Below, piece by piece: positions 1 through 64,000 of a stretch of 64,000 nucleotides of DNA (the first letter of the stretch is position 1; each line of letters begins with the position of its first letter). The DNA lies in IMG/VR virus record IMGVR_UViG_3300010367_000170. One strand, given 5' to 3'. Under the pieces are notes generated by a model. It did not search any database and had not been told where the DNA came from. It was given only the letters and a program-made list of their open reading frames with translations. The position numbers were made by a program, and so were the translations under genes. The DNA is from a virus. Lineage: Duplodnaviria; Heunggongvirae; Uroviricota; Caudoviricetes.

Positions 1-270
1 GTTGGCTGCCAGGTTGATCCAGAGGGCTTCGTCATCGGAGCATTCGATGACCTTGCACTCCACCGTCTCCCAGTCTTCGAGGCGTGCGGCTTCGGTGGTG
101 CCGTGGCCGGACAGGACGGTGTAGACGCCCTCATGTTCCCGAACGATGATCGGCTGGAACTGGCCTTTGCGGAGGCTGCGGCGCAGTTCGTCAAGGTCGT
201 GTTCTTTGGCGTTGCCGGGGAATTCTTGGAGTTTCGCCAGGGGGATGTGCGCGAACTCGACATGCTTCAT
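1..270 (-). CDS. ParB-like nuclease (ParBc) domain protein, N-terminal part only (gene continues past window start)
   Basis: Minus-strand translation from ATG 270-268 (AAGGAC 5 nt upstream) gives MKHVEFAHIPLAKLQEFPGNAKEHDLDELRRSLRKGQFQPIIVREHEGVYTVLSGHGTTEAARLEDWETVECKVIECSDDEALWINLAAN, open to position 1. ParB N-domain pattern (PIIVRE..Y.VLSGHgt.EAARL). Absent from ORF track because it is truncated. Confidence 0.6.
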   Translation of the reverse strand, partial: MKHVEFAHIPLAKLQEFPGNAKEHDLDELRRSLRKGQFQPIIVREHEGVYTVLSGHGTTEAARLEDWETVECKVIECSDDEALWINLAAN

Positions 271-485
271 GTGGTGTCCTTCGTTGGGTTTGGCGGCTGT
301 CCCTCCGGTTGCCGCTGTGTTGATCACGAGTGTAGGGCACCAGGTGGCGACACGATACGGCCGTCGTGTTCGGCGGTAGTAAACAGCAGGATGTTGAGTT
401 GGCAGACCCGACGTGGGAGGACTTTACTTCACTTACCCGGGAGGGGTAACGTAGCGGAATAGATCCTTTTACCGGAGGAGAGTAC

Positions 486-764
486 ATGGCCTCTAGTCCC
501 TACAACCCGCCCCGCTGGAAGCAAGACCTGTGCGGGGCACACGAGATCGCGAGATGGGCGAACGTCACCACAGCACAGGTGACCCACTGGTCCAAGGAAG
601 AGTGGTTTCCGGCTCCGGTCGATGAACTTCAGATGGGTAGGGTGTGGCGGTTCAAGGAGGTGGTGGACGTGCTCACTGAGCGCGGATACCCCAAGGAGTC
701 GTACTTTGAGCGCTACCCAGCCCACAAGCAGCGGCTCAACAAGTCGCAGAACAGCGGTGAATAG
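486..764 (+). CDS. Small helix-turn-helix DNA-binding protein (MerR/excisionase-like)
   Basis: GGAGGAG RBS 8 nt before ATG. ARWANVTTAQVTHW resembles an HTH_17/Xis-type recognition helix. Confidence 0.65.
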   Translation: MASSPYNPPRWKQDLCGAHEIARWANVTTAQVTHWSKEEWFPAPVDELQMGRVWRFKEVVDVLTERGYPKESYFERYPAHKQRLNKSQNSGE

Positions 765-1016
765 CAGCATCTCCCAGTGCGGGTACGTGTACTGCCTGGG
801 TTCATATAGCAAGCCGCCGGAGCAGTGCGAGGAGGATGCCTTGGAGGGGAAGGAGTTCTGCTCCCGGCATCTGTATGGCTACGACGAAGCCTGGGACGGC
901 TTCGACTGGTCGTAGGAACAACGCTCCGGCCCTTTCGGGTAAGCCCCTGCCTCTCCGGACGGCGGGGGCTTTCTCGTTGGCTAGGGGCTGCGGTGCCAGC
1001 TTCCCCGCTACCTAGT

Positions 1017-1053
1017 TTTACTCCGCTTAGCGACCCGAGTAACGTTACCCGCG
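1017..1053 (+). promoter_or_regulatory. Conserved 37-nt upstream element (copy 1) containing perfect palindrome GTAACGTTAC (1039-1048)
   Basis: TTTACTCCGCTTAGCGAcccGAGTAACGTTACCCGCG, about 30 nt upstream of ATG 1084. Near-identical copy at 7378-7414. TTACTC/GAGTAA arms can form a hairpin. Confidence 0.5.
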
Positions 1054-1083
1054 CCGTTACTCGACGGCAGGAGGAGGAGAAGA

Positions 1084-1776
1084 ATGATCGACACCGAAGT
1101 GAAAACCGCCATCCACCTGCACGCGCCAGCAGACATCGATGGCCTCTACGACGAAGCCGTCAACGCCATCCTCAAGTACGACAACGTCAACTGGACCGAC
1201 GTCCACAAGATGGACATCCCCGTGCGGGAACAGCCCGGCGTCAAGATGGTCATCCCCGTCGGAGCCAACATCAAGCTGATGATCTGCTACCGCCCCGACG
1301 GCAAGCCCCTGTCCGACGAAGGCGACTTCCTGCTGCGGCAGGCCGCGTGCAACAACCCGGACTGCAAGCCGTCGCAGCACTTTCCGGCGCACCACACCCT
1401 GCTGGCGTTCGCCACCGACATCGGCCACCAGACCGACGGCATCCAGAACTGCGGGGAACTCCACGCGTCCATCATCTACCGCCTCGGAGAGTGGCTGGAC
1501 AACCACGGCATCCGGTGGTCCTGGGCGTCGGTCCTCAACGACGACACCCACTCCGGCTACGACAACCTCAACAAGATGTCCGCCTGGTTCGGGGAGTACC
1601 AGCAGAAGCTCGCCTACCGGGCCGCGATGGAGTCCCTGGGACCGGCGGTGCCCCTGAACTCCCTGCCCGGTCTGATGATCTTCGCCGAGAGGGTGGCCGC
1701 CGCCAAGGCGGAAGAGGACGACAGCGACGACGACTGGGAAGACCCGTACGCCGACTACGTGGAAGAAGACGAGTAG
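1084..1776 (+). CDS. Hypothetical protein (230 aa)
   Basis: AGGAGGAGGAGAAGA RBS then ATG. High GC3. Acidic C-terminus. Confidence 0.7.
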   Translation: MIDTEVKTAIHLHAPADIDGLYDEAVNAILKYDNVNWTDVHKMDIPVREQPGVKMVIPVGANIKLMICYRPDGKPLSDEGDFLLRQAACNNPDCKPSQHFPAHHTLLAFATDIGHQTDGIQNCGELHASIIYRLGEWLDNHGIRWSWASVLNDDTHSGYDNLNKMSAWFGEYQQKLAYRAAMESLGPAVPLNSLPGLMIFAERVAAAKAEEDDSDDDWEDPYADYVEEDE

Positions 1777-1791
1777 CAGGCAACGCACGGG

Positions 1792-1825
1792 AAAGCCCCC
1801 ACCGCGCCACATCGGTGGGGGCTTT
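1792..1825. terminator. Hairpin terminator (13-bp perfect stem AAAGCCCCCACCG/CGGTGGGGGCTTT)
   Basis: Sits between convergent genes 1084..1776(+) and 1905..2408(-). Second hairpin at 1829-1861 (TTGCCCGGGG/CCCCGGGCAA). Confidence 0.6.
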
Positions 1826-1904
1826 AGGTTGCCCGGGGCACCGGAGGGAGACCCCGGGCAACCCTTCGCGTCTCAACCGTTTCCGGGAGTCGCGAAGTCT
1901 GTGA

Positions 1905-2408
1905 TCATCCTAGAGCCACGATCTCCGCCAGCGCATCCTCCGGGGTCAGCTCCCGGTTGGCCAGGCGAGTACCGACGTGCCGCGCGGCAGCGGCGGTGAA
2001 GCCGTTGTTCATAGCCCAGACGTCCAGGTCTCGCAGCGCGGCGTACATCTCGCGCTGTTCGGCCAGGTAGATGTCAGCGACGTCCTTGCCGTACTGGCGG
2101 TACTCGTTCTTGACGTCGTTGTTGATCGCGACGAATGCGTTGACGTGGGCGCTGTCGGCGATCTGGGCCATCACGGTCCCGATGGCGGTCTGCTCCACCT
2201 CCGACGGAGGCTTGGAGGGGCTGTCGGCTGGCGGGTTGTTGCCTCCCGGGCGCCACAGGGGCAGGTCCAGGGCGCTGTCGGGGCGTTGGGAGGAGCGCAG
2301 CGGCTCCAAGGGAGCGTCGCTGCGCAGGATGTCCAGGGCTTCGGTGGCGCGTCCGACGGGCTTCTGGGTCCTGAGCCTGTTGTAGGGGTCTTCCGTGTTG
2401 AAGGGCAT
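1905..2408 (-). CDS. Hypothetical protein (167 aa), lone minus-strand gene in early plus block
   Basis: GGAGGAG RBS upstream of ATG (plus 2409-2425 reverse complement). Confidence 0.65.
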   Translation of the reverse strand: MPFNTEDPYNRLRTQKPVGRATEALDILRSDAPLEPLRSSQRPDSALDLPLWRPGGNNPPADSPSKPPSEVEQTAIGTVMAQIADSAHVNAFVAINNDVKNEYRQYGKDVADIYLAEQREMYAALRDLDVWAMNNGFTAAAARHVGTRLANRELTPEDALAEIVALG

Positions 2409-2634
2409 GGTCTTCTCCTCCGGTTGGGGTTTTTGGGCAGCCCCGTGGAAGTGTGGAGAAGGAAACGGGGCTGCGCTACGTATAGATAGTAGCGTACGAA
2501 CGTTACCGCGTTAACTCGGACATGTGGGTACAGCCTAAACAAGCGAGCTTCCCTCCTCTTACCGATGGGGTATACGATACCGATATTGCTTCGGAGGAAC
2601 CCCCCGGAGCCGCCGAATAACCGGAGGAACACAT
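2409..2634. promoter_or_regulatory. Divergent intergenic regulatory region
   Basis: Contains hairpin 2437-2474 (GCAGCCCCGT..ACGGGGCTGC), motif GAACGTTACCGCG at 2508-2520 (variant of GTAACGTTAC..CCGCG) and near-palindrome GGTATACGATACC at 2569-2581. No ORF with coding signal. Confidence 0.45.
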
Positions 2635-4173
2635 ATGGGTAACGCCATGAGCTTCGATGAGTTCCAGCTCATGCTCAAGCACGGTCCCGACGCGGAGAAG
2701 GACATGGTCCAGGCCATGATCCTCGCCGCTCTCGGCAAGCTCGGCGGTGCCGCCGCCAGCGAGGACGACCTGCTGTTCAAGGGCAAGAAGTTCATCCTGC
2801 CCGCCCAGTTCGAAGGCGACATCCAGGGCGCCGTCAGCTACCTGCGGAACCTGGACGAGCAGCTGAACACCGTCCACGCGTTCCGGCGCACCTTCCGCTA
2901 CCGGCCCGACGACGTCGCCCACGCGCTGGGCGTCGCCATGAAGAAGATCTTCGGCACCACCGGCATCGGCAAGGAGACGGTGGGCTTCTTCGGATCCGTC
3001 ACCCCTCCGACCTTCCGGACCGTCAACACCGGCTTCAACGAGACGGCGCAGGTCATCCAGGGTAAGACCGAGTTCCCGCCGCTGGGCGCCGTCATCACCG
3101 TCCACTACGACCAGGACGCCGAAGTGGGGATGCTCGGGCACCTCATCATCGAAGCGCCGCGCAGGTTCCGCGCCCAGGCTGAGGGCCTGTTCCTGGCGGT
3201 GGAGGACGTCCTCAAGACCGCCTCCATCTACCGGGGCAAGGCTGTCAACGGATCCGACACCCCCGGGTTCCTCAACACCGGCCTGATCGACCCGCGCCGC
3301 GTCATCTACACCGCCGACGTCATGGACCAGCTCGACGCCAACCTGTGGACACCGATCCGCCACACGGACGTCCTGCGGGAGATGGGGATGCCGCTGAAGC
3401 GGGCCGTACTCCTGGAGGGGCCGTACGGCACCGGCAAGTCGATGGCTGCCGCGCTGACCGCCCGGATCTGCGAGGAGAACAGCTGGACGTTCGTCCAGGT
3501 GCGTCCGGGTGACGACCTGGAGCTGGCGATGAAGACCGCGCGGCTGTACGAACCGGCCGTCGTGTTCTACGAGGACGTGGACACCGTCACGGAGAACGGC
3601 GAACCGGCGCACGTGTCCAGGCTCCTGGACATCTTCGACGGCATCGCCGCCAAGGGCGCCGACGTGATCGTGGTCATGACCACGAACCACGTGGACAAGA
3701 TCCAGAAGGGGATGCTGCGCCCGGGACGGATGGACTCGGTCATCCACATCGGTGCGATGGAACCGGACGGTTTCCGGAAGCTCATCGAGGTCAACGTGCC
3801 GGAGGGCATGTTGATGAACATCGACTACGACGAAGTGGGCAAGGCGTTCGACGGTTTCCTGCCCGCGTTCGCGATGGAGGCCATCAACCGGGCGATGCGG
3901 TACGGCGTGTCCCGCTCCAAGGGCAAGCCGGACTTCCTCACCACCCACGACTTCGTCGCTGCCGCCGACGGCCTGCGGCCCCAGCTGGCCCGCATGAACG
4001 AAGCCACCGAGGGCGTGCGGCTGCCCAACGTGGACAAGGCGCTGCGGGACATGGTCCAGGACGCCATCCACAAGTCGGAGTTCGTGAACAACGACCCGGA
4101 CGAGAAGATCGACGACGCGGATGTGTACTACCGGCTGCGCAAGCCGAAGGTGAAGCTGAACGGCGAGCAGTAG
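2635..4173 (+). CDS. AAA-family ATPase (classic AAA: Walker A GPYGTGKS, second region of homology with MLRPGRMD)
   Basis: CGGAGGAAC RBS then ATG. 512 aa. N-terminal ~250 aa domain of unknown function followed by an AAA module. Confidence 0.8.
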   Translation: MGNAMSFDEFQLMLKHGPDAEKDMVQAMILAALGKLGGAAASEDDLLFKGKKFILPAQFEGDIQGAVSYLRNLDEQLNTVHAFRRTFRYRPDDVAHALGVAMKKIFGTTGIGKETVGFFGSVTPPTFRTVNTGFNETAQVIQGKTEFPPLGAVITVHYDQDAEVGMLGHLIIEAPRRFRAQAEGLFLAVEDVLKTASIYRGKAVNGSDTPGFLNTGLIDPRRVIYTADVMDQLDANLWTPIRHTDVLREMGMPLKRAVLLEGPYGTGKSMAAALTARICEENSWTFVQVRPGDDLELAMKTARLYEPAVVFYEDVDTVTENGEPAHVSRLLDIFDGIAAKGADVIVVMTTNHVDKIQKGMLRPGRMDSVIHIGAMEPDGFRKLIEVNVPEGMLMNIDYDEVGKAFDGFLPAFAMEAINRAMRYGVSRSKGKPDFLTTHDFVAAADGLRPQLARMNEATEGVRLPNVDKALRDMVQDAIHKSEFVNNDPDEKIDDADVYYRLRKPKVKLNGEQ

Positions 4174-4183
4174 CCGAACCGTA

Positions 4184-4213
4184 GGGGGACGCCCGGTCTG
4201 CCGGGCGTCCCCC
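4184..4213. terminator. Hairpin terminator GGGGGACGCCCGG-tctg-CCGGGCGTCCCCC
   Basis: Perfect 13-bp stem immediately after the stop of 2635..4173. Confidence 0.6.
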
Positions 4214-4234
4214 GTTCCCGTACCGGAGGCGAAG

Positions 4235-4576
4235 ATGAGGTTGACGGCCGAGCAGGGTGCGGAGATGGTGGCCGCTGGCGGGAGGTGGCTGGACGTTCGC
4301 GGACCGGCGTACGGCTGGTTGGACCGGGTGGACCTGGATCGGTTGGACATCCGGTCCAGCGACGACTGCGTGTTGGGTCAGGTGTTCAGGGACCGGTCGC
4401 CCGGCGAGACCGGTTACGCGTGGGCTTGCCGGATGCTGCCGCCCAGGACCGGTACCGCGAGGCTCACGGAGATGGGGTTCTTCTACCCGTACGAGGACCC
4501 GGAGGACTACGCGCACGGCTGCGCGACCCTGACGGAGGCTTGGCGGTACTACATCACGGCCCGTCGGGCGAGGTAG
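4235..4576 (+). CDS. Hypothetical protein (113 aa)
   Basis: CCGGAGGCGAAG RBS then ATG. Confidence 0.6.
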   Translation: MRLTAEQGAEMVAAGGRWLDVRGPAYGWLDRVDLDRLDIRSSDDCVLGQVFRDRSPGETGYAWACRMLPPRTGTARLTEMGFFYPYEDPEDYAHGCATLTEAWRYYITARRAR

Positions 4577-4593
4577 TCCAAGTGAAGACGATG

Positions 4594-4620
4594 ACGCCGG
4601 AGGCATCCCGCCTCCGGCGT
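4594..4620. terminator. Hairpin ACGCCGGAGG-catcccg-CCTCCGGCGT followed by TTCTTG
   Basis: 10-bp perfect stem after the stop at 4576. Confidence 0.5.
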
Positions 4621-4642
4621 TTCTTGCGGGAGGAGGGTTTCA

Positions 4643-5092
4643 GTGGCCGACTGGCGTGATTTGAGTATTCGAGAGATTGAGGATCTTCTGGAAGAGGGTC
4701 GGCAGCAGGCTTTGAGGGATGAGAGGAGCGCGGTTGCCGGGTCCAAGACCAAGGGTACGGCTGACGAGAGGTACCAGCAGTACAGCAGCTATTTGCTGAG
4801 TTTGCGTCGGCTGCTGATGTTCCTGGCGGAGAACGAGCCTAAGACGTCCCGGACGCGGTATCGCAAGGAGCGTTGCCCTTGGTGCGCTAAGCGTGTCTCC
4901 GTCACGGAGGACACGGTTTGGACGTGTCCTGCGGATGTTCGGCGGGACGCTCCGGGGTGGCTGACTCCGGCTCACTCGGAGATTGTTGATCTGCGGCGGA
5001 AGGGGAGTAACCCCTCCAGCTGTGGGCGCGCGTATGGGTTGTCTTGTTATCAGGATGTTCCGGCTCACGGGGAGTGTCACAGGAGGGGGTGA
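4643..5092 (+). CDS. Hypothetical protein (149 aa), GTG start
   Basis: GGGAGGAGGG RBS 5-6 nt before GTG. Confidence 0.55.
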   Translation: MADWRDLSIREIEDLLEEGRQQALRDERSAVAGSKTKGTADERYQQYSSYLLSLRRLLMFLAENEPKTSRTRYRKERCPWCAKRVSVTEDTVWTCPADVRRDAPGWLTPAHSEIVDLRRKGSNPSSCGRAYGLSCYQDVPAHGECHRRG

Positions 5093-5274
5093 TCGGTGTG
5101 GGCGCGGTTAGCCGTCCGTGTCCCAAGCCGCACAAGTTGCGGTTTGCTGCGCTCGCCGCTGCTGAGATCCGTTCTCGGGTGTACACGGAGATGTTCGGTA
5201 GACAGCAATACGTGTACCGGTGCCGGTGCGGTTATTACCACCTGACTACAAGACCTCCCAGGCGTCAAACCTAG
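5089..5274 (+). CDS. Small Cys-containing protein (61 aa), GTG start overlapping upstream stop (GTGA)
   Basis: CAGGAGGGG before GTG 5089. Product carries a CRCGYYH motif. Low confidence. Confidence 0.35.
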   Translation: MIGVGAVSRPCPKPHKLRFAALAAAEIRSRVYTEMFGRQQYVYRCRCGYYHLTTRPPRRQT

Positions 5275-5299
5275 GACTTCCGTACGCTTATCGAATAGA

Positions 5300-5323
5300 G
5301 TAACGTTACCTCGGTAACGTCAC
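5300..5323 (+). promoter_or_regulatory. Tandem operator-like sites GTAACGTTAC (5300-5309) plus GTAACGTCAC (5314-5323)
   Basis: Perfect 10-bp palindrome and an adjacent one-mismatch copy, about 20-40 nt upstream of ATG 5342. Confidence 0.5.
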
Positions 5324-5341
5324 GTCAACCAGGAGGAATAC

Positions 5342-5965
5342 ATGAAGGAATCCACCAAAGACACCGCCACCAGCACCGCGCACGTCAACGGTGTCCTCGC
5401 CGCGATGGGCTACACCGTCGTCGGCGGCAGTCGCGACCGCAACCGGTTCAAGGACGGCTTCCGCGTCCAGAAGCCCACCGAACAGTACGGCGCCATCCCC
5501 GTCACCATCACCAGCCGACGCCGCACCTATGACGTCCAGGCCGAGATCGACAAGATCGTCATCGAGTTCGCCAGCAAGGAACTGGAGATCCACGACATCG
5601 TCGTGTCCGACGACAACAAGTTCGGCAGCTTCACCGTCCGCAGAGCCTTCAACAAGGGCAAGACCGCCGACGGCAAGGGCATCACCCGCATCAAGGGCCG
5701 ATACTGGTTCATCCACCTGCGCGCCTCCGTCGTGTGGACCGTCATGACCGACGCCGACGACACCGACCTGCGCACCGTGGAGGTCGAGAGCGCCCAGTAC
5801 ACCCGCTACCCCTTCTCGATCGTCGCCGAGATGCGGCGCAACGTGAAGGTTCCCGGCCAGCGGATGGTCAACTGGTCCGTCACCGTCAACGGCAAGAAGC
5901 GCAGCGAGTACCCGGGGCTCACCGCCGCCAAGGCGGATGTCCGCAAGGCGCTCCTGGGGGAGTAA
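5342..5965 (+). CDS. Hypothetical protein (207 aa)
   Basis: CCAGGAGGAATAC then ATG. Strong coding bias. Confidence 0.7.
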   Translation: MKESTKDTATSTAHVNGVLAAMGYTVVGGSRDRNRFKDGFRVQKPTEQYGAIPVTITSRRRTYDVQAEIDKIVIEFASKELEIHDIVVSDDNKFGSFTVRRAFNKGKTADGKGITRIKGRYWFIHLRASVVWTVMTDADDTDLRTVEVESAQYTRYPFSIVAEMRRNVKVPGQRMVNWSVTVNGKKRSEYPGLTAAKADVRKALLGE

Positions 5966-5998
5966 CCGCAACAACGACCGGAGGAGAACCGTGGAGAA

Positions 5999-6334
5999 GT
6001 GGATTTGCGGACGCGTCACCAACGCTGGCCGCGAGGCGGCGGTGGCCACGTGAGCGTCAAGGTGCTCGTGGAGATCGACGGCAGCGTGGCGCCGTTGGAG
6101 GAGTGCGAGTGGGTGTGGACCGAGAAGTGCGGCTGCGCCGTAGCCATGTCTTACGCCAACACCGCCGATGAGGAGAAGGCTTGGAGGGATGCGTTCCAGT
6201 ACGCCAAGGAACGGGCCAAGCTGCGCAGGCGCGGCGTCACCGCCGAACTGATGACGTTCAAGCGGGCCAGGGCGGAGTTCCTGCCGATGATGCGGCTGGA
6301 GTACACCTGCCCGCACAAGAAGGAGGGGAAGTGA
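5999..6334 (+). CDS. Hypothetical Cys-containing protein (111 aa), GTG start
   Basis: GGAGGAG 8 nt before GTG 5999. C..W.W..KCGC and CPHKK motifs. Confidence 0.5.
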   Translation: MDLRTRHQRWPRGGGGHVSVKVLVEIDGSVAPLEECEWVWTEKCGCAVAMSYANTADEEKAWRDAFQYAKERAKLRRRGVTAELMTFKRARAEFLPMMRLEYTCPHKKEGK

Positions 6335-6546
6335 CCGTCAACAACGACCGGATGACGTTGAACGTCGCTCCGCAGTGCCGCAAGGACCTGGACCTGTTGA
6401 TGGCTGAGCTGGGCCTGAACCAGACCGACGTCATCCACCGGGCAACGCGGCTGCTGGCGATCTACCAGGAGACTGTTCGGGATGGCGGCGAGTTCCTGAG
6501 GCGCCGCACCAGCGGCAAGGAGCCGGAGGTCATCCTCTTCCTGTAG
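6331..6546 (+). CDS. Small protein (71 aa), GTG start overlapping upstream stop (GTGA)
   Basis: AAGGAGGGG then GTG 6331. Internal part of ORF 6181..6546 with good coding character. Confidence 0.55.
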   Translation: MTVNNDRMTLNVAPQCRKDLDLLMAELGLNQTDVIHRATRLLAIYQETVRDGGEFLRRRTSGKEPEVILFL

Positions 6547-6574
6547 AACACAGCCCCGCTCCGGCGGGGCACCC

Positions 6575-6646
6575 GCCCTCATACCTCAGTGGTCAGAGGA
6601 CCCAGTCACCGTGGGGAAGTCACGGGTTCGAATCCCGTTGAGGGTA
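6575..6646 (+). tRNA. tRNA (72 nt), tentative anticodon CAC (Val)
   Basis: Cloverleaf folded by hand: acceptor GCCCTCA/TGAGGGT, D stem CCTC/GAGG, T arm ACGGG-TTCGAAT-CCCGT, discriminator A then CC. The anticodon stem is imperfect (4 bp), so the identity call is weak. Confidence 0.6.
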
Positions 6647-6748
6647 CCGGTACGCGCAGTTGAACGCAGGCGTTTCCTTTGGTCCGCCTAAGCGTTCCTT
6701 CGTTGCAGCGGAGTGGATGGGCTGCGCGTACCTCACAACCGAAAACAG

Positions 6749-6821
6749 GTTCTCGTGGCCCGATCGGTAGGGGCAGCGGCCTTATGCGCCGTTGGTGGGG
6801 GTTCGAATCCCTCCGAGAGCA
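6749..6821 (+). tRNA. tRNA (73 nt), anticodon UAU (reads rare AUA; Ile2-like)
   Basis: Clean cloverleaf: acceptor GTTCTCG/CGAGAGC, D stem GCCC/GGGC, anticodon stem GCGGC/GCCGT with loop cTTATgc (U33, purine 37), T arm GGGGG-TTCGAAT-CCCTC. Confidence 0.7.
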
Positions 6822-6850
6822 CGCCCAACAAGCTCAACCCGGAGGTTTCT

Positions 6851-7027
6851 GTGTCGAACAGTATGACGCGTCAGCATTTCAAGGCTGTGGCGAACGTGAT
6901 CGCAGCCATTAAGGATCCTGACCAGCGTCGCGAAAGCTGTTACGACGCTATCCGGGAGTTGAGGCAGTTCAACAGCAACTTCAACCGGTCCCGGTTCGAA
7001 GCCGCTTGCGGCCTGAAGGAGGAGTAG
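6851..7027 (+). CDS. Small protein (58 aa)
   Basis: CCGGAGG 5 nt before GTG 6851. The longer listed ORF 6713.. would overlap the tRNA, so the start was trimmed. Confidence 0.45.
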   Translation: MSNSMTRQHFKAVANVIAAIKDPDQRRESCYDAIRELRQFNSNFNRSRFEAACGLKEE

Positions 7028-7293
7028 TGGAGACGGAGACGCACGATCAGATGGTGGTGTTCACGTTGGAGCCCGACGGTTGGTGGGCTACGTGGCTGCC
7101 GGGGCAGGACGGGACGGTGGCTGTTCACGGCGGGAACGGTCCGGTGCCGCAGGAGTCGGAGGAGTTGGTGTCCCTCGGCATCTGGGACGTGTTCGAGACG
7201 GGTCTGGGTGACGACGCGGACGAGGTGGAGGCGGTGTTGAAGTCCGGCGGTTTCCGTGTGGTTTCGCGGGAGTGTAGGACGTTGGACTTGTAG
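7027..7293 (+). CDS. Small protein with HicB-like N-terminal fold signature (88 aa)
   Basis: AGGAGGAG just upstream of GTG 7027. TLEPDGWWATWLPGQDGTVAVHG resembles HicB/UPF0150. Confidence 0.45.
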   Translation: METETHDQMVVFTLEPDGWWATWLPGQDGTVAVHGGNGPVPQESEELVSLGIWDVFETGLGDDADEVEAVLKSGGFRVVSRECRTLDL

Positions 7294-7377
7294 CCTGTTC
7301 GGTGACCTCTCGGTCAGTGGCGAGCCCCAGACGTGACCCCCCGGTTCTGGGGCTTGTTGCTTTTCTCCTCGATGGGC

Positions 7378-7414
7378 TTTACTCCGCTTAGCGATAGGAG
7401 TAACGTTGCCCGCG
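7378..7414 (+). promoter_or_regulatory. Conserved 37-nt upstream element (copy 2) with GTAACGTTGC core
   Basis: TTTACTCCGCTTAGCGAtagGAGTAACGTTGCCCGCG, about 30 nt upstream of ATG 7444. Matches 1017-1053 with a compensatory stem change (TTACTCC/GGAGTAA). Confidence 0.5.
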
Positions 7415-7443
7415 TAAGCTGCCCCGCCATCGAGGAGAAGACG

Positions 7444-8835
7444 ATGAGCACCCGAACCCAACTGACCACCACCCCCGCCACCCTGACCGTCAAGAACCGC
7501 AAGGTCAAGGGCGTCTGCTACAGCGACGGCACCTACAGCATCACGCTGATCCAGATGAAGAGCGACAAGCAGGCGCGGGTCTGCTGGAAGTGCGGCGGCA
7601 CCGGCTACCTGCCCGAATACGGCAACGTGTTCGAAGGCGTCTGCTTCAACTGCAACGGCTCCGGACTCGGCCACGTCTACGACACCAAAGCCAAGGCCAT
7701 GGACGCCGTCCGCCGCAACCTCGCCAAGCAGCGCACCGACACCGCCAAAGCCGAGCAGGCCCGCATCGCCGCCGAAGCCGCCCAGGCCCAGCGTGAGGCC
7801 GCATGGGACGCCTGGCTGCCGGGCAACACCGACGTGGTCGAGTTCGTGGCCGACGCCTACTCCAACGACAGCGTCCCGTTCCTGAACCGCATGCACGAGA
7901 TCCTGTACAACTCCACGCCGCTGTCGGAGAACCAGACGGCGGCCGTGCGGAAGATGATGGCGGAGCAGGACGCGCAGCGGTTCGGCGGGCAGCCCGGCGA
8001 GAAGATCACGTTCACCGGCAAGATCGTGAAGACGTTCTCCGGCGCCTCCGACTACGGGCTGTACTACATGGTCGTCGTGGAAGGTATCGACACCTTCTCC
8101 GGTGTCACCTTCAAGATGACCGGCACCTCCAAGCTGCACATCGAGTTGCAGGACTGCGAAGACGACATAGTCACCATCGCCGCGACCGTGAAGAAGCACG
8201 ACCTGTACAACGGCACCAAGCAGACGGTGATGCTGCGGCCCAAGCTGATCTCCCAGGAGACCCCGGTCACCCCGGAGATGGAGATGCTGGCCGAGACCGG
8301 CGAACCGCAGTGGGCCGGAATCGTGGAAGTCTGCACCTACGGCCACGACACATACGAGGTGTACCCGGTCAACGGCACCGCAGACGCCTGGAAGCTCCTG
8401 ACCGACCTGGACACCTCCCGGAACGTCACCCACGCGGTCATGTACTTCTACGGCGCCGAGTGGCAGTCGATGAGCTTCTACAGCCGGGACTTCAACAAGC
8501 ACGGCAACACCCACGGAAAGCTGTACAACCTGCTGGACGAGAACAACTCCGACTACGCCGTCACCGACTACAAGAGCAGCGGCAAGCCGATGTACCGGCT
8601 GTCGCTGGAGGAGCAGCTGCTGATGAGTCAGTGGCGGGAGGCGTTCGCCGCGCTCCAGATGCACGTGCAGGAGCGTGGGCACGGTACGCACCGCGCCTGC
8701 CAGGTCTCGGGCGTGCAGCGTTGGGGCTGCCCGGAGTGGATCGAGTTGAACAAGCCGGTGGAGGAGCTGGAGAAGAAGATGCAGGAAGCCGATATGGCCG
8801 CCCCGTATGCGGTCTTGGAGCGTCCGGCGCGCTGA
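7444..8835 (+). CDS. Hypothetical protein (463 aa) with DnaJ-type CxxCxGxG zinc-finger pair
   Basis: GAGGAGAAGACG then ATG 7444. CWKCGGTG..CFNCNGSG motif. The listed ORF start 7333 lacks an RBS and overlaps the conserved element. Confidence 0.7.
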   Translation: MSTRTQLTTTPATLTVKNRKVKGVCYSDGTYSITLIQMKSDKQARVCWKCGGTGYLPEYGNVFEGVCFNCNGSGLGHVYDTKAKAMDAVRRNLAKQRTDTAKAEQARIAAEAAQAQREAAWDAWLPGNTDVVEFVADAYSNDSVPFLNRMHEILYNSTPLSENQTAAVRKMMAEQDAQRFGGQPGEKITFTGKIVKTFSGASDYGLYYMVVVEGIDTFSGVTFKMTGTSKLHIELQDCEDDIVTIAATVKKHDLYNGTKQTVMLRPKLISQETPVTPEMEMLAETGEPQWAGIVEVCTYGHDTYEVYPVNGTADAWKLLTDLDTSRNVTHAVMYFYGAEWQSMSFYSRDFNKHGNTHGKLYNLLDENNSDYAVTDYKSSGKPMYRLSLEEQLLMSQWREAFAALQMHVQERGHGTHRACQVSGVQRWGCPEWIELNKPVEELEKKMQEADMAAPYAVLERPAR

Positions 8836-8909
8836 CCAGCTTCGGTAGACCCCGGGGGGTGTCCCCGGGGGACTCCGTGGAAGGCCAGAGCGCTACAAAC
8901 GGAGGGGAG

Positions 8910-9230
8910 ATGCCCAGGAGACGGACGTTAAGGCCGCAGACTGTCCCTTTTGAGGACGGCATGACCGAGGAGGAGAGGCTGCGCTCCTGCGCTTACAAGG
9001 TGCGTCATAGCACGGAGAAAGCCGCAAGGGACGCTTGCGGTAGTGACGTCCACGAGCAATGCGTAATGAACGTGTACCCGTGCCGGTACTGCAAGGGATG
9101 GCACGTAGGACACAGGAGGGGCAGCAAGAAGATCTGCGACCCGCAGAGAGACGAGTTCGACGCCCTGGCTCGGGAGTGGGTCGAGAAGTTCAGTAGCGAC
9201 AACACCGGAGGAGAAGACGATGGACCGTAA
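8910..9230 (+). CDS. Cys-rich small protein (106 aa)
   Basis: ACGGAGGGG then ATG 8910. C-terminal part of junk ORF 7803..9230 has real coding character. Multiple Cys/His. Confidence 0.5.
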   Translation: MPRRRTLRPQTVPFEDGMTEEERLRSCAYKVRHSTEKAARDACGSDVHEQCVMNVYPCRYCKGWHVGHRRGSKKICDPQRDEFDALAREWVEKFSSDNTGGEDDGP

Positions 9231-9732
9231 GAAGGCGCAAGCCGTCCTGAAGGCCGTGGAGTCCAAGTACGCCGAGTGGATCCTGGTCAGTCAGGAGTAC
9301 GGCAGCCAGGACCCGCAGGACTACCCGCAGTTGATGGAGAACTTCAACTACAGCGGTATCGGCCGTCCGGCGCCGTTCGCGGTGGCGTGGGAGTGCAACA
9401 GCCCCGACGACTGGGCGATCAAGTGGCACGGCGACGGCGACAGCAAGGACCCGGAGGGGGTGTTCTGTGAGCCCATCTTCAGCTTCGTGCTCGGAGTCTA
9501 CGACGACGGCGAGTTCGAGTGGGACCGGGTCAAGCGCGGCAGCAAGTTCGTGCACCAGCGCCTGATCACCGAAGACCGCAAACCGGAGACGTGCTACATC
9601 ACGCGCACCCTGAAGCGTGACGGCTCCGTGCGGGAAGTGTTCTACCGGGTTGGTGACCCCAAGACCGGTTTCCTGAACAAGGCGTCGGCGGAGTACTTCT
9701 CCGAGCACGTCGTGAGCTTCTGGGAGGACTGA
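9220..9732 (+). CDS. Hypothetical protein (170 aa)
   Basis: ACCGGAGGAGAAGACG then ATG. Confidence 0.7.
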   Translation: MDRKKAQAVLKAVESKYAEWILVSQEYGSQDPQDYPQLMENFNYSGIGRPAPFAVAWECNSPDDWAIKWHGDGDSKDPEGVFCEPIFSFVLGVYDDGEFEWDRVKRGSKFVHQRLITEDRKPETCYITRTLKRDGSVREVFYRVGDPKTGFLNKASAEYFSEHVVSFWED

Positions 9733-9971
9733 TGCTGTTCTGGATCCGGGACGACAACAGCGGTGGCGACAGTGACACGTGGCTGACCGTCGAGTCCGTT
9801 GATGAGGCCGTGGCCTGGGTGTTCGACACCTGGACAATGCCATCGGTCTGGAAAGGAGTCCCCGTGGGGTTGCTGCCGATCGTCGCCGGTACCAACAGCT
9901 ATGTGTTGTTCGGTGTCACCGGCGATGGCACCTTGGTACCGACCGGCTACCGGATGGAGAAGCAGCGATGA
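9732..9971 (+). CDS. Hypothetical protein (79 aa), ATGA start/stop overlap
   Basis: ATG overlaps upstream TGA. Translational coupling. Confidence 0.5.
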   Translation: MLFWIRDDNSGGDSDTWLTVESVDEAVAWVFDTWTMPSVWKGVPVGLLPIVAGTNSYVLFGVTGDGTLVPTGYRMEKQR

Positions 9972-10093
9972 CTATCCACCTGGGTCGGATGACGCCCGTT
10001 TGGCTCCTGGCCGGTGTCGGCGGCTGCGTCGTCGGCGTTCTCGTACTCCAGTTCCTTTTCGCGCTGTGGATCTTCCGCAAGCGTCGTAAGTGA
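9968..10093 (+). CDS. Small single-pass membrane protein (41 aa)
   Basis: ATGA overlap with the upstream gene. Hydrophobic core WLLAGVGGCVVGVLVLQFLFALWIF then KRRK. Not in the ORF track (short). Confidence 0.4.
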   Translation: MTIHLGRMTPVWLLAGVGGCVVGVLVLQFLFALWIFRKRRK

Positions 10094-10180
10094 TTTCCCT
10101 TGGGCGCAGCCGGGCTTCGGTCCGGCGGCGTCCACAGGAGGTCAAACGGCTTCCGACCCCAGCGAGTAACCGGAGGACAT

Positions 10181-10615
10181 ATGGAAGCGACGATGTTGGA
10201 TTCGTCGTACGGCAAGACGACCGTTGGCGACCTGGACAGAGGCAATCTGAGTCAGTGGTGGATGTTCCGCGCTGACTCCGGCGGCGACACCAACGACACG
10301 TTCGTGGAGGTCACCGTACACTACGACCCTCGCGGGCCGATGAACTGCGACGCCAAGGCTGCCGTGTACAACTACGACACCGGCGAGGAGATTGGCCTGT
10401 TCGCGCTGACGGAGCCGCCATCCAACTGGTGGTCGGAGGTCAACGCCAAGCTGGTCGCCGCGACCGGCAGTGCGCCGTCGCGTTTGTTGACGGTGGCGGA
10501 CAGTCTGAGCAACCGGATGGCCGCGCTGCTGTCGAGGGTGTTCGAGGAGGAAGACGCCTGGGTGCGGACCGACTCCGACGGCGGGGGTGACGAGAAGCAG
10601 AACGTACCGGGGTGA
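10181..10615 (+). CDS. Hypothetical protein (144 aa)
   Basis: ACCGGAGGACAT then ATG 10181. The listed ORF start 10100 has no RBS. Confidence 0.65.
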   Translation: MEATMLDSSYGKTTVGDLDRGNLSQWWMFRADSGGDTNDTFVEVTVHYDPRGPMNCDAKAAVYNYDTGEEIGLFALTEPPSNWWSEVNAKLVAATGSAPSRLLTVADSLSNRMAALLSRVFEEEDAWVRTDSDGGGDEKQNVPG

Positions 10616-10701
10616 CCGCCCCTGGCAGCAACCGGGCTCCGGTTCGGAGGCTGTCATAGGCGGTCACCCGGCTGCTGAACCCAACAGAAAGGAGCCCTGA
10701 C

Positions 10702-10821
10702 ATGGGTAAGAAGGACAAGAAGTCCATCGGTGTCGGCGGTGGAGCGGTTCGCGGCGGCGTAGCTGGCGGCATCCTCGCTGGCGCTATCAACGTCGTCGCG
10801 AAGCTCACCGGCAAGGGGTGA
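10702..10821 (+). CDS. Small Gly-rich protein (39 aa)
   Basis: AAAGGAG 7 nt before ATG 10702. Confidence 0.4.
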   Translation: MGKKDKKSIGVGGGAVRGGVAGGILAGAINVVAKLTGKG

Positions 10822-11003
10822 GGCTTGCTCGTTGCCTGCGGTTCCCGTACGGCGGGAACCGTGGGGAACGGGACAAGCCCGCGCCGGAGGGGAGTGACAT
10901 GAACGATGGCAAGAAGCGGATGAGCTGGCCGACGATGCTGGTTCTGCATCTGTTGGTGTTCGGTATCTGTTTCGTCGGCGCCAAGCTGATGTTGGGGAGG
11001 TGA
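10818..11003 (+). CDS. Small membrane protein (61 aa), GTG start in GTGA overlap
   Basis: GTG 10818 overlaps upstream TGA. C-terminal TM MLVLHLLVFGICFVGAKLML. Alternative start ATG 10899 (GGAGGGGAGTGAC upstream). Confidence 0.4.
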   Translation: MRLARCLRFPYGGNRGERDKPAPEGSDMNDGKKRMSWPTMLVLHLLVFGICFVGAKLMLGR

Positions 11004-11314
11004 GCGGCGTGGCACAGAGGGACACCCGGGAAACCGGATTCGGTGTTGTCTCGGGTGAAATCCAGGCGATCCTCATCGACGCTGAGGGGGACCGCGAGTG
11101 CGGCGCTCACCGGAACTACATGGAGCCGTGGACCGATGAGGAGATGGACGCCTACATCGGCGCCATCAAGGAGGCGAGGGATCTCATCAAGGAGCGGGAC
11201 GACGATACCTTGGCCGTGCGGGAGGCGTGTTCCGACTACGGGAACGATGAGGGGCCGCGCGGGATCCGGCAGCTGTACGCCCGGTACAAGGACCGTATCA
11301 GCAGGCTGCCGTGA
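11000..11314 (+). CDS. Hypothetical acidic protein (104 aa), GTGA-coupled
   Basis: GTG 11000 overlaps the upstream stop. Confidence 0.55.
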   Translation: MSGVAQRDTRETGFGVVSGEIQAILIDAEGDRECGAHRNYMEPWTDEEMDAYIGAIKEARDLIKERDDDTLAVREACSDYGNDEGPRGIRQLYARYKDRISRLP

Positions 11315-11547
11315 AGTCGCAGTGGGGTCACCGGCGCGCCTGGGAGGTGTCCGAGAAGTACCTCAAGGAGCTGACGGACAAGCCTCCGTCGGGTTGCCGC
11401 TGGTGCGGTATCCGCGAGCGTAATCACTGGTGGTTGTGGATCGAGCCGGTTGGTTCGCACGGTTGGGTACCGCCGACGAACGAACAGATCAAGCAGCGCA
11501 TGTGGGAACGGCGGCAAGACCGCGAGACCATCCGGAGGAACAAGTGA
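11311..11547 (+). CDS. Hypothetical protein (78 aa), GTGA-coupled
   Basis: GTG 11311 overlaps the upstream stop. Trp-rich. Confidence 0.55.
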   Translation: MKSQWGHRRAWEVSEKYLKELTDKPPSGCRWCGIRERNHWWLWIEPVGSHGWVPPTNEQIKQRMWERRQDRETIRRNK

Positions 11548-12077
11548 ACATCGACCCGGACAGGATCTATCACCTGGATGCCTTGGGTAAGATCCAGCAT
11601 CTGCTGTTGGGTGAGCAGCGTTGGTTGAAGCAGTTGGAGGGTGACGCCGCCGACGGCTACACCCATGCCGCGAAGGAGGTGGAGCGGCAGAAGGCGATCG
11701 TGGAGTCACTGCGGGATTTGCTGGACGGAGCGAGGGAACGGCGGATGCTGGCGACGTGTCGGTGGGTCCTCAACGGGGCTGCCGCTGCGCGCGTAGCAGA
11801 CAAGGAGAAGTACTCGTGGGCCGGATTGCCGGAGGAGAAGGCTACGGCCGTACGGGCAGCGATAGATGCCGGGAAGGTGCTGCGGACGGCGCACCGGGCG
11901 GCGAGGTACGGGGTGGACACGGATCTGCGGATGACTGAGTTCACGGACCCTGAGCTGGGTCAGCGCTGGGCGGTGCTGGTGACTATGGGCCGGTCCGAGA
12001 GGTACCTGACCGATCACCCCACCCGGTTCGACGCCGACACCCGGTTCGACGGGCTGCTGACGGCTGCGGGCGGGTAG
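11544..12077 (+). CDS. Hypothetical protein (177 aa), GTGA-coupled
   Basis: GGAGGAA 3 nt before GTG 11544, overlapping upstream TGA. The listed ORF start 11430 overlaps the previous gene. Confidence 0.6.
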   Translation: MNIDPDRIYHLDALGKIQHLLLGEQRWLKQLEGDAADGYTHAAKEVERQKAIVESLRDLLDGARERRMLATCRWVLNGAAAARVADKEKYSWAGLPEEKATAVRAAIDAGKVLRTAHRAARYGVDTDLRMTEFTDPELGQRWAVLVTMGRSERYLTDHPTRFDADTRFDGLLTAAGG

Positions 12078-12119
12078 CGGTAGGATGGGAGGACACCTCC
12101 ACGGCGAGTAACCCGTAAA

Positions 12120-12157
12120 CCGGAAGCCCCCTGATCTTCTCCTCAGGGGGCTTCCGG
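12120..12157. terminator. Bidirectional terminator CCGGAAGCCCCCTGA-tcttctcc-TCAGGGGGCTTCCGG then TTTTGTTG
   Basis: Perfect 15-bp stem between convergent genes 11544..12077(+) and 12166..12459(-), with a T-tract. Confidence 0.75.
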
Positions 12158-12165
12158 TTTTGTTG

Positions 12166-12459
12166 CTATGCCTGGTCGGTCGGGTCAGACGGCGTCAGCG
12201 TCAGGGCCGTGGCGGCGCCGCCAACGACGTCGAAGCTGAGCGTGCCGGTCAGTCCGTTCGGGTCGGCTGCGGTAATGGTGATACCCACCTCCGGGTTACC
12301 GGCCACGACCGTGACCTTCAGGGTGGTCTCGTCATCCACGTTGACGACGGTGCCGCCGGTGGAGGAAGAGGTCCAGGTCAGCTGGTCTGGGACGTCGTTG
12401 CCCTTGGAGTCCTTGGCCTCGACGTTGATGTCGAACTGCTGGTTGTCTACGATCTGCAT
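12166..12459 (-). CDS. Bacterial Ig-like (Big_2-type) domain protein (97 aa)
   Basis: AGGGGAGAG RBS before ATG. Beta-rich T/V/G sequence TLKVTVVAGNPEVGITITAADPNGLTGTLSFDVV. Confidence 0.6.
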   Translation of the reverse strand: MQIVDNQQFDINVEAKDSKGNDVPDQLTWTSSSTGGTVVNVDDETTLKVTVVAGNPEVGITITAADPNGLTGTLSFDVVGGAATALTLTPSDPTDQA

Positions 12460-12696
12460 GTCTCTCCCCTATCAGGGCTGCGGTACTGGTGGGCTTACAA
12501 CGAGTACGAGTTCAGCCGGGCCGGTTTGGAGCCAAGAGAAAATCTTGACGGCGCTGGCCAGGACCTCGTCTGTGAGCATGCCAGGGTTGATCTGGTGGCA
12601 GCTCATCTGAGACAGGCGCACTGCGTAGTCAAGCGCCACGGCCCGCAGTTCGGCTTCGGTCATATAAGCCAAAGTAGCCGATGGGGAGCGGGGAGG

Positions 12697-12870
12697 CTAA
12701 ACGGCGGGGGTGTCTTTCTTGTTGAGGGCTTCGTCCAGTTCCCCGTTCTTGACGGCCTTCAGGAACTGGATGAACTCTTCTCGGGTGAACTCCAGCTCGT
12801 TGTCTGGGTTGGCGGAGTTTCGGACGGTGAAGACCTGTTCGATGCTGTGCCAGCCGACTTGAACGGACAC
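12697..12870 (-). CDS. DUF397-like small protein (57 aa); not in ORF track
   Basis: GAGGAGTAA RBS then GTG (plus 12870-12868). VSVQVGWHSIEQVFTVRNSANPDNELEFTREEFIQFLKAVKNGELDEALN matches the C-terminal DUF397 pattern (vRdS.dP.gp.L.FT..EW.aFl.gvK.GEfD). High GC3. Confidence 0.55.
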   Translation of the reverse strand: MSVQVGWHSIEQVFTVRNSANPDNELEFTREEFIQFLKAVKNGELDEALNKKDTPAV

Positions 12871-12873
12871 GTG

Positions 12874-13110
12874 TTACTCCTCAGCGTTGAGGTCGTAGGT
12901 GATCTTCGCCTCCGAGGAGGGGTCGAAGGTTTGGGCCGTCATCTGCTTCATCAGGTCGGTGGACGTGATCGAATTAGCCAGCTTCGACCTGAGCATGTGC
13001 TCCATGCCCTTCTGTTCGATAGGCGTCATACGGTCCCAGTCTTCCTTGGCGACGGACTCCACCAGCGTATAGACCTTGCTGCCCACCAGCAGGGCGGCTG
13101 CGATTCTCAT
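12874..13110 (-). CDS. Hypothetical protein (78 aa)
   Basis: ATG 13110 one nt after the upstream TGA (coupled). The N-terminal 39 aa of listed ORF 12874..13227 overlap the HNH gene out of frame and look non-coding. Confidence 0.5.
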   Translation of the reverse strand: MRIAAALLVGSKVYTLVESVAKEDWDRMTPIEQKGMEHMLRSKLANSITSTDLMKQMTAQTFDPSSEAKITYDLNAEE

Positions 13111-13111
13111 G

Positions 13112-13597
13112 TCATTCGTCGTCAAGGGGGGTCTCCGGTCTGATGGTGGGGAGTTTGGTGCCATCCGGCCGCAGGAAACACCAGCCGGTGGCGAGTTTGA
13201 TGGGCACAGTCTCCGGGTCGGCGGCACGGTTCACGATGAACCCGGTAGTGACCGCTGACTGCCGGAACCTCTCGACTGCGGTGTGGCAGCCGTCGGGGGT
13301 GGTGGCGGAGCCGCACAGCATCACCAGGTTGGACGGGGAGTTGGCTTGGGGGTCTCGGGTACCGCCCATGCCTCGCGGCTTGCGGTGGTGGACGCTGTAG
13401 GCGCCGGTGATGGTTTTCCCGCAGCGTTCACACGCTCCTGCGGCGCGTTCGGCAATGGTGCGGCGGACGGCGGGGGTGGGGCCGGTGTTGCGGGGCGGAC
13501 GTGGTTTCGTCTCACCGCGCTTCAGTTCCCTTGCGGGGGACATGCCTTTGGTGGCGGCGAGGGGGGTCTTACGGGTCAGAGGGCTGCGTTTCACCAC
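13112..13597 (-). CDS. HNH endonuclease
   Basis: CERCG..HHRKPRGMGG..NLVMLCGSATTPDGCH is an HNH/zinc motif. GGAGAAAAAGTGAC then ATG. Confidence 0.8.
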   Translation of the reverse strand: MVKRSPLTRKTPLAATKGMSPARELKRGETKPRPPRNTGPTPAVRRTIAERAAGACERCGKTITGAYSVHHRKPRGMGGTRDPQANSPSNLVMLCGSATTPDGCHTAVERFRQSAVTTGFIVNRAADPETVPIKLATGWCFLRPDGTKLPTIRPETPLDDE

Positions 13598-13965
13598 GTC
13601 ACTTTTTCTCCGAGCGCTGCCGCTTCCAGGGAGCGCTGGAACTTACACCGGACTTCCTCAACCCAGGCTTGATGGTTCTCGACTTCGCATTCAGCGCAGC
13701 GGAGACGCCAGTACCCGAACAGGCGCAGGTTGAAGGAGCTGTACGGGTCGTAGTGCTTGGGGCAGTAGCGGCTGGAGAACTTGTCGTACAACTCCTCCAA
13801 CGCCTGATCCTTAGCCTTGTGGGCGCTGGAGGCGTGCCGTCCGGTCCCTTGCAGACCGGACGGCACGTGGGTGATGCGGACCGCGACGTTAGGGACGTCA
13901 GGGCCCAGAATCATGACCGCTCCGCTGCGGTAGATGTCTATCCGCAGGTCCTGTTCCCGTATCAC
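13591..13965 (-). CDS. RF-1 (peptide chain release factor) domain-like protein lacking the GGQ motif
   Basis: DLRIDIYRSG.[11 aa].AVRITHVPSG..SAHKAKDQALEEL aligns to RF1/RF2 [42 protein letters not shown]. The equal-length GGQ loop is replaced by AVMILGPDVPN. Coupled to neighbours by 4-7 nt overlaps. Confidence 0.55.
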   Translation of the reverse strand: MIREQDLRIDIYRSGAVMILGPDVPNVAVRITHVPSGLQGTGRHASSAHKAKDQALEELYDKFSSRYCPKHYDPYSSFNLRLFGYWRLRCAECEVENHQAWVEEVRCKFQRSLEAAALGEKVTW

Positions 13966-14222
13966 GGGGCGTCTTGCCGGTTGCTCCGGAGTGCGCTCCG
14001 GCAGGCTTCCGCGTGCTTCCGGACAGAGTCGGGGCGGGCAGCGCGTCCCCGGGGAGGGGGGACGCTGTCCGTCGGTAGCGGGATACGCCAGCCGGAGCGG
14101 CGCAGCCCGTACACGAGCCTGTCGGCTTTGTCGTCGGCGTAGGGCAGGTTCCAGTTGTGGAACTGTTCTTCCAGGGTGTTGCGCAGGTTGGCCCAGCGGG
14201 CTTCCTCAGCGAGGGAAGTCAT
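13962..14222 (-). CDS. Hypothetical protein (86 aa)
   Basis: AAGAGGAGGGGG RBS then ATG. Confidence 0.6.
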   Translation of the reverse strand: MTSLAEEARWANLRNTLEEQFHNWNLPYADDKADRLVYGLRRSGWRIPLPTDSVPPPRGRAARPDSVRKHAEACRSALRSNRQDAP

Positions 14223-14628
14223 CAGGCACCCCCTCCTCTTTGCGTGCTTCTACGAGGAGTTCCCCGAATTCCAGGGGATGACGCTGCCGCAGGCGTGCGT
14301 ATGCGGAATAGCGTGCGCGGTCTACGGCTCGCCGGATCTCGACGCGTCCGGCGTGGGTGTCGTAGAACTCGCGGACGCGTCGCGTCTCGGATTCGAGGTA
14401 CTGGACTCCCAGTGCCTCGATGTTGCCGACACGGCGTTGCCTCATGTATTCACGCTGACATACTTTGCAGTTGCTGCGGTAGCGTCCGCGCGGTGCGTCG
14501 GAAGGGCGCTGGCCTGCGCGCGGCTTGTAGCGCTGGAAATGAAACTCGGACAGGAGTTTCACCTCCCCGCATTGGCTGCACTTCTTGCGGCCGTCGGGGA
14601 ACTGTTCGGTGATCTCTTCCGGGGTCAT
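14206..14628 (-). CDS. Zinc-ribbon protein (140 aa)
   Basis: AGGAGACAAC RBS then ATG. CSQCG...CKVC. Confidence 0.6.
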   Translation of the reverse strand: MTPEEITEQFPDGRKKCSQCGEVKLLSEFHFQRYKPRAGQRPSDAPRGRYRSNCKVCQREYMRQRRVGNIEALGVQYLESETRRVREFYDTHAGRVEIRRAVDRARYSAYARLRQRHPLEFGELLVEARKEEGVPDDFPR

Positions 14629-14691
14629 TTAGTTGTCTCCTAGGGGATCGGGTTTCCCCACACTTCGTCCCCTAGGGTATCCGATACTCCG

Positions 14692-15210
14692 TTACTCCGG
14701 TAGCGGTTGATCTTCAGTCTGGCCCATACCGCTACCCTCGGTCCTGTCGCGTTGTCTGCGGGAAAGCCACCATCGGCGCGGGCGGGGGACGTCGTCGTTG
14801 ACTTCTTTCGCGGTCACGGCCGGTACGTTACGTCCGACAGCGGCCAGCGGAATACCCTCCGGCGGAGGCTTCCCCGGTACTGGATCGGCTTCCCAATGTC
14901 CGTTGCGCAAAGCTTTGATGAATGCGCGCGGGTCGTCAGGGTCGGCGTCAGGGACGCGGGTGCGGGTCGCTGTGTCTTCTTTGGGTTTGCGGGCTGCGGA
15001 CAATACCCGCACCCCGGCACGGATCTTCGATGGAGACAGTGGCCTGTCGGACTCGGAGAAGTGGGCGGTGACCACGGCCTTGGCGTCGTCAAAGTCCACT
15101 TCGTGGAGCAGCTGGTACCAGGCTTCGACTTCGGCCTGAGATACGCCATCCGGGCGCCTCTCGTACACGTAGATAGCACTCAGCAGGAACGCCACCTGGG
15201 TTTTGGTCAC
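14692..15210 (-). CDS. Hypothetical protein (172 aa), downstream of the O-like initiator (possible replication partner)
   Basis: GGAGGAC RBS then ATG 15210, adjacent to the upstream stop. Confidence 0.6.
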   Translation of the reverse strand: MTKTQVAFLLSAIYVYERRPDGVSQAEVEAWYQLLHEVDFDDAKAVVTAHFSESDRPLSPSKIRAGVRVLSAARKPKEDTATRTRVPDADPDDPRAFIKALRNGHWEADPVPGKPPPEGIPLAAVGRNVPAVTAKEVNDDVPRPRRWWLSRRQRDRTEGSGMGQTEDQPLPE

Positions 15211-15414
15211 TCAGTCCTCCGACTGGTTCTTGAGGTTGTTGATCTCCCTGTTGGCCTGCCAGATCTCCCGGAGATGGAGTTCTACGGCTCCGAGGAACAG
15301 TTCGGCCATGAGTCCCCTGTCGGCTTCGGCTTCCCTGGCCAATTCGGCAACGGTGGATTCCAGTCTGCGAATGGACCGGTACCGTGCCGCCTGCCAGTCC
15401 TCCAGGGTGTTCAC
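15211..15414 (-). CDS. Small coiled-coil protein (67 aa), GTGA-coupled
   Basis: GTG 15414 overlaps TGA of the upstream gene. The first 52 aa of listed ORF 15211..15570 overlap the upstream gene and look non-coding. Confidence 0.45.
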   Translation of the reverse strand: MNTLEDWQAARYRSIRRLESTVAELAREAEADRGLMAELFLGAVELHLREIWQANREINNLKNQSED

Positions 15415-16919
15415 CAGCTGGGTCCGATCTCCTTGAGGCCGCCGTTGCCGAGTTCCTGCTGGCGGTAGTGCTCTACCGTCTGCATGTTCTGGCGGAACGC
15501 GTCGTCGGCGCGGGAGCGGACTTGCGGGGCCTGTTCTGGGTCGTCGTCCCAGCGTTCCTGGTTGAGCCACACGGACGGGTGGGGGGTGAACTGGATCTCC
15601 TTGCCGATCATCTGGCAGGTGTTGGCGTAGCTGGCTGCGGCTTCGATGATGCGGTGGGCGGGGGTGCCCTTGGCGACGGCGGCAAGGAAGGCTTTGCGGG
15701 CGGCTCCCTTGCCGGTGCGGCGCGGGTAGTAGTGCCAGAAGGTGTCGAAGTCTTGTTCGTTGTTCTGCTTCAGCGGGGCGGGGGCTGCGGGGAAGGCGAA
15801 CAGGGAGCCGTCGGCGGGGGCTTCTGTGTTGGGGTCGGACAGGAGGAGGTGTCCGGGGACGTTGTGGATCTTGCCGGTGTCGGCGAGGGTGTTGATCCAG
15901 TTGGAGATGTCAGTGGGGGTGATGTCGTCGTCGTAGCGGAAGAGTTCCGCTTTGAGGTAACGCGTATCGGAGACGATCATGGAGGCGGTGTCTGCGAGGC
16001 TGCGAAGCCCCAGGTAGAACAGCCGGATGCCGATGGGGAGGGTTCCCAGGGCAGGGTCGGTGAACGGTGTCATCGCGGCTCTTTCGGTAGTGCGTGGGGA
16101 ATACGTTACCGCGATCTTTGCCTCAACGGGAAGATCGCTTCCGGGCTGGCAAACCGCCGGAGAAACCTCCTCCCGCACTCCTCCGGCACCACTCACCTTA
16201 CGAGGCACGGCAAGCCCCAAGAGGCGCCTAGCAAAGCCCCTAGCCACCCTCCTGGTGGTCCTCCGGTCCGCAGCCGGTCCGGCCCCAACCGGCAACAAGC
16301 CCAAGTGAGGTTCCCGCCTAGCGCTACCCGTAGGCTCCGGACCTGCTTCTGGTCCGGTCTTCATCGGCAAAGCCGATGGATAGATATCTGCGCGCGGCTC
16401 TCCTTGAGAGTTGTCTTCACAAAGCGAGCCGCTAGACCTGTTGTCGCTAGTAAAACCACCGGTCTGTAGATGGTATACGTAATTTTGGCTCTGACCTGCG
16501 TAAACGTCCTCCTGCGGCTCCCACTCCGGATCTTGTTCCTGAGCCTCACGCCAAGCCTGCTCCCGCGCCTCCGAAACCTCCTCCGGCAACGGACACTCCG
16601 GGGTCCCCCCAAGCCGGTACTTCACTACCGGCCGTCTCCGGTCGCAGGGAGCCTCGCCGTCTTGGAGTATGAGCCGGAGGTCACGGAGCTTCCGCAGAGC
16701 CTTCTCGACAGCGCTACGGCTGTAGGAAACCCGCTCCTGAATCCAGGAGATACACAACCGGAACCGATCCCACATAGACCGGCGTGTCCACGACGCGACC
16801 ACGTACAACACCGACGTCTCGCAGCCCGACAAGCCATAGAACTCGGCAGTGTCGGCAGCCCACGCAACAGCGAATTCGTTACTTCCATCAAGCAGGGGCT
16901 TGGACCGGTGGCTCCGCAT
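15411..16919 (-). CDS. Lambda-O-like replication initiator candidate: N-terminal winged-HTH, low-complexity linker, C-terminal conserved domain (502 aa ORF)
   Basis: N-terminal ISWIQERVSYSRSAVEKALRKLRDLRLI is a wHTH. C-terminal FWHYYPRRTGKGAARKAF..WLNQERWDDD has very high GC3. The middle ~140 codons have low GC3 and contain an AT-rich stretch plus iteron-like motifs. An internal ATG at 16073 could alternatively start a separate 221-aa product. Confidence 0.5.
   Translation of the reverse strand: MRSHRSKPLLDGSNEFAVAWAADTAEFYGLSGCETSVLYVVASWTRRSMWDRFRLCISWIQERVSYSRSAVEKALRKLRDLRLILQDGEAPCDRRRPVVKYRLGGTPECPLPEEVSEAREQAWREAQEQDPEWEPQEDVYAGQSQNYVYHLQTGGFTSDNRSSGSLCEDNSQGEPRADIYPSALPMKTGPEAGPEPTGSARREPHLGLLPVGAGPAADRRTTRRVARGFARRLLGLAVPRKVSGAGGVREEVSPAVCQPGSDLPVEAKIAVTYSPRTTERAAMTPFTDPALGTLPIGIRLFYLGLRSLADTASMIVSDTRYLKAELFRYDDDITPTDISNWINTLADTGKIHNVPGHLLLSDPNTEAPADGSLFAFPAAPAPLKQNNEQDFDTFWHYYPRRTGKGAARKAFLAAVAKGTPAHRIIEAAASYANTCQMIGKEIQFTPHPSVWLNQERWDDDPEQAPQVRSRADDAFRQNMQTVEHYRQQELGNGGLKEIGPSW
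16099..16490. promoter_or_regulatory. Putative intragenic origin-like region (iteron-like CGCTAG/CCTAGC repeats, GAATACGTTACCGCG motif, AT-rich GGTATACGTAATTTTGG)
   Basis: Low GC3 in the host ORF frame. Five or more copies of (C/G)CTAGC within about 230 bp. AT-rich block at 16472-16490. Analogous to lambda ori inside gene O. Confidence 0.3.
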
Positions 16920-17075
16920 CAGCTACGTTGTACCTATCTGTTTGGACCAACACTCAGATACACACCTATTGGCCGTCGGGACGGATGACCTGGTGTAGCG
17001 ACAAAGGTTCCTTGATCTCGGACCTTCAGCGCGTCGGAGCCCCATGGTGCAGGATCACCGGGGGCTCCAAACTTT

Positions 17076-17411
17076 TCACGAGCCTATCTGCGGCACGACC
17101 CCCGGGTAAAGCCGCCCACGACCTGGCCTAAGACGCCTGGGAACTTCAACAACGAGGTCAGATGGGCGCCACACCGCCGTTTCGATCCCAGCTGAAGCCA
17201 GAACCCGCAGCCAAAGCTTCTGGTCCTCTGTCAACCGACCTGTCGCAGACTTCAACTCCGCGAACAGGACACGCCGCTGCCGCTCATTCAGCAGGATCAG
17301 GTCAGGGCAGCCGCGAGCGCTGACTCTCCGAGAGTCAGGAACGTGATAGGCGATCCACCCGAACCTCTCAGCCAGCTCCATCACCGCCGTCTGCAACTGC
17401 GCCTCCGTCAT
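17076..17411 (-). CDS. VRR-NUC domain nuclease
   Basis: MTEAQLQTAVMELAERFGWIAYHV...GCPDLILL..FAELKSATGRLTEDQKLWL fits the VRR-NUC consensus. The N-terminal 56 aa of the listed ORF look non-coding. Confidence 0.7.
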   Translation of the reverse strand: MTEAQLQTAVMELAERFGWIAYHVPDSRRVSARGCPDLILLNERQRRVLFAELKSATGRLTEDQKLWLRVLASAGIETAVWRPSDLVVEVPRRLRPGRGRLYPGVVPQIGS

Positions 17412-17664
17412 CGCCGGAGTACGCGGCAAGGAGTTCCTTGACGATGTCCTTACCGCTGGGCTCCCGGTCCTCGTTTTCCTCCCACCGGTCAACGTCCCAC
17501 TCCTCACACGATTCCGCATCCCGCTCTGGCGACTCCACCCGTTCCCGCTGCACCGCATCCAGGCCCCAGTAGCGCACAAGAAAAGCGGCAGCCTTCCGCT
17601 GCCGCGCCAACCGGCGCCGGTAGTGGAAGGCTGCTCTGCTCTCGCCTACTCGCTGTCGATCCAC
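17368..17664 (-). CDS. Acidic hypothetical protein (98 aa)
   Basis: Fills the 234-nt gap between paralog C and VRR-NUC. Moderate GC3. No clear RBS. Overlaps both neighbours. Confidence 0.3.
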   Translation of the reverse strand: MDRQRVGESRAAFHYRRRLARQRKAAAFLVRYWGLDAVQRERVESPERDAESCEEWDVDRWEENEDREPSGKDIVKELLAAYSGDDGGAVADGGDGAG

Positions 17665-18083
17665 CCCATGAAGTATGCAGTGAACCCCAGGAACAGGCTG
17701 ATCACCTCAACGGCGGTGTCCCAGCCGCCACGCTCCATCACGTCCTCCCACACCGCCTGGACGCGAGCGCCGTCACCGTCTTCCATAGCGAACAACAGCC
17801 CGCAGAACGCTCCCCGGCTACGCGGATCCTCCACCGGGGCGTCCGCGATGTTCAACGCCATGTTCTCGATGAGGCGGTGGACATTGGACTGTCCGTGGGC
17901 CTCCCGCGCCCAGGAGTGCCAGATACCCATCATCATCGGCAGCAGATGCGGCCGGTCCTGATAGACGTCGCACGCCAGACGCGTCAACAGCTCCATGTCG
18001 TCTTCACCGGCGATACGCAGGAACTCGCGCGCAAGACGGTCAGCGTCGGCTACAGCCTGGTTGACCGCCTCCTCATTGATCAC
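17646..18083 (-). CDS. Paralog C of a tandem triplicated family (146 aa), GTGA-coupled
   Basis: GTG 18083 overlaps TGA of paralog B. Shares W-rich core (IWHSWARE) and C-terminal SLFLGF motif with B and A. Confidence 0.45.
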   Translation of the reverse strand: MINEEAVNQAVADADRLAREFLRIAGEDDMELLTRLACDVYQDRPHLLPMMMGIWHSWAREAHGQSNVHRLIENMALNIADAPVEDPRSRGAFCGLLFAMEDGDGARVQAVWEDVMERGGWDTAVEVISLFLGFTAYFMGWIDSE

Positions 18084-18538
18084 TCCCGTACCGCGTTCGC
18101 GAACAAGCTGCCGAACATGGACGACATCAAGGTCATCACCTCCCAGGCGACCGGCCAACCGTCCTGCTGGTCCACGACCCGCGCCCACGCCTTCGTGGAC
18201 TTGACCGGGCTGCGGTCCTGCATTCCGTACAGCATGTCGCAGATCACCGCCCTTGACGAGGATTCCTGCAAGGGAGCGCCAGCGATGTTGGAGGTGACCT
18301 GTAACACCGCAGCTTCGGCGGAGGTCTTGCCGCACAGGTTCGCGGCGATGTCGTACCAGATGGCGAAGGCGGTCGGGACCACATCCTTGTGCTCTTCCCA
18401 GACGTACCGGGCAGCCTTGTCGAAGTCGGGGTGGTTCTGCATCGACATGTCCAGCAGGGTGTTGGCGACGCTCGCCGCGCGCACCATGAAGTCCTGGTAT
18501 TCGCGCATAGCGCGCCTACGCTTCCGGTTCTCGAACAC
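18080..18538 (-). CDS. Paralog B of the tandem family (152 aa)
   Basis: GTG 18538, 3 nt after TAA of paralog A. AIWYDIAANL ... SMFGSLFANAV. Confidence 0.45.
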   Translation of the reverse strand: MFENRKRRRAMREYQDFMVRAASVANTLLDMSMQNHPDFDKAARYVWEEHKDVVPTAFAIWYDIAANLCGKTSAEAAVLQVTSNIAGAPLQESSSRAVICDMLYGMQDRSPVKSTKAWARVVDQQDGWPVAWEVMTLMSSMFGSLFANAVRE

Positions 18539-18541
18539 CCC

Positions 18542-19024
18542 TTACTCGCAGTCGGCGGAGGCGGAGGGTGGGGCCAGGACGCTGCGGGCGAAGCCAAGGA
18601 ACACGGACGCGACGTCCACGGTGAGGTCTTCGTCTGGCGCTACTGTCCGCATCCACATCTCGGTGAACCGTTCGTGTTCGTCCTGGGACAGATGCAGCAT
18701 CAGACCGCGTCCGAAGCTCAACGGCAGGCCCTGCCGCCTGTACTCCTCGTGGGGCATGTCCTTGTTGAGGTTGTCCAGTTGCGTCTGGAGCTTCTGCGCG
18801 ACGATACGAGCGGCCTGCGTGGTAGCGGTGCTGCCGCGTTCTCCCTGGCACATCTGGTACCAGATGACGATGGTACGGCCCAGGGTGGCGCGGTCGGATT
18901 CCCTCAGCAGCCGGTTGACTTCGGTGAGGTTTTCCATGTCGTTGTGAGCGAGGAGGGTGACGGCGAGGATACCGGCGGGATCCTCCATACGCGTCTCAGC
19001 GGCCTTGTTGTGTTCGTTCTCCAC
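18542..19024 (-). CDS. Paralog A of the tandem family (160 aa)
   Basis: ACGGAGGAAAC then GTG 19024. The longer listed ORF to 19123 has no RBS. IVIWYQMCQ ... SVFLGFARSV. Confidence 0.45.
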   Translation of the reverse strand: MENEHNKAAETRMEDPAGILAVTLLAHNDMENLTEVNRLLRESDRATLGRTIVIWYQMCQGERGSTATTQAARIVAQKLQTQLDNLNKDMPHEEYRRQGLPLSFGRGLMLHLSQDEHERFTEMWMRTVAPDEDLTVDVASVFLGFARSVLAPPSASADCE

Positions 19025-19141
19025 GTTTCCTCCGTTTTTGAGAAGCGGTAACCGGGCTATACGATACTCTACGAACTCGCCGCCGAAACCGGACGGCACG
19101 CCACCCATGAACACCCCTGTCACCTACCGGAGGGAACAACC

Positions 19142-19774
19142 ATGAACCTCAAGCGCCGTCTCGCGACGGCCACCGCCGTCGGCGTCACTGCCGCCACGCT
19201 CACCGCGTGCGCCGACCACCACCACGTCGTGGCCGTACCGCAGACCAACGCCGTCGCCTACGCTCCCCCGTACCTCGGGGAAAACGGCATGTGCTACTAC
19301 GTGGACAGCCCCGGCGAAGTGGCCAACCTCATCGCCGGTGGCCTGTGCCAGCCGGGCTGGCGCCCCGTCGTGATGCCGCTGGATTGGCACTACCGCTACG
19401 CCGACTACATCGCCTCCCCGGCGTACTACAACGTGTACGCCCTCCCCGGAGACCGGGGCGGATGGGGCCGCCAGTGGGGTACCCAGTCCACGTTCTACAC
19501 CACCAACATCACCATCATCCACGCCAAGGAGAAGACCGCCACCTACAAGGGCAGCGACGGCAAGACCGTCACCGGCAACATCACCACCTTCGCCCCGCCC
19601 AAGACCAAGGCGCCGACGTCCGCGCCGCTGCCCGCCGGAGCCCGCTCCTCCGCGCCGCTGCCGGTCGGCGGCGCCCGCTCCACCGCTCCGGCTCCGGCAG
19701 CGTCCACGGCCAAGCCCTTGTCCGGCGGAGGTGCCCGCAGCAATCCGGCGCCTCCGAGGGTGAGCGCACGCTGA
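19142..19774 (+). CDS. Secreted lipoprotein (signal peptide plus lipobox LTAC)
   Basis: CCGGAGGGAACAACC then ATG. MNLKRRLATATAVGVTAATLTAC. Pro/Ala-rich C-terminus. Confidence 0.7.
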   Translation: MNLKRRLATATAVGVTAATLTACADHHHVVAVPQTNAVAYAPPYLGENGMCYYVDSPGEVANLIAGGLCQPGWRPVVMPLDWHYRYADYIASPAYYNVYALPGDRGGWGRQWGTQSTFYTTNITIIHAKEKTATYKGSDGKTVTGNITTFAPPKTKAPTSAPLPAGARSSAPLPVGGARSTAPAPAASTAKPLSGGGARSNPAPPRVSAR

Positions 19775-20184
19775 TGGCCTCCTGGGAACGTTCCATCGCC
19801 CACAAGACGTGGGTGGAGGTGAGCATCAACACTCCCTGCTTCAGCGGCGACCTGTATGCCGCCTCCTCCGAGGCGCGTACGCAGTACTACAAGCACAAGG
19901 GACAGGTGCCCGACTCCGACGACGCGTTCGAGATCCTGACCGGCGACGACAAGATCACCATCCGGTTCGAGACCACCGAAAAGCGCGTTGCACAGCTGAA
20001 CGACACCATCCAAGCCGACCAGCTGAGACGCGCCACAGAACTCCTCGCCGCCATCGCCACCGACTGCGTCGGCAACAAGTCCGGATACTGCACGGTACAC
20101 AGCCGCTACGACGCGAATGACAACTGCTACCACGCCCTGGCCCGCGACTTCCTGACCAACCTGGAGGAGAACCCCTATGCCTGA
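19774..20184 (+). CDS. Hypothetical protein (136 aa), ATGA-coupled
   Basis: ATG 19774 overlaps upstream TGA. Good coding in frame. Confidence 0.6.
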   Translation: MASWERSIAHKTWVEVSINTPCFSGDLYAASSEARTQYYKHKGQVPDSDDAFEILTGDDKITIRFETTEKRVAQLNDTIQADQLRRATELLAAIATDCVGNKSGYCTVHSRYDANDNCYHALARDFLTNLEENPYA

Positions 20185-20464
20185 CGAGATCACCCCCTGG
20201 TGGACCGTCGTCGGCTGCTGGCCCGACCTGAACGACATCAACCGTTCCCAGCGGTGGATGGACAACTACCAGGCCGTGACCCCGCAGCTGGCAGAGGACA
20301 TGGCCCGGTTCGAAGCCCAGCAGGGATGGACCGCGTCCGGCCGCCCCGGTGACGCCCTGTTCATCGTGACCGGCGTGTTCCCCGGCAAGCACTCCTCTGC
20401 CGACGCCACGTACGCCTACTATGCCGACCCCGGTATCCCTGCCCCGCAGACGCTGCCGGAATAG
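20177..20464 (+). CDS. Hypothetical protein (95 aa)
   Basis: GGAGGAGAACCCCT then ATG. Confidence 0.6.
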   Translation: MPDEITPWWTVVGCWPDLNDINRSQRWMDNYQAVTPQLAEDMARFEAQQGWTASGRPGDALFIVTGVFPGKHSSADATYAYYADPGIPAPQTLPE

Positions 20465-20520
20465 CAACAAAGGGCACGCCTGGGGGAATGGCCTGGGCGT
20501 GCCCGACTTCAGGAGAACGC

Positions 20521-22338
20521 ATGGGATACAACACCAAGTTCAGCGGCACCATCTTCACCGAACCGCAGATGGACTGGACGATGCGCGCCGCCATCCGCGA
20601 ATACTGCGCCAACGCCGACGTCGGCAAGGTCCGCGAGAACTCCGACCTGGACGGCACCTGCGACTGGAAGCCGTCCGACACCGATTTCTCCGGCCTGATA
20701 CACAACGGCATGGAGAAGTCGTACGACCAGGACAAGTGGCTCCGAGCGCTCATCAACGACCTGTTGAAACCTGCCGGGTTCGTCTGCAACGGCGTCATCG
20801 AATGCCAGGGCGAGCAGGCCGGTGACATCTGGCGGATCTACGTCCGCGACAACGAGGTCACCCGGGATGACCTGGCCCCCGGCGCCGTCTGGGAAGACCA
20901 GTATGTCTCCGAACCTTCCTATGCCGAGAAGGTCAACGCTCCGCTGACAGAAGACACGGTGACCGCCCTCGACAAGGAGTTGACCAGCGGCAACATCGCC
21001 AGGTACCGGCGCGCCAGGTACCCGCAGCAGGACGCCGAACTGTTCACTGCCGCCCAAGCAGATGAGGCCCTGAACGCTCTGCGGGCGAGGCTGCACAACA
21101 CCCCGCCGGAACCGGAACCGGCGCCTTCCATGTCTTCCGTCGGCGCCGCTCTACGAGACCTGGGCAACGCCATCGCCTTCAAAGCCACCCAAGGCGTGGA
21201 CGCCGTCGCCAGCTTCGTCACCGACATCGAAGGCGCTTTGGAGCTGTGCACCGAACAAGGCGACATGGCCCCTTTGGACGCCTTGTTCAAGTCCCTCCGT
21301 GACGAACACGACGCTGAAGCCGAACAGGCAGCCAAGTCCGCTGCCGTAGACGACGACATCCCCTCCGAGGGGTTCGCGTCCAGCAACATCGACCCGCCGG
21401 AAGGCTACGGCATCCCCGAAGAGGTCAAGGCGTACGTACGGGAACAGCTGGAAGGCAACAGGGGCTCCCAGGCCGCCTTGATGATTCTCCAGGCGGTTCA
21501 CGATGACGACGTGGACGCCTTGGAAGAGCGCACCGAGAAGCTGAACATCCCGGAGTTCACGCAAGGTCTGGACGATGCCTGGCGGCTCGCCGCCGCGAAC
21601 ATCGCCAAGGCCAGTCTTCCCGCTCCCGCTCCGAAACTCACAGCCGAAGACGTCACGAGCAGGTACCTCATGACGTTGGATCAGGCCCAGGAGATGATCG
21701 ACGGTGGGGCCATCGAGTCCGGCGGCATCCTCTTCGTCAACGAAGCCGCCCGTGACGAGTTCGCCGCTTGGGTGAAAGCCGACCGGGAAACGGCTGAAGC
21801 CGAACACGAAGCCGCCTGGAAGAAGATCCACGCCGAGCAGGCGGAGGAGGAGAAAGTCAGGGAGCAGCTGCGGTACTACGACACCCACGACTCCGTCACC
21901 GGCCAGGACATCCCGGACCTCTCCGAGGAGGACGAAGCCGCAGCAGCGGCCACCCTGGACAAGGCCATCGAAGACGGCACCGCCGGATACACCGTGGCTC
22001 CTCCGGAACGCCGTTTCCTGGACGATGACAACCTGGAGACCTGGGACAGGGAATCCCGGCAGACGCCCGGGAAGACGATCAAGGAAGTCATCGGTGCCGA
22101 CATCCCGCCCAGCCTGTGGGATTCCCTCGACAGCCCCAACGATCACCTGTGGATGATCTGGTCCAACAAGTACAGCCTGTGGTGGATGCCCAACAGCGTC
22201 GGCTACACCGAACACCCCGGCAGCGCCGGACGGTTCACCCTGGAACAGGCCACCGCCATCGTCCTCAAGTCCTGCCGGGGATGGGACCCAGCGCAGTCCT
22301 CTGTGCCGCCGACAACGATCGTGCCCGAACACATCTGA
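20521..22338 (+). CDS. Large acidic hypothetical protein (605 aa)
   Basis: TTCAGGAGAACGC then ATG 20521. Long high-GC3 ORF. Confidence 0.65.
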   Translation: MGYNTKFSGTIFTEPQMDWTMRAAIREYCANADVGKVRENSDLDGTCDWKPSDTDFSGLIHNGMEKSYDQDKWLRALINDLLKPAGFVCNGVIECQGEQAGDIWRIYVRDNEVTRDDLAPGAVWEDQYVSEPSYAEKVNAPLTEDTVTALDKELTSGNIARYRRARYPQQDAELFTAAQADEALNALRARLHNTPPEPEPAPSMSSVGAALRDLGNAIAFKATQGVDAVASFVTDIEGALELCTEQGDMAPLDALFKSLRDEHDAEAEQAAKSAAVDDDIPSEGFASSNIDPPEGYGIPEEVKAYVREQLEGNRGSQAALMILQAVHDDDVDALEERTEKLNIPEFTQGLDDAWRLAAANIAKASLPAPAPKLTAEDVTSRYLMTLDQAQEMIDGGAIESGGILFVNEAARDEFAAWVKADRETAEAEHEAAWKKIHAEQAEEEKVREQLRYYDTHDSVTGQDIPDLSEEDEAAAAATLDKAIEDGTAGYTVAPPERRFLDDDNLETWDRESRQTPGKTIKEVIGADIPPSLWDSLDSPNDHLWMIWSNKYSLWWMPNSVGYTEHPGSAGRFTLEQATAIVLKSCRGWDPAQSSVPPTTIVPEHI

Positions 22339-23819
22339 CGACGACCCAAGACATCTCTGCCCTCCCCTTCACGACTTCCCAACCCCGGCCCCCGCCCCGC
22401 GACTAGCCCATACTCCTCCGCCCTGCCCGCCCGACGAACCTCCCCCTTACGGCCCTTCCCCGTTCGCTCGACTCCTCAGCGCCTGCCTTACCGCGACGAC
22501 ATGTCACCCCGAACCCAGCCCAACCGACTACCCGCTACATCCCAGACCCCTCCGACCGACGAACCTGACCGAAACACACCAGCCCGGACCGACTACACGC
22601 CGCATCCCTGCCCGCGACCGCCCCGACTACCCGACGTACGCCCTGCCCGCCCGACTACCCTGCACATGCCATTTCCCCCGACTTACCAGTGCAGGTCCCC
22701 CCAGCCTTCACGACCCAGACTGACAAACCGTCCCAAGCCGTCCCCGCTGACTGTCCGCATCCCCTCCAGACCGACTACCCCGCACGCCCCTCCCCTGCCG
22801 ACGACCCTTGCCGTCCCATAGACGACAGTCCCAACCGAACCTCACCAGGCCCTACGACTTGCCCGCACAGCACACGCCGACCCGAAACATCCCTCACGAC
22901 AAGTCTGACCCCTTCGAGCCGTCCCAACCCGACCCTCGCGACATCCCGTCCCCACTCCTCCCGGACCTGACCTAACGACAGACCACAACTTTCCAGCGCC
23001 GCCCTGCCCGCGCGACTAGACGACCCATACCAGCTCCCCCCGGACCGACTACCCTCTGCTATCCGGCCCGTCTCATCCCCCTCCAAGCCGACTCCCCCCT
23101 TGAACCGTTCCCGCCCAAACGACAGTCCGGCGCTTATCTCGCCAGGCCGCACGACATCCCCACCCCATACGCACCGCGCCGACGGCCCCCCACCGAACAT
23201 GCCTTGTCTGTTCGACAAACCAGTTCTACCCATCCGACATGCCGACCCGACTCCACGCCGCTCCAAGCCGCACGACATGCCACCCCAGGACAATCCGAGC
23301 GACTTCACGTGTCTTTCCGAGACTTCCCAACTCCCGCGACTACACGAGCCTGGACAACTCTTCCCCGCGCGACATGTCCCCCCGACACCCGACACCCCAA
23401 CCCGTACGACATTCCTTTCCTGCCCGGCTCATTACGACTTCCCGTCCCATCACTCCCCGGCACCTGCCGACAATCCGCATCCTCCCTTGCCAACCGACAT
23501 GTCACCTCCACCCACGCCAGGCGACTTCCCAATTCGACTCAGCCCCGCGTCACTCCAAACCAGCCGACAGACCTCCCCGCGTCTCTCATGCCCGACCCTC
23601 GCCGACTGACCGCCGCATGACACGCCAGTCCAAAACACACGACTAGTCCACTCACCCCCCAACTGCCCTACCCGACAACCCAACGCCTCTCCGGCCGCAG
23701 TGACTAGACAATCCTCTCCACCCCATTCCAAACGACTTGCCTCCACCTCCCATGCCCTCCCCCCAAAATCTCCGGCCAGCGATTCTCTGGCCCGGTCCAC
23801 CCCCAAGAAAGGCACAACC
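22339..23819 (+). repeat. 1.48 kb non-coding, strongly strand-asymmetric C-rich (G-poor on plus strand) region with dispersed iteron-like repeats
   Basis: No frame shows coding GC3. All three plus frames are open only because stop codons need purines. At least 11 copies of CGACTA(C/G) (CCGACTACCC), at least 6 copies of CGACATG(T/C)C(A/C)CC, and repeated CCTGCCCGC(C/G)CGAC. The minus strand is G-run rich. Confidence 0.6.
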
Positions 23820-24548
23820 GTGTCGTACGACAGCTCCTTCGGCGGAGTGTTCGAAGAGTTCGTGGAAGAGACCTGGAAGTTCCAGTACAAGGCGGTGCTC
23901 CAGTTCGTGGACATCGCCGGTGGCGTTCCCTCCGACCCCAAGGTGGCTGAGGGCTGGATCAAGTCCAAGGCCAAGGACCCCAACAAGGAAGACCGCATCC
24001 GCGCCGAAGTGGCGAAGCTCATGGAGGAGCGGAAGCTGTCGGAGGACGAAGCCGCCGCTGAGCTGAACGCGCTGCGGAACTGCAACGGCTTCCGGCGCGA
24101 CAAGGTCACCGGTCAGCTGTACTTCGAGGGACGTCAGGCGAAGGCCGCGCTGAAGGAGGCGGTGTCGGTGGCGGTGGCTGCCGGGAACCTGGAGGCCCGC
24201 AAGTGGGGCAACACCAACAAGGGTGCGATCTCCTTCGCCGCCGAGCACATCCAGGTGCTGACGGAGCAGGTGTTCCTGACGCACCTGGACGGCTCCGCTG
24301 TGAAGTCGCCCACGAAGGTGTTGCAGACGTTCCCGGTGAACCCGATCACGAAGCAGACCGGCATCCAGTACACGGAGATCTGCGAGGACGTGCTGGCGGA
24401 GATCGTCGTCACCACGGACTCCGAGTACAGCCGGGAGAAGTGGGCGAAGATCTGGCTGACCGGAGGCTTGCAGGGCATGGGTGCGTCGCGGTCGCAGGAC
24501 CACGGCCGCTACAAGGTGATCTCGTGGAAGCAGCTGGGCACCAAGTAG
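23820..24548 (+). CDS. Hypothetical protein (242 aa)
   Basis: AAGAAAGG 7 nt before GTG 23820. The N-terminal 40 aa of the listed ORF lie in the C-rich region and look non-coding. Confidence 0.55.
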   Translation: MSYDSSFGGVFEEFVEETWKFQYKAVLQFVDIAGGVPSDPKVAEGWIKSKAKDPNKEDRIRAEVAKLMEERKLSEDEAAAELNALRNCNGFRRDKVTGQLYFEGRQAKAALKEAVSVAVAAGNLEARKWGNTNKGAISFAAEHIQVLTEQVFLTHLDGSAVKSPTKVLQTFPVNPITKQTGIQYTEICEDVLAEIVVTTDSEYSREKWAKIWLTGGLQGMGASRSQDHGRYKVISWKQLGTK

Positions 24549-24574
24549 CCGGTAAGGTAAAGGAGACGATCTCA

Positions 24575-24733
24575 GTGCAAGGGGAAGCCGTGAACATCTG
24601 GCAGGTGCAGGTATGGAGCATCGAACGCCAGCGCTGGGAGACTTGTCTCACCACCGGCGACAAGGAGAGGGCTCGCGAGACATGGAACCGTCTGAGCAAC
24701 GACGGGCTGTCCCCGCGCCTGGTCCGCCTCTAG
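24575..24733 (+). CDS. Small protein (52 aa)
   Basis: AAAGGAG 8 nt before GTG 24575. Confidence 0.4.
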   Translation: MQGEAVNIWQVQVWSIERQRWETCLTTGDKERARETWNRLSNDGLSPRLVRL

Positions 24734-24782
24734 AGACACGGCCTGCCCCCCGAAGCCCTCTCCGTTGCTCTTAGCCCATCTA

Positions 24783-24810
24783 GCGGGCGCATCTAACCGG
24801 ATGCGCCCGC
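24783..24810. terminator. Hairpin GCGGGCGCATC-taaccg-GATGCGCCCGC
   Basis: 11-bp perfect stem after the stop at 24733. Confidence 0.5.
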
Positions 24811-24832
24811 CCGCGTTGAAGGAACCATTTCC

Positions 24833-25030
24833 GTGAACATCGGTCCGACCGGCAGGCGGATCTTCATCGTCCTCTTCTCGTCCCTGGCGCTGTTCAACAT
24901 CATCATGGCGCTGGCCCTCATGACCAACAGCCGGATCCAGCTGGGTCTGGCTTGCGTATTCGTATCCCTGATGGAATCTGCAACCGCCTCTCTCCTCTGG
25001 ACAGCTGCGCCTGTCGCCCGTCGCTGGTAA
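24833..25030 (+). CDS. Small two-TM membrane protein (65 aa)
   Basis: GTG start. Two hydrophobic helices. Weak RBS (AAGGAACC). Confidence 0.4.
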   Translation: MNIGPTGRRIFIVLFSSLALFNIIMALALMTNSRIQLGLACVFVSLMESATASLLWTAAPVARRW

Positions 25031-25076
25031 TGTAACCGGCAACGAACGGCACTCCCAGCCTCAGAGGAACCCCCAA

Positions 25077-26078
25077 TTGAATGAGATCGTCCAACAGCGC
25101 ACTGCTGCCCCCGCAGTCCCAGGCAGCTTCAACAACCCCGTCCCGAACACCCTCGCCGAACTGGCTAAGGTCCCCATCGGGACACCACTGCGGTCGCTGG
25201 AAGAGGTTGTCCTCTTCGGACGCGCTCTTGCCTTTGCGGGTCTCCTCCCCGACTCCCTGACAGACCGCCGCACCGGCACCGTCAAAGTCGCAGACGTGGT
25301 ACTGCTGCTCTGCATGGGGACAGAGCTTGACCTCTCCCCCATGCAGGCCATCAGCGGTATCTACGTCGTCAAGGGCCGCCCGATGCTGTCGGCCCAGCTG
25401 TGGGGCACCCGGGTCCGCAAGTTCGGGCACTCCCTTGAGGTGCGTCTGGAGAAGAACAAGCACGGCCGCCCCATCTCCTCCACCTGCACCATCACCCGTG
25501 GCGACGACGGCACCGTCCACGAGGAGGAGTTCACCGTCTGGGATGCCCTCGGAGCCGGGCTGATCCAGAAAGTGGACGATGAGGGCAAGGTGATTGCCCG
25601 CATCAACGGCAACCCCACCCCGTGGGAGCAGTACACCAAGACGATGCTGCGGAACCGCTCCATCTCCCACTGCGCCCGGTTCGCCTGCCCGGAAGTCATC
25701 TACGGCACCATGGGTATCCAGGGCGAAGAGTATGACGAACTCTCCGATGAGGAAGGTTTCGGCACCGACAAGTTCGTGGCCGGTAAGTCCATCGAGGGCA
25801 CGCCGACGCAGCAGGATAACCTGGCCGGAGAGCTGACCGCTTTGGCGGAACGGATGGCCGGGCAGGGCGGACCCAAGACCATCGCCGAAGCCTTGGAGCC
25901 TTTGACCGGCGATGACGAGACCAAAGCCAAGCTGTTCCTGGAACAGCTGAACGAACCGGGCCACGCCGTCCGGGAACACCCGGGCTTGCGGACCTGCGAG
26001 ATCTGCGGTACCCGGATGCTGCCGCAGGACCACGTCGGTGAAGACCACGACCCGGTGTGGGTTGTGGAGCCGGAGTGA
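25077..26078 (+). CDS. recT: RecT-family single-strand annealing protein
   Basis: AGAGGAA then TTG 25077. LDLSPMQAISGIYVVKGRPMLSAQLW is a typical RecT core. Confidence 0.75.
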   Translation: MNEIVQQRTAAPAVPGSFNNPVPNTLAELAKVPIGTPLRSLEEVVLFGRALAFAGLLPDSLTDRRTGTVKVADVVLLLCMGTELDLSPMQAISGIYVVKGRPMLSAQLWGTRVRKFGHSLEVRLEKNKHGRPISSTCTITRGDDGTVHEEEFTVWDALGAGLIQKVDDEGKVIARINGNPTPWEQYTKTMLRNRSISHCARFACPEVIYGTMGIQGEEYDELSDEEGFGTDKFVAGKSIEGTPTQQDNLAGELTALAERMAGQGGPKTIAEALEPLTGDDETKAKLFLEQLNEPGHAVREHPGLRTCEICGTRMLPQDHVGEDHDPVWVVEPE

Positions 26079-26407
26079 GCGCCGACATCTGGGACCACGT
26101 CCGCGACGTCACCGAATGGCTGGATAAGCACAGCAATTACGACGACGACTCCAGCCTGCTGCGGATCATGAAGGTCTCCGAGGAGGTAGGCGAGGTCACC
26201 GCCGCTGTGATCGGCGCCACTGGCCAGAACCCCCGCAAGGGACGCACCCACACCTGGTCCGACGTCGAGACAGAGCTGTATGACGTGATCCTGGCTGCCA
26301 TGGTGGCGGCTCAGAGCCTCGCAGGCGACTCCGCTGCCCGGTCTTTCGCCGAACACGTTGAAGCCCGTCACAAGCGCCTCACGGACCTGTTGGAGACTCC
26401 CGAGTGA
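26075..26407 (+). CDS. MazG-like nucleoside triphosphate pyrophosphohydrolase
   Basis: GTG 26075 in GTGA overlap. EEVGEV..A...RK....W..V.TELYDVIL EExxE motifs. Confidence 0.65.
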   Translation: MSADIWDHVRDVTEWLDKHSNYDDDSSLLRIMKVSEEVGEVTAAVIGATGQNPRKGRTHTWSDVETELYDVILAAMVAAQSLAGDSAARSFAEHVEARHKRLTDLLETPE

Positions 26408-26661
26408 TCCTGCTCCGCGATCACTTCGCGGCGCCCCCGGACTTGGACATCCGTCTCGTCCAGTACAAGGTCTGGGCTGTCGGGTCAGAGGGTGTGTACC
26501 TGCACACCCTCTGGTCCGCCGGTGGCCGCTTCTACATGTGCGATCACGTCGTCCACCAGGACAACCCGCCGTTCTGGGATGACACCCGGATGAGCGACCT
26601 CATCGAATGCTCCTATGTGGAGTTCCTACGCCACGCCGAACAGATGGAGGGAAAGCCGTGA
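26404..26661 (+). CDS. Hypothetical protein (85 aa), GTGA-coupled
   Basis: GTG overlaps the upstream stop. Confidence 0.5.
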   Translation: MILLRDHFAAPPDLDIRLVQYKVWAVGSEGVYLHTLWSAGGRFYMCDHVVHQDNPPFWDDTRMSDLIECSYVEFLRHAEQMEGKP

Positions 26662-27557
26662 CCTCCACATCCGCTCTGCTGCTTCTCTACAACCAGATCC
26701 ATGTCCGTTCCCAGCAGCGGGAGTTGGGCTGGTCCGATATGGGGGGCTGCCGCCGACGCGCCCGGTACATCCTGGACGGCTACGAGCCGGTGAACCAGGT
26801 GTCGTCGGTGGTGGCGATGATCGGTACCGCCATCCACAAGCAGGTGCAGACGACGCTTGAGGCTTTGGGGATGCCTGCGGAGTGGGAGGTGGAGTACGCA
26901 GGCATCCGGGGCCACTTCGACAGGTACGAGGAGGAGTTCCACCGCCTCGTAGATACCAAGACCGTATCGAGTCGTTATCTTGAATCGCTCAAGCTTCACG
27001 GCCCTCCCGTGGCTCACCGTTGGCAGGTGTCGGGGTACGCAGCCGGGATGATCATCGAAGGCTACAAGGTGAAGACGTGCCGCCTGGACTACCTGACCCG
27101 GGACACCGGCGAGGAGTGGCAGTACGAGTGGCATTTCGACCCCAAGGATGTGCAGGACGCCTTGGAGTGGCTGAAGGACGTTCGGGACGTCCCGTTTGAT
27201 CTTGTCCCCCGGGATTACGAACCGGATTCGGCGTGGTGTACCGGCTGCCCGTTCGGCGGTAAGGATGGCGGTATCTGCTGGTCCGGCGGCGTTCCGGACA
27301 GGGATCAGAGGTCTGTGCTGTTGGCGGAGGGAGCCAACGCCGCCGACCTTGCCCAGGAGCTTTTCCTGCTGCGGAAGCAGGTGAAGTCGATGGAGGCGCG
27401 AGGCAAAGAGCTGAAGGGGATTCTGGATGGGTTGAGACCGGATGAGCCCGGGGTTGTCGTCAAGGCTGGCGACTACTATTTGACCTGGTCTCCGACGGCG
27501 CGGGGGGATTCTTTCCAGCTTCGTTTCACGTCGCCTCCGCAGCCTAAGGTCGTTTAG
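26658..27557 (+). CDS. PD-(D/E)xK exonuclease with Cas4/RecB-like Cys cluster (RecE-equivalent partner of RecT)
   Basis: GTG 26658 in GTGA overlap. Motifs GHFDRY, VDTK, SRYL. C-terminal CTGCPFGGKDGGIC plus an N-terminal Cys suggest an Fe-S cluster. Confidence 0.65.
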   Translation: MTSTSALLLLYNQIHVRSQQRELGWSDMGGCRRRARYILDGYEPVNQVSSVVAMIGTAIHKQVQTTLEALGMPAEWEVEYAGIRGHFDRYEEEFHRLVDTKTVSSRYLESLKLHGPPVAHRWQVSGYAAGMIIEGYKVKTCRLDYLTRDTGEEWQYEWHFDPKDVQDALEWLKDVRDVPFDLVPRDYEPDSAWCTGCPFGGKDGGICWSGGVPDRDQRSVLLAEGANAADLAQELFLLRKQVKSMEARGKELKGILDGLRPDEPGVVVKAGDYYLTWSPTARGDSFQLRFTSPPQPKVV

Positions 27558-27573
27558 ACCCTCCAGGAGTAAC

Positions 27574-27600
27574 GCGGTATCGTAAGAAACGCGATACCGC
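27574..27600. promoter_or_regulatory. Inverted repeat GCGGTATCG-n9-CGATACCGC (copy 1 of a shared operator-like hairpin)
   Basis: Same CGGTATCG/CGATACCG arms recur at 31292-31318. Both lie directly upstream of plus-strand gene starts. Confidence 0.5.
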
Positions 27601-27630
27601 AACTACCTGTACCTGAACTGGGGAGAAACC

Positions 27631-27726
27631 GTGAAATACACGCCCGGAACGATCTTCGCCGCAGCGGTGGCGCTCATCATCGGCGCCGTCATCGGCTCCC
27701 TCATCGTCAACCTCTTCCTCCGCTAG
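27631..27726 (+). CDS. Tiny membrane peptide (31 aa)
   Basis: GGGGAGAAACC then GTG. IFAAAVALIIGAVIGSLIVNLFL. Confidence 0.35.
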   Translation: MKYTPGTIFAAAVALIIGAVIGSLIVNLFLR

Positions 27727-27728
27727 AC

Positions 27729-27938
27729 ATGGCCACCTACAAGGTCCTGGCAAAACCTTGGGAACACGGCTTCGAACTCCACATCACCGGCCCCGACAAC
27801 TTCACCGGCTGCACCCAATCCCTCAGCAGCGGCGACATCCTCCCAATGGCCCGGGACTACGTCAGCATCAACACCGGCGAACCCCCCGACAAGATCGGGA
27901 TCATGCTCAAGTACGAACTCGCCGACCCGGACAACTGA
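27729..27938 (+). CDS. HicB-like antitoxin-fold protein (69 aa)
   Basis: YKVLAKPWEHGFELHITGPDNFTGCTQSLSSGDILPMARDYVSI matches the HicB N-domain pattern (Y.v......g.y.a..P.lpGC.tqG.t.eEA...a.e.i). Confidence 0.55.
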   Translation: MATYKVLAKPWEHGFELHITGPDNFTGCTQSLSSGDILPMARDYVSINTGEPPDKIGIMLKYELADPDN

Positions 27939-28129
27939 TGACCGGCGAACGCCCAACAGACCGCCGCCGGACCCAACAGAAAACCCAACAGACCCCAGAG
28001 CCGGAACGCAAAGACTTCCCCGGTCTGGAAAACGACCCGGACTGCCTCAGACCGGTCTACGAATCATGGGAGCGGTGGCTGAAAGCCAAGCAGAACCCTC
28101 CGGAACCCAACCAGGAGAACAACAAGTGA
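27938..28129 (+). CDS. Small hydrophilic protein (63 aa), coupled at both ends (TGATG / GTGA)
   Basis: ATG overlaps upstream TGA. Its stop overlaps the GTG of the vWA gene. Moderate GC3. Confidence 0.3.
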   Translation: MTGERPTDRRRTQQKTQQTPEPERKDFPGLENDPDCLRPVYESWERWLKAKQNPPEPNQENNK

Positions 28130-29226
28130 CCCAGCTCAAGCAGAACCGCATCAACCACGTCGTACTGGTCCTGGACGCCTCTTCGTCCATGTCCGACGCC
28201 GGACTCACCTCCACCGTCATCAAGGTCTCCGACAACATCATCAAGTTCCTGGCGAAGCTCTCCAAAGAGCAGGACCAGGAGACCCGGATCACCGTCTACG
28301 TGTTCGCCGACAACGCCCAGTGCGTCATCTACGACATGGACGTGCTGCGGCTCCCGTCCCTCGCCGCGTACTACAAGCCGTACGGCTGGACAGCCCTCAT
28401 CGACGCCGCCGCCCTGGGCATCGACGACCTGCTGATGACGCCGCAGAAGTACGGCGATCACGCGTTCATCATGTACGTCGTCAGTGACGGCTTGGAGAAC
28501 CGCTCCCGCCACCACTCCTCCAACAGCCTCCGCACCAAGATCGCCAGTCTTCCCAACAACTGGACCCTCGCCGCCCTGGTCCCCAACACCCAGGGCAAAC
28601 TCGCCGCCGAATCCTACGGATTCCCGCGCGGCAACATCGAGATCTGGGATGCCACCAGCCGCGAAGGCGTCGAAGAGTCCGGCCGCCGCATCGAAGCCGC
28701 CACCAGCAACTTCATGACCGCTCGCGCCACCGGCACCCGTTCCACCACCAACCTGTTCGACATCGGCGCCAACGTCGTCAACGCCGAAGCCATCCGCAAC
28801 GCCGGTCTGAAGCCGTTGGACTACGACGAATACGACCTGGTGCCGGTCGGCGTGTGGCCGGGCCAGGTCAAGCCCGCCGACTACGACGAGAAGAAGCGCC
28901 GCAAGCCGTGGAAGGCCCACGGCGGACGTATCGACAAGTTCGTGCAGAACGTGCGTGGCGGGCAGTACATCATCGGACAGGCGTACTACCAGCTGATGGA
29001 AGGCACCACGGTCCGGGTCCAGGCCAGCAAGAAGATCGCCATCGTGGACAAGAAGACAGACCGCGTGTACGTCGGTGACGGGGCGCGGCAGCTCCTGGGC
29101 CTCGACAGCGGCAGGGAGGAGCGGATCAAGCCGACCGCGTCCCACGACTACCTGGTGTTCGTCCAGTCCAAGGCCGCGAACCGGCTGCTGATCCCCGGCA
29201 GCAAGCTGCTCATCTTCAAGAAGTAA
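28126..29226 (+). CDS. von Willebrand factor type A (vWA) domain protein
   Basis: AGGAGAACAACAA then GTG 28126. MIDAS motif VLVLDASSSMS ... SDGLEN. The N-terminal 20 aa of the listed ORF are non-coding. Confidence 0.75.
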   Translation: MTQLKQNRINHVVLVLDASSSMSDAGLTSTVIKVSDNIIKFLAKLSKEQDQETRITVYVFADNAQCVIYDMDVLRLPSLAAYYKPYGWTALIDAAALGIDDLLMTPQKYGDHAFIMYVVSDGLENRSRHHSSNSLRTKIASLPNNWTLAALVPNTQGKLAAESYGFPRGNIEIWDATSREGVEESGRRIEAATSNFMTARATGTRSTTNLFDIGANVVNAEAIRNAGLKPLDYDEYDLVPVGVWPGQVKPADYDEKKRRKPWKAHGGRIDKFVQNVRGGQYIIGQAYYQLMEGTTVRVQASKKIAIVDKKTDRVYVGDGARQLLGLDSGREERIKPTASHDYLVFVQSKAANRLLIPGSKLLIFKK

Positions 29227-29236
29227 GGAGTCCCCC

Positions 29237-29473
29237 TTGAAGTCCGATGCCGAGTCCCTGGTGAAGTTCATCACCGAGGTACGCGAAGGCGCCCAAAAGG
29301 TGTTCAAGGTCGCGCACGACGCCAACAACGAGGTCAAGCAGACGTCGGAAGCGTATCGGGAGCTGGTGTCCCGGGCGTCTGCCGCGTTCTACTACATGGA
29401 CAAGGCGTTGGACGCCGCGCTCCAGGCTCTGAAGGAGGAAGCCGCGAAGGAAGAGGCCGGTGCGGATTCGTAG
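29237..29473 (+). CDS. Coiled-coil small protein (78 aa), TTG start
   Basis: TAAGGAG 6 nt before TTG. Confidence 0.55.
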   Translation: MKSDAESLVKFITEVREGAQKVFKVAHDANNEVKQTSEAYRELVSRASAAFYYMDKALDAALQALKEEAAKEEAGADS

Positions 29474-29750
29474 CGCACCGGTCCAGGAGGCTCCGGTACC
29501 AGCCGCACCGAAACTGCGGCTGGTACCGCCCCTGGAGGGGATCAGGCTGCCGTCGTTCACCGACAACGGCGGCAGCTGCCCTAAGTGTGGTCAGCGGGCC
29601 GCGAAGACCTTGTACTTCAGCGCGCAGCAGACCTGTATCCACGAGGACCAAGACGGCCCCCGGCTGCGTTGGGGGCAGGAACGTCTCCACCGTACCTGCA
29701 AGGAATGCGGATACGCGAGGGATGAGGAGGTGAAACAGGGAGATGGCTAA
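29460..29750 (+). CDS. Zinc-ribbon protein (96 aa)
   Basis: CPKCG...CKECG. GTG start with AAGGAAGAGG upstream. Confidence 0.5.
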   Translation: MRIRSAPVQEAPVPAAPKLRLVPPLEGIRLPSFTDNGGSCPKCGQRAAKTLYFSAQQTCIHEDQDGPRLRWGQERLHRTCKECGYARDEEVKQGDG

Positions 29751-29979
29751 GAAAGAGCAGGAGAGTAGCTTTCCGAAGTCTCCGACGGAGATCGGGCGCC
29801 GCGAGACCTACATGCTGATCAGTCCCCTGCACAAGATCGACAGGGATTGGGCGTACCACAGGCGCGGCAAGCGGGACGTGGAAGACGAGATCAAACTTTG
29901 GGATCTCTTCCATGAGGGCCACAAGCTGAAAGGCACCTGCAAGATCGCCAAGGTGACCATCATCTACGAGGAACTGTGA
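29743..29979 (+). CDS. Hypothetical protein (78 aa)
   Basis: ATG overlapping upstream stop. GGGAG upstream. Confidence 0.5.
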   Translation: MAKKEQESSFPKSPTEIGRRETYMLISPLHKIDRDWAYHRRGKRDVEDEIKLWDLFHEGHKLKGTCKIAKVTIIYEEL

Positions 29980-30323
29980 CGGCCGACGTTGCCGACCGAG
30001 TGTTGGCACTGGTGAACGCCTGGGCCAGCGGAGACCCGAAACGGTTCCACTCGGTGGTCATTCAAACCGCCGCAAAGCTGGCTCGGAGCGGAGACGGCGC
30101 CAAAGCCAGACAGATCCGTGACCTGGCTGACCGGGCTCTGGCGGAACGTCTGTACCTGCCCCCGTACAGCGGGGCGCACGGGTACTGCACCAAGTGTGAG
30201 TTTGGGGCGGTGACACTGAAATACCAGATCGAAGATGGCGTGGACTTCCTGGAGCGGGAATGCGGCCGGTGCCACTACGTCTGGTACGAGAAATGCGCGG
30301 ACGCGGAGAAGAACTATGGCTAA
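29976..30323 (+). CDS. Cys-rich hypothetical protein (115 aa), GTGA-coupled
   Basis: CTKCEF..CGRCHYVWYEKC. Confidence 0.55.
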   Translation: MTADVADRVLALVNAWASGDPKRFHSVVIQTAAKLARSGDGAKARQIRDLADRALAERLYLPPYSGAHGYCTKCEFGAVTLKYQIEDGVDFLERECGRCHYVWYEKCADAEKNYG

Positions 30324-30579
30324 GCCTGTACGGATGTTGAAGCTGGACCCGGAGACGCATCAGCTGATCGAAGAGGTCTCCAAGTGGCTGGGTATGGAAC
30401 CGGCCAAGTTCGTCGCTGAAGCCGTGACACACTACCTCGACACGCAGCGGGAACCTCTGGTGAACCGGGTCCAGGAACGGTTGAACAAGCTGTTCGACAG
30501 CCTTGACGAGGCGCGTACGCCGAAGACCGGCTGGGGTACCCGGTCCGGAGGTTGGGGCAGCGAGGAACCTCCGTTCTGA
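30316..30579 (+). CDS. Ribbon-helix-helix (CopG/Arc-like) DNA-binding protein (87 aa)
   Basis: GGAGAAGAACT then ATG 30316. VRMLKLDPETHQLIEEVSKWLGMEPAKFVAEAVTHYL. Confidence 0.55.
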   Translation: MAKPVRMLKLDPETHQLIEEVSKWLGMEPAKFVAEAVTHYLDTQREPLVNRVQERLNKLFDSLDEARTPKTGWGTRSGGWGSEEPPF

Positions 30580-30785
30580 TGGTTGACGAGTTGTGGCGGT
30601 GGCCGTACACCCCGGAGATCGACAGGCACGGCATCGCCAGAGTGCCCGTGCCCTCGGAGGCCAGATCGTTCCTGGAGATCAACCGCAAGGTCGAGTTGTT
30701 GCTACCGGACGGAGAGGTGCTGTGTGGCGTCGTAAGCGAGTTCAACAAGATCGCGTGGATAGCGCGGGTGAAGGTGCAGCGGTAG
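30579..30785 (+). CDS. Hypothetical protein (68 aa), ATGA-coupled
   Basis: ATG overlaps upstream TGA. Confidence 0.45.
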   Translation: MVDELWRWPYTPEIDRHGIARVPVPSEARSFLEINRKVELLLPDGEVLCGVVSEFNKIAWIARVKVQR

Positions 30786-31087
30786 CGGAGGAACCGCCAA
30801 CGTGCCCTTGGTGTGGAGGAAACGTGTACTGGCGCTACACGTGCCACACGTGGCAGCAGGGGGGAAAGTGGAAGTCTTGCCTCCCTTGTGACTCCGCTGC
30901 GGAATACGCCTGCCGCTCCGAGGACTGCGACTGGATCTACGTCCACGGTTTGAACTCCGGCAACCCGCGTTGGTTTCGGGAGCAGGAGTTCCGGCCGGTG
31001 TGGTTGCCGGAGCAGCTTCCCGTCCGGAAGCCGGAGCCTGGTACGTACGCGTTCACCTGGACTCATCCGGGCGTGGAGTGTGACTGA
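30755..31087 (+). CDS. Cys-rich protein (110 aa)
   Basis: CPWCGG..CHTW..CLPCD..CRSEDC. Start uncertain (GTG 30755, or a later GTG after GGAGGAA). Confidence 0.4.
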   Translation: MDSAGEGAAVAEEPPTCPWCGGNVYWRYTCHTWQQGGKWKSCLPCDSAAEYACRSEDCDWIYVHGLNSGNPRWFREQEFRPVWLPEQLPVRKPEPGTYAFTWTHPGVECD

Positions 31088-31265
31088 GCCGGAGTACAAG
31101 GAGTTCCGGGTTGCGGCGGCAGGGTTCGCCGACAACGGTATCTGGGTGACGGTAGTCCATACGCCTTGCGGTCAGGTGGTGTTTGGCGGCGAGGAGGATG
31201 ACCCGGACGCGACCGACGTCGCTGAGTTGGTGTTTGTTGTTCAGGCGCACCGCTGTACCGACTAG
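31080..31265 (+). CDS. Small acidic protein (61 aa)
   Basis: GTG overlapping the upstream stop region. Confidence 0.45.
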   Translation: MTEPEYKEFRVAAAGFADNGIWVTVVHTPCGQVVFGGEEDDPDATDVAELVFVVQAHRCTD

Positions 31266-31291
31266 GGAGTTAGCTACCCTCCGTCGCGGTA

Positions 31292-31318
31292 CGGTATCGT
31301 AAAGGGAAACCGATACCG
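31292..31318. promoter_or_regulatory. Inverted repeat CGGTATCG-n11-CGATACCG (copy 2), 15 nt upstream of the tandem-LuxR regulator gene
   Basis: Same arms as 27574-27600. Candidate autoregulatory operator. Confidence 0.5.
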
Positions 31319-31332
31319 GAAGGGGGAACGAC

Positions 31333-31770
31333 ATGGAACAACGCGCCGTACTCTCCGTCAGAGAAATGGAACTGTTCATCCTGCTTGGACGCCACGGCGC
31401 CACCAAAAGCCAAGCCGCCCACACCATGACCATCTCCCCCTACACGGTGAAACAACACCTCGCGCGCGTCGCCAAGCGCATCGGCAGCAACGGAACCGCC
31501 AACGCGCTCCACATCCTGATCTGCGAAAAAGTCATTCCTGTCGAACTCGTCTCCGCCCGTCGGCGTCTCCTCCCCATAGAAAGAGTCATCCTCGAAGACG
31601 TCGCCAAAGGCTTCTCCAACTCGGACATAGCCGCCCGCGCAGGAATGACGCTCCCGCAGACGCAATACGCCATAAAAAGACTGTTCAAGACGATGCGCGC
31701 GAACACCCGGATACAACTCGTCTACCGAGGTCACCAAACCGGTCACCTCACAACCAACCGGAGGAACTAA
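31333..31770 (+). CDS. Tandem LuxR/GerE-type HTH transcriptional regulator (two HTH units, 145 aa)
   Basis: GGAAGGGGGAACGAC then ATG. LSVREMELFILLGRHGATKSQAAHTMTISPYTVKQHLARVAKRIG and a second LLPIERVILEDVAKGFSNSDIAARAGMTLPQTQYAIKRLFKTM. Confidence 0.7.
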   Translation: MEQRAVLSVREMELFILLGRHGATKSQAAHTMTISPYTVKQHLARVAKRIGSNGTANALHILICEKVIPVELVSARRRLLPIERVILEDVAKGFSNSDIAARAGMTLPQTQYAIKRLFKTMRANTRIQLVYRGHQTGHLTTNRRN

Positions 31771-32738
31771 TGAGCTACAACGGGCCGTCAACCAAGGCCG
31801 TGGGTATCGGCTGCCTCGCCGCCGCTGCCGTCTTCACCGGAGCCGTGTTCGCCACCGGCTACGCCATGTCGTTCGAGTCCACCACCCCCGGACAGATCGC
31901 GGTGGTCCGCAACGGCGGACCCATGTCCGGCAAGAGCATCAAGCAGATCCTGCCCCCCGGCCACGGCGGCACCTACGTCGGCTACTGGACCACCGTCCAC
32001 TTCTACCCGGCCACCCAGTCCAGCTACACCATCACCGACGACGTGAAGGAAGGCGACCAGCCCGGCGTGGACGTCATCTCGGTGCCGTCGGCCGACGGCG
32101 TCCAGATGGGGCTTCAGGGCACCCTCTACTTCACCCTCAACACCGACCCGGCGACGGTGAAGAAGTTCGACGACAAGTTCGGCACCCGCAGCTTCACCTA
32201 CGGAGGCGAGTCCGGCCACGCCTACGACGGCAACAAGGGCTTCGGCATCTTCATGAACCAGGTAGTCAGGCCCGTGATCAACAACGCCGTCCGCCAGGCC
32301 ATCGCGGGCAAGCGCTGCTCCGAGCTGCTGGCGTCGTGCGCCCTGGTACAGAACACCGGGCAGCCGGTGAACTTCAACACCGTCCCCGTCGGCTCCGTGA
32401 ACATCAACGACGTCCAGAGCGCCATCAACAGCGACCTGGAGAACGACATCAACAACACCCTCGGCGGTAACTTCTTCACCGGCCTGAAGTTCAACCTCAA
32501 CAAGGTTGACGTCCCCCCCAACGTCCAGGAAGCCATCAACAACGCCCAGTCGGCGTTTGCCGCAGTCTCCCAGTCCCAGGCGAAGATCGCGCAGGCGCAG
32601 GCCGACGCCAAGGCCAACGAGACCAGGCAGAATGGCTACAACGCCTGCCCCGTCTGCGGCCAGATCGACATGCTGCACGCCCTGCCGCCCGGTCTCACCA
32701 CCTACGCTCCCGGCACCCAGTTCGCCGTCACCAAGTAG
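31770..32738 (+). CDS. SPFH/band-7 (stomatin/prohibitin-like) domain membrane protein
   Basis: ACCGGAGGAACTA then ATG. N-terminal TM then QIAVVRNGG..K..L.PG fold signature with an Ala/Gln-rich coiled-coil tail. Confidence 0.65.
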   Translation: MSYNGPSTKAVGIGCLAAAAVFTGAVFATGYAMSFESTTPGQIAVVRNGGPMSGKSIKQILPPGHGGTYVGYWTTVHFYPATQSSYTITDDVKEGDQPGVDVISVPSADGVQMGLQGTLYFTLNTDPATVKKFDDKFGTRSFTYGGESGHAYDGNKGFGIFMNQVVRPVINNAVRQAIAGKRCSELLASCALVQNTGQPVNFNTVPVGSVNINDVQSAINSDLENDINNTLGGNFFTGLKFNLNKVDVPPNVQEAINNAQSAFAAVSQSQAKIAQAQADAKANETRQNGYNACPVCGQIDMLHALPPGLTTYAPGTQFAVTK

Positions 32739-32749
32739 GGAGAAACGAC

Positions 32750-32860
32750 ATGCGGAACTACATCCTGGGAGCCGTCGCCGGTTTCGCCGCACTCCTGATC
32801 GCTCTCGCCGCCAGCGAGGTCCGGCGGCAGATCCGTGAGCAGACCGGCGGCGAGGAGTAG
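32750..32860 (+). CDS. Tiny membrane protein (36 aa)
   Basis: GGGAGAAACGAC then ATG. ILGAVAGFAALLIALAA. Confidence 0.4.
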   Translation: MRNYILGAVAGFAALLIALAASEVRRQIREQTGGEE

Positions 32861-32862
32861 AC

Positions 32863-33168
32863 ATGGTTTACGTCATCCTCGCCGCGATGATCCTCGCCGC
32901 CGCTGTTCTCGCCGCAGTCTTGTTGTTCTACAACCCGGACGACAACAAGGAGGAGAAGCTGGGCGGCAAGGGCAACTGGTTCATCACCGAACGCACCGCC
33001 GGACCCAACGCCACCGCCATCTGCGTGGTCCGGATGAACGGCAACCGGGAGACCAACGTCATCAGGGTCGCCACCCTTCGCGACGACGCTGAGGACTGGA
33101 CCACCCGCTACGAAGAGGCAATGGCCAGGGCACGGGAACGCCTGTTCAGCCTCCAAGGGAACAAGTAG
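32863..33168 (+). CDS. NfeD-like short membrane protein (TM plus C-terminal beta/OB domain), partner of SPFH
   Basis: GGCGAGGAGTAGAC then ATG. N-terminal TM VYVILAAMILAAAVLAAVLLF then GKGNWFITERTAGPNATAICVVRMNGNRETNVIRVATL. Confidence 0.5.
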   Translation: MVYVILAAMILAAAVLAAVLLFYNPDDNKEEKLGGKGNWFITERTAGPNATAICVVRMNGNRETNVIRVATLRDDAEDWTTRYEEAMARARERLFSLQGNK

Positions 33169-33181
33169 ACAAGGAACGCGC

Positions 33182-33688
33182 GTGACCGACTCCCCTCTGA
33201 AGGGCTTGCCGATCGAGCCGGTGATCATCCCGGACGGCGTCGAGGCTTTCGCAGCCCCTGGCTCGATCGCCCAGTGGCCGGAAATCGTCGAAGACTTCGA
33301 AGCCAAACCGGGGGACTTCGGTCACGCGTTCCTGTACCTGGCGCACCACCCCATCTTCTGGGAGCTGCGGCAAGGCACGGACGTCGAGTGGTATCTGGTG
33401 CCCGGCACCGCCTGGTACCGGTCTATCGAGATGGGCGTATGGCGGGAGGCGAACGCCGACAAGCCCATGGTGTGGCTGGAGGTGGTGCCGCAGCGCTGGC
33501 ACACCGACCCGGACGTGAGCCAGGTATTTCAGGTGAACCCGAACCACGTAGAACAGCTGTCCGTCCTGGCCGACACGTTCGAGCAGGCGATCACGTCCCT
33601 GGCGAAGACAGTTCACAAGACCTGGGGTAACGGCAGGGATTCCCTGAAGCTCCCCGAGGAGGATCCGGAAGGAAGGTGGTACGGATGA
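33182..33688 (+). CDS. Hypothetical protein (168 aa); paralog 1 of a tandem pair
   Basis: AAGGAACGCGC then GTG. Shares D.F...YL..HP.FW and TFEQAI..A..VH motifs with 33685..34272. Confidence 0.6.
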   Translation: MTDSPLKGLPIEPVIIPDGVEAFAAPGSIAQWPEIVEDFEAKPGDFGHAFLYLAHHPIFWELRQGTDVEWYLVPGTAWYRSIEMGVWREANADKPMVWLEVVPQRWHTDPDVSQVFQVNPNHVEQLSVLADTFEQAITSLAKTVHKTWGNGRDSLKLPEEDPEGRWYG

Positions 33689-34272
33689 GCATCGAACGGT
33701 ACGCCATCGAGTTGCCGGAAGTGCCATGCCAAGGCGGTTTCGGCGGTTTCCTGCCGACAGGAACCAGCACTTGGACGTACGCCAGTCTGCAAGCGGACCG
33801 CGTGAAGGACTGGGCCGGATTCGTCAACGCCTACGAGGCCAACCCGGATGACTTCTACAACTCGTGGCACTACCTGAACTGGCACCCCGCGTTCTGGAAG
33901 TTCTACGGGCGGACCGACGCGAGCCACGCCGAACGGTTCCACGAGGTGTGTCTGGCGGAAGACCGGGGCGTGGAAAACCGTATCGAAGTCGCCGTGGCTA
34001 AGGTCAATCCGGCCACCGGCAGCATCGACGAAGACAACCCGGCTCTCAACACCAAAACCGAGGTGTGGCTGGAAACCGGCAAGATCCGCTGGCCCGCCAA
34101 CAACTTCAACGAATACGACATCTACTTCCACGACTACGAACTGGACTGCGGCGGCGACACCTACGAACAAGCCATCATCGCCATGGCCCGGAACGTCCAC
34201 GACAATTACGGCAACGACCGGATGGTGTGCGACGACCACCGCAGCACGCCGCGCAAACTGGAGGGTCCCTGA
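33685..34272 (+). CDS. Hypothetical protein (195 aa); paralog 2
   Basis: GGAAGGAAGG 8 nt before ATG 33685. ATGA overlap. Confidence 0.6.
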   Translation: MSIERYAIELPEVPCQGGFGGFLPTGTSTWTYASLQADRVKDWAGFVNAYEANPDDFYNSWHYLNWHPAFWKFYGRTDASHAERFHEVCLAEDRGVENRIEVAVAKVNPATGSIDEDNPALNTKTEVWLETGKIRWPANNFNEYDIYFHDYELDCGGDTYEQAIIAMARNVHDNYGNDRMVCDDHRSTPRKLEGP

Positions 34273-34481
34273 TGGCTGCGCGTTGGCGTGGAGACCGTAT
34301 CCGCAAGAAGATCGAGAAAATGGGAGGACCGCCCGCCAAAGAATCCAGCACAGGCGACAGCACCTGTTTCTACTGCGGCAACCCCTACAACCCCGGGCAG
34401 GAAGGCGGCCACCACTTCCCCTCCTGCGACGTCCAGGGCTGCGGCTCCCTGGAACATCCGGGATGCTGCCATGGCTCTTAA
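34272..34481 (+). CDS. Cys/His-rich small protein (69 aa)
   Basis: ATGA-coupled. CFYCG..HHFPSCDVQGCGSLEHPGCCH. Confidence 0.5.
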   Translation: MAARWRGDRIRKKIEKMGGPPAKESSTGDSTCFYCGNPYNPGQEGGHHFPSCDVQGCGSLEHPGCCHGS

Positions 34482-34848
34482 GCCATTCGCTGACCGCTGG
34501 TGGTACGACAGACCGAGGAACCGCAGCTATCCTTGGCGACTTCAGGCGATGCTGTCCACCGACGAATACTGCAACCCCACGTTCTACCTCGGGTTGCCCG
34601 CCGTCGGCGCGTGGGTGGTCCGCTACAAGCGCGGGCCGATAAGAACCGAAGCCTGCGACAAGTGCCAGAAAGAGCAAGGGCCGTGGTGTACCGGCTGCGA
34701 ATCCTGCCACCCGGGACCGCGCTGCCACAACTGGGGCGGATGCCCCCACTATGCCAGCCTCGAAGACTGCTCCGTCTGCGGAGGCTGGTACTGCCCGGTA
34801 TGCGAACCCGTCCCCAGAGACAGCTGCCCCTACAAGGGGGAGCTGTGA
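34471..34848 (+). CDS. Multi-Cys zinc-finger-like protein (125 aa, about 16 Cys)
   Basis: CDKCQ..WCTGCESCHPGPRCHNWGGCPHY..CSVCGGWYCPVCEP. ATG 34471. Confidence 0.5.
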   Translation: MALKPFADRWWYDRPRNRSYPWRLQAMLSTDEYCNPTFYLGLPAVGAWVVRYKRGPIRTEACDKCQKEQGPWCTGCESCHPGPRCHNWGGCPHYASLEDCSVCGGWYCPVCEPVPRDSCPYKGEL

Positions 34849-34850
34849 GG

Positions 34851-35015
34851 ATGCTGGGACGGTACCAGTGGTGGGTGCGCCGTTTCGACGGCACCCAGTG
34901 GAAGTGGATCCGTCTGGACGACGACAGGAAAACCAAGTACCGCAAGCTGGCCGAGAAACGCCGTTGGCAGCGGGAAGTTACGGAGGAAACTGATGACACA
35001 GGCTGTTCTCGCTGA
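34851..35015 (+). CDS. Small basic Trp-rich protein (54 aa)
   Basis: GGGGAGCTGTGAGG then ATG. Confidence 0.4.
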   Translation: MLGRYQWWVRRFDGTQWKWIRLDDDRKTKYRKLAEKRRWQREVTEETDDTGCSR

Positions 35016-35850
35016 ACCGGACAACAGAGCGGTGTTCACCGACTCCCTCCACCGCATCCTGTTCCTCGGAGACACCCACGCCAACACCGACCAGATGTAC
35101 AAGGCGTTGGATGTCGCTGCCGCCAACGACTGCTCCCGCATCTTCCAGGTCGGTGACTTCGGCTACCTGGAACACGAGCCGTTCGGTGTGCAGTTCCTGG
35201 AGGACATCGACCGGTACGCCCGGCACGTCGGCGTGGACATCTACTTCCTGGACGGGAACCACGACAATCTGCGGCTGCTGTTGGAGAAGTACAGCAGCAA
35301 CAAGGACTCGGAGGGGTTCGTGATGGTGCGTCCCCGGGTGCGGTACGCCCCGCGCGGCCACGTCTGGATCTGGAAGGGAAAGACGTTCATGGCGTTGGGT
35401 GGGGCGTACTCGGTAGACAAGGACTATCGCCTGGCGCAGGAACAGCACGCCGCCGATGACGCCGGAGAGGACGTGTCGCTTCACCGGGGCACCTGGTGGT
35501 TCCCGGGCGAGGAGATGACCGATGAGGACTTGAACCGGTATCTCACCGCAGCCCCCCACAAGATCGACATCCTGCTTACTCACGACAAGCCACGCGGCTC
35601 CAACCCCGAATGGAACCGCAAGGACATCCCCGGATGCTGGCCCAACCAGGACCGCATCCAGGCCGCTGTCCGCGCCACAGCACCCGACATCCTGATCCAC
35701 GGCCACCTGCACTGGCGCTACGAGAACATGCTGGAACACGACCGGGGCGTCACCCGCGTCATCGGCCTGTCCTCCGACCCCTACTCGGCAATGCGGCACC
35801 GGGAATCAGACGCCTGGACCATTCTGGACCTCACCAACGGAGAACACTGA
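34993..35850 (+). CDS. Calcineurin-like metallophosphoesterase (Ser/Thr phosphatase-type)
   Basis: GGAGGAAACTG then ATG. Motifs LGDTHAN, VGDFGY, LDGNHDN, HGHLH. Confidence 0.8.
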   Translation: MTQAVLAEPDNRAVFTDSLHRILFLGDTHANTDQMYKALDVAAANDCSRIFQVGDFGYLEHEPFGVQFLEDIDRYARHVGVDIYFLDGNHDNLRLLLEKYSSNKDSEGFVMVRPRVRYAPRGHVWIWKGKTFMALGGAYSVDKDYRLAQEQHAADDAGEDVSLHRGTWWFPGEEMTDEDLNRYLTAAPHKIDILLTHDKPRGSNPEWNRKDIPGCWPNQDRIQAAVRATAPDILIHGHLHWRYENMLEHDRGVTRVIGLSSDPYSAMRHRESDAWTILDLTNGEH

Positions 35851-36059
35851 TGGGCAAGCGCGGCAAAGACGACTTCCCGAACCTGCGAAACGAGAACGGG
35901 GGCATCGGCTCCGAGACGCCCGCACGCAGCGCCGGAGAGGCGTTCTGCAACACGTGCGGCGGCAGCGGATCCACCGGCACCCTGGACGTGTACGACACCG
36001 CTACGGGCCAGTGGAACCGGGGAGCGACCTGCTTCTCCCACAACGTCGTGGCCCATTAG
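35850..36059 (+). CDS. Small Cys-containing protein (69 aa), ATGA-coupled
   Basis: ACGGAGAACACTG then ATG. CNTCGGSG..C. Confidence 0.5.
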   Translation: MGKRGKDDFPNLRNENGGIGSETPARSAGEAFCNTCGGSGSTGTLDVYDTATGQWNRGATCFSHNVVAH

Positions 36060-36065
36060 ACGCGG

Positions 36066-36099
36066 AAGAAGCCCCCCACCTGCGGGTGGGGGGCTTCTC
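36066..36099. terminator. Bidirectional terminator GAAGAAGCCCCCCACC-tgcg-GGTGGGGGGCTTCTC
   Basis: 15-bp stem between convergent plus block end (36059) and minus lysis block end (36101). Confidence 0.75.
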
Positions 36100-36100
36100 G

Positions 36101-36454
36101 TTACCGGCAACCCAGGGCAGCGTAGCTGTCGTGGATCTGTTCCCTAGCGGATACCCGCTGGTCGTACTGGTCGGAGGTCTCTCCCGGAGAGCGCGGAGCG
36201 TCCACCGACTTCACGAACAGGCTGTACAAAGGACACAACACCCGCGAACGGGTAATCTGCTCGCGGTGTTGCGTGTCGGACAAGTTAGCGATGATCACGC
36301 CCAAAACGATGAACGTGACTACCTTCAGAGCCGACAAGGTAATCAAAGCCGTCCGCCAGTTCCGGTTGATCCGCAACTGGTTCTTCAAATCGGCAATGTC
36401 GTGACTGAGAACCTCAACAGCGTTGGTAAGGTCCTGATCAAACCCTTCGCTCAT
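36101..36454 (-). CDS. Membrane protein (117 aa), last gene of lysis operon
   Basis: One TM (ALITLSALKVVTFIVLGVIIANL). Lower GC3 than neighbours. Start uncertain (ATG 36454 or TTG 36517). Confidence 0.35.
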   Translation of the reverse strand: MSEGFDQDLTNAVEVLSHDIADLKNQLRINRNWRTALITLSALKVVTFIVLGVIIANLSDTQHREQITRSRVLCPLYSLFVKSVDAPRSPGETSDQYDQRVSAREQIHDSYAALGCR

Positions 36455-36638
36455 CGCTGCCGCCTTCCCGTCCAAGTCCCGGCTCGTGGTTCTCCAGCTC
36501 TTCGTGAAGCCGTTCAACCAGGGTTTCCATCCTGCCCACCATAAGCGTCATCGTCTCTCCGAGATGCCGCGCCTCACTGATCAACCGACGTTCCGCTGCC
36601 CCGTTCTGCGGAAGGTTCTTCCTCCACCTCAGATTCAT
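36438..36638 (-). CDS. Small acidic protein (66 aa), ATGA-coupled
   Basis: ATG overlaps TGA of the upstream gene. Confidence 0.35.
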   Translation of the reverse strand: MNLRWRKNLPQNGAAERRLISEARHLGETMTLMVGRMETLVERLHEELENHEPGLGREGGSDERRV

Positions 36639-36877
36639 GGGCTTCTCCGTAGTACGGTCAGAACCTCAGCGAGAACCTGGTTGGAGGCAGCCAACTTCTC
36701 CACCACCTGGGTCCTCAAGATCTCGTTGAGGCTCTTCAGTTCCGTTTCCAGCCGGTCGGCCCGCTCCTGCTCTCGTTTGTGAGCTTCAACCTCCCGGTTG
36801 AACAACACCTTCACGGCTGCGATAGCGACAAGCAGAGTGGCGCCTAGCGCGCCGTATTGAGCTGCCAGAGAGTCCAC
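36635..36877 (-). CDS. Holin-like membrane protein (N-terminal TM plus coiled coil, 80 aa)
   Basis: AGGAGCGGACC then GTG. LGATLLVAIAAVKVLF. Confidence 0.5.
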   Translation of the reverse strand: MDSLAAQYGALGATLLVAIAAVKVLFNREVEAHKREQERADRLETELKSLNEILRTQVVEKLAASNQVLAEVLTVLRRSP

Positions 36878-36886
36878 GGTCCGCTC

Positions 36887-37195
36887 CTAGTGTCTGACCA
36901 GGAAGGCGGTCACCACGCCGATAGCGCCGCCGAACGCGGTAGCGATACCGGACATGAAGTAGACACGCCCCTTCAGGCTGCTGAAACTGTCCTCATACGT
37001 CTCCATCTTCGTCTCCAGGTGAGCCTGCTTCGCGTCCCGCGCGGCGAACTCCGCAGCGATACGCTCCGCGCTTTCCCGCGCCCTCTGCTCTGCCCAATCC
37101 GACTTCTGGAGCAGGACCGTCAGCTGTCCGTCAATCTTGGTGATGGCGACGTCGAGCGACCGCCTCATATCGGACAGCTGAAGATCCAAACTCAT
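36887..37195 (-). CDS. Lysis-associated membrane protein (coiled coil plus C-terminal TM, 102 aa)
   Basis: ATG 37195. FMSGIATAFGGAIGVVTAFLV C-terminal TM. The N-terminal 43 aa of the listed ORF overlap the endolysin out of frame. Confidence 0.5.
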   Translation of the reverse strand: MSLDLQLSDMRRSLDVAITKIDGQLTVLLQKSDWAEQRARESAERIAAEFAARDAKQAHLETKMETYEDSFSSLKGRVYFMSGIATAFGGAIGVVTAFLVRH

Positions 37196-37271
37196 ATCGG
37201 GTGTACCCCCAGGTGACCCGCTACCCCGCCATGCCTGCGGTGACGGTGTTGCTCCATGACGGTTCGGGTCC

Positions 37272-38276
37272 TCACCCGACGCCATGACCGCCCAAAGCCT
37301 GAGCGAGCTGCGCCTGAACCGCAACCGCCACAGCCTGGGCGTCCACGTTCACCGCCAGATGCTGCTCGATGGCCAACACGACCTGGTTAGCCAACGCGCC
37401 CGTGTCGATCGCCGGAGCCGACGGCCGGTTCAAAAGCGCATCCAACTTCTGCGACAACCCGGCCAACGTGTGCTCGTTGTTAACGGCACGGATAGCCGCG
37501 CCCTCCAACAACGTACCCACCGCAACCTGAGCGTTAGCGGTGAAACCGTCCGGCCCGGCGGACGGGTACCGCGCGGCGAACCCGGGGCTGATGGTGACAG
37601 TGTCGGTGAGGTTCACGTCTCCTCCTACATCGTGAGCGGAGCCACCCAACAAGGTGGCCAATTGATCAATGGTTCCACGGAACGCGTTGAAGTCCAGTTG
37701 CTGCTGCTCCACCCCCGCGTCCGTGTACTGCCACAGAACGGGAGTGAGACCCCCGTAGGGAGCCCAGCCGGAACCGTGGTCCCCGCCGTCGGCCGCGTAC
37801 CCGCCCGAAGGGTTCACGGGTCCGGTGCGAGGGTACGCGGACGAGACCAGGCCGATGCCCCGCTGCGCCAGAGGCGTCAAATCCGGGGAACCAATCCGCT
37901 GCCAGTACCAGCGCGGCAGGTAGGCGAGACGAACCTTGAGGCCGTGGGAGAACATGGCGTCAGCAACGCCCAGCACCTCGCCCAGGCTCGGAGCCGAGCC
38001 ACCCTCCGTCTCGACGTCCAGCATCACCGGCACCGAGAAGTCCTGGATGTGAGACGCCAGCCATGCGGCCTGAGCCTGAGCGCTCGACTCCGCCTTGACG
38101 AAGTGGTAGGCGATAGCCAGCTTGCCAGCTCTGCGAGCCTGCGCCAGCCACACCCCGTAATCGGGATCCGCGTAGTACGTGCCCTCCGTGCACTTCATGA
38201 TGACGAACGGATCCGCCAGCGCAGCCACGTTCACACCATGCTGATAGGAAGAGATATCCGGTCCGAAGATCGTCAC
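37272..38276 (-). CDS. Endolysin, glycoside hydrolase family 25 (lysozyme) with C-terminal extension
   Basis: GPDISSYQHGVN..DPFVIMKCTEG..YHF is a GH25 signature. Confidence 0.8.
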   Translation of the reverse strand: MTIFGPDISSYQHGVNVAALADPFVIMKCTEGTYYADPDYGVWLAQARRAGKLAIAYHFVKAESSAQAQAAWLASHIQDFSVPVMLDVETEGGSAPSLGEVLGVADAMFSHGLKVRLAYLPRWYWQRIGSPDLTPLAQRGIGLVSSAYPRTGPVNPSGGYAADGGDHGSGWAPYGGLTPVLWQYTDAGVEQQQLDFNAFRGTIDQLATLLGGSAHDVGGDVNLTDTVTISPGFAARYPSAGPDGFTANAQVAVGTLLEGAAIRAVNNEHTLAGLSQKLDALLNRPSAPAIDTGALANQVVLAIEQHLAVNVDAQAVAVAVQAQLAQALGGHGVG

Positions 38277-38566
38277 TCCTGGTCACCTCCTGACTTGTAC
38301 GAGCGGGCGATATGTTCGGCCGACACCCGATCCGGCACAGACGGATGATGCCTCCTACACGTGCGGTACGGAGTTCCCTCAACCGGATGCGTCCCCAGCC
38401 GCCAACAGAAACGCGGATGGTCAACATGGCAGGTGTGCCGCTTGTAGCCCGCGAACAGGGCACCGATAATAGCCGCCTCGCCAAGGTTCGCCCCCATACC
38501 CGACCACCACAAGTACCAGCCGCCCGAGCTGTCGTCCAAGCCAAGAAAATGGGTCAGCCAAGACAC
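38273..38566 (-). CDS. Membrane protein upstream of the endolysin (possible holin, 97 aa)
   Basis: AGGGGGTG RBS then GTG. TM AAIIGALFAGY. ATGA overlap with the endolysin start. Confidence 0.5.
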   Translation of the reverse strand: MSWLTHFLGLDDSSGGWYLWWSGMGANLGEAAIIGALFAGYKRHTCHVDHPRFCWRLGTHPVEGTPYRTCRRHHPSVPDRVSAEHIARSYKSGGDQE

Positions 38567-38579
38567 CGCCTGACACCCC

Positions 38580-39116
38580 CTAGCTGTGAACCCACACCAA
38601 ATTCATGCACGGACAAAGATCTACAGCGCTGTCGAAAGTGGTGTAGTTCGCCCCGGTGTCCTGCCGCGCATGCACCTCCACGTAGTCGTTCACCTTCAGA
38701 TAGACCAGCCCGGAGGCGGAAACAGAGCTGAACCCGGCAGCGTTCTTCAACAGGGCCTGCGTACTGCCGTACACGTGAGCGCCGTTGACGTTGATAGCAC
38801 AATAGATGTCTGCCTGGTTATTGGAGTTCGGCCACGCAACGAAACCCGTGACCCAGTACCACCCGGCGACCTGGCACACGTAACGCGAGTTGTTGACCGT
38901 GTTGGAGTGGCCGTTCTCGGTGTCCACGTCTTCGGCGTCGAGGTTGATGACGGTCCAGGTGCCCGTCGCGATCACCTGAGTAGTCGCCTGCCTGCCCCGG
39001 AACATCGGAGGCGACGCGTAGAAATCGCACATCGCCTTGGGGCCGCTGTTCCACAGAGACGACGTAACGAGGTTGCCCGGGTTCTGGAGGGCAACAGAGG
39101 GCACGGTACGCGGCAT
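38580..39116 (-). CDS. Minor tail / tail-fibre-like protein, paralog 3 (ends ..CPCMNLVWVHS)
   Basis: GGGAGCGTC then ATG 39116 right after the stop of paralog 2. The listed longer start overlaps the upstream gene. Confidence 0.6.
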   Translation of the reverse strand: MPRTVPSVALQNPGNLVTSSLWNSGPKAMCDFYASPPMFRGRQATTQVIATGTWTVINLDAEDVDTENGHSNTVNNSRYVCQVAGWYWVTGFVAWPNSNNQADIYCAINVNGAHVYGSTQALLKNAAGFSSVSASGLVYLKVNDYVEVHARQDTGANYTTFDSAVDLCPCMNLVWVHS

Positions 39117-39124
39117 GACGCTCC

Positions 39125-39658
39125 CTAACTGTGGACCCAGAAAAGATTCATACAAGGACACAGGTCGGTGCCCGCGAACGTGTTCAGGTTGCCGCCCACG
39201 TGCTGGCGCCCCCAGGTCTCGACGTAATCGCCTACGGCAAGCTGCACCAAAGTCCCGGACATCAAGGACTGCAAGTCAACCTGGTGAAGCAGGAATTGAG
39301 GGCTACCCACAACGATGGCGCCGTTCTTCGCGATGGCGCATTCGAACTGCGACAGGTTACCGCCGTTCGCCAAAGCGAAATACCCCTCCACGTAATACCA
39401 GCCCGGAACCTGACAGGTGTACCGGGAGTTGTTGACACTATTAGAGTGACCGCTATCCGTATCGACGTCGGTCACATCAAAAGACATAGCCAACCACACG
39501 TTATTCACCGTTGTCTGAGCAGCCGACTGACGCCCGCGAAACATCGGAACATTCAACAGGAAGTTCCCCAGCGCCCACTCACCGGCATTCCACAAGGCGC
39601 CAGTAATGAACTGTCCCGAAGACTTCTGCGCCGAACGAGGGACAACGCGAGCCGTCAT
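39125..39658 (-). CDS. Minor tail / tail-fibre-like protein, paralog 2 (..CPCMNLFWVHS)
   Basis: GAGGAGGAACG then ATG. Confidence 0.6.
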   Translation of the reverse strand: MTARVVPRSAQKSSGQFITGALWNAGEWALGNFLLNVPMFRGRQSAAQTTVNNVWLAMSFDVTDVDTDSGHSNSVNNSRYTCQVPGWYYVEGYFALANGGNLSQFECAIAKNGAIVVGSPQFLLHQVDLQSLMSGTLVQLAVGDYVETWGRQHVGGNLNTFAGTDLCPCMNLFWVHS

Positions 39659-39667
39659 CGTTCCTCC

Positions 39668-40219
39668 TCAGCTGTGAACCCACAGCACGTGAAGACCATT
39701 AAGAGTGTCATAGGCGCTGTAAAGATATTGCGTAGCACCCGTTATCTGCCGAACCCACAACTCCACGTAGTCTCCGACCGCCAACTGCACCAGAGCCGAA
39801 GCCTGCTGACCGGAGTTCACCAAGTTAGCCCTCGTCAAGAACTGCGAGGAACCGACAACGATGGTTCCGTTCTTGGCGACAGCGGTATCGATGCGCCCAG
39901 CGCCCGAAGCGCCCGATACACCCGAACCGTCCCACGCTACAGCGCCCTTAACCCAATACCAGCCAGCTACCTGACACGTGTAACGGGAACTGTTAACGGC
40001 GCTGCTATATCCCGAATCAGTGTCAAGAAGCCCAGCTAACCAAACGACAGCTGTCCACGTGTTGTTGGCTACGCTCTGGAAAGACGCGCCGCGCGCACCC
40101 AAGAACGACGGACGGTTCGACAAAAAGTCGTTCAACGCCTTGGGGCCGCTGTTCCACACCCGTCCCGTCACCAAGTCGCCGGTGCTGTGCTGCACCTGCG
40201 TAGGAATCTGACGCGCCAC
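39668..40219 (-). CDS. Minor tail / tail-fibre-like protein, paralog 1 (..LHVLWVHS)
   Basis: AGGGAGAAG then GTG. Shared N-terminal (VWNSGPKAL..F) and central (SRYTCQVAGWYWV) blocks with paralogs 2 and 3. Confidence 0.6.
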   Translation of the reverse strand: MARQIPTQVQHSTGDLVTGRVWNSGPKALNDFLSNRPSFLGARGASFQSVANNTWTAVVWLAGLLDTDSGYSSAVNSSRYTCQVAGWYWVKGAVAWDGSGVSGASGAGRIDTAVAKNGTIVVGSSQFLTRANLVNSGQQASALVQLAVGDYVELWVRQITGATQYLYSAYDTLNGLHVLWVHS

Positions 40220-40228
40220 ATCTTCTCC

Positions 40229-43102
40229 CTAAAACGAGAACTGAACAGTGTCGAACACGGCAAGGGAGTCGTAGCTGGTGAGCCCTTCCCTGACCTCAGC
40301 TCCCGAGGGATAGCTGTTGAGGAGAGGACCCGTCAAAGTCAGGACGGCAGTGCTGTAACCGGCAGCCTGATCCTGAACGCCGCCAGTGTCGATAACCACA
40401 TACTCGGAGCCGCTGCCGCCAGCGACGTGGAGGAACTGACCGCCGGTGAGTTCCGAGCGGACAGGGTTGGTGGCCGCGTCCGGGAGTGCGTTGATGGTGA
40501 TCGTCGTGTTCCCGGCGGTAGCCGGAGAAGCCAGAGTTGTGACCAGAGCGGTGAACGTGGCGTACGGGGATGCGGCGGCTGGAGAGATTTGCAGATCAAC
40601 CTGCCACTTCCCGCTGTCGTTTCCGGCATGGCTGATCTGTTCGATGAACCCGTACATCGCGATCGTCGGCCGCACACCGAACTGGTCGCGCCGGTTGATC
40701 TGCACGTACTGACCCAGCTCGAAGGCCAGGACCAAAGGCCACAGAGCCGGGTTAACAGCCGCGTCAACCCTGAGGGTCTGGACCCTCATGTGCGGATCCT
40801 TGTACAGCGAAAGATAGAAGTACGCGGACTCCCGGACTTCTTCCTGGTCCGTGGACTGGTTGTTCCGGGTGAAGTTCCTCTTCCCGTAGCTTTGCTGACT
40901 GGTGGCGTCGTTGGCCGAGTACAACAACTTCGTGTCGGTGCTGGTCACTTCAACCGCGTTGGAGATACGCGTCGGGTCGAAGTCGAACGAGATGTCAACG
41001 TACGGGATCTCACCGGCCGCCTGGTTCTCCCCGAACACCCAGACAGGGGTGGAAGCCTGAAAGAACCGGCTCCGGTTCTGGAAGGTGACCGTTCCGTCGG
41101 CCGCGACGAAATGACGGCCGACTTCGGTGCTCACCACGTCGTTCAACGCGCTCAGAGCGTCTACGTCCGCAAGGTCGTTGGCGTACGTCAGAGAGGTGGT
41201 GTTACCGACGTCGAGGGAACTCGCTCCCTGATACCCTGCCCATCCCAGGATCCGTCTGTACCGGGCATCGGTGGACTCGCCACGGTAAGCCGTCATGAAC
41301 GAGGAACGCAGGTTCAACATCTGCGTGTTCGTCAGCAAAGAGTTCCACTGCGCGTACAGCGCTAGATCGCCAACGAAGGCAGGGTTGCCGGGGCTGGAGC
41401 TGACGGTACCGTCAAGCTTGAACATCTCCCCGCCGACGCTCTCATTCACAGCAAGCGTAGGGTGCAGGTCGAAGGAGCCGGTGACGCTGGTGGCCACCCC
41501 GCCGGAAAAGACGGTTACCGTTTTCCCGTCTGCCGACATCTGCACAAAGGCCAGGTGCCAGTTGTTGTCGTTCGTCGAGACGCTGCTGCTTACCGTCAGG
41601 GAATGCGTACCGGTGGCGTCGGTGAAGTAGGCCGAAACCCCTGAGGCGGGGCCACCGCCGATGGGCTGGAGACCGAAGTTCATCAGCGAGACGAAGCCGT
41701 AGTTGAGGGGGTTCAGGCCGGTGGAGTACGCAGCGAAGACCGCGCCCTGGCTACCGGAGGGAACAACGCTGCTTCGGAACGCGATCATCCGCGTCCAAGC
41801 CCCAGTCGTGGGAGCGCTCGTGATACCGGCCGCAGTCATATCGATCACCGTTCCCTGGAACGGCGTGGAGTTGTCGATCTGGACGACCGGCCCGTTGGTG
41901 CCGTAGAACTTCCCGCCCGGCAACGTAGCTGCCGTCACGTTCGCTCCGGCGGTCAAGGTGCCGGGACCGGCGGACGCCGAGTACACGCCAGCAGGAGGCG
42001 TCGAACCTGACTCCTCCTGGAACGTCTGCGTACCGGAAGTGACGGCAGCGTCGTTGAGCGGGAAGAACCACGCCGGTCCCGTAGCCAACACGTCCATGAT
42101 GAACGCTTCTTTGAGAGTCGTCTGCGACAGCAGAGCCATCACGTCCACGCTCACCGGCGCCGCCGTGCCGTAGGTGCCCCCGTAGTCCCAAGACTGCGGG
42201 TACCGCTCAATCAGGCCGCTGTACACCGCGTAGTTCTTGCCGGGCACCGTAAAGGAGGAGACCGCAGTGCTCTGCTCGAACTGCGAGCCGTCCATCTGGA
42301 ACGTCCACGGCGAAGCCGGTGGCGTTCCCTTGACGGCGACCGCGAGTTCGCAATACGCCGCCCCGGTCGGAACGGCATGGGCGACGCTGATCCTTGTCCA
42401 CGCCGCAGCGGGGTTGCCCGTGAGAACAACCGTGCTGCCGGTGTAGTCGTTGACGTAGTTGCCGTTGATGTCGTGGTACTTGACAGCCGCCGCGACGGAA
42501 GGGTTGATGCTGGACGTTGCGCAACGGACGTACGTAGACCAGGTGTAGGTCGGAGCGATCGAAGCCGTAGGCGACAGCACCGGCTGCAACAGGATCTTGA
42601 TGATGTAGAAGTTCACCGACGCCGAAGCGGGCACGGCCGACTGGAGAACCTGCGAACCCTGAAAAGCCGTGCCCGAAGAGGCGATCGTCAGAGTAGAGCC
42701 GACGATGTCGGTACCGATGTTCATCGCAGCGGGAATGGGCCCGGGTACGACTGGCGTGCCCTCGCCGCCAGTTGCCTGATCGGCCGTGACCAGGTTCACC
42801 GAAGACGGATACGCCGCCCGCATCCGGTAGCCCCGGAACGGCAGCAGGCCGGTAGCGTACGGGGACGTGCCGTTGGTGGGGTCCAGAGCGCCGTCGGAGT
42901 TGATCCATTCGCCGTGGAACTCGCCAGGCTGGACCTGGTCGAGTTCGAACTGCTTCCCTCTCCTGACCGTCCAGTCCCTGAACAGGCGCGGGCTCAGGTC
43001 CGTGTACATCAAAGATGCGCTGGGAGCGTAGAACGGGTTGTTGCCGAAGTTGCCCTCAGAGAACAGGTTGGGCCAGTTCGGGTTTGGTGCGTCCGGAGCC
43101 AT
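40229..43102 (-). CDS. Large minor tail protein (957 aa; distal tail/tip-type)
   Basis: GGGAGG then ATG. Gly/Ser/Thr-rich. Immediately downstream of the tape measure gene. Confidence 0.8.
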   Translation of the reverse strand: MAPDAPNPNWPNLFSEGNFGNNPFYAPSASLMYTDLSPRLFRDWTVRRGKQFELDQVQPGEFHGEWINSDGALDPTNGTSPYATGLLPFRGYRMRAAYPSSVNLVTADQATGGEGTPVVPGPIPAAMNIGTDIVGSTLTIASSGTAFQGSQVLQSAVPASASVNFYIIKILLQPVLSPTASIAPTYTWSTYVRCATSSINPSVAAAVKYHDINGNYVNDYTGSTVVLTGNPAAAWTRISVAHAVPTGAAYCELAVAVKGTPPASPWTFQMDGSQFEQSTAVSSFTVPGKNYAVYSGLIERYPQSWDYGGTYGTAAPVSVDVMALLSQTTLKEAFIMDVLATGPAWFFPLNDAAVTSGTQTFQEESGSTPPAGVYSASAGPGTLTAGANVTAATLPGGKFYGTNGPVVQIDNSTPFQGTVIDMTAAGITSAPTTGAWTRMIAFRSSVVPSGSQGAVFAAYSTGLNPLNYGFVSLMNFGLQPIGGGPASGVSAYFTDATGTHSLTVSSSVSTNDNNWHLAFVQMSADGKTVTVFSGGVATSVTGSFDLHPTLAVNESVGGEMFKLDGTVSSSPGNPAFVGDLALYAQWNSLLTNTQMLNLRSSFMTAYRGESTDARYRRILGWAGYQGASSLDVGNTTSLTYANDLADVDALSALNDVVSTEVGRHFVAADGTVTFQNRSRFFQASTPVWVFGENQAAGEIPYVDISFDFDPTRISNAVEVTSTDTKLLYSANDATSQQSYGKRNFTRNNQSTDQEEVRESAYFYLSLYKDPHMRVQTLRVDAAVNPALWPLVLAFELGQYVQINRRDQFGVRPTIAMYGFIEQISHAGNDSGKWQVDLQISPAAASPYATFTALVTTLASPATAGNTTITINALPDAATNPVRSELTGGQFLHVAGGSGSEYVVIDTGGVQDQAAGYSTAVLTLTGPLLNSYPSGAEVREGLTSYDSLAVFDTVQFSF

Positions 43103-43111
43103 GAGACCTCC

Positions 43112-46100
43112 CTACCGCTTGTACGGGGTGTACGACGTCGAGTAGCGGGCACCCAGCTGGAGCATCTGCGTCTGCACGAGGTCACGGAGGTCTCGTTCCG
43201 CTACGACGCTGCCCTGAACGTTGATCACGATTGTCGGACCGGCGCCGACGGTCAAACCGCCGGAGCCGCTCGGAGAGACACCGTAACCGCGCTGCTCATC
43301 CAGAGACACCACATACTCGCCGCCGTGCACGACAGCCAGCTGAGGGGCGCCCCTGGGGCCACTGACAAGTCCGCCGGTGTCGTACGAAGGCAGAGGATGG
43401 CCACCGCCCGAACCCTTGGGTGGCTTGACGACCACATCTCCAGCGTCTTTCTCCAGATCCAGCAGACGCCGCAGCTTCCCGTTCAACGTGTCCACGTTGG
43501 AACTGGCCTTGGAGGTGTCGGCGGTGATAGCGGTGTCAACGCCCTTGGGAATGATGTTCAGCTGATCGATGTAGTCCTTAATGGCTTTCCGGGTCTTGTC
43601 CGACGTCGTCGCCTGGTTCTCGAACTGGGTGATCTGGTCCTTCAGCTTCTTGGTCGCCTCCTCCACCGAGACGTTGTTCGTGATGTTGGCGTTGTAGTTG
43701 TCGATCATCGCCTGCACCGCGCCACGGATAGCGTCACGGTTGCTGATAGCGGCGTCGGAGTCTCCCTTGATAGCGGCACCGTTGTCGTGGAGAGCCTTGG
43801 TGGCATCCTTGATGCTCTTCTTGAACTCGTCCAACGATCGGTCCGCGTTCAAGCCCGCCGACATGTCCTGCTGCTTCTGCATAGCGTTGGTGACAGAATC
43901 CGCCAAACCGTTCATGGCGCTGGCGGTGTCGTTCAAGGCAGGCTGCTGACTGTTCAGAGCAGCGGTAGTGGAGTCGGTGGAGGCGATACCCAACGCCTGA
44001 TCGGCCTGCATCTTGTCCAACGCGGCGAAGTACTGCGGGAAGTCCCGCGCCGTGTTGATCAGGGCATTGCCGTGTTCGTCGGTAACGGAGGCGATCTCGG
44101 CCATCAGGTCCTTAGCGCGGGCCAGCTGGCCGTTCTGCGCGAGGCTCGCCAAACCCCCGTCATACGCCGCCAAGGACTCCTTGGCCTTACCCGTGACCTG
44201 GTTGACCTTGCCCAGTTCGACTCCGAGCTGAGCCATCGGTTCGACGTTCCTCACGGACGACTCCGCAAGATAGTCGAACGAACGCTTCAGGTTGATGACC
44301 TCGGTGCCCTCGAACTTGGTGTTGACCGCCAACTTCCCGGCCAAAGCCTGATTCAACACGCCCAAGTCTTCAGCGGCGTGACCAAACGCCATGCTCGCGT
44401 TCTTGGTGTTGTCCTTCGACCGGATCATGGCCGAGGTGAACTGATCCACGCTCGCCGTCGCCGCAGCAGCCTTGTCGCCGCTGCTGGAAAACGCGGAACT
44501 CAACAACGTCACACCGATAGCCGCCGTGCCGATCAAAGGAACAGCGGCGCCCAGCTTGCCCATGAAGCCGCCCAGGCCCCGAGCGCCCGTAACGCCAGCC
44601 GTCTCCTCCTGAAGGGTCAGCTGCTCCTTGCCGAGGTTCCTCACGGAGTCGGCGGCATACGCCGCTTTCAGCCTCAGCGTGTCGAACACTCCTCCGGCGG
44701 CGATGGTCTTGCTGAGGGTCTGGAACATGTTCAAAACAGTGCCCAGGCCAGCCATTAGGCTGGTGAAGACCTCCAACGCTTTCAAAACGATCAAGCGACC
44801 GATCAAAGCGGGCAGAATGATCTCAGCGAGGAGCTTGATAGTGCTGGAGTTGTCCCTGAAGAAGCCTGTCACGGCGACAATCGCTGGACCGACTACGTGC
44901 GCAAGGACTTCCCCGACACCCTTGAACGCCATCAGGAACCCGCTGGAGACGAACCCTGCGATCGGCTGAAGCGTTTCCCACAGGTTCCGAGCGCCTTCCC
45001 ACACGTCCTTCAAAGTGGTGACGAAGTTGTGAAAGAACTTGGCGACGGCATCCTCAGCTTCGTGAAGCTGCGGGCTGTCCAAGGCGCTGCGGATCTTCTC
45101 GCCCAACTCGCGCAGGATAGGAGCGCCGGTACGAGACACGTAGTCCATGAAGTCCATCAACTTCGGCAACAACACGGTGCCGATCCTGATGGCCATGGTG
45201 TCCAGCGTTTCCTTGACCTGCGAGATACGGAAGTTGAAGCCCTGGGTGATGGTCCCCCAGGTCTCAATGTGGTCACCGGCGCTTTTGGCTCCCTCGGCAA
45301 CCGACTTCTCGTTGGCGGCGAACGTCGCCAGGTTCAATCCGCCGATCTGCAAAGCGGTGTTGGTGTCCACCGTGTCGCCCAAGATCTTCCGCAGCGAACC
45401 GGCGAACGTGTCCGCTCCGGGAACGCCGTTACGCAACGACTGGTTGAAGCTGGTGGAGTTCTTGTACAGGGTCAAGAACTCCGTCGCCATCGCCTTGATC
45501 TTCGGCGGCATGTCGTTCGTAGCCGACGCGAAGTCCTTGGACGAGATGGCGTTCGCTTCCACCTTCTTTGCCAGCTCCAACAACTGAGGCGGCATGTTAG
45601 CCATCATCTGGTTGAGGTCCCGGGCAGCGGTCTTTGACGTGTTGAACGTGTTCTGAAGCGACATGAAGTTCGGACCCATATGGTCCAAAATCGCCTTGTC
45701 AACCAAGCCCATCGTGCCCAACAAACCGCGTTCGCCCAAGTGGGTCTTCAAGTCCTCCGTGGACAAACCGAACGTGGCCATCGCCTTCACGGCAACAGCG
45801 TTCGGAGACTGCAACGACGCAATCGTATGACCCAACATCTGGGCCGCGTTCTGCGCCGTCGTACCGGCAACGGTCATGGTGGCTTCGGCTGCGGCGACGT
45901 CCTGGAACGAAATACCGGCCGACCGCGCCTGAGGCAGAACAGAACTCAAAGACCCGGCGAAGTCCTCCATGGACATCTTGCCCGCCGCCACAGCCTTGAT
46001 CATCATGTTCATCATCGGCACGGAATAGTCCGCACCCTTACCCATGTCGTGCAAGGCGGTAGTCAGAGCGTCAGCGACAGTCTTGACCTCAGCGCCTTCA

Positions 46101-46537
46101 GCGCGGGCACCCTCAGCCGCGATCTGCATGACCTTCAAACCGGCAGCGCCGTGGAAACCCGCAGACTCCACGTAGTACATGCCGTTGGCCAGCTCTTTGG
46201 TGGAAGTACCAGTTGCGGTGGCGATCTTCAACAGCCCGTCGGAGACCTGGGCGATAGGGCCGGTCAACTTGCCGTTGATAGCCGATCCGGTTTCGCCAGC
46301 CGACGTCACCAACTTGATCATCGAGGCTTGCCAGTCCCCGGCCATCTTCACCGAAACGGCAGCGATACCCACACCGGCCAGTCCGACAACCTTGCCAGCC
46401 TTCAGGATCGTCTCGCCGATCTTCTCTGTCTTGGAGGTGAACCCTTCCGCCTCCGCGCCAGCCTTAGACAAGCCCTCAGTGAAACTCTGGGAAAACAGCC
46501 CCAGCTTGATGAAAAGATCAGCAACCTCGGATGCCAC
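43112..46537 (-). CDS. Tail tape measure protein (1141 aa)
   Basis: TAGGAGGCGTCG then GTG. Long alpha-helical Ala/Gly-rich ORF in canonical position. Confidence 0.9.
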   Translation of the reverse strand: MASEVADLFIKLGLFSQSFTEGLSKAGAEAEGFTSKTEKIGETILKAGKVVGLAGVGIAAVSVKMAGDWQASMIKLVTSAGETGSAINGKLTGPIAQVSDGLLKIATATGTSTKELANGMYYVESAGFHGAAGLKVMQIAAEGARAEGAEVKTVADALTTALHDMGKGADYSVPMMNMMIKAVAAGKMSMEDFAGSLSSVLPQARSAGISFQDVAAAEATMTVAGTTAQNAAQMLGHTIASLQSPNAVAVKAMATFGLSTEDLKTHLGERGLLGTMGLVDKAILDHMGPNFMSLQNTFNTSKTAARDLNQMMANMPPQLLELAKKVEANAISSKDFASATNDMPPKIKAMATEFLTLYKNSTSFNQSLRNGVPGADTFAGSLRKILGDTVDTNTALQIGGLNLATFAANEKSVAEGAKSAGDHIETWGTITQGFNFRISQVKETLDTMAIRIGTVLLPKLMDFMDYVSRTGAPILRELGEKIRSALDSPQLHEAEDAVAKFFHNFVTTLKDVWEGARNLWETLQPIAGFVSSGFLMAFKGVGEVLAHVVGPAIVAVTGFFRDNSSTIKLLAEIILPALIGRLIVLKALEVFTSLMAGLGTVLNMFQTLSKTIAAGGVFDTLRLKAAYAADSVRNLGKEQLTLQEETAGVTGARGLGGFMGKLGAAVPLIGTAAIGVTLLSSAFSSSGDKAAAATASVDQFTSAMIRSKDNTKNASMAFGHAAEDLGVLNQALAGKLAVNTKFEGTEVINLKRSFDYLAESSVRNVEPMAQLGVELGKVNQVTGKAKESLAAYDGGLASLAQNGQLARAKDLMAEIASVTDEHGNALINTARDFPQYFAALDKMQADQALGIASTDSTTAALNSQQPALNDTASAMNGLADSVTNAMQKQQDMSAGLNADRSLDEFKKSIKDATKALHDNGAAIKGDSDAAISNRDAIRGAVQAMIDNYNANITNNVSVEEATKKLKDQITQFENQATTSDKTRKAIKDYIDQLNIIPKGVDTAITADTSKASSNVDTLNGKLRRLLDLEKDAGDVVVKPPKGSGGGHPLPSYDTGGLVSGPRGAPQLAVVHGGEYVVSLDEQRGYGVSPSGSGGLTVGAGPTIVINVQGSVVAERDLRDLVQTQMLQLGARYSTSYTPYKR

Positions 46538-46546
46538 CGACGCCTC

Positions 46547-47023
46547 CTAGATGATGACGCGCCAGCCCCTGCCGAACGCTTCCCGATAAATCAGCTGGGC
46601 CGGAACCCCCATAGCGAACTTGAACGCGGGCATCAGGAACGGATATTTGGCTCCATTACGCAAACCGGTCTTCTCCAAATGCATTGCGTACTCGCTCGCC
46701 GGAGTTCTGCTTCTGGTGCCGCCGTACGACGGATAGAAACCGACGCCCATGCCGACGAAACAAGAGAACTCGTCACCGGAGAACTTCACCGGCGTGTGCG
46801 CGATAGCGCGCCGCAACGTACCGGAGATCACAGCCGGACCGGTCCCGGGACGCGCCGGAGTCCGGGTGCCGTACTTGTGAGCCCCCGAACTGGCGTTGAT
46901 CTTGGCTTGCTTCTCCACAACCAACGCCAGATCCTCCAAAGCCTTCCTGGCTCGGAGCTTCGTCTCATTGTCCAGGCCGATGAAAATCCTTGCGAACGTC
47001 CCCTGATGAAGCTCCGTAGCCAC
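46547..47023 (-). CDS. HK97 gp10-family-like (tail completion/neck type) protein (158 aa)
   Basis: C-terminal GAKYPFLMPAF motif typical of the gp10 family. GTG start. Confidence 0.55.
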   Translation of the reverse strand: MATELHQGTFARIFIGLDNETKLRARKALEDLALVVEKQAKINASSGAHKYGTRTPARPGTGPAVISGTLRRAIAHTPVKFSGDEFSCFVGMGVGFYPSYGGTRSRTPASEYAMHLEKTGLRNGAKYPFLMPAFKFAMGVPAQLIYREAFGRGWRVII

Positions 47024-47032
47024 AGCGCACCC

Positions 47033-47655
47033 CTACCTCTTCACTCTCGTAACCCCTGGAGCGCCCCGAACCGTCATCTGCTTCTCGTGATCGCCGCGCT
47101 GGATACGCCGACGCCGCATGATGAAATCCCAGCAGAACTGGCGCACAAACAGAGGGGTCTCCTCGTAGTCGCGCCACGTCCAGTGCATCTCCTGCATCAG
47201 CTCGAAGCACATCCACTCCTCCGGAGCAGCCCCGGATCCCCACGTCCCGTCAAGAATGGACTCGACGTCTATCAGGACGTCGGAGAATCCGGGGTCTTCG
47301 TAGGGGAGTCACCCACCTTGCCCAGCTCTTCAGCGATAGCGGTGTTCACGACCAACGGCAGACGGGCCACCTTGTCCGCCGTCATAGGCATCGTCAACAT
47401 GCCCTGGTCTTCGTTCGGGTCGTCCGCGTCGTACATGCGGATATCGGTGATAAGCCGCGCCAGACGCTCGTACCCTTCCTGCGTCGCCGCCTCCTCGTTC
47501 ACCGGCACCCCGTTGGCGTTGGTACCAATCCGGGACCGCAGCCAGTCCAAAGGAACCAGCTTGGGGTTGCGGAACGTGACGTACAGCTCGACGTCTCCCG
47601 GTTCCGTCAACTCGGGGAACTTGATGGTGATGAACCGGTCCTTCAAACCAGCCAT
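47033..47655 (-). other. Predicted G-T tail assembly chaperone fusion via programmed -1 ribosomal frameshift
   Basis: The -1 frame is open from about 47308 to TAG at 47035-47033. It encodes aromatic-rich ..DVLIDVESILDGTWGSGAAPEEWMCFELMQEMHWTWRDYEETPLFVRQFCWDFIM.., which is gpT-like. No canonical XXXYYYZ heptamer is seen in 47274-47308. Confidence 0.45.
47272..47655 (-). CDS. Tail assembly chaperone (gpG-like, 127 aa)
   Basis: GGGAGGCGTCC then ATG 47655. Acidic. Immediately upstream of the -1 frame extension. Confidence 0.65.
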   Translation of the reverse strand: MAGLKDRFITIKFPELTEPGDVELYVTFRNPKLVPLDWLRSRIGTNANGVPVNEEAATQEGYERLARLITDIRMYDADDPNEDQGMLTMPMTADKVARLPLVVNTAIAEELGKVGDSPTKTPDSPTS

Positions 47656-47696
47656 GGACGCCTCCCGGTCTGTTTCAGTGGTGACAAGCCAATGAA

Positions 47697-47759
47697 AACC
47701 CCCCAGAGCTTCAAGGTTCAAGCTCCTAATTGTCAGAACTTGCCTAGCTCTGGGGGGTT
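47697..47759. terminator. Hairpin AACCCCCCAGAGC ... GCTCTGGGGGGTT (13-bp stem, internal sub-hairpin) after the major tail protein gene
   Basis: Sits between the MTP stop (47801) and the chaperone start (47655). Confidence 0.5.
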
Positions 47760-47800
47760 GACGCCCGCTGTAACGGCAACGCACAGCCTAAACCGCAGGT

Positions 47801-48982
47801 CTAATACGCCGTCGAAACGAAGTTAGTGACCGTCGCAGCAACAGCCCCACCGTCCGTGGAGTTGTAGATCCCCGACAACGAGAAGTCCGCCGTCACGTAC
47901 ACAGACGACAAGTCCACCTTGCCCTTGTACCAACCCGACTTGTTCGTGGTCAACGTAATCACCGACCCCCCGGAAGTCACCGGCTGCGTGATCGTCGCCA
48001 CCGCAGGAAGCTGCGTGTAGTTCAGATACAAGTTGAGGTCGGTGTCGTTCTCGAAGATGGCCTTGTAAGTGCCGTCCGCCTCCAAGGCGCCCTGGAACAC
48101 CTCACGCGGCTGCTGAACGCCGTTGGAGGCGTGGATAGCCTCAGCGACCCTCTTGACCGTCAGGTCGTACGTCAGACCGCGCGTAGACGAACCACCCGCA
48201 TTAGTCATCGTCCACTGCCAACCCAAACCCGGGATGACAGAGCTGAACGAAGGCGTCGGGTTCGGCGTCTGCTCCGCCGACAACCAGCCCGTGTACTTCA
48301 CCGAGAACGTCATCACGGCCTTGGGATCGATCTTGATGGAGCACTCGGAGATCTTAGAACCCGGGAAACCCCGCACAGCAGTACCCAAAGCGTTCGTCGC
48401 CACGTCGTACTTCGTCAACGACCACGACGTCTGAGCCGCCGTGGGGTTCTGCTTGAACGAATGCGTGGACTGCGACGTCACCGAACCGCCAGCAGCGGTG
48501 TGGTTGAACTGCAACCCGGTCGCCGGAGTAGTGATCGGAGCCGAGTAAGGGCCGGAGCCGGTAACAGTACCGACCTGAACATACTCAGTGTTGACGCCGC
48601 CCGAGTCCTGAATACGCAGGATGCTGTTGTTCGGAACCGTAGCGGTCAACGAGACCGAGCTGGCGCCAGCCACCGCGTTCGAGTTCAAGACCGTAGACAC
48701 GCCGGTCGTGGTGACGGTGTCCGGGCCAACGATGCCCCGCAGCAAGTACGGGATAGCGTCCGGGTAGGCCATCACGTCAACAGAGAACGAAGACTCCCCC
48801 GGACCCTGATACATGCCCTGAAGAACCGTGTCGTTGTTGCGGTACGACTCATCCCGCAACTCCGTGTACATGTCCTCAGCGTCGATCTTCGTGCAAGGGA
48901 TGTAGAACGCCGGAACAACGTACGTGCCCTGCGTGGTCTCCTTGGCGATACCCACATATCCAAGTTTCGCAAGAGAAGTCAC
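47801..48982 (-). CDS. Major tail protein (393 aa)
   Basis: GAAGGAAGGTGAG then GTG. Thr/Ser/Gly-rich beta protein upstream of the chaperones. Confidence 0.8.
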   Translation of the reverse strand: MTSLAKLGYVGIAKETTQGTYVVPAFYIPCTKIDAEDMYTELRDESYRNNDTVLQGMYQGPGESSFSVDVMAYPDAIPYLLRGIVGPDTVTTTGVSTVLNSNAVAGASSVSLTATVPNNSILRIQDSGGVNTEYVQVGTVTGSGPYSAPITTPATGLQFNHTAAGGSVTSQSTHSFKQNPTAAQTSWSLTKYDVATNALGTAVRGFPGSKISECSIKIDPKAVMTFSVKYTGWLSAEQTPNPTPSFSSVIPGLGWQWTMTNAGGSSTRGLTYDLTVKRVAEAIHASNGVQQPREVFQGALEADGTYKAIFENDTDLNLYLNYTQLPAVATITQPVTSGGSVITLTTNKSGWYKGKVDLSSVYVTADFSLSGIYNSTDGGAVAATVTNFVSTAY

Positions 48983-49206
48983 TGCTGCTCACCTTCCTTC
49001 ATGTCGGCCACCGCAGCGGCGTCCTTGCGCTTCGTCTTAGGCTCCGACGGAGCCGGAACGTCCTCCAAGACGGTGAACCCGCCAAGAAGAGTGGGAAAAT
49101 CAATCTCCTCGCCAACGCCTACCTTGCGGCGAGGTTCGGAGGGATCGTCCGGGCTAGGCCAAACCATCAGGTCCTGCTCATAGCCGGTGTCGTTGCGTTG
49201 CCGCAC
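48979..49206 (-). CDS. Small acidic virion-module protein (75 aa)
   Basis: AGGAGACAACA then GTG. Stop overlaps the MTP start (GTGA). Confidence 0.5.
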   Translation of the reverse strand: MRQRNDTGYEQDLMVWPSPDDPSEPRRKVGVGEEIDFPTLLGGFTVLEDVPAPSEPKTKRKDAAAVADMKEGEQQ

Positions 49207-49215
49207 TGTTGTCTC

Positions 49216-49761
49216 CTAGTCGGTGAAGTCGCGGTCATCAATCGAATACGTGACAGAAGCCTGAAAGTCCACAGCCGACGTGATCGTGGACTCCGGGTCC
49301 GTGTATTCCACCTGGATCCCCGCCCGAGTACCGGTGACGTCCGACCCCTCAGCCGCTTGGAGGAACGCCCCGCCGTGGGTCTTGTCAGCACCGCCCGGCT
49401 GGTTCATGCCGATACCGCGAATCCTCAACAAAAGCATGTTGATGGCGACGTCAAAAGCCCTCTGGTCCTGTTCAGCGTTTCCCTGGCCGTTAGACAAAGG
49501 CCAACGCAGCCTCAAGGACATCTCGTAGGCCGCGATGGTGCGGTTGAACCCGAAACGCTCCACGCGGACGTTGGACCGCACCACATAGATCTGGGTCTTC
49601 CGGTTAGCAGGCGTACGCGGCACATACGCCTGCACGATGTCCCAAGGACCGCCGTCCGCCGCCATCAAAGACGGCAAACCGTCGGCCGTCGTTCCCGGCA
49701 GCGAAAGCCACAAAGCCTCCCGGTCGCAGGCATCCGCCGACGTGCGGAACGTTCCAGGCAT
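49216..49761 (-). CDS. Head-tail joining / tail terminator-type protein (181 aa), by position
   Basis: GGGAGG 4 nt before ATG. Confidence 0.6.
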   Translation of the reverse strand: MPGTFRTSADACDREALWLSLPGTTADGLPSLMAADGGPWDIVQAYVPRTPANRKTQIYVVRSNVRVERFGFNRTIAAYEMSLRLRWPLSNGQGNAEQDQRAFDVAINMLLLRIRGIGMNQPGGADKTHGGAFLQAAEGSDVTGTRAGIQVEYTDPESTITSAVDFQASVTYSIDDRDFTD

Positions 49762-49770
49762 CCGACCTCC

Positions 49771-50628
49771 CTAACGCTTCTTACGCCGCGCCGGAGCACG
49801 GCTCTGCATGGGTTTCGCTGGCTTCACCGACTTCTTAGCAACCTTCGGCCGGGGATGAGCCGCGCGCGTAGCAGCAGCCTTCTGTGATCTAGCCAGCTTC
49901 TGCTCCGGAGTCATCCGAGCGTTCGCCGCCTTGATGGCCTGGCTCATCTTGACCTTGCGCTCAGCCCTCTGCTCCGCCGTCATCGCCGCGTTGTGAGCCC
50001 TGATGGCCGCCACCAGCTTCAGCTTCCGCGCAGCCTTCTTCTCCACCGACATGTTGGCGTTGAGACGCTTCACAACCTCGGAGCGCTTGGCTTTCCGCGC
50101 AGCTCTCTGCTCATCAGTCAAAGCCGCCAGATGAGCCTTCAAAGTAGCTGCCCGCTTGACCTTCCGCGCAGCCCGCTCTTCAGGGGACAGCCTAGCCAAA
50201 GCAGCCTTGCGCTTCGCCGACATGTTGGCTCTGCGTGCCGCTCTCTGCTCCGGAGACATCGCCGCCAGATGGGCTCGCAGAGAAGCCTTCCTCTTAGCCG
50301 CGCGGGCCTGGCGTTGCGCAGGGGTCAGCTTAGCCAGAGCAGCCTTGCGTTTCGCGCTCATACTGGCCTTGCGTGCAGCCCTCTGAGCCGGAGACATCGC
50401 CGCGAGCTTCTTACGCATAGACGCCACGCGCTTGGCGGTCTGGGCTTTCCTCTGCGCCGCCGTCATCTTGGCGTTGCGCTTCTTGATAGCCGCAGACATC
50501 TTGGCCTTGCGCGCAGCCCTCTGAGCAGGGGTCATATGCGCTAGGCGCGCCTTCATCTTGGCGCGGAAAGCGTCTTTCTGTTTAGCGGTCCACTTGCGGC
50601 CCTTGCGGTGCTTCTTCTGGACAGGCAA
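49771..50628 (-). CDS. Highly basic Ala/Lys/Arg-rich protein built of ten tandem 23-aa repeats (285 aa)
   Basis: Repeat unit M(S/T)P(A/E)QRAARKA.MSAKRKAALA.L x10. Encoded by 69-bp tandem DNA repeats. Embedded in the head-tail gene block. Confidence 0.7.
   Translation of the reverse strand: MPVQKKHRKGRKWTAKQKDAFRAKMKARLAHMTPAQRAARKAKMSAAIKKRNAKMTAAQRKAQTAKRVASMRKKLAAMSPAQRAARKASMSAKRKAALAKLTPAQRQARAAKRKASLRAHLAAMSPEQRAARRANMSAKRKAALARLSPEERAARKVKRAATLKAHLAALTDEQRAARKAKRSEVVKRLNANMSVEKKAARKLKLVAAIRAHNAAMTAEQRAERKVKMSQAIKAANARMTPEQKLARSQKAAATRAAHPRPKVAKKSVKPAKPMQSRAPARRKKR
49842..50538. repeat. About 10 tandem 69-bp coding repeats
   Basis: 23-codon periodicity visible in the protein and in DNA (…GCCTTGCG…CGCAGCCCTCTG… recurring). 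Confidence 0.6.
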
Positions 50629-50631
50629 ATC

Positions 50632-51291
50632 TCACCGCCTGGTGTACGCCGTCAGGATCTCCATAGCGTCGAGCCGCAGGGCGTCTGGATCGTGGCCGTG
50701 CGAAGCCTGCGCAGGATCGAGCTGTTTCAACACCACCGATGCGGCCATGAATTCGGCCGCCTGCTCCAGGTCCAGGGGGACGGTGGAATACCCGCCGGAG
50801 TACGTCACGACGATGGTGGTGCCGGTGGGCACGTACGTGCCCAACTGGAACCGGCAGTGACCGGTGTCCGGTTCGTACTGCGTAGTGTTCGGTACCACGG
50901 CCTGCGTGCCGGAATAGGAACGCAGAAGCTCGATAGAGCTGATCGATCCGGTCCACATCTCCGGGTAACGCGCAGGGTGTTCCCGAACCCAGAAGTGTCG
51001 CACCAGCTGCGAGGAGCCGAGCGACTGGGCGCGGGACATACCGATCTGTGCCGACGGTTCCATTGGACCGGGGATCTCGGTGTTGTCGTCCACATCCATC
51101 ATCTGGGCCCGTTGTGTTTCGGTGATGGTGAACGGGGCCAGACGCCGGTCGGTAGCGGATTCACACATGCGGGTGGACCGCAGCATGATCCGGTCCAGGG
51201 CGGAGGGGGTGAAGTCGCGCACCAGGTCCGCGAACGCCCCTGACTGAATGATCGCGGAGGAACAGAGCGGCGTTGGGGCGTCAACGGGCAT
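50632..51291 (-). CDS. Head-tail connector-type protein (219 aa), by position
   Basis: TAGGAGCGCACC then ATG. Confidence 0.6.
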   Translation of the reverse strand: MPVDAPTPLCSSAIIQSGAFADLVRDFTPSALDRIMLRSTRMCESATDRRLAPFTITETQRAQMMDVDDNTEIPGPMEPSAQIGMSRAQSLGSSQLVRHFWVREHPARYPEMWTGSISSIELLRSYSGTQAVVPNTTQYEPDTGHCRFQLGTYVPTGTTIVVTYSGGYSTVPLDLEQAAEFMAASVVLKQLDPAQASHGHDPDALRLDAMEILTAYTRR

Positions 51292-51304
51292 GGTGCGCTC
51301 CTAT

Positions 51305-51568
51305 CTACTCGGAGATCTCGGTTTTCTTGGGGCGTCCACGCTTGGGCTTGGAGGGTTCGTCGTCGTCAGCGGGTTCCTGGGTGTTCTCCGGTTCCGTCTC
51401 CGGGTCCTCTTCCACGGGTTCGGCTTTTGGGGGTTCGGCTTCGCTGAAGCCGCCGTGGGGGATGTTGAGGAGTTCCCAGGCGAGTTCGTCGTGGACTTCG
51501 ATCACCTGTCCGTCGTGTTCCCACCGGTAGCCGGGAGCGTTTCCCGCCTGTGACTTCCGCAGATACAT
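51305..51568 (-). CDS. Small virion-module protein (87 aa), acidic/basic tail
   Basis: AAAGGCGGCAG then ATG. Confidence 0.55.
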   Translation of the reverse strand: MYLRKSQAGNAPGYRWEHDGQVIEVHDELAWELLNIPHGGFSEAEPPKAEPVEEDPETEPENTQEPADDDEPSKPKRGRPKKTEISE

Positions 51569-51674
51569 GCTGCCGCCTTTACGTCGTTTACCGGTTCCGG
51601 TAGCGTAGGTAACTCGTTACTCGGGTAGGTAGGTGCCTACCTGGTACAACACACTAACCCGGAGGAGAAGACCC
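51569..51674. promoter_or_regulatory. Divergent promoter/operator region with GTAGGTA iterons and palindrome AGGTAGGtgCCTACCT (51628-51643)
   Basis: GTAGGTA at 51606, GGTAGGTAGG at 51625-34, perfect 7-bp-arm palindrome, plus GTAACtcGTTAC (51610-21) spaced variant of the GTAACGTTAC palindrome. Confidence 0.45.
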
Positions 51675-51920
51675 GTGGATTACTTGGTGGTGCTCACCCT
51701 CGCCTACCGCGACGGCTCCCGCATGTGCTACGCCGACCACCGAGAAGTCGTCACCGTCGAAGCGGGCGACAAGACCAGCGACATCCTCCAGACCGCCCAC
51801 GACAAGATCGTCGCCGACAACAAGATCGGCAACCCCGAGGGCTGCTCCGTCACCTTCTGGAGCATCACCCCCAACGTTCTCATGCGTCCGCCCACCAACC
51901 GGCAGACAGGACGTAAGTAA
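51675..51920 (+). CDS. Hypothetical protein (81 aa), first gene of plus accessory block
   Basis: CCGGAGGAGAAGACCC then GTG 51675. Confidence 0.55.
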   Translation: MDYLVVLTLAYRDGSRMCYADHREVVTVEAGDKTSDILQTAHDKIVADNKIGNPEGCSVTFWSITPNVLMRPPTNRQTGRK

Positions 51921-51929
51921 GCTCCACGC

Positions 51930-52523
51930 ATGCCGACAACGCGCCCCGTCATCAGCTCCAAACCCATCCTCAGCTCCAAACTCCGCGTCGAACTACTACA
52001 ACGCCAAGGCCACGAACTCGTGATCAAAGCCAGCAACGAACGCGCCGAGATCGAAGTGAAACGAGCCGACCGCCAAAACCACACCGTCATCATCACCCCC
52101 GACGACGTACCGAGCCAACGCCGCAACAGCAAAACCTTCAAGAAATACCCGCAGTCCCTGCTCATCGCTCTCGCCATCCACGCCGCCTGCGACTGGAACG
52201 ACGAAGTGGACTACACCAACAAACTCGAACAAGCCACCGACGTAGACCCCACCGGCTGCGTCTGCATCATGTGCCGCGACGGACAACACGTACCCCTGAA
52301 CCGGGCCACCGCCATCAACATCGCCTACATCCTGCTAGGGAAGCAACGCAACAACACCGGACTCAACATCGACGTCGTCACCGAACACGTCGTCACCCCC
52401 GACAGCCACCTGACCCTGACCGACACCCCCCACTACGTGGAAGCCCGAGTCATGGACAACGGCAACTACCGCCGATACGACCTGCGGCCCTGGTGGGACG
52501 ACATACAGAAAGGACACACCTGA
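51930..52523 (+). CDS. Hypothetical protein (197 aa)
   Basis: ATG 10 nt after the upstream stop. Weak RBS. Strong coding bias. Confidence 0.55.
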   Translation: MPTTRPVISSKPILSSKLRVELLQRQGHELVIKASNERAEIEVKRADRQNHTVIITPDDVPSQRRNSKTFKKYPQSLLIALAIHAACDWNDEVDYTNKLEQATDVDPTGCVCIMCRDGQHVPLNRATAINIAYILLGKQRNNTGLNIDVVTEHVVTPDSHLTLTDTPHYVEARVMDNGNYRRYDLRPWWDDIQKGHT

Positions 52524-52894
52524 TGGGCTACTGGCCCCGCGCCACATTGTCATACGGCATCGACCTGCCCCGGTTCAACGCCGCAGACAACTCCTGGTAC
52601 CACCAGGACGCCCCGGAAGAAGCAGGCTCCGCCCTCATCCGCGAATCCCTCCCCGCCAACACCTGCGGCGTGATCGAACGGCCCGACGGCGGATACCGCG
52701 TCGTGGCCCGCTACTACAGCGCCGACGGCGGACGCGGCGCCAGGCCGGAACGCATCAGCGGCGAAGCTCTCATGCCGCCGGACAGCGCCGTCAACGATCT
52801 CCTGGAGGCCCTGAAACTGCTGCTGGGCGTAGAGAAACTGACCGACTTGGCAGGCGTCGAACCGGACTGGGTCCTGTCCGCCGCCACGATCTAG
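52523..52894 (+). CDS. Hypothetical protein (123 aa), ATGA-coupled
   Basis: ATG 52523 overlaps upstream TGA. Confidence 0.5.
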   Translation: MGYWPRATLSYGIDLPRFNAADNSWYHQDAPEEAGSALIRESLPANTCGVIERPDGGYRVVARYYSADGGRGARPERISGEALMPPDSAVNDLLEALKLLLGVEKLTDLAGVEPDWVLSAATI

Positions 52895-52903
52895 GGAACC
52901 GAG

Positions 52904-53641
52904 ATGAAACGGCGCGCCGTCACCGTGCCCGTCCTGTCGTACGGTCAACTGGCATTCCTGAACGCCATGACCGTCAGCAGTTTCTTCGCCGACCTCCACC
53001 ACCCGTACTGGCCGTTGAGGATGTTCTCCACGATCCTCAACGTCTGGTGCGTGTACTCCACGCTGCGCCTAATGACGCGAAACGGCCAGCCCCTCACCCT
53101 CACCGTAGGCAAGGAGAACCCCGACAGGATTTCGGCCGCGCCGGAGAAACGCGAACCGGCAGCGTTTCCCCCGGAACCCAACCAGTGTTTCGTCTGCGGC
53201 AACTACGACCCGCACCGCTTCGAGGTTTTCGGTGAAGCCGCGCACGCCACCTGCCTGGAATGGCTCGGAGACTGGCCCATGCCGTCCTGGCGGATCTGCT
53301 GCCGCGACCGGGCCGACAACCACGGCTTCCGAACCGACGGCTACATCGCCTACCGTGCGGGCCACTACCTGGTGGACCTGGGGAGCCTGCCCGGTACCGC
53401 AACCCGGCAGCAGATCATCGACCACTGCAACAGCAACACAACCCTGCGGCGCCGTCTCGACAGGGGACTGGTCGCTGAACTGGAGATGCCCAACGGGCGC
53501 ACCATCAGATACGACATCCCCGCGTCCGGGACACCCATCGACTCGGAGACAGCCAAAGCCTTCTACAACGAGGAAGGCTCGACCGTTGACGAACGGATGA
53601 TGGCCCTGTACCGCAAGAGAATCCTCAAGGAGAACGAGTGA
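52904..53641 (+). CDS. Hypothetical protein with Cys/His cluster (245 aa)
   Basis: GGGAACCGAG then ATG. CFVCG..H..CLEW..CCRD. Confidence 0.6.
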   Translation: MKRRAVTVPVLSYGQLAFLNAMTVSSFFADLHHPYWPLRMFSTILNVWCVYSTLRLMTRNGQPLTLTVGKENPDRISAAPEKREPAAFPPEPNQCFVCGNYDPHRFEVFGEAAHATCLEWLGDWPMPSWRICCRDRADNHGFRTDGYIAYRAGHYLVDLGSLPGTATRQQIIDHCNSNTTLRRRLDRGLVAELEMPNGRTIRYDIPASGTPIDSETAKAFYNEEGSTVDERMMALYRKRILKENE

Positions 53642-54135
53642 ACATTGACATGGAGAAGTGGACCCACCGCGCGGCTCCGCTCCTCATCGCCACCGTCGTC
53701 CTGTCGTCGCCCACGGTCCTGCTTCCGAGCAACTGGTGGGGACGTCTGATCAACACCGCCGTCGTTCTGCCGCTCGTGACGTTGGTGATGCTGAACCTGT
53801 ACCACGGCAAGAGGTTCTGCGAGTACTGCGCCGAAGACACGCCCGCCGACGGGCTGGCTACAGCTCGCCGCAAGTCCCGCACCCTCAAGTTCTACCACCG
53901 GTCCATCACCCCGTACGGGCTGGTGTACCTGGCGGCGATGCTGGCTGTCCCCAACATGTTGCCCCGGCTGTGGCCGTTTGCCGTCGCCTACGTCGCGTTC
54001 CAGCCTGGGCTGCTGTTCTTCATCTGGGCTACCCGCACCCACAACCTTCTGGAGCCGTGGTGCCCGTGGTGCAACGGCGGAGACGGCGGTTTGCGTGAGC
54101 CCTCCCCCGACCCCGTCATCCCCCAGAAGGTGTGA
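53638..54135 (+). CDS. Polytopic membrane protein (165 aa), GTGA-coupled
   Basis: At least 3 TM helices. C-terminal CPWCNGGDGG. Confidence 0.55.
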   Translation: MNIDMEKWTHRAAPLLIATVVLSSPTVLLPSNWWGRLINTAVVLPLVTLVMLNLYHGKRFCEYCAEDTPADGLATARRKSRTLKFYHRSITPYGLVYLAAMLAVPNMLPRLWPFAVAYVAFQPGLLFFIWATRTHNLLEPWCPWCNGGDGGLREPSPDPVIPQKV

Positions 54136-54395
54136 AAGCCGTGAGAGGTCACACGATTCCGCTGTGGTTCACGAACCTCGCTCGGTTCGCCCACGCCCCG
54201 GTCAACTTCGACCCGACCCGTGATCCGGAGTGGCTGGGCAACGAGGTCCAGGAGCAGTTGTACGGCGTCCACGTTCTGAAGCCGGGGGCACCCCGCATGC
54301 CGTTGCGGATCGTGTCCCTGGCCGAAGGGCTGCGCATGCCCCCGATAACGCCGGAGGATTGCCCTCCGGCCGGAGAGGAGACCCCCCGTGGGTGA
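54132..54395 (+). CDS. Hypothetical protein (87 aa)
   Basis: GTG overlapping the upstream stop (GTGTGA). Confidence 0.45.
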   Translation: MKAVRGHTIPLWFTNLARFAHAPVNFDPTRDPEWLGNEVQEQLYGVHVLKPGAPRMPLRIVSLAEGLRMPPITPEDCPPAGEETPRG

Positions 54396-54675
54396 GATCA
54401 TCGGCGCCGTCATCTCCCTGCTGTCCCTCGGAACCGGATACGGGCTAGGACGCATACGGCGCAGCAAGTCCCTGCCGAAACCGCCGAAGCTGAAATGCTC
54501 CTGCGACCACGGCCTGTCGTTCCACGACAAGGACACCGGACACTGCCACGGCCTCAACGAGAACAACCGGTACGAAGACGGCGTGTTCAGCTACTCCGAG
54601 CAAGAGCCGTGCACATGCCGCCAGTACGACGGGCCGGTGCCGTATGACACCTACGTGGCGAGGGAACTCACGTGA
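54388..54675 (+). CDS. Membrane-anchored Cys/His protein (95 aa)
   Basis: N-terminal TM IIGAVISLLSLGTGYGLG then CSCDHGLSFHDKDTGHCH. Confidence 0.45.
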   Translation: MGEIIGAVISLLSLGTGYGLGRIRRSKSLPKPPKLKCSCDHGLSFHDKDTGHCHGLNENNRYEDGVFSYSEQEPCTCRQYDGPVPYDTYVARELT

Positions 54676-54968
54676 TCTGGTACACCGTCTACCTCGTTGC
54701 CGGTCTGCTTCTCACGACCCTATTCCTGATCGACGTCCGTAGCATGCGGAAACACGCTGCCGAATGCGACCGGCATCGTGAGGCCAAAAGCTTCCTCGAC
54801 AAGCTGGATGAGTCCCCGCCTCTGTTGGGTTTGGTGTCCTGCTTCATGATCTTGCTGTGGCCGGTCGTGGTGTTCATGTTCCTGATGTCGCTCTTCGACG
54901 ACGATGATGATGACGACAACGAGGACGACAACGACCCGCAGACCAGAGTGCCGGTGCAATACCGATGA
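54672..54968 (+). CDS. Two-TM membrane protein with poly-Asp tail (98 aa)
   Basis: GTGA-coupled. DDDDDDDNEDDND tract before the C-terminus. Confidence 0.5.
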   Translation: MIWYTVYLVAGLLLTTLFLIDVRSMRKHAAECDRHREAKSFLDKLDESPPLLGLVSCFMILLWPVVVFMFLMSLFDDDDDDDNEDDNDPQTRVPVQYR

Positions 54969-55084
54969 TCACTCTGATCCTGGGAGCTGTGTTGTTCATC
55001 GCCTCCGGCACCCTGATGGGAATCGCAGACTGCTGGGACTACCTGAAAGCCCTCCGGGGCAGCCGACACCGCAAGGAGGAGTAG
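54965..55084 (+). CDS. Tiny membrane protein (39 aa), ATGA-coupled
   Basis: ITLILGAVLFIASGTLMGIA. Confidence 0.4.
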   Translation: MITLILGAVLFIASGTLMGIADCWDYLKALRGSRHRKEE

Positions 55085-55299
55085 TGCCGTACGCGCCGTT
55101 GAAGGATGAGCCGTACCCGCCGGAGGAATCGTGGTTCCTGGTTGTGTGGCTCGATGAGGAGGAAGCCTGGTGCCCCACCCGGCCATCCACAACCAAACCC
55201 GAAGCCTTGGAGGCGTTGAACAAGATGCGTCAAGCCGACCCGGACCGCATCGTGCGCCTGGTGCGTGAGAACCGTTTCTACAGTACGGAGGCGGACTAG
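55084..55299 (+). CDS. Hypothetical protein (71 aa)
   Basis: AAGGAGGAG then GTG 55084. Confidence 0.5.
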   Translation: MPYAPLKDEPYPPEESWFLVVWLDEEEAWCPTRPSTTKPEALEALNKMRQADPDRIVRLVRENRFYSTEAD

Positions 55300-55739
55300 T
55301 GACTGCTTACATCAGGGTAGCGGCAGCAGCCACGGCGGTGGCGGTAGGGGCCATCCTCGGTCTCGGAGCCCACCCCGGCAACCGGAAACCAACTGCTGTC
55401 GCTTCGGCAGCGCAGAGCTTGCTCTACGCCCAGCGCGTCGGCTGCACCCTCACCTGGACCGGGCGTGACGCCGTCGTGTTCACCGACACGCCCTGCCTCG
55501 CCGTCCCGGGCTTCACTACCGTAGCCGGGTACGCCCCGCCGACCGGCGACCGGCGATTCGGGGTTGTCTGCGCTCTGCGTAGCGGAGACGCCTTCAACGT
55601 CATCGCCAGCCGGGGCGGCGACGACAACGCCGGTCTGCTCTGCGACGCCATCATCGGCAAGGGCTGGAGCGAAGATCCGCAGATGGGTGACGACTTCGAC
55701 AACGTGATTCAGGAGAGTTCCCGTGCAGTCCGCGCCTGA
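55299..55739 (+). CDS. Putative secreted protein (146 aa)
   Basis: N-terminal signal-like AAAATAVAVGAILGLGA. GTG start after TAG. Confidence 0.5.
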   Translation: MTAYIRVAAAATAVAVGAILGLGAHPGNRKPTAVASAAQSLLYAQRVGCTLTWTGRDAVVFTDTPCLAVPGFTTVAGYAPPTGDRRFGVVCALRSGDAFNVIASRGGDDNAGLLCDAIIGKGWSEDPQMGDDFDNVIQESSRAVRA

Positions 55740-56112
55740 GACGGTTTCGGTTGCCGACAAGGCTTGGGCCACGTTCATTCCTGATCGTCGCCCCGCCTTC
55801 AAGGCCCACAACACGCTGGGTCAGGCGAAGAACGCCGTCATCAACATCAGCCGGTACGGCGCTCGTACCGGGTTCACCGAAGACATGGTGATCTACAAGT
55901 TGGGCGAGGACGGGCAGTACGCGCCTTGGCTGAAGATCGCCCGGGGTACGTTCCGCAACGACTACAAGGAACTGGCGGAGAAGCCGCAGAGCCGTTCCGA
56001 CAGGATGGGCGAGGTTCTGCGGCTGGAGAGGAGCCTGAGGTACCACCTCGATGAGGCGATACGTCTCCGCGTAGAGATCGAGGTGCGGCGTAAGGAACTG
56101 GAGGGGTCGTGA
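55723..56112 (+). CDS. Hypothetical protein (129 aa)
   Basis: CAGGAGAG then GTG. Confidence 0.55.
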   Translation: MQSAPETVSVADKAWATFIPDRRPAFKAHNTLGQAKNAVINISRYGARTGFTEDMVIYKLGEDGQYAPWLKIARGTFRNDYKELAEKPQSRSDRMGEVLRLERSLRYHLDEAIRLRVEIEVRRKELEGS

Positions 56113-56303
56113 GCGGGCACCGCGTGGAGCTGAAAGTCAGCTTCTGGGTTGAGGACGGTGCCGTGCGCCAGGACGTCGAGACTGTGATCAGCGTCTTGGA
56201 GGCTGCGGCGTACGAGCGGGGAGTCAGCGATTTCCGGGCGACGCCGTCCACGGTGGACGGCAATGGATGGTTCGAGAAGTACGGCTACGAGGAGAAGCGA
56301 TGA
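56109..56303 (+). CDS. Hypothetical protein (64 aa), GTGA-coupled
   Basis: GTG overlaps the upstream stop. Confidence 0.45.
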   Translation: MSGHRVELKVSFWVEDGAVRQDVETVISVLEAAAYERGVSDFRATPSTVDGNGWFEKYGYEEKR

Positions 56304-56536
56304 CTGGTGCGGAGCATTACAAGGCTGCCGAGAATCTGTTGGCGGCGTTGGAGGAAGCGTCGGAGAAGGCGCGGGAGAACGGTTCCGGCGGGTTGGAGCC
56401 TGCGACGGTGATGGCGATCCTGGCGAAGGCTCAGGTCCATGCGACGTTGGCGGATGCTGCGGCGAACGCGTTGTATGAGCCGGAGGACGGGTTGCCGGAG
56501 CCGTCGCGGACGCAGTGGTTGCGGGCAGCGAACTAG
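56300..56536 (+). CDS. Hypothetical helical protein (78 aa), ATGA-coupled
   Basis: ATG 56300 overlaps upstream TGA. Confidence 0.45.
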   Translation: MTGAEHYKAAENLLAALEEASEKARENGSGGLEPATVMAILAKAQVHATLADAAANALYEPEDGLPEPSRTQWLRAAN

Positions 56537-56553
56537 CCTCTGGAGTCTGGTGG

Positions 56554-56581
56554 AGCCCCTTCGGCACAGCTCGAAGGGGCT
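56554..56581. terminator. Hairpin AGCCCCTTCG-gcacagct-CGAAGGGGCT then TT
   Basis: Intra-block terminator between 56536 and 56647. Confidence 0.5.
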
Positions 56582-56646
56582 TTACGGCGCTTAGCCTTTC
56601 CAGTATCGTTGCTACTGCAAGCACACGACACCGGAGGAGAAGCCAA

Positions 56647-57006
56647 ATGGACACCATCGACCGAGCCCGCAGCTACGGCGTCCGGATGGACGAGTCGCTG
56701 GACTCCGCCCAAATCGCCGAGATGCACGCCGTCAAACGCGAAGAGACCGTGTCCCTGAGCGACAAGCGCCTGGCCCGCATCACCCGCCTCCGCCTCATCG
56801 GCTACAACTCCCGCGAATACCCCCGCTGGGACATCAGCTACTGCTACGGCGAACTGAAGGACGGCACCCCGGTGCGCGTGCAGCTCTACGGCAACATCGG
56901 CCGCAACTGGAAGGGCGACCTGATCAAGATCGCCCAAGCCGCAGGCGTCTTCGCCAAGGGCCTGGGCCTACTGGACGAAGACATCGTCAGCCGCCTGTAC
57001 GGCTGA
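56647..57006 (+). CDS. Hypothetical protein (119 aa)
   Basis: CCGGAGGAGAAGCCAA then ATG. Confidence 0.65.
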   Translation: MDTIDRARSYGVRMDESLDSAQIAEMHAVKREETVSLSDKRLARITRLRLIGYNSREYPRWDISYCYGELKDGTPVRVQLYGNIGRNWKGDLIKIAQAAGVFAKGLGLLDEDIVSRLYG

Positions 57007-57111
57007 ACCTGACCTCAAGGCCGAAACGCCCCACCCGGGAGGGTCGGACGTCGGACGGTGAGCACCGTCCCTGACGATGGCCGTCAGAAACCAAGAACCG
57101 GAGGAACGGCC

Positions 57112-57600
57112 ATGAACACCCGCCTGACCCGACTCGCCACGGCAACGCTCGCCGCTGCCGCTCTGGCCCTGATCCCCACCACCGCCCACGCCGGACAGTC
57201 CAACGGACCCGGACTCCCCAGCAGCCCCTCCACCTGGACCTGCCGCCAGTACAACCACATCCAGCCCTACACGTACCACGGCGTGCAATCCGAAGCCTGC
57301 GACGGCTACGCGCCCGACAGCAACAAGTTCGGAGGCGACGTGGACGCCATCGTGTGGAACGCTCGCGGCGTCCTGAAGTCCTGCACCGTACAGCTGAACA
57401 CGGTCCGCAACCACCGCGCCTACCCGATGCGCGGATACAGCGCCACCTCCAAGGCCATCGACAACGGCCACGTCTGCGACGCCCAGGCATTCTGGAAACT
57501 GCCGCGCGGCTACTACAACGTCACCACCAAGTACCAGTCCACCGGCGGCGTGCGGTACGAGACCGTACAAGGACCCGTCGTCTACTGGCCCGGCAGCTGA
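57112..57600 (+). CDS. Secreted Cys-containing protein (162 aa; Sec signal peptide)
   Basis: CCGGAGGAACGGCC then ATG. MNTRLTRLATATLAAAALALIPTTAHA cleavage-type signal. 4 Cys. Confidence 0.65.
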   Translation: MNTRLTRLATATLAAAALALIPTTAHAGQSNGPGLPSSPSTWTCRQYNHIQPYTYHGVQSEACDGYAPDSNKFGGDVDAIVWNARGVLKSCTVQLNTVRNHRAYPMRGYSATSKAIDNGHVCDAQAFWKLPRGYYNVTTKYQSTGGVRYETVQGPVVYWPGS

Positions 57601-57675
57601 CCGGGTCCGGTCCCGCCCAGACCATCACCCTGGGCGGAAGCCAGATCCATTCAGAACCGGCAACCGGAGGAACCC

Positions 57676-57861
57676 ATGTCCGCATGGCTTGACATCACGA
57701 AAGGTCACCCGCCCGTCGTCCACTTCCACCCCGACGCGTGCCGCGTCATCAACGCCGACACGATCGCCCACCAGAGCCTCAACGCCCGCACCGCCGCCAA
57801 CGGCGTTACGAACCGACAGTGGGGCCTGTGCACCGACTGCAACCGAAACCCGAAACTGTAA
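57676..57861 (+). CDS. Small Cys/His protein (61 aa)
   Basis: CCGGAGGAACCC then ATG. Confidence 0.55.
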   Translation: MSAWLDITKGHPPVVHFHPDACRVINADTIAHQSLNARTAANGVTNRQWGLCTDCNRNPKL

Positions 57862-57875
57862 CCGGAGGAACAGAA

Positions 57876-58265
57876 GTGAACGACACCAAACCCGGACGGC
57901 ACGCCCTCAAGCCGCCGCTGCCGCAGCGCATCCCCGGCCAGTCCCTGACCGACGCCTACGCCGCCGAGCAGCTGGCCGAGCAGGAGGAGACCCGGCTGAA
58001 GGCTCAGCGCCTCGACGACGTCCACGCCTGGCTGAGCGCGTGGTACCGCTCCTGCGTCGTCCACGTCCAGCTGTACAAGCAGCGCGTGTACGCGGAGGTG
58101 CTGTACATCATCGAGACCGGCAAGCTGCCCGCCGACGACCTGGCGGCTATGGCCGAGTTCGAGAAGAACCTGTACAACACCGCCCTGGCGGCCATCGAGG
58201 AACAGAACGGGAGGACCCAGTGGAGTTCGAGAACCTGCCCGCGACCATGCAGAACGCGGCGCTGA
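57876..58265 (+). CDS. Hypothetical protein (129 aa)
   Basis: CCGGAGGAACAGAA then GTG 57876. Confidence 0.5.
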   Translation: MNDTKPGRHALKPPLPQRIPGQSLTDAYAAEQLAEQEETRLKAQRLDDVHAWLSAWYRSCVVHVQLYKQRVYAEVLYIIETGKLPADDLAAMAEFEKNLYNTALAAIEEQNGRTQWSSRTCPRPCRTRR

Positions 58266-58705
58266 ACGGCGGACACATCATCGTCCACGGCACCGGAAGC
58301 TTCAACGCCCACCTCGCGTCCGCCTACAAGCGTTGGGACAACGCCAAACACCTCATGTGCGACGGCTGCGACAACCTGGCCGAGGAAGGCGCGTACGACA
58401 TCATCCCCGTAGAGGTGCCGCAGCCGCTTCTGGCGCTGCTCGACACCAACGTGCGGATCCAGGCCGCGCTGCGCGTGACGAGACGTCTGTACCTCGACGC
58501 GGTCACGCGCGGGGACACCGGAGTGCCGCTCCTGACGATCCTGTACGCCCTGGAGAACGGTGTCGAAGACACCGCCATCACCAAGGACGACACGGGATGG
58601 GAGGCGTTCGTCAGAGACCGGCGCTTCGAAGCCGAACTTGTCATCGCTGACCGCAAGCGCAAGGCTTTGGAGAACCTGCGCAAGGCTTCGGAGAGTCCGG
58701 AGTGA
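58220..58705 (+). CDS. Hypothetical protein (161 aa)
   Basis: GGGAGGACCCA then GTG 58220. Overlaps the previous gene by 46 nt. Confidence 0.5.
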   Translation: MEFENLPATMQNAALNGGHIIVHGTGSFNAHLASAYKRWDNAKHLMCDGCDNLAEEGAYDIIPVEVPQPLLALLDTNVRIQAALRVTRRLYLDAVTRGDTGVPLLTILYALENGVEDTAITKDDTGWEAFVRDRRFEAELVIADRKRKALENLRKASESPE

Positions 58706-59166
58706 GCATCGCCTGGGAGGCGTTCGTCAACGCGGACGACGCGAACGAATACGCCCATGTCACCTACCGCAACGCATCCCACAACGCCGGTAACATCATC
58801 GAGCTTGACGATGAGGTCGTCTGCATCGACGTGCGCACCACGAAGCGCAGCGGCAAAGGGGCGGATCACGTGTACCGGTTCTTTCCGAACGGTGTCGTAG
58901 ACAAGGGCACGCCTGGACCGTTTGTTGCCGCAGACCCCAGCGCCGATCCGGCTACGCAGGCTCCGGATGACGCCACCCGCGCCGTCAAGGCCATGCTGAG
59001 AGACATCGCCGCAGACATGACCGGCGCCTACGTGCACAACGTCAGCCACGCCTTCCGGCTCCACGACACCCCGGGTGGCGCAGGTTCGGAGTACGCGCAT
59101 CGCTACCTCGCGGAACAAGGACGGCGCATCGCGGAAGTTCTCCGCCGTACCGCCGACACCCTCTAG
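58702..59166 (+). CDS. Hypothetical protein (154 aa), GTGA-coupled
   Basis: GTG overlaps upstream TGA. Confidence 0.55.
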   Translation: MSIAWEAFVNADDANEYAHVTYRNASHNAGNIIELDDEVVCIDVRTTKRSGKGADHVYRFFPNGVVDKGTPGPFVAADPSADPATQAPDDATRAVKAMLRDIAADMTGAYVHNVSHAFRLHDTPGGAGSEYAHRYLAEQGRRIAEVLRRTADTL

Positions 59167-59224
59167 GCGCAACGCTCCGCACCTCCGGAACCGGCCCGTG
59201 CGTCCCTAGGCCGGACACGACAGA

Positions 59225-59254
59225 AAGCCCCCTACGGACAGCCGTAGGGGGCTT
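59225..59254. terminator. Bidirectional terminator AAGCCCCCTACGG-acagc-CGTAGGGGGCTT
   Basis: Sits between convergent plus-block end (59166) and capsid gene end (59443). Confidence 0.7.
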
Positions 59255-59442
59255 CTGCGTGTAACTAAAGCCCCACCAATCCCTCGGGAGGGTGAGGAAC
59301 AATCGGATGCCGCGTGTCCGGCCCACCGCATCCACTAGGGGCTCTCAACGCCGTACCTGAACCATCCCAGATTGACCACAGAACTAGCCGACGAACGCCC
59401 TGTGATCAGTTGTGGCCTTACGTCGCCGGGGCCACCAACAGA

Positions 59443-60822
59443 CTAGATGGTCGCCACAACGCGCGACAAACGACCAGCGTACTTCGGAGCCCGCAACGCC
59501 AACGTGGTGTCCGTCAACACCGCGAACGGCAGCGTGTCCGGAGCCGTCACCGTCGGAGCCAGAGGCAGAATCTGCATGTTCCGGGTGTAAGGACGCACCA
59601 AGAAGTTCGGATCCATCGACAACAGATAGATGTCCTCGTACGCGTTCTGGCCCGACGCCACCGGACGAGGCTTAGCGCCCGCGTTCGTGCCCACGTAAGC
59701 CGTGGTGCCGGTAACCCCAGACGAGTTCGTCAACAAGTTCGAACCAGTGTCCACGATCGTGGTCACAGCCACGCCCGTGGTGTCGAACGCATCCACAACA
59801 CCCAGCAACGTCTCCGTGCCGGTACCCGTCGAGCGGTACACCTTGTACAGGATCGGGCTGGCGTTGTCCGGCAGACCGGTCGGCGTCGAGAACGTCAACG
59901 TCACCGTAGAAGTAGAACCCGACGTGGCCTGCGAAACCTCAGTCGAAGCAGCGATCTCACCGAACCGCGACACAACCGCAGTCACCTGGTAGTAGTACGT
60001 CGCAGCCGCCAACGAACCAGTCGTGGTGGCCGTCGCCGTGGCAACCGCCCCCATCTGGAACGTCTTAGGCGACAGGAACGACGACTTCACCAGCGGAATA
60101 CCACGGTACGTCGGCACATTCAAACCGCCGCCCAGGTTCGTCGTCGGCGCGGCGAACCGCTGCTGCGAAACGAACAGCTGCGAAATAGCCGACACCATAC
60201 GGCCCGACATAACCATCATCCACGGCGAACCGTCGATCGGCATAGCCGCGTTGGACTCCACCAGGTCGATCAACTCGTCCAGCTTCGCCAGGGACACGCT
60301 GCCGTTGACGTCCTGCGCGTTCACGAACGCGTTGGAGCCGGTACCGGCAGTCCAGTTCGACACCAGGTAGTCCAAGCCCGAAGACATCGGCTGAACACCG
60401 TTGGTGGTAGCCGGGTCGTTACCCCAGATGAACGCGTTCTCGATAGACCACAGCATCGACTGAACAGTGCCGTCGAGCTCAAGCTGCCGCAGGTCACCCA
60501 CGATGTCGCGGGTCACGGTCTGCGCGAAACCAGTCACCGAACCCACAGCCTGGTACAGGCGGATGTTGTACACCGACTGCTCGTAGGTGCTGTTGCTGAT
60601 CGGACGAGCGCCACCGTCGATGACAGCGCCGGAGTCCGGCCGGTTCACGCGGCGGTTGAAGAAGTACTGCGTGGAGTTCCACTGCTTCGTTGGGATAGCC
60701 GCCAACATAGGCGAATACCGGCGCTGGTACTCCAGCAAAACCGGGTCGATAGCCTTCGGGATGAGCGGGCTGACAGTGCCCGCCGTAGTCACTGCCTCTT
60801 CAAGAAGAGTCATGTTAGACAT
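59443..60822 (-). CDS. Major capsid protein (HK97-fold type, 459 aa)
   Basis: AAAGGAC then ATG. Position after the protease/scaffold gene. Long Thr/Ala-rich insertion. Confidence 0.85.
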   Translation of the reverse strand: MSNMTLLEEAVTTAGTVSPLIPKAIDPVLLEYQRRYSPMLAAIPTKQWNSTQYFFNRRVNRPDSGAVIDGGARPISNSTYEQSVYNIRLYQAVGSVTGFAQTVTRDIVGDLRQLELDGTVQSMLWSIENAFIWGNDPATTNGVQPMSSGLDYLVSNWTAGTGSNAFVNAQDVNGSVSLAKLDELIDLVESNAAMPIDGSPWMMVMSGRMVSAISQLFVSQQRFAAPTTNLGGGLNVPTYRGIPLVKSSFLSPKTFQMGAVATATATTTGSLAAATYYYQVTAVVSRFGEIAASTEVSQATSGSTSTVTLTFSTPTGLPDNASPILYKVYRSTGTGTETLLGVVDAFDTTGVAVTTIVDTGSNLLTNSSGVTGTTAYVGTNAGAKPRPVASGQNAYEDIYLLSMDPNFLVRPYTRNMQILPLAPTVTAPDTLPFAVLTDTTLALRAPKYAGRLSRVVATI

Positions 60823-60853
60823 ATCAAAAGTCCTTTACTGGTCTTAGGGCTGG

Positions 60854-62818
60854 TCAGCCAGCAACCGGGGCGTCCGGCGAGGGAGTCTGCGCATACTTGC
60901 CGAGCAACAGCTCAACGCGGTGGTTGTCGAACAACTCCTTGTCGGTGAGCTGAACATCCTCTTCAGTGTTCTCCGACAGCCGGTAGCCACGCCGTGGCGG
61001 CAGGCCATTCTCCTTCAGGAACTCGTTGCGCAACTCATCGCGCAACTCCTTCCGCAGCTCAGAAGCCAGGGACTCCTTCAAAGCGGACAAGTCAGGTGCC
61101 TTCTCGTTGACGCTCTCCTGAGCGGTCTCAGCAACCTTCTCGCCGGTCTCGACAGTCTCCTGCGTCGGGGCAGCGTGCTTGGGGTCTTTCTGCTCGGCGG
61201 CAGCGCGGAGAGCTTCCGCGACAATGCCGCCGATGGTCTCGGCCAGAAGCTTCTTGTCCTCTGGCGTGAACAGGCCGGTTGGAGCCGCCTCAGCGGCCTG
61301 GGTGGTCTCGCTCACGGCGGACTCCTCTTCGATGTGGGATTCGTGCGTATCTGCCGAAGCCGTGGAGTGATCATGGTCATGGGTATGCACGTGAGACTCC
61401 GAAGCCCCCGGCAGATGAAAATGCGTGTGCCCGTGGGCGTGGTCATACGACCCGCCACCGGCGTTCTCGTGCGCGTGAACGTGCCCATGGGTGTGGGACG
61501 CGTCACCGCCCGTGTCGTGAACGTGGCCGTGTGAACCAGCCGGAGCCGCCTCCATAGCATCGTCAGGACTCACCGAACCGGCATCAGTGTCGCCGTCAAC
61601 CGGGTCCGTCGCCTCAACAACCGGCTCCGACACCGTCAACTCGGAGCGCAACTGCTCCAGCAACTCCAAAACACGAGACTCCGTCAAAACGTTCTCGCCG
61701 TCCGGAACCGACTCCTGACCCTCGCGACCGGCATCAATATCGGCATCCGCGTCAGGATCCATAGCGTTCACAGCGTCCATAGCAGCCAAAGCAGCAGCCT
61801 GAGCCGCACCCCGCAGCTGATCGGCGGAAACGCAACCCCGGATCGTCACCGACAACGGGCCTGCGTAGGCGTCGATGCAGAACCCGGCACCGCCGCCACT
61901 GTCCATATCGCCGTAATACTCGGTGACGTCACCCAGACGCACCTGCGACTCCTTCGTGGAGCCGTCACTGTTCCAGTTGTCCGGGATCAAATTAGTCGCC
62001 TTCAACGCCTTAGCCCGACTGATGATGTGCTTGCGGATAGCATCGTGGTCCGCGCCACCCCGACCCACAGCCTTGATGGCCTTCTTCAAATCGGCAATGT
62101 CGGCAATCGGATACGAAGGCTCCCCCTTGGCGTTCTTCATAGCGTGGCCCTTAGAGGCCATGCCCTTCAAGTCGTCGGCGGAGTACTTGGCCTCCTGCAC
62201 CCAGTACTCACGGACGTCTTCAGACATCCTGTGCTCCTTAGCGTTCTGGGTGATATCAGCCCAGCCGGAACCCTCCTCCGTGAGGGTGAAGCTCGCCTCC
62301 ATCGCCTCGCTGATAGGGGTCCGGATAACGCCACCGGACTCGGTGGTCTCCTCCGAACCGCCATCAATCAACGCCGCATCCACCCCCGGGGACGCGGTGA
62401 AGTCGATGGCGTCAATCTCCAGATCGTCAGCGGTAGTAGCCAAACCCTCCGCCGTCCGAACCTGCCGGGTGTCACCAACCCAGTAGCCGTGGATCGACAC
62501 CGACCGCAAAGCCGGTTTACCGTCTTTCGGTTTCACCAGCGCGGCAATGTCCTTGCCGTACTGGGTGTTGTACAGCTCGGCGGTGTACCGCAACTTGCGG
62601 TCGTCGTCCACGGTCACGCCGGTGACACGGCCGACGATCCTTGCCGAATCGTCACCGGCGTCGTGGTGGGTGCGCATCACGATCGGTCGTCCGTCTGGAT
62701 CGTCGATCCGCTCCTGCATGCGCTTAGCTGCCTTGGCAATCAGTTCCGGCGTGTAGAGGCGACGGTTGCGGCTGACGCCCGGAGCCAGGGCCGCACCGCT
62801 GAACATGGCGATGGCCAC
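60854..62818 (-). CDS. Prohead protease (HK97/S78-type) fused to scaffold-like C-terminal region with His-rich tract (654 aa)
   Basis: AGGAGAAG then GTG. N-terminal MRTHHDAGD..ARIVGRV protease signature. His-rich segment about 61348-61528. Coiled-coil C-terminus. Confidence 0.8.
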   Translation of the reverse strand: MAIAMFSGAALAPGVSRNRRLYTPELIAKAAKRMQERIDDPDGRPIVMRTHHDAGDDSARIVGRVTGVTVDDDRKLRYTAELYNTQYGKDIAALVKPKDGKPALRSVSIHGYWVGDTRQVRTAEGLATTADDLEIDAIDFTASPGVDAALIDGGSEETTESGGVIRTPISEAMEASFTLTEEGSGWADITQNAKEHRMSEDVREYWVQEAKYSADDLKGMASKGHAMKNAKGEPSYPIADIADLKKAIKAVGRGGADHDAIRKHIISRAKALKATNLIPDNWNSDGSTKESQVRLGDVTEYYGDMDSGGGAGFCIDAYAGPLSVTIRGCVSADQLRGAAQAAALAAMDAVNAMDPDADADIDAGREGQESVPDGENVLTESRVLELLEQLRSELTVSEPVVEATDPVDGDTDAGSVSPDDAMEAAPAGSHGHVHDTGGDASHTHGHVHAHENAGGGSYDHAHGHTHFHLPGASESHVHTHDHDHSTASADTHESHIEEESAVSETTQAAEAAPTGLFTPEDKKLLAETIGGIVAEALRAAAEQKDPKHAAPTQETVETGEKVAETAQESVNEKAPDLSALKESLASELRKELRDELRNEFLKENGLPPRRGYRLSENTEEDVQLTDKELFDNHRVELLLGKYAQTPSPDAPVAG

Positions 62819-62827
62819 GGGCTTCTC

Positions 62828-63316
62828 CTATGTGTACGAGATGGTCATAGCAGGGTTGGTGGCGGCACCCTTCAAGGTGATGCCGTTCAGGGCGGGAATC
62901 TCGAAGTCCCCCACCGAACCAGCGGCAACCGCAGCCGGGAACACCCCGATGATCGTGCCGCTGCCTGCGCTGGCGTTGTCGTAGAACGCTGTGACAGCAG
63001 CCCCGGCTGTGCTGGTCACCAGTACCCGGCAGAGCCTTCCGGCGGACGCTTTGACGACCGTGTCCGTGGCGACCCCGGCTGCCACGGCCGCCGTGGTGGT
63101 ACCGCTGGTGGTGACCTGCACTGTCGCCGCGATGGACACCGGCTGCGTAACAGCGGAGCCGTCCACCTTCACGGCGTTCGCCGCCGTGACCGCCGCAAGC
63201 CGGGTAGTGGAGCCGTCCTGGATCTGCGTGAAACCAGGGGTTGAAGAGGATGTACTGCCGCCGGTGATCACGTTCTCGTTGTCGTCAACCGGCGTGTACC
63301 GAGGATGAAGAGGCAT
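62828..63316 (-). CDS. Hypothetical head-module protein (162 aa), Thr/Ala/Val-rich
   Basis: CTAGGAGCCAGC then ATG 63316 right after the MuF-like stop. The listed longer ORF start overlaps the upstream gene. Confidence 0.5.
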   Translation of the reverse strand: MPLHPRYTPVDDNENVITGGSTSSSTPGFTQIQDGSTTRLAAVTAANAVKVDGSAVTQPVSIAATVQVTTSGTTTAAVAAGVATDTVVKASAGRLCRVLVTSTAGAAVTAFYDNASAGSGTIIGVFPAAVAAGSVGDFEIPALNGITLKGAATNPAMTISYT

Positions 63317-63324
63317 GCTGGCTC

Positions 63325-64000
63325 CTAGCTGGAGAACCCGCTGAACGCGGAGGTGTCTATCTCGGCAGAAGCGACGCAGCGGCACAGAGGATGGGCGGGC
63401 ATCGACGGAAAGTCCATGATCGGATACGGGGATTCCTCGCCGTACCTCTCGCACGTGGGGCAGACCCTGCCGTCTCCGGCGGTCATCCACGTCACGTTCC
63501 GCACGCCCTCCGACGCGTACAAATCCAAGGCGCCCTTGGACATGCCGAACGACATAGCCCAGTCCACGATGAAACCCACCGTGTCTCGTTCCTCAACCGT
63601 GTCCTGCAACACGTCCACAGCCGCCGCGAGCATCTGTGAATAGTCGGCGCCCTGAGCCGCCAAGTTACCCAGCGTCAACCCGAACTCGTCCGCCGACCGG
63701 CCCAACATCCGGTTCAGCCACGTGTCGGATTCGGCCCACAAGGCGGTGTCGTTCTCCAAGGCGTCGTAGGCGTGGCGGAAAGCAATGTCCCAGGCGAAGT
63801 TGAGGTGCTGCTCTGCTGTCGAAGCCGCCGCGAGAGCATCCACATACCCCTCAGCCCGTGCCGTGCGGATCACCTCGCGCATAAGGTCACGGAGCTTCTG
63901 CCACGAATCCGTGCCCGGCATCCACGCCAGGAGCCTCATAGCCGCATCGCGGGCTTCCCTCTTGGCTCGCCGTACCCAATCCGGGTCTTCGGCCGTCTCC
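63325..64000 (-). CDS. Phage head morphogenesis protein (SPP1 gp7/MuF-like), C-terminal part; gene continues past window end
   Basis: Frame stays open upstream of the listed ATG 63939 to position 64000. VTWMTAGDGRVCPTCERYG matches the MuF-type W.T..D.RV motif region. Confidence 0.65.
   Translation of the reverse strand, partial: ETAEDPDWVRRAKREARDAAMRLLAWMPGTDSWQKLRDLMREVIRTARAEGYVDALAAASTAEQHLNFAWDIAFRHAYDALENDTALWAESDTWLNRMLGRSADEFGLTLGNLAAQGADYSQMLAAAVDVLQDTVEERDTVGFIVDWAMSFGMSKGALDLYASEGVRNVTWMTAGDGRVCPTCERYGEESPYPIMDFPSMPAHPLCRCVASAEIDTSAFSGFSS

What the first reader, a model, noticed from the sequence alone, without database searches (positions are those of the whole stretch)
15411..16919. 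Lambda-O-like initiator candidate with an origin-like segment embedded in its own coding sequence
- **Domains:** the 502-aa minus-strand ORF has an N-terminal winged-HTH (SWIQERVSYSRSAVEKALRKLRDLRLI) and a strongly coding C-terminal domain (FWHYYPRRTGKGAARKAF...WLNQERWDDD).
- **Anomalous middle:** the central ~140 codons (about 16080-16500) drop to intergenic-like GC3 and encode a low-complexity linker.
- **Origin-like content:** the same DNA contains at least 5 (C/G)CTAGC iteron-like repeats, the GAATACGTTACCGCG operator-type motif and an AT-rich GGTATACGTAATTTTGG block.
- **Analogy:** this mirrors lambda ori lying inside gene O (iterons plus an AT-rich region encoding the interdomain linker).
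- **Neighbours:** the next two coupled genes (15211..15414, 14692..15210) would be the P-like partners.
Basis: partly seen in the sequence, partly recalled or inferred. Interest (0 to 1): 0.65.

Follow-up and report, generated by a model that had tools for sequence, protein, structure and literature searches.

The report
Phage replication gene hiding control DNA
A phage replication-initiator gene is one long reading frame whose middle third evolves like non-coding DNA and carries a conserved internal gene start and a conserved DNA hairpin, so the gene probably makes a long and a short protein and may contain the phage's replication-control region.

Summary
ORF 15411..16919(-) has a winged-helix N-domain, a ~155-codon middle with intergenic-like GC3 (0.47-0.63 against 0.8-0.97 in the flanks), and a C-terminal phage Rep domain (PHROG 270, E 2e-24).

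About 20 metagenomic relatives (40-70% identity) show the same three-part pattern.
- **Frame kept open:** in all 13 sequences with DNA, the middle is stop-free only in the ORF frame.
- **No protein-level selection:** the middle has dN/dS ~1 and equal conservation at all three codon positions.
- **Conserved nucleotide elements:** a 7-bp/3-nt hairpin with perfect compensatory covariation, a 12-nt element whose orientation flips between lineages, an AT-rich patch and a GCTAGGCG..CTCACTTGGG block.
- **Internal gene start:** an invariant GGTAWCGTAT motif, then a Shine-Dalgarno built from rare AGA/GGA codons, then ATG/GTG (window 16073).

The 220 aa from that start already equal a complete stand-alone Rep.

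My best reading is one ORF with two in-frame initiator isoforms, whose linker-coding DNA doubles as cis-acting control or origin DNA.

The lambda-O analogy is only partly right. There is no O homology, no iteron array, and four of the five CTAG sites are clade-specific. Origin function is unproven (about 0.4).

I rate it a new variant of known kinds (lambda ori-in-O; RK2 TrfA-44/33; pIGRK RepR/RepR').

The parts
15411..16919 (-). Long ORF, 502 aa (55.8 kDa): N-terminal winged helix, disordered tether, Rep core
   Evidence: There are 18 full-length homologs at 40-69% identity. The frame is open in 13/13 homolog DNAs.
16536..16883 (-). N-terminal winged-helix domain (aa 13-128), ending in the YRLxGTPECPLP..V.EAR motif
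   Evidence: AF2 pLDDT is 64-93, with winged-helix fold hits and CRP wHTH at E 0.012. dN/dS is 0.26-0.33 within domain types. The domain is found in only 18 cluster representatives of 1.84e9 proteins.
16074..16535 (-). Middle segment (aa 129-282): predicted disordered linker whose DNA evolves like non-coding sequence but is kept open
   Evidence: GC3 is 0.47-0.63 and pLDDT about 30. Identity at codon positions 1, 2 and 3 is about equal. dN/dS is 0.66-1.23. It is stop-free only in frame 0 in 13/13 sequences, and 0.2-2.3% of shuffles stay open.
16488..16499 (-). 12-nt element GCAGGTCAGAGC, present as its reverse complement (GCTCTGACCTGC) in other lineages
   Evidence: Orientation follows the N-domain type (6/6 and 6/6). 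GACCTGC density is 2.9/kb in the middles against 0.38/kb elsewhere.
16465..16494 (-). AT-rich patch (37% GC over 30 nt in a 63% GC genome)
   Evidence: The lowest-GC 30-nt stretch (33-47% GC) lies near the 5' end of the middle in 8 of 12 homologs.
16362..16378 (-). Perfect hairpin/palindrome CATCGGC-TTT-GCCGATG (7-bp stem, 3-nt loop)
   Evidence: 77/77 cells are Watson-Crick. 4 of 7 pairs show double compensatory changes, none one-sided, and 0/500 shuffles reach the score. A further compensatory variant occurs in the most divergent relative L173.
16345..16361 (-). Conserved 3' flank of the hairpin, AAGACCGGACCAGAAGC; the conserved 5' flank CTATC lies at 16379-16383
   Evidence: The GACC core and the flanking TATC are invariant.
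16300..16322 (-). Conserved block GCTAGGCG-N5-CTCACTTGGG; it holds the only CTAG site conserved family-wide
   Evidence: Third codon positions are as conserved as first and second.
16101..16110 (-). GGTAACGTAT, a promoter-like motif (TAACGT fits the actinobacterial -10 pattern TANNNT) inside the ORF
   Evidence: GTA[A/T]CGTA is invariant in 12/12 homologs. It sits 26 nt before the SD in 10 of 11 homolog loci and 23 nt in L166. The same motif lies 18-44 nt before the SD of at least six other window genes and before the first early-operon gene in L166.
16079..16085 (-). Internal Shine-Dalgarno GAAAGAG (GAAGGAG, AAAGGAG or AGAGGAG in relatives)
   Evidence: It is built from rare codons: AGA is 1.2% of Arg and GGA 11.7% of Gly elsewhere in these genes.
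15411..16073 (-). Nested short form, 220 aa (24.6 kDa), from internal ATG 16073: the Rep core
   Evidence: All 12 aligned homologs have ATG or GTG at this position, in L166 one codon upstream. PHROG 2149/16167 profile positions 17-80 match aa 9-69 of the short form, and PHROG 270 matches at E 4e-25. The stand-alone relative P0019 begins within ~8 aa of this start.
15834..16064 (-). Winged helix of the Rep core (aa 286-362)
   Evidence: AF2 pLDDT is 82-92. It matches the N-termini of PHROG 2149/16167/1408 'replication initiation protein'.
15498..15770 (-). C-terminal helical Rep domain (aa 384-474; FWxxYPRRTGKGAARKAF...HPxxWLNQERWDDD)
15211..15414 (-). Coupled 67-aa gene (its GTG overlaps the TGA of the long ORF), function unknown
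   Evidence: A 63-97-aa gene follows in most homolog loci. No family hit.
14692..15210 (-). 172-aa gene, conserved partner, possible helicase loader
   Evidence: phrog_8924 at E 5e-12 (unknown function) and phrog_2289 'helicase loader' at E 2.5e-5. 41% identity to the syntenic gene in L004. No PDB or Pfam hit.

Best explanation
This is the replication-initiator gene of an uncultured high-GC (probably actinobacterial) phage. It is built as one open reading frame with two nested products and cis-acting DNA inside it.

1. **Long form (shown comparatively).** Ribosomes starting at ATG 16919, which has no recognisable SD, make a 55.8-kDa protein. It consists of a sequence-specific winged-helix N-domain, a ~155-aa disordered tether, and a complete Rep core.
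2. **Short form (inferred from conservation).** A -10-like motif (16101-16110), a Shine-Dalgarno (16079-16085) and ATG 16073 lie inside the frame. They produce the 24.6-kDa Rep core alone, which equals the stand-alone initiators of other phages.
3. **Tether DNA under nucleic-acid selection (shown).** The tether-coding DNA is not under amino-acid selection. It is constrained only to stay open and in frame, and to keep nucleotide elements: an orientation-flipping 12-mer with an AT-rich patch, a covarying perfect hairpin with fixed flanks, and a GCTAGGCG..CTCACTTGGG block.
4. **Role of those elements (inferred).** They are binding or assembly sites for the N-domain and/or the Rep core. That would make them the phage origin or the operator of rep expression, with the AT-rich patch as a possible unwinding element and transcription through the region as a possible activator, as at ori-lambda.
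5. **Helicase recruitment (weakly inferred).** The downstream 67-aa and 172-aa genes would help recruit a host helicase. None of the roughly 35 window ORFs scanned against PHROGs matched a helicase or polymerase.

**Sub-claim confidences:** single translated ORF 0.9; internal start used 0.8; nucleic-acid-level elements in the middle 0.9; those elements are the replication origin 0.4.
For: **Single translated ORF**
- 18 full-length homologs keep one frame.
- The middle is stop-free only in frame 0 in 13/13 sequences; the other five frames hold 0-11 stops each and none is open throughout. Only 0.2-2.3% of shuffles are open.
- The N-domain is under purifying selection, dN/dS 0.26-0.33.

**Internal start**
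- ATG or GTG sits at the same position in all 12 aligned homologs (one codon upstream in L166). The SD lies 6-7 nt upstream in 10 of them, 9 nt in L002 and 3 nt in L166.
- The SD is made of codons that are rare elsewhere: AGA 4/329 Arg, GGA 29/247 Gly.
- The GGTAWCGT motif sits 26 nt before the SD in 10 of 11 homolog loci and 23 nt in L166, and recurs at other gene starts.
- The short form matches the N-termini of PHROG Rep profiles and of the stand-alone relative P0019.

**Nucleic-acid-level constraint in the middle**
- GC3 dips in all 9 sequences examined.
- Identity at codon positions 1, 2 and 3 is about equal, and dN/dS is about 1.
- The hairpin covaries: 77/77 cells paired, 16 double changes, 0/500 shuffles.
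- A 12-mer is shared between lineages as its reverse complement.
- nhmmer finds the hairpin and promoter blocks in every family locus, including the most divergent, and in none of about 155 loci with other Rep relatives.

**Precedents**
- ori-lambda maps within gene O (PMC5043065).
- In-frame Rep pairs occur in RK2 and pIGRK (PMC6854812).
- An origin within or next to repA has been suggested for actinophages (PMC7157519).
Against: - No expression or replication data exist; the host and phage are uncultured.
- No iteron array was found, and each conserved element occurs in only one or two copies.
- GC-skew gives no consistent origin signal. The window's cumulative skew peaks near 16000, but several homolog loci do not show this.
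- The sigma-70 consensus scan finds no promoter. The -10 reading of GGTAWCGT is by pattern and position only; some copies lie in inverted repeats and could be operator or 5'-hairpin elements instead.
- All homologs came from searches that return called proteins, so split versions could in principle be under-sampled. None was seen at comparable similarity.
Confidence: 0.55

Rival explanations
1. Expression-control only. The middle is a fast-evolving disordered tether. Its DNA carries the internal promoter, SD and start, plus operator or mRNA elements (the hairpin, the 12-mer) that regulate the ratio or timing of long and short Rep. The replication origin lies elsewhere.
For: - The promoter-like motif, SD and start are the best-supported elements.
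- The same motif occurs at the early-operon start, which suggests shared regulation.
- There are no iterons, and skew is inconsistent.
- In pIGRK both in-frame Reps autoregulate their own promoter.
Against: - The hairpin lies about 290 nt upstream of the internal start, outside any short transcript.
- Its strictly Watson-Crick covariation with a fixed 3-nt loop and no G-U intermediates fits a DNA structure or site better than a typical mRNA element.
- The AT-rich patch is conserved in position in most homologs.
Confidence: 0.28
2. Strict lambda-O-type arrangement. The N-terminal domain binds an array of iterons (the CTAGC repeats) in the linker-coding DNA, next to an AT-rich region. The C-terminal domain recruits P-like partners encoded downstream.
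For: - The CTAG cluster is significant in the window, and GCTAGG is enriched in the middles, 15 against 0.
- An AT-rich patch is present.
- Domain order is DNA-binding domain, linker, partner-binding domain.
- There is a weak helicase-loader hit downstream.
Against: - No Phage_rep_O or other O homology.
- Only one of five CTAG sites is conserved beyond the closest clade, and their spacing is irregular.
- No repeat family was found.
- The C-terminal half has its own winged helix and its own start, so it is not merely a partner-binding domain.
Confidence: 0.08
3. RNA-based element. The middle encodes a structured RNA, on the sense or antisense strand, that primes or controls replication. This would resemble the RNA-based origins of cluster A mycobacteriophages or plasmid countertranscripts, and it overlaps an ORF.
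For: - The sense-strand fold z-score is -2.78, with 1 of 100 shuffles folding as well.
- Actinophage RNA-based origins that overlap predicted ORFs are documented (PMC7157519).
- A hairpin is conserved.
Against: - No Rfam match.
- RNAalifold recovers only the one hairpin as consensus structure.
- There are no G-U pairs in 77 cells.
- This reading does not explain why the frame is kept open.
Confidence: 0.08
4. Artefact: two separate genes (a wHTH regulator and rep) joined by a sequencing or assembly error or by a chance open frame across an intergenic region.
For: - The middle has intergenic-like composition.
- There is a complete gene start at 16073.
Against: - The same single frame is present in 13 independent assemblies from different samples, spanning 40-70% identity, with in-frame indels.
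- The chance of an open middle is 0.2-2.3% per sequence.
Confidence: 0.01

Closest known systems
Phage lambda gene O with ori-lambda inside it
   Same: - The initiator gene contains cis-acting replication DNA in the part that encodes the interdomain linker.
- An AT-rich stretch lies next to conserved sites.
- The gene is transcribed from an early operon and followed by candidate partner genes (PMC5043065).
   Different: - No sequence homology to O.
- No array of four 19-bp iterons; instead there are single-copy elements and a covarying hairpin.
- The downstream half is a complete initiator with its own start.
- Origin function is not demonstrated here.
In-frame two-product initiator genes: RK2 trfA (TrfA-44/TrfA-33) and pIGRK repR (RepR/RepR')
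   Same: One rep ORF holds an internal in-frame start with its own ribosome-binding site. It gives a full-length and an N-terminally truncated initiator that can differ in DNA binding and role (PMC6854812).
   Different: - These are plasmid systems in Proteobacteria from unrelated protein families.
- Here the extra N-terminal part is a whole winged-helix domain plus a ~155-aa non-conserved tether.
- The tether DNA carries further conserved elements and a promoter-like motif.
- The two products have not been observed here.
Stand-alone phage 'replication initiation proteins' of PHROG 270/9474/2149 (e.g. Gordonia phage CheeseTouch gp95 'RepA-like replication initiator', Pontimonas phage phiPsal1 RepO)
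   Same: - The Rep core (aa 283-502) shares the N-terminal winged helix and the C-terminal helical domain.
- Neighbourhoods are similar, with nucleases or resolvases nearby.
   Different: - Those genes are about 280-300 aa and lack the N-terminal winged helix and tether.
- CheeseTouch has a DnaB-like helicase next to rep; none of the window ORFs scanned matched one.
- The hairpin and promoter DNA blocks are absent from about 155 loci of such relatives.
Actinophage prophage origins (RepA-type and RNA-based) described by Wetzel et al. 2020
   Same: - The host range is of the same kind.
- The authors suggest the origin may lie immediately upstream of, or within, repA.
- RNA-based origins can overlap predicted ORFs (PMC7157519).
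   Different: - Those RepA proteins (320-350 aa, pMSC262-type) are a different family.
- No parABS context is evident here.

Membership tests
Lambda O-type initiator with internal ori | N-terminal domain homologous to Phage_rep_O (PF04492) | tested here: not met
   There is no Pfam hit for the window protein at E<=0.1. None of the 18 family members hits it at E<=1. NCBIfam gives only weak generic wHTH hits.
Lambda O-type initiator with internal ori | Array of repeated initiator-binding sites (iterons) within the gene | tested here: not met
   There is no direct-repeat family or tandem array. No k-mer recurs 3 or more times across homologs except clade-specific GCTAGG. CTAG spacing is irregular.
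Lambda O-type initiator with internal ori | AT-rich region adjacent to the binding sites, in linker-coding DNA | tested here: met
   A 30-nt patch of 33-47% GC is present in all 12 homologs, near the 5' end of the middle in 8 of them. The middle encodes a disordered linker.
Lambda O-type initiator with internal ori | The segment functions as an origin | not testable with these tools
   This needs a plasmid ori assay or marker-frequency analysis. GC skew is inconsistent among loci.
PHROG 270/2149-type phage replication initiation protein | C-terminal helical domain (YPRRxGKxxAxKAF ... HPxTWLNQxRWxD) | tested here: met
   phrog_270 at E 1.9e-24, phrog_9474 at 3e-17, phrog_9327 at 1.5e-16. tblastn hits annotated phage Rep genes.
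PHROG 270/2149-type phage replication initiation protein | N-terminal winged helix at the start of the protein | tested here: met
   aa 9-69 of the short form match profile positions 17-80 of phrog_2149/16167 (E 2e-8 and 4e-8). The AF2 winged helix spans aa 286-362.
In-frame two-product Rep genes (RK2 trfA, pIGRK repR type) | Internal in-frame start codon with its own ribosome-binding site inside the rep ORF | tested here: met
   ATG or GTG plus an SD is conserved in 12/12 homologs. The SD is built from rare codons.
In-frame two-product Rep genes (RK2 trfA, pIGRK repR type) | Both polypeptides are actually made and differ in function | not testable with these tools
   This requires western blot, N-terminal MS or ribosome profiling.
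DnaD/DnaB(Gram+)-like replisome organisers | DnaD-type C-terminal domain | tested here: inconclusive
Iteron-plasmid RepA (WH1-WH2, Rep_3) | Tandem WH1-WH2 winged-helix pair homologous to Rep_3 | tested here: not met
Known structured RNA families | Match to an Rfam covariance model | tested here: not met
   There is no hit at gathering threshold. In 15900-17150 there is only a chance miRNA hit at E 2.4.

The most novel reading that the evidence does not exclude
The tether-coding DNA is the phage's replication origin, and the frame is kept open across it so that the initiator is physically tethered to a site-specific winged helix that binds the DNA encoding it. The 12-mer travels with the N-domain type and works in either orientation. 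This would give a cis-acting long initiator that nucleates on its own gene, while the internally initiated short form supplies the bulk replisome-organising activity or tunes it. The ~155 codons would then be selected only for 'no stop, right frame' plus DNA structure, a case of coding sequence maintained for topology rather than for residues.
Probability: 0.2. Interest if true: 0.75.

Novelty: new variant of a known kind. Interest (0 to 1): 0.55.

Why it matters
- **A clear dual-use sequence.** About 460 nt evolve with dN/dS ~1 and intergenic composition, yet have stayed open and in frame across lineages down to 40% identity. The same stretch holds a covarying DNA hairpin, an orientation-flipping motif and a complete nested gene start.
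- **A concrete candidate origin/control region.** Replication of this uncultured group of high-GC phages is otherwise unknown. The finding gives precise, testable coordinates.
- **A new module.** The N-terminal winged-helix domain is new to the family databases searched. It is found in only 18 cluster representatives of 1.84 billion, and is also fused to another C-terminal domain.
- **A caution for annotation.** Pipelines would call one 502-aa hypothetical protein and miss the nested 220-aa initiator.
- **A possible tool.** If the origin reading is right, the segment could serve as a compact replicon part for Actinobacteria, as prophage origins have done (PMC7157519).

Tried and rejected
**DNA and RNA searches that found nothing**
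- Near-identity DNA search in 50,697 phage records: no match.
- Rfam at gathering threshold and at permissive E-value: nothing.
- Tandem Repeats Finder and the direct/inverted repeat search: only short chance-level families, no iterons.
- 6-mer enrichment over 12 homologs: no multi-copy motif shared by all.
- Sigma-70 promoter and intrinsic-terminator scan: none.
- RNAalifold on the whole middle, both strands: only the one hairpin recovered.

**Tests that were inconclusive**
- GC-skew as an origin indicator: there is a peak at ~16000 in the window, but it is inconsistent in the homolog loci, so I gave it little weight.
- Overlapping gene in another frame or on the opposite strand of the middle: rejected, because no other frame is open in all homologs.
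- Coevolution of hairpin half-sites with N-domain or Rep winged-helix type: by inspection there is no clear correlation, and the sample is too small.

**Family and structure searches**
- Pfam, NCBIfam and PDB sequence searches for the Rep C-domain and for the 172-aa neighbour: no hits.

**Searches for relatives**
- Cultured-genome relatives, to name a host: only C-domain hits in many phyla, no full-length relative.
- Metagenome and IMG/VR scans with the N-domain profile: only 3 further loci (2 of them clear relatives), plus 1 already held.
- nhmmer with the DNA blocks against about 155 loci of other Rep relatives: absent there.
Full report
**1. What is there**

The minus-strand ORF 15411..16919 encodes 502 aa. 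Sliding GC3 divides it into three parts:
- Codons 1-120: GC3 0.70-0.83, mostly G-ending codons.
- Codons ~130-280: GC3 0.47-0.63, with GC1, GC2 and GC3 about equal, as in intergenic DNA.
- Codons 281-502: GC3 0.83-0.97, mostly C-ending codons.

The window is a phage genome of 63% GC. It holds a major head protein at 59443-60822(-), an endolysin at 37272-38276(-), RecT at 25077-26078(+), VRR-NUC at 17076-17579(-), an endonuclease VII-like gene at 14206-14628(-), and HNH at 13112-13597(-). No deposited phage is close at the DNA level.

**2. Domains**

AlphaFold with the family alignment gives the following:
- A winged helix at residues 13-128 (pLDDT 64-93).
- Disorder at 129-285 (pLDDT about 30, with one weak helix at 221-233).
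- A second winged helix at 286-362 (pLDDT 82-92).
- A helical domain at 385-460, and a last helix at 470-491.

The C-terminal 220 aa are a complete phage initiator on their own. Residues 9-69 of that piece match profile positions 17-80 of PHROG 2149/16167 ('replication initiation protein'). Residues 102-192 match PHROG 270 at E 4e-25. Stand-alone relatives of 280-300 aa start within a few residues of position 283, and annotated relatives include Gordonia phage CheeseTouch gp95 'RepA-like replication initiator'.

**3. The single frame is real**

A search of 5.8 billion proteins found 18 full-length relatives of 448-522 aa at 40-69% identity. I fetched DNA for 13 of them.
- In all 13 the middle is stop-free only in the ORF frame; the other five frames carry 0-11 stops each and none is open in all.
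- Only 0.2-2.3% of composition-matched shuffles of each middle are open.
- The N-domain is under purifying selection (dN/dS 0.26-0.33 within domain types).

So the fusion protein is made. The 'two genes or assembly error' refutation fails.

**4. The middle is not selected as protein**

- All 8 sequences measured, plus the most divergent relative, show the GC3 dip (0.56-0.66 against 0.80-0.97).
- In the folded domains, identity at codon positions 1 and 2 exceeds position 3. In the middle the three are equal, and position 3 is as high or higher over alignment columns ~191-270.
- Pairwise dN/dS in the middle is 0.66-1.23, against 0.25-0.6 for most domain comparisons.

**5. What is conserved there is nucleotide sequence and structure**

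- **(a) Orientation-flipping 12-mer.** GCAGGTCAGAGC (16488-16499) appears in six lineages in this orientation and in six as its reverse complement, GCTCTGACCTGC. The orientation follows the N-domain type. GACCTGC is about 8-fold denser in the middles than elsewhere. An AT-rich patch follows (window 16465-16494, 37% GC), in the same relative position in 8 of 12 homologs.
- **(b) Covarying hairpin.** CATCGGC-TTT-GCCGATG (16362-16378) is a perfect 7-bp stem with a 3-nt loop and fixed flanks (CTATC; AAGACCGGACCAsAAGC). Across 11 sequences, 77/77 cells are Watson-Crick. Four of the 7 pairs change on both sides (16 cells), none on one side only, and 0/500 shuffles reach the score. The most divergent relative adds another compensatory pair. 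The absence of G-U intermediates and the fixed 3-nt loop lean towards a DNA hairpin, cruciform or palindromic site rather than an mRNA element, but do not prove it.
- **(c) Conserved block.** GCTAGGCG-N5-CTCACTTGGG lies at 16300-16322.
- **(d) Promoter-like motif.** GGTAACGTAT lies at 16101-16110.

nhmmer profiles of the hairpin block and the promoter block find every family locus and none of about 155 loci carrying other Rep relatives.

**6. A nested gene start**

- All 12 aligned homologs have ATG or GTG at the position of window ATG 16073 (one codon upstream in L166). It is preceded by GAAGGAG, AAAGGAG or AGAGGAG, 6-7 nt upstream in 10 of the 12 (9 nt in L002, 3 nt in L166); the window has GAAAGAG at 16079-16085.
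- That SD is written with AGA (4 of 329 Arg codons elsewhere in these genes) and GGA (29 of 247 Gly codons). The purine run, not the amino acids, is what is selected.
- The GGTAWCGT motif sits 26 nt before the SD in 10 of the 11 homolog loci and 23 nt in L166.
- The same motif (TAACGT or TATCGT fits the actinobacterial -10 pattern TANNNT) lies 18-44 nt before the SD of at least six other genes in the window (445+, 5313+, 27576+, 31293+, 2581-, 19067-). In L166 it lies before the first gene of the early operon, with the same extension, GGTATCGTATACCCCAC.
- The long ORF's own ATG 16919 has no SD within 15 nt.

I infer that the 24.6-kDa short form is a real and probably major product, and that the 55.8-kDa long form is a second product.

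**7. The CTAG 'iterons'**

Five CTAG in 223 nt is significant in this CTAG-depleted window. Only the GCTAGGCG site is conserved family-wide. The others are shared only with the closest clade (L001, L003), and their spacing is irregular. Several other CTAGs in the window sit at or near gene boundaries. The cluster therefore reads as one more non-coding-like signature plus one conserved site, not as an iteron array.

**8. Origin or not**

- *For:* the elements sit inside the initiator gene in linker-coding DNA, as at ori-lambda. There is an AT-rich patch, a structure-conserved palindrome, and a motif that travels with a DNA-binding domain. None of the window ORFs scanned matched a helicase or polymerase, so a host replisome must be recruited.
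- *Against:* there are no iterons, each element is in one or two copies, skew is inconsistent, and there is no experiment.
- I put the origin reading at about 0.4 and an expression-control reading at about 0.3. The elements being functional at the nucleic-acid level is near certain.

**9. Neighbours**

The 67-aa gene (15211-15414) is coupled by a GTGA overlap. The 172-aa gene (14692-15210) is conserved in synteny (41% identity in L004). It has only a weak 'helicase loader' PHROG hit (E 2.5e-5) and no Pfam or PDB hit. 'P-like partners' is a reasonable guess, not a finding.

**10. Comparison and novelty**

- The gene works like a blend of lambda O/ori (cis DNA inside the initiator gene) and RK2 trfA or pIGRK repR (two in-frame initiators).
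- It is a member of neither family. Its core belongs to the PHROG 270/2149 phage initiators.
- The N-domain is new to the family databases searched and rare (18 cluster representatives of 1.84e9). It is also fused through long linkers to a different Cys-rich module.
- The gene is a mosaic whose N-domain, middle, core winged helix and C-domain have been exchanged independently.

I rate it a new variant of known kinds, interest 0.55.

Noticed in passing
window 445-452(+), 5313-5320(+), 27576-27583(+), 31293-31300(+), 2574-2581(-), 19060-19067(-), 5303-5310(-), 1042-1049(-), ~14675-14690(-): GGTAWCGT recurs 18-44 nt upstream of the SD of several genes. Some copies form inverted repeats: GGTATCG-N9-11-CGATACC at 27576 and 31293, the palindrome GGTAACGTTACC near 5301-5322 and 1040-1049, and GAGTATCGGATACCC before the endonuclease VII-like gene. 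It could be this phage group's early -10 element, an operator, or a 5'-UTR hairpin.
   Followed up: partly
window, whole; clusters at 59163-59446 and 14640-14675: CTAG is strongly depleted: 43 observed against 118 expected from shuffles. Several of the survivors sit at or near gene boundaries. A second cluster of five lies at 59163-59446, next to the major head gene. A CCCTAGG pair flanks the 14629-14691 intergenic gap.
   Followed up: partly
L168:1989-3602 versus L003 and L004; all homolog genes: The initiator genes are mosaics. L168 is L003-like except that its core winged helix is of the L004 type. Window versus L001 gives dS 1.12 in the N-domain, 0.34 in the middle and 0.12 in the core winged helix. 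Module boundaries coincide with the domain boundaries.
   Followed up: partly
proteins P0034-P0037: The same N-terminal winged helix (YRLxG.P..LP..V..AR) plus a long low-complexity linker is fused to a different C-terminal module with a Cys-rich motif (YGC.DP.CEDG.LW...GPC.GC). This suggests a reusable 'targeting domain plus tether' cassette.
   Followed up: no
window 6575-6648(+) and 6749-6822(+): Two phage-borne tRNA genes: tRNA-Val(CAC) and tRNA-Ile(TAT).
   Followed up: no
window ~9000-24000: Strand composition switches near 16000. The + strand has G>C from ~9000 to 16000 and C>G from 16000 to 24000, across genes of both orientations, so cumulative GC skew peaks inside this ORF. The switch is seen in some homolog loci (L002, L165; L164 just upstream of the gene) but not others (L006, L166).
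   Followed up: partly
window 16111-16138(-): An 8-bp hairpin, GCGATCTT-N12-AAGATCGC, lies immediately upstream of the internal promoter-like motif. It is shared only with the closest relatives (L001, L003).
   Followed up: no
window 16920-17075: The 156-nt gap between VRR-NUC and the long ORF contains an inverted repeat, GGAGCCCC-N17-GGGGCTCC, and GGTACAACGTAG just before ATG 16919. This resembles the GGTAACGTAG motif at 445. The long ORF start has no SD.
   Followed up: no

What the first reader, a model, noticed from the sequence alone, without database searches (positions are those of the whole stretch)
22339..23819. 1.5 kb non-coding, extremely strand-skewed C-rich region with two iteron families
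- **Size and position:** this is the largest gene-free stretch in the window, lying between a 605-aa gene and the next good start at 23820.
- **Composition:** the plus strand is almost G-free (CA/CT-rich), so the minus strand carries many G-runs.
- **No coding signal:** no frame has coding-like GC3 (about 65% versus over 85% in real genes). The Pro-rich ORFs that appear in all three plus frames are artefacts of stop-codon depletion.
- **Repeats:** it carries at least 11 copies of CGACTA(C/G) (mostly CCGACTACCC) and at least 6 copies of CGACATG(T/C)C(A/C)CC, plus recurring CCTGCCCGC(C/G)CGAC.
- **Candidate roles:** a replication origin or centromere-like site (a ParB-like gene sits at the window edge), a packaging/partition site, or an R-loop or G4-forming element. 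Nothing like it is part of standard actinophage gene maps.
Basis: seen in the sequence. Interest (0 to 1): 0.75.

Follow-up and report, generated by a model that had tools for sequence, protein, structure and literature searches.

The report
Five-base-phased repeat array beside Cas7-like gene
A 1.5-kb non-coding stretch of this phage genome consists of about 300 five-base steps that each end in C, punctuated by the word CGAC, and in related phages it nearly always sits beside a gene whose protein folds like Cas7, the CRISPR backbone protein, which points to an undescribed protein–nucleic-acid filament system in phages of actinobacteria.

Summary
The region is real, non-coding, and far from chance. 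It is not two iteron families. It is one degenerate array with a strict grammar. C recurs every 5 nt (77-89% C at phased positions against 40% off-phase). The phase is reset at each CGAC(T/A)(A/T), giving unit lengths of 3+5n (8...28, 33, 38 nt).

Among about 58 homologous loci with enough flank, 56 carry the same kind of array within about 2 kb. These are phages and prophages of Streptomyces, Nocardiopsis, Actinomadura and others, with protein identity down to about 35%. The array is almost always C-rich on the locally transcribed strand. The sense transcript would be almost unstructured.

Best reading: the array is the cognate single-stranded partner, probably RNA, of a filament-forming Cas7-like protein that reads one C per 5-nt footprint. 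The biological role is unknown. The origin, centromere and G4 readings are poorly supported. I found no description in the literature.

The parts
22339..23819 (+). Pentad-phased C-rich array. It has 57 CGAC anchors and about 300 five-nt steps. It starts on the base after the TGA stop of the upstream gene and ends at the ribosome-binding site (gaaagg) of the Cas7-like gene.
   Evidence: In the window, C frequency is 0.77-0.89 at positions -10, -5, +8, +13, +18 and +23 relative to CGAC, against 0.40 off-phase. 27 of 57 CGAC have C at all six phased positions, against 0 of 554 CGAC elsewhere on the + strand. A fixed-prior parse gives 266 five-nt steps, and 11 of its 12 three-nt steps are C-GAC.
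22524..22533 (+). One of five perfect copies of CCGACTACCC, the commonest full form of the anchor. The others start at 22623, 22651, 22771 and 23045.
   Evidence: 5 copies inside the array and 0 in the other 62.5 kb. The same word recurs in arrays of relatives at only 33-48% protein identity.
23820..24548 (+). Gene for a 242-aa stand-alone Cas7-like RAMP protein, the proposed binding partner of the array.
   Evidence: - AlphaFold2 model with pLDDT 84.
- The top 50 Foldseek PDB hits are all chains of type VII, type III-A/B or Cas7-11 effector complexes, with E about 6e-7 and probability 1.0.
- There is an invariant C-terminal glycine-rich loop, GxGASRSQGxGRY, and an invariant GG-P-D after strand 1.
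- No Pfam, NCBIfam or PADLOC family matches.
- The family has 751 clusters at 50% identity.
20488..22338 (+). Upstream 616-aa acidic protein. Its C-terminal domain (W-I-W-S-N...G-Y-T...G-R-F...G-W-D) is shared with short proteins that sit directly upstream of the array in L003, L005 and L006. It may be a second component in this clade.
   Evidence: It is not homologous to the ~180-aa protein family that occupies the same position in 30 other loci.
25077..26078 (+). RecT-like single-strand annealing protein. This is context, not a conserved partner of the array.
   Evidence: phrog_561, E 2e-18. It is conserved only within the window's own clade.
26607..27557 (+). Cas4-like PD-(D/E)XK exonuclease. 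This is context, part of the recombination module.
   Evidence: The TIGR00372 score is 24.6 bits, below the cut-off of 65.

Best explanation
The region is a 'pentad array'. It is a long non-coding element written in five-nucleotide steps that each end in C (consensus D-N-N-c-C). It is punctuated every 23-38 nt by CGAC(T/A)(A/T), where the register slips by a 3-nt step (C-GAC).

I propose that the region is transcribed together with its neighbours into an almost structure-free, C/A-rich RNA. The Cas7-like RAMP protein encoded immediately downstream would then polymerise along this single strand, one subunit per 5 nt. Each subunit would read one phased cytosine. The CGAC words would act as nucleation, boundary or processing marks that divide the filament into segments of 5, 6 or 7 subunits.

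What is shown:
- the grammar of the array;
- purifying selection on the phased Cs;
- the Cas7-like fold prediction;
- the near-obligate genomic linkage of array and gene across a large, divergent phage and prophage family;
- co-orientation with transcription;
- the lack of predicted RNA structure.

What is inferred:
- that the protein binds the array;
- that the bound form is RNA rather than single-stranded DNA;
- the footprint of 5 nt per subunit.

The downstream biology is open. One candidate is shielding a long untranslated, Rho-prone RNA, so as to gate or time expression of the genes behind it. Another is production of crRNA-like small RNPs. A third is a decoy for host class 1 CRISPR complexes.
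For: 1. **Grammar.** Pooled over 56 arrays (52 kb, 1608 CGAC), C frequency is 0.83, 0.82, 0.80, 0.77 and 0.73 at +8, +13, +18, +23 and +28, and 0.79 and 0.73 at -5 and -10. CGAC spacings peak at 8, 13, 18, 23, 28, 33, 38, 43, 48 and 53 (window alone). The lag-5 autocorrelation of C has z = 7.8 and is unique in the window. Phase slips occur at CGAC: 260 of 339 three-nt steps are C-GAC, against 14 of 101 in the control.
2. **Selection.** In alignable patches between close relatives, phased Cs are 94% conserved, other Cs 84% and non-C bases 80%. The arrays otherwise turn over fast; only patches align between phages whose Cas7-like proteins are 82-89% identical.
3. **Partner.** The downstream protein is Cas7-like by two independent structure searches.
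4. **Linkage.** 48 of about 58 homologous loci have the array directly upstream of the gene. Eight more have it within about 2 kb. One of the two exceptions has arrays elsewhere on the same contig. The linkage holds at 33% identity (Mae-JY09, array directly downstream) and in a profile-only relative (L125).
5. **Single-strand, RNA-like features.**
   - The array is C-rich on the strand of the flanking genes in 72 of 83 cases.
   - The sense RNA folds at -20 kcal/mol per 150 nt, against -54 for the flanks; the antisense folds at -49.
   - No + strand terminator-like site was found between 19000 and 25000.
   - The array starts on the base after the upstream stop codon.
6. **Precedent, from established knowledge.** Cas7 subunits polymerise on single-stranded RNA with a fixed footprint of 6 nt, and type III crRNAs differ in length by that footprint. 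The tobacco mosaic virus assembly origin has G every third base, matching 3 nt per coat subunit.
Against: - There is no experimental or transcriptomic evidence that the array is expressed or bound.
- Known Cas7 proteins have a 6-nt footprint and bind the backbone without base specificity. A 5-nt, C-specific register would be new.
- TM-scores to Cas7 structures are moderate (0.45-0.58), and there is no sequence-level match to any Cas family.
- The loci were collected through the protein, so linkage in the reverse direction is less well tested. One true short array (L094, after a terminase gene) has no Cas7-like gene within 14.5 kb of an 18-kb contig.
- Other genes also sit next to the array: a ~180-aa family in 30 loci, and in this clade the C-terminal domain of the 616-aa protein. 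Either could be the real ligand, or a co-ligand.
- A long C-rich, G-poor untranslated RNA should be a strong Rho substrate. It might therefore never accumulate.
Confidence: 0.55

Rival explanations
1. DNA-level element. The array would be a replication origin, partition site or packaging site whose repeats are iterons bound by a double-strand DNA-binding protein.
For: - It is a large gene-free repeat array in the replication and recombination part of the genome.
- A replication-initiator-like gene lies at 15411-16919 and a RecT/exonuclease pair lies downstream.
- There is a ParB_N domain at 1-327.
- Strong strand asymmetry can accompany origins.
Against: - Spacings of 3+5n nt and a 5-nt sub-period put successive sites on different helical faces.
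- There is no AT-rich unwinding region, since GC is >=0.60 throughout.
- There is only one weak inverted repeat.
- Orientation follows local transcription.
- Two to four arrays can occur within 10 kb (L051, L052, L056, L058, L089).
- The arrays persist in integrated prophages.
- The array tracks the Cas7-like gene, not Rep or ParB genes, whose presence and position vary between loci.
Confidence: 0.1
2. A giant Rho-utilisation (rut) or Rho-dependent terminator zone, or more generally a compositional 'unstructured RNA' spacer. The ligand would be a host factor such as Rho or RNase E rather than the Cas7-like protein.
For: - The stretch is 49% C and 17% G over 1.5 kb, untranslated and almost unstructured. 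This is the textbook signature of Rho loading sites.
- From my own knowledge, mycobacterial RNase E cleaves 5' of C in single-stranded RNA.
- The arrays lie between genes, sometimes after the last gene of a block (L094).
Against: - Rho needs only about 80 nt and no fixed word. It does not explain the conserved CGAC(T/A)(A/T), the exact 5-nt phasing, the quantised units or the 94% conservation of phased Cs.
- It does not explain the near-obligate linkage to one phage protein family.
- This reading is compatible with the best explanation as a sub-function, in which the protein shields the RNA from Rho.
Confidence: 0.12
3. A non-B DNA or R-loop element. The minus strand would form G-quadruplexes, the plus strand i-motifs, or transcription would form R-loops that prime replication or recombination.
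For: - There are 96 runs of C3 or longer and 11 canonical four-run G4 motifs on the minus strand.
- GC skew is extreme.
- RecT and an exonuclease lie next door.
Against: - The conserved feature is a single C every 5 nt, not runs of three or more.
- Distant arrays keep the phasing with much weaker skew and many Gs (L125).
- Sense transcription makes C-rich RNA, which is the unfavourable polarity for R-loops.
- The CGAC word is not explained.
Confidence: 0.05
4. A cryptic coding region, such as a proline-rich or low-complexity protein, or a gene decoded with frameshifts. Automatic gene callers imply this in relatives.
For: - Stop codons are depleted on the + strand (4-6 per frame).
- Gene callers placed genes inside homologous arrays: 171 aa in L001, 257 aa in L006 and 674 aa in L125.
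Against: - GC is flat across codon positions in every frame, whereas real genes here have GC3 of 0.75-0.95.
- The periodicity is 5 nt, not 3.
- Unit lengths of 28, 33 and 38 nt are not multiples of 3.
- Arrays of close relatives differ by unit gain and loss.
- No protein homologue exists.
Confidence: 0.01

Closest known systems
Class 1 CRISPR-Cas effector backbones (Cas7/Csm3/Cmr4/Csf2 on crRNA) and their CRISPR arrays
   Same: - The protein has a RAMP (Cas7-type) fold.
- The gene lies next to a non-coding, unidirectional repeat array.
- Unit lengths are quantised by a fixed step, as type III crRNAs differ by the 6-nt Cas7 footprint.
- A short conserved word at each unit start is reminiscent of the 8-nt crRNA handle.
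   Different: - No cas1, cas2, cas5, cas6, cas8, cas10 or cas11 gene was found.
- The 'repeat' is a degenerate 6-10-nt word, not a 23-55-nt near-identical repeat. Tandem Repeats Finder and the repeat finder see no CRISPR-like array.
- The inter-word segments are not free spacers. They are C-phased and G-poor.
- The step is 5 nt rather than 6, and it is base-specific.
- Units are 23-38 nt rather than about 60-75 nt.
- The system is encoded by phages.
Type IV-B Csf complexes (Cas7-like Csf2 filaments on non-CRISPR RNA; PMC7937560)
   Same: - A Cas7-like filament with no CRISPR array and no nuclease partner.
- It is found in Actinobacteria-associated mobile elements.
   Different: - Type IV-B also has Csf1, Csf3 and Cas11, and it binds heterogeneous cellular RNAs.
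- Here a single RAMP gene travels with its own dedicated, sequence-patterned array.
Tobacco mosaic virus origin of assembly, and TRAP-binding (G/U)AG repeats (own knowledge)
   Same: A base recurs with the period of a protein subunit's footprint on single-stranded RNA. In TMV this is G every 3 nt. For TRAP it is triplets every 5-6 nt. This is the functional analogy for reading a phased C as one contact per subunit.
   Different: - The proteins are unrelated.
- Those elements are tens of nucleotides long. This one is 0.3-2.6 kb, with internal CGAC punctuation.
Iteron-type phage and plasmid replication origins, and parS centromeres
   Same: They are clustered direct repeats in a gene-free region near replication genes.
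   Different: - Iterons are 17-22 bp, few in number, helically phased and next to an AT-rich region and the cognate rep gene.
- parS sites are palindromic.
- None of these features holds here.
Rho-utilisation (rut) sites
   Same: C-rich, G-poor, unstructured, untranslated RNA.
   Different: rut sites have no conserved word and no exact phasing. They are about 80 nt long and are not linked to a dedicated phage protein.

Membership tests
CRISPR array / CRISPR-Cas locus | Near-identical direct repeats of about 23-55 bp at regular intervals | tested here: not met
   The longest shared core is about 9-10 nt (CCGACTACCC, 5 copies). Repeat families are 61-86% alike. Tandem Repeats Finder reports only trivial 6-10-nt repeats of 2-3.5 copies each.
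CRISPR array / CRISPR-Cas locus | Unconstrained, unique spacers between repeats | tested here: not met
   The inter-word segments do vary. They are nonetheless constrained: C at every 5th base (about 80%), G about 17%, and lengths quantised as 3+5n.
CRISPR array / CRISPR-Cas locus | Adaptation genes (cas1/cas2) or further effector genes (cas5, cas6, cas8/10, cas11) nearby | tested here: not met
   Pfam, PHROGs, NCBIfam and PADLOC scans of the neighbours found only a sub-threshold Cas4-like exonuclease. Only the genes around the array were scanned, not every ORF of the window.
Cas7 / RAMP superfamily (protein 23820-24548) | RRM-based RAMP fold that matches several Cas7 families better than other ferredoxin-like folds | tested here: met
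Cas7 / RAMP superfamily (protein 23820-24548) | C-terminal glycine-rich loop | tested here: inconclusive
   G219, G221 and G229 are invariant in GxGASRSQGxGRY, just before the last strand. The position fits a RAMP G-rich loop, but I made no residue-level superposition.
Cas7 / RAMP superfamily (protein 23820-24548) | Sequence-profile membership in a curated Cas7 family | tested here: not met
   No Pfam, NCBIfam or PADLOC Cas7 hit. A profile search of PDB sequences gives only E 0.84 to a type VII Cas5.
Cas7 / RAMP superfamily (protein 23820-24548) | Polymerises on single-stranded RNA with a fixed footprint | not testable with these tools
   This is inferred only from the 5-nt phasing and the quantised units of the adjacent array.
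Iteron-type replication origin | Helically phased iterons with an adjacent AT-rich unwinding element | tested here: not met
   Spacing is 3+5n with a 5-nt sub-period. GC is >=0.60 in every 300-nt window of the region.
Iteron-type replication origin | Linked to the cognate initiator gene | tested here: not met
   The initiator-like gene (15411-16919) is 5.4 kb away on the other strand. Across loci the array tracks the Cas7-like gene instead.
parS / centromere | Palindromic ParB-binding sites near parAB | tested here: not met
   There is one 12-nt inverted repeat at 83% complementarity. The ParB_N gene is 22 kb away.
Rho-utilisation site | C-rich, G-poor, unstructured, untranslated RNA of at least about 80 nt | tested here: met
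   49% C and 17% G. MFE is -20 against -54 kcal/mol per 150 nt. There is no coding signal. Termination itself is not testable here.

The most novel reading that the evidence does not exclude
The array and its Cas7-like gene form a minimal, phage-borne, CRISPR-independent RAMP ribonucleoprotein system. The transcript would be cut or segmented at CGAC into 28-, 33- and 38-nt units. Each unit would be held by 5-7 Cas7-like subunits in a 5-nt, cytosine-reading register. If so, this is either a sister lineage or a relic of the ancestor of class 1 CRISPR effector backbones, with its own non-CRISPR 'array'. The phage would use it for gene-expression control (for example as a Rho shield or timer) or for counter-defence.
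Probability: 0.3. Interest if true: 0.92.

Novelty: categorically new. Interest (0 to 1): 0.86.

Why it matters
If the inference holds, it would matter in three ways.

- **RAMP proteins outside CRISPR.** This would be the first RAMP/Cas7-type protein with a dedicated, sequence-patterned, non-CRISPR nucleic-acid partner, and it is encoded by viruses. That bears directly on how class 1 effector backbones arose and on what RAMP proteins do outside CRISPR.
- **A new genomic element.** It defines a new kind of genomic 'grammar': 5-nt cytosine phasing with CGAC register marks. The grammar can be searched for. It is currently mis-annotated as hypothetical genes of up to 674 aa. The protein family is large, with 751 clusters at 50% identity, mostly in soil actinobacterial phages and prophages.
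- **Practical use.** A protein that measures RNA in 5-nt, C-specific steps would be a new programmable RNA scaffold.

All of this is directly testable with one purified 27-kDa protein and synthetic oligonucleotides.

Tried and rejected
- **DNA similarity.** blastn of the region against 50,697 phage records gave no hit. tblastn of the 616-aa protein gave none. Single-sequence scans of IMG/VR with either flanking protein found nothing. The profile-based scans then worked.
- **RNA families.** Rfam at E<=1 found no family.
- **Tandem repeats.** Tandem Repeats Finder reported no array, because the units are too degenerate.
- **Structure libraries.** The afdb50 fold library was not available.
- **The ~180-aa family upstream of arrays.** It has no Pfam hit, no convincing PHROG hit and no PDB sequence hit. 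It has no homologue in the window and no convincing relation to the 616-aa protein.
- **Parsing the step grammar.** Unsupervised EM parsing degenerated twice, to 13/15-nt steps and to 3-nt steps. I replaced it with a fixed-prior parse and a Markov control.
- **Reverse DNA-pattern search.** It returned many chance hits in low-GC giant-virus bins and one Pro/Thr-rich coding region (L118). I set these aside.
- **Literature.** Seven full-text searches found nothing that describes this pairing. They covered actinophage C-rich non-coding regions, Cas7-like proteins in phages, stand-alone viral RAMPs, Cas7 filaments on non-CRISPR RNA, and Streptomyces phage intergenic repeats. The translational-bypassing paper that came up (PMC10732093) is unrelated.
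- **Ideas dropped.**
  - RecT as the 5-nt reader, because RecT is conserved only in this clade.
  - CRISPR repeat mimicry (RNA anti-CRISPR), because there is no repeat-like hairpin and almost no G.
Full report
**The observation**

Window 22339-23819 is 49% C and 17% G. GC skew is about -0.5 over the whole stretch and nowhere else between 18 and 28 kb. GC content is the same (0.64-0.66) at all three codon positions in all three frames. Real genes of this window have GC3 of 0.75-0.95. The region begins on the base after the TGA stop of a 616-aa ORF (20488-22338). It ends at the ribosome-binding site of a 242-aa gene (23820-24548), whose start is fixed by the 222-250-aa lengths of its homologues.

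CGACTA[CG] occurs 10 times, CGACATG[TC]C[AC]CC 4 times and CCTGCCCGC[CG]CGAC 3 times. The latter two, and CCGACTACCC (5 copies), are absent from the other 62.5 kb. The window is a tailed phage with a tape-measure protein, a major head protein and an endolysin.

CGAC occurs 57 times on the + strand and GTCG about once. The distances between successive CGACs are not random. They pile up at 8/9, 13, 18/19, 23, 27/28, 32/33 and 37/38 nt.

Aligning all CGAC sites shows why. C recurs at +8, +13, +18 and +23, and at -5 and -10, relative to the first C of CGAC. In the window these positions are 77-89% C, against 40% at off-phase positions. The first C of CGAC is in phase with the pentads before it. 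The last C starts the phase of the pentads after it. Each unit is therefore 'GAC' plus n five-nt steps.

The lag-5 autocorrelation of C is +0.21 (z = 7.8 against shuffles). No other part of the 64-kb window shows it. Of the 57 CGACs in the region, 27 have C at all six phased positions. Outside the region, 0 of 554 do on the + strand and 1 of 394 on the - strand.

A parse with a fixed prior gives 266 five-nt steps in the window, and 11 of its 12 three-nt steps are C-GAC. Over 32 arrays, 260 of 339 three-nt steps are C-GAC, against 14 of 101 in a Markov control. Phase positions are 91.5% C, against 75% in the control.

The 'two iteron families' are therefore variants of one degenerate anchor, CGAC-W-W-n-c-C.

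**Relatives**

The DNA has no match among 50,697 phage records. The downstream protein, however, has hundreds of homologues. A profile search of the 50%-identity library finds 751 clusters at E<=1e-3.

The contigs encoding homologues at 89%, 82%, 73%, 59%, 56% and 48% identity all carry a C-rich, CGAC-dense, 5-nt-phased gene-free stretch directly upstream of the homologue. These stretches are 0.45-2.6 kb long.

I then fetched 13 loci from species-representative genomes and 47 from IMG/VR. The genomes include Streptomyces, Nocardiopsis, Actinomadura, Streptosporangium, Streptacidiphilus, Pedococcus and Kineosporiaceae.
- Of about 58 loci with enough flank, 48 have the array immediately upstream.
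- Eight more have it within about 2 kb upstream or downstream, and some have several arrays.
- Of the two loci without one, one has arrays elsewhere on the same contig (L082).

The only isolate in the phage collection with a homologue is 'Microcystis phage' Mae-JY09, at 33% identity. Its array lies directly downstream of the gene and uses the same word, CCGACTACCC. A relative detectable only by profile (L125) has a 2.3-kb array just downstream. Its skew is weaker, but its 5-nt phasing is if anything stronger, with lag-5 values of 0.2-0.36.

Pooled over 56 arrays (52 kb), CGAC spacings peak at every 3+5n from 8 to 53. There are 1608 CGAC, against 911 +/- 29 expected.

**How the arrays evolve**

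Phages whose Cas7-like proteins are 82-89% identical share only scattered patches of array at 70-100% identity. Units are gained, lost and shuffled quickly. Within those patches, phased Cs are 94% conserved, other Cs 84% and non-C bases 80%. Selection therefore acts on the pattern, not on particular unit sequences.

**The partner protein**

The 242-aa protein has no Pfam, NCBIfam, PHROG-function or PADLOC assignment. An AlphaFold2 model built from a 62-sequence alignment has mean pLDDT 84.
- Foldseek agrees. Its top 50 hits are all chains of type VII, type III-A/B or Cas7-11 effector complexes, with E down to 6e-7 and probability 1.0. TM-scores are a moderate 0.45-0.58.
- The best viral structure matches include a protein named 'Cas system-associated RAMP superfamily protein'.
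- The family has an invariant GG-P-D after strand 1 and an invariant glycine-rich loop, GxGASRSQGxGRY, before the last strand. Both are where RAMP proteins carry functional loops.

No other cas gene was found nearby. The Cas4-like exonuclease at 26607-27557 belongs with RecT (25077-26078) in an ordinary recombination module. That module is conserved only in this clade.

**Single strand, probably RNA**

- The array is C-rich on the strand of the flanking genes in 72 of 83 scored cases. Several of the exceptions are shadow ORFs.
- The sense transcript is predicted to be nearly structure-free, at -20 kcal/mol per 150 nt against -54 for the flanks. The antisense would fold almost normally, at -49.
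- Both G and U are depleted. This is the composition that minimises pairing.
- No + strand terminator-like site lies between 19000 and 25000. The array abuts the upstream stop codon, so co-transcription is the simplest expectation.
- A 5-nt period with slips of 3 is awkward for recognition on one face of duplex DNA. It is natural for a protein that steps along a single strand.

**Interpretation**

My best explanation (confidence about 0.55) is that the array is the dedicated single-stranded partner, most likely RNA, of the Cas7-like protein. The protein would polymerise along it with a 5-nt footprint and read one cytosine per subunit. CGAC would mark nucleation sites, boundaries or cleavage sites that divide the filament into runs of 5-7 subunits.

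Two analogies rest on established knowledge.
- Cas7 backbones have fixed footprints, and type III crRNA lengths step by that footprint.
- The TMV assembly origin has a G every third base, which mirrors 3 nt per coat subunit.

What the filament is for is not shown. A 1.5-kb untranslated, C-rich, G-poor RNA is an ideal Rho substrate. Protein coating could therefore gate read-through into the recombination genes as a timer. Alternatively, the units could be processed into crRNA-like particles. The complex could also interfere with host class 1 CRISPR machinery.

**Caveats**

- No expression or binding data exist.
- Known Cas7 proteins use 6 nt and are not base-specific.
- The loci were collected through the protein. 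One true short array (L094, after a terminase gene) has no Cas7-like gene in the 14.5 kb available.
- Other array-adjacent proteins exist: a ~180-aa helical, basic family in 30 loci, and in this clade the C-terminal domain of the 616-aa protein.

**Rivals**

- **Origin, centromere or packaging site (about 0.10).** This is contradicted by the spacing, the lack of an AT-rich element or palindromes, the transcription-linked orientation, the multiplicity of arrays, and the lack of linkage to Rep or ParB genes.
- **Plain Rho or host-factor element (about 0.12).** This explains the composition. It does not explain the word, the phasing or the linkage.
- **G4, i-motif or R-loop element (about 0.05).** The conserved feature is single phased Cs, and distant arrays lose much of the skew.
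- **Coding (about 0.01).** This is excluded by composition and by periodicity.

**Novelty**

Seven full-text searches found no description of a stand-alone phage Cas7-like protein with a dedicated non-CRISPR array, or of a 5-nt cytosine-phased array.

The closest known system is the class 1 CRISPR effector backbone. Type IV-B is the nearest case, because there a Cas7-like filament assembles on non-CRISPR RNA (PMC7937560). The element nevertheless fails the defining tests of a CRISPR array. It has no long repeats, no free spacers and no further cas genes. It also fails the defining tests of an iteron origin.

I therefore rate it as a new kind of element. Its function is inferred, not demonstrated.

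Noticed in passing
L001 5381-5896; L006 5953-6726 (and perhaps 5458-5814); L125 3879-5903: Automatic gene callers have placed 'genes' of 171, 257 and 674 aa inside homologous arrays. The + strand has few stop codons, so these arrays are probably widely mis-annotated as hypothetical Pro-rich proteins.
   Followed up: partly
30 loci, e.g. L039 3730-4245, L015 2688-3233, L068 5417-5956: A ~175-185-aa protein family (consensus ...RDY.AEM...DPELL.GWL...) sits directly upstream of the array in 30 of about 57 loci. It looks helical and basic from its sequence (not modelled). It has no Pfam or PDB match and is absent from this window. It may be a second component of the system.
   Followed up: partly
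window 20488-22338 (C-terminal ~90 aa); L003 5688-6116; L005 5589-5810; L006 5458-5814: In the window's clade, the gene directly upstream of the array always ends with the same small domain (W-I-W-S-N..W..P..G-Y-T....G-R-F....G-W-D). In the window it is fused to a long acidic region. In relatives it is a stand-alone small protein.
   Followed up: partly
L068 (PP395641.1, 'Microcystis phage Mae-JY09'): The last 7.2 kb of this record is 73% G+C. From my own knowledge, that is very high for a phage of Microcystis (about 42% G+C). It also carries an actinophage-type Cas7-like gene and array. The host assignment looks doubtful.
   Followed up: no
L051, L052, L056, L058, L089; L053 1801-2600 and L056 7851-8800: Some genomes carry two to four separate arrays within 10 kb. 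In two loci, one array is inverted relative to the Cas7-like gene. The protein would then have to act in trans on several sites.
   Followed up: partly
L094 9551-10000 (minus strand): A genuine short array of about 13 units lies just after a terminase large-subunit gene. No Cas7-like gene is detectable in the 14.5 kb fetched from an 18-kb contig.
   Followed up: partly
It is 22 kb from the array.
   Followed up: yes
window 2635-4173; 28066-29226; 31770-32738: Other early-region genes are an AAA/STAND-like ATPase, a vWA-domain protein (phrog_26613) that is conserved next to the recombination module in relatives, and an SPFH/Band 7 protein.
   Followed up: no
window 27459 (minus strand): This is the only CGAC outside the array with C at all six phased positions. 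It is a single isolated site, probably chance.
   Followed up: no
window 24549-25076: The gap between the Cas7-like gene and recT corresponds to two small called genes (47 and 65-67 aa) in close relatives (L001-L006). I did not examine them.
   Followed up: no
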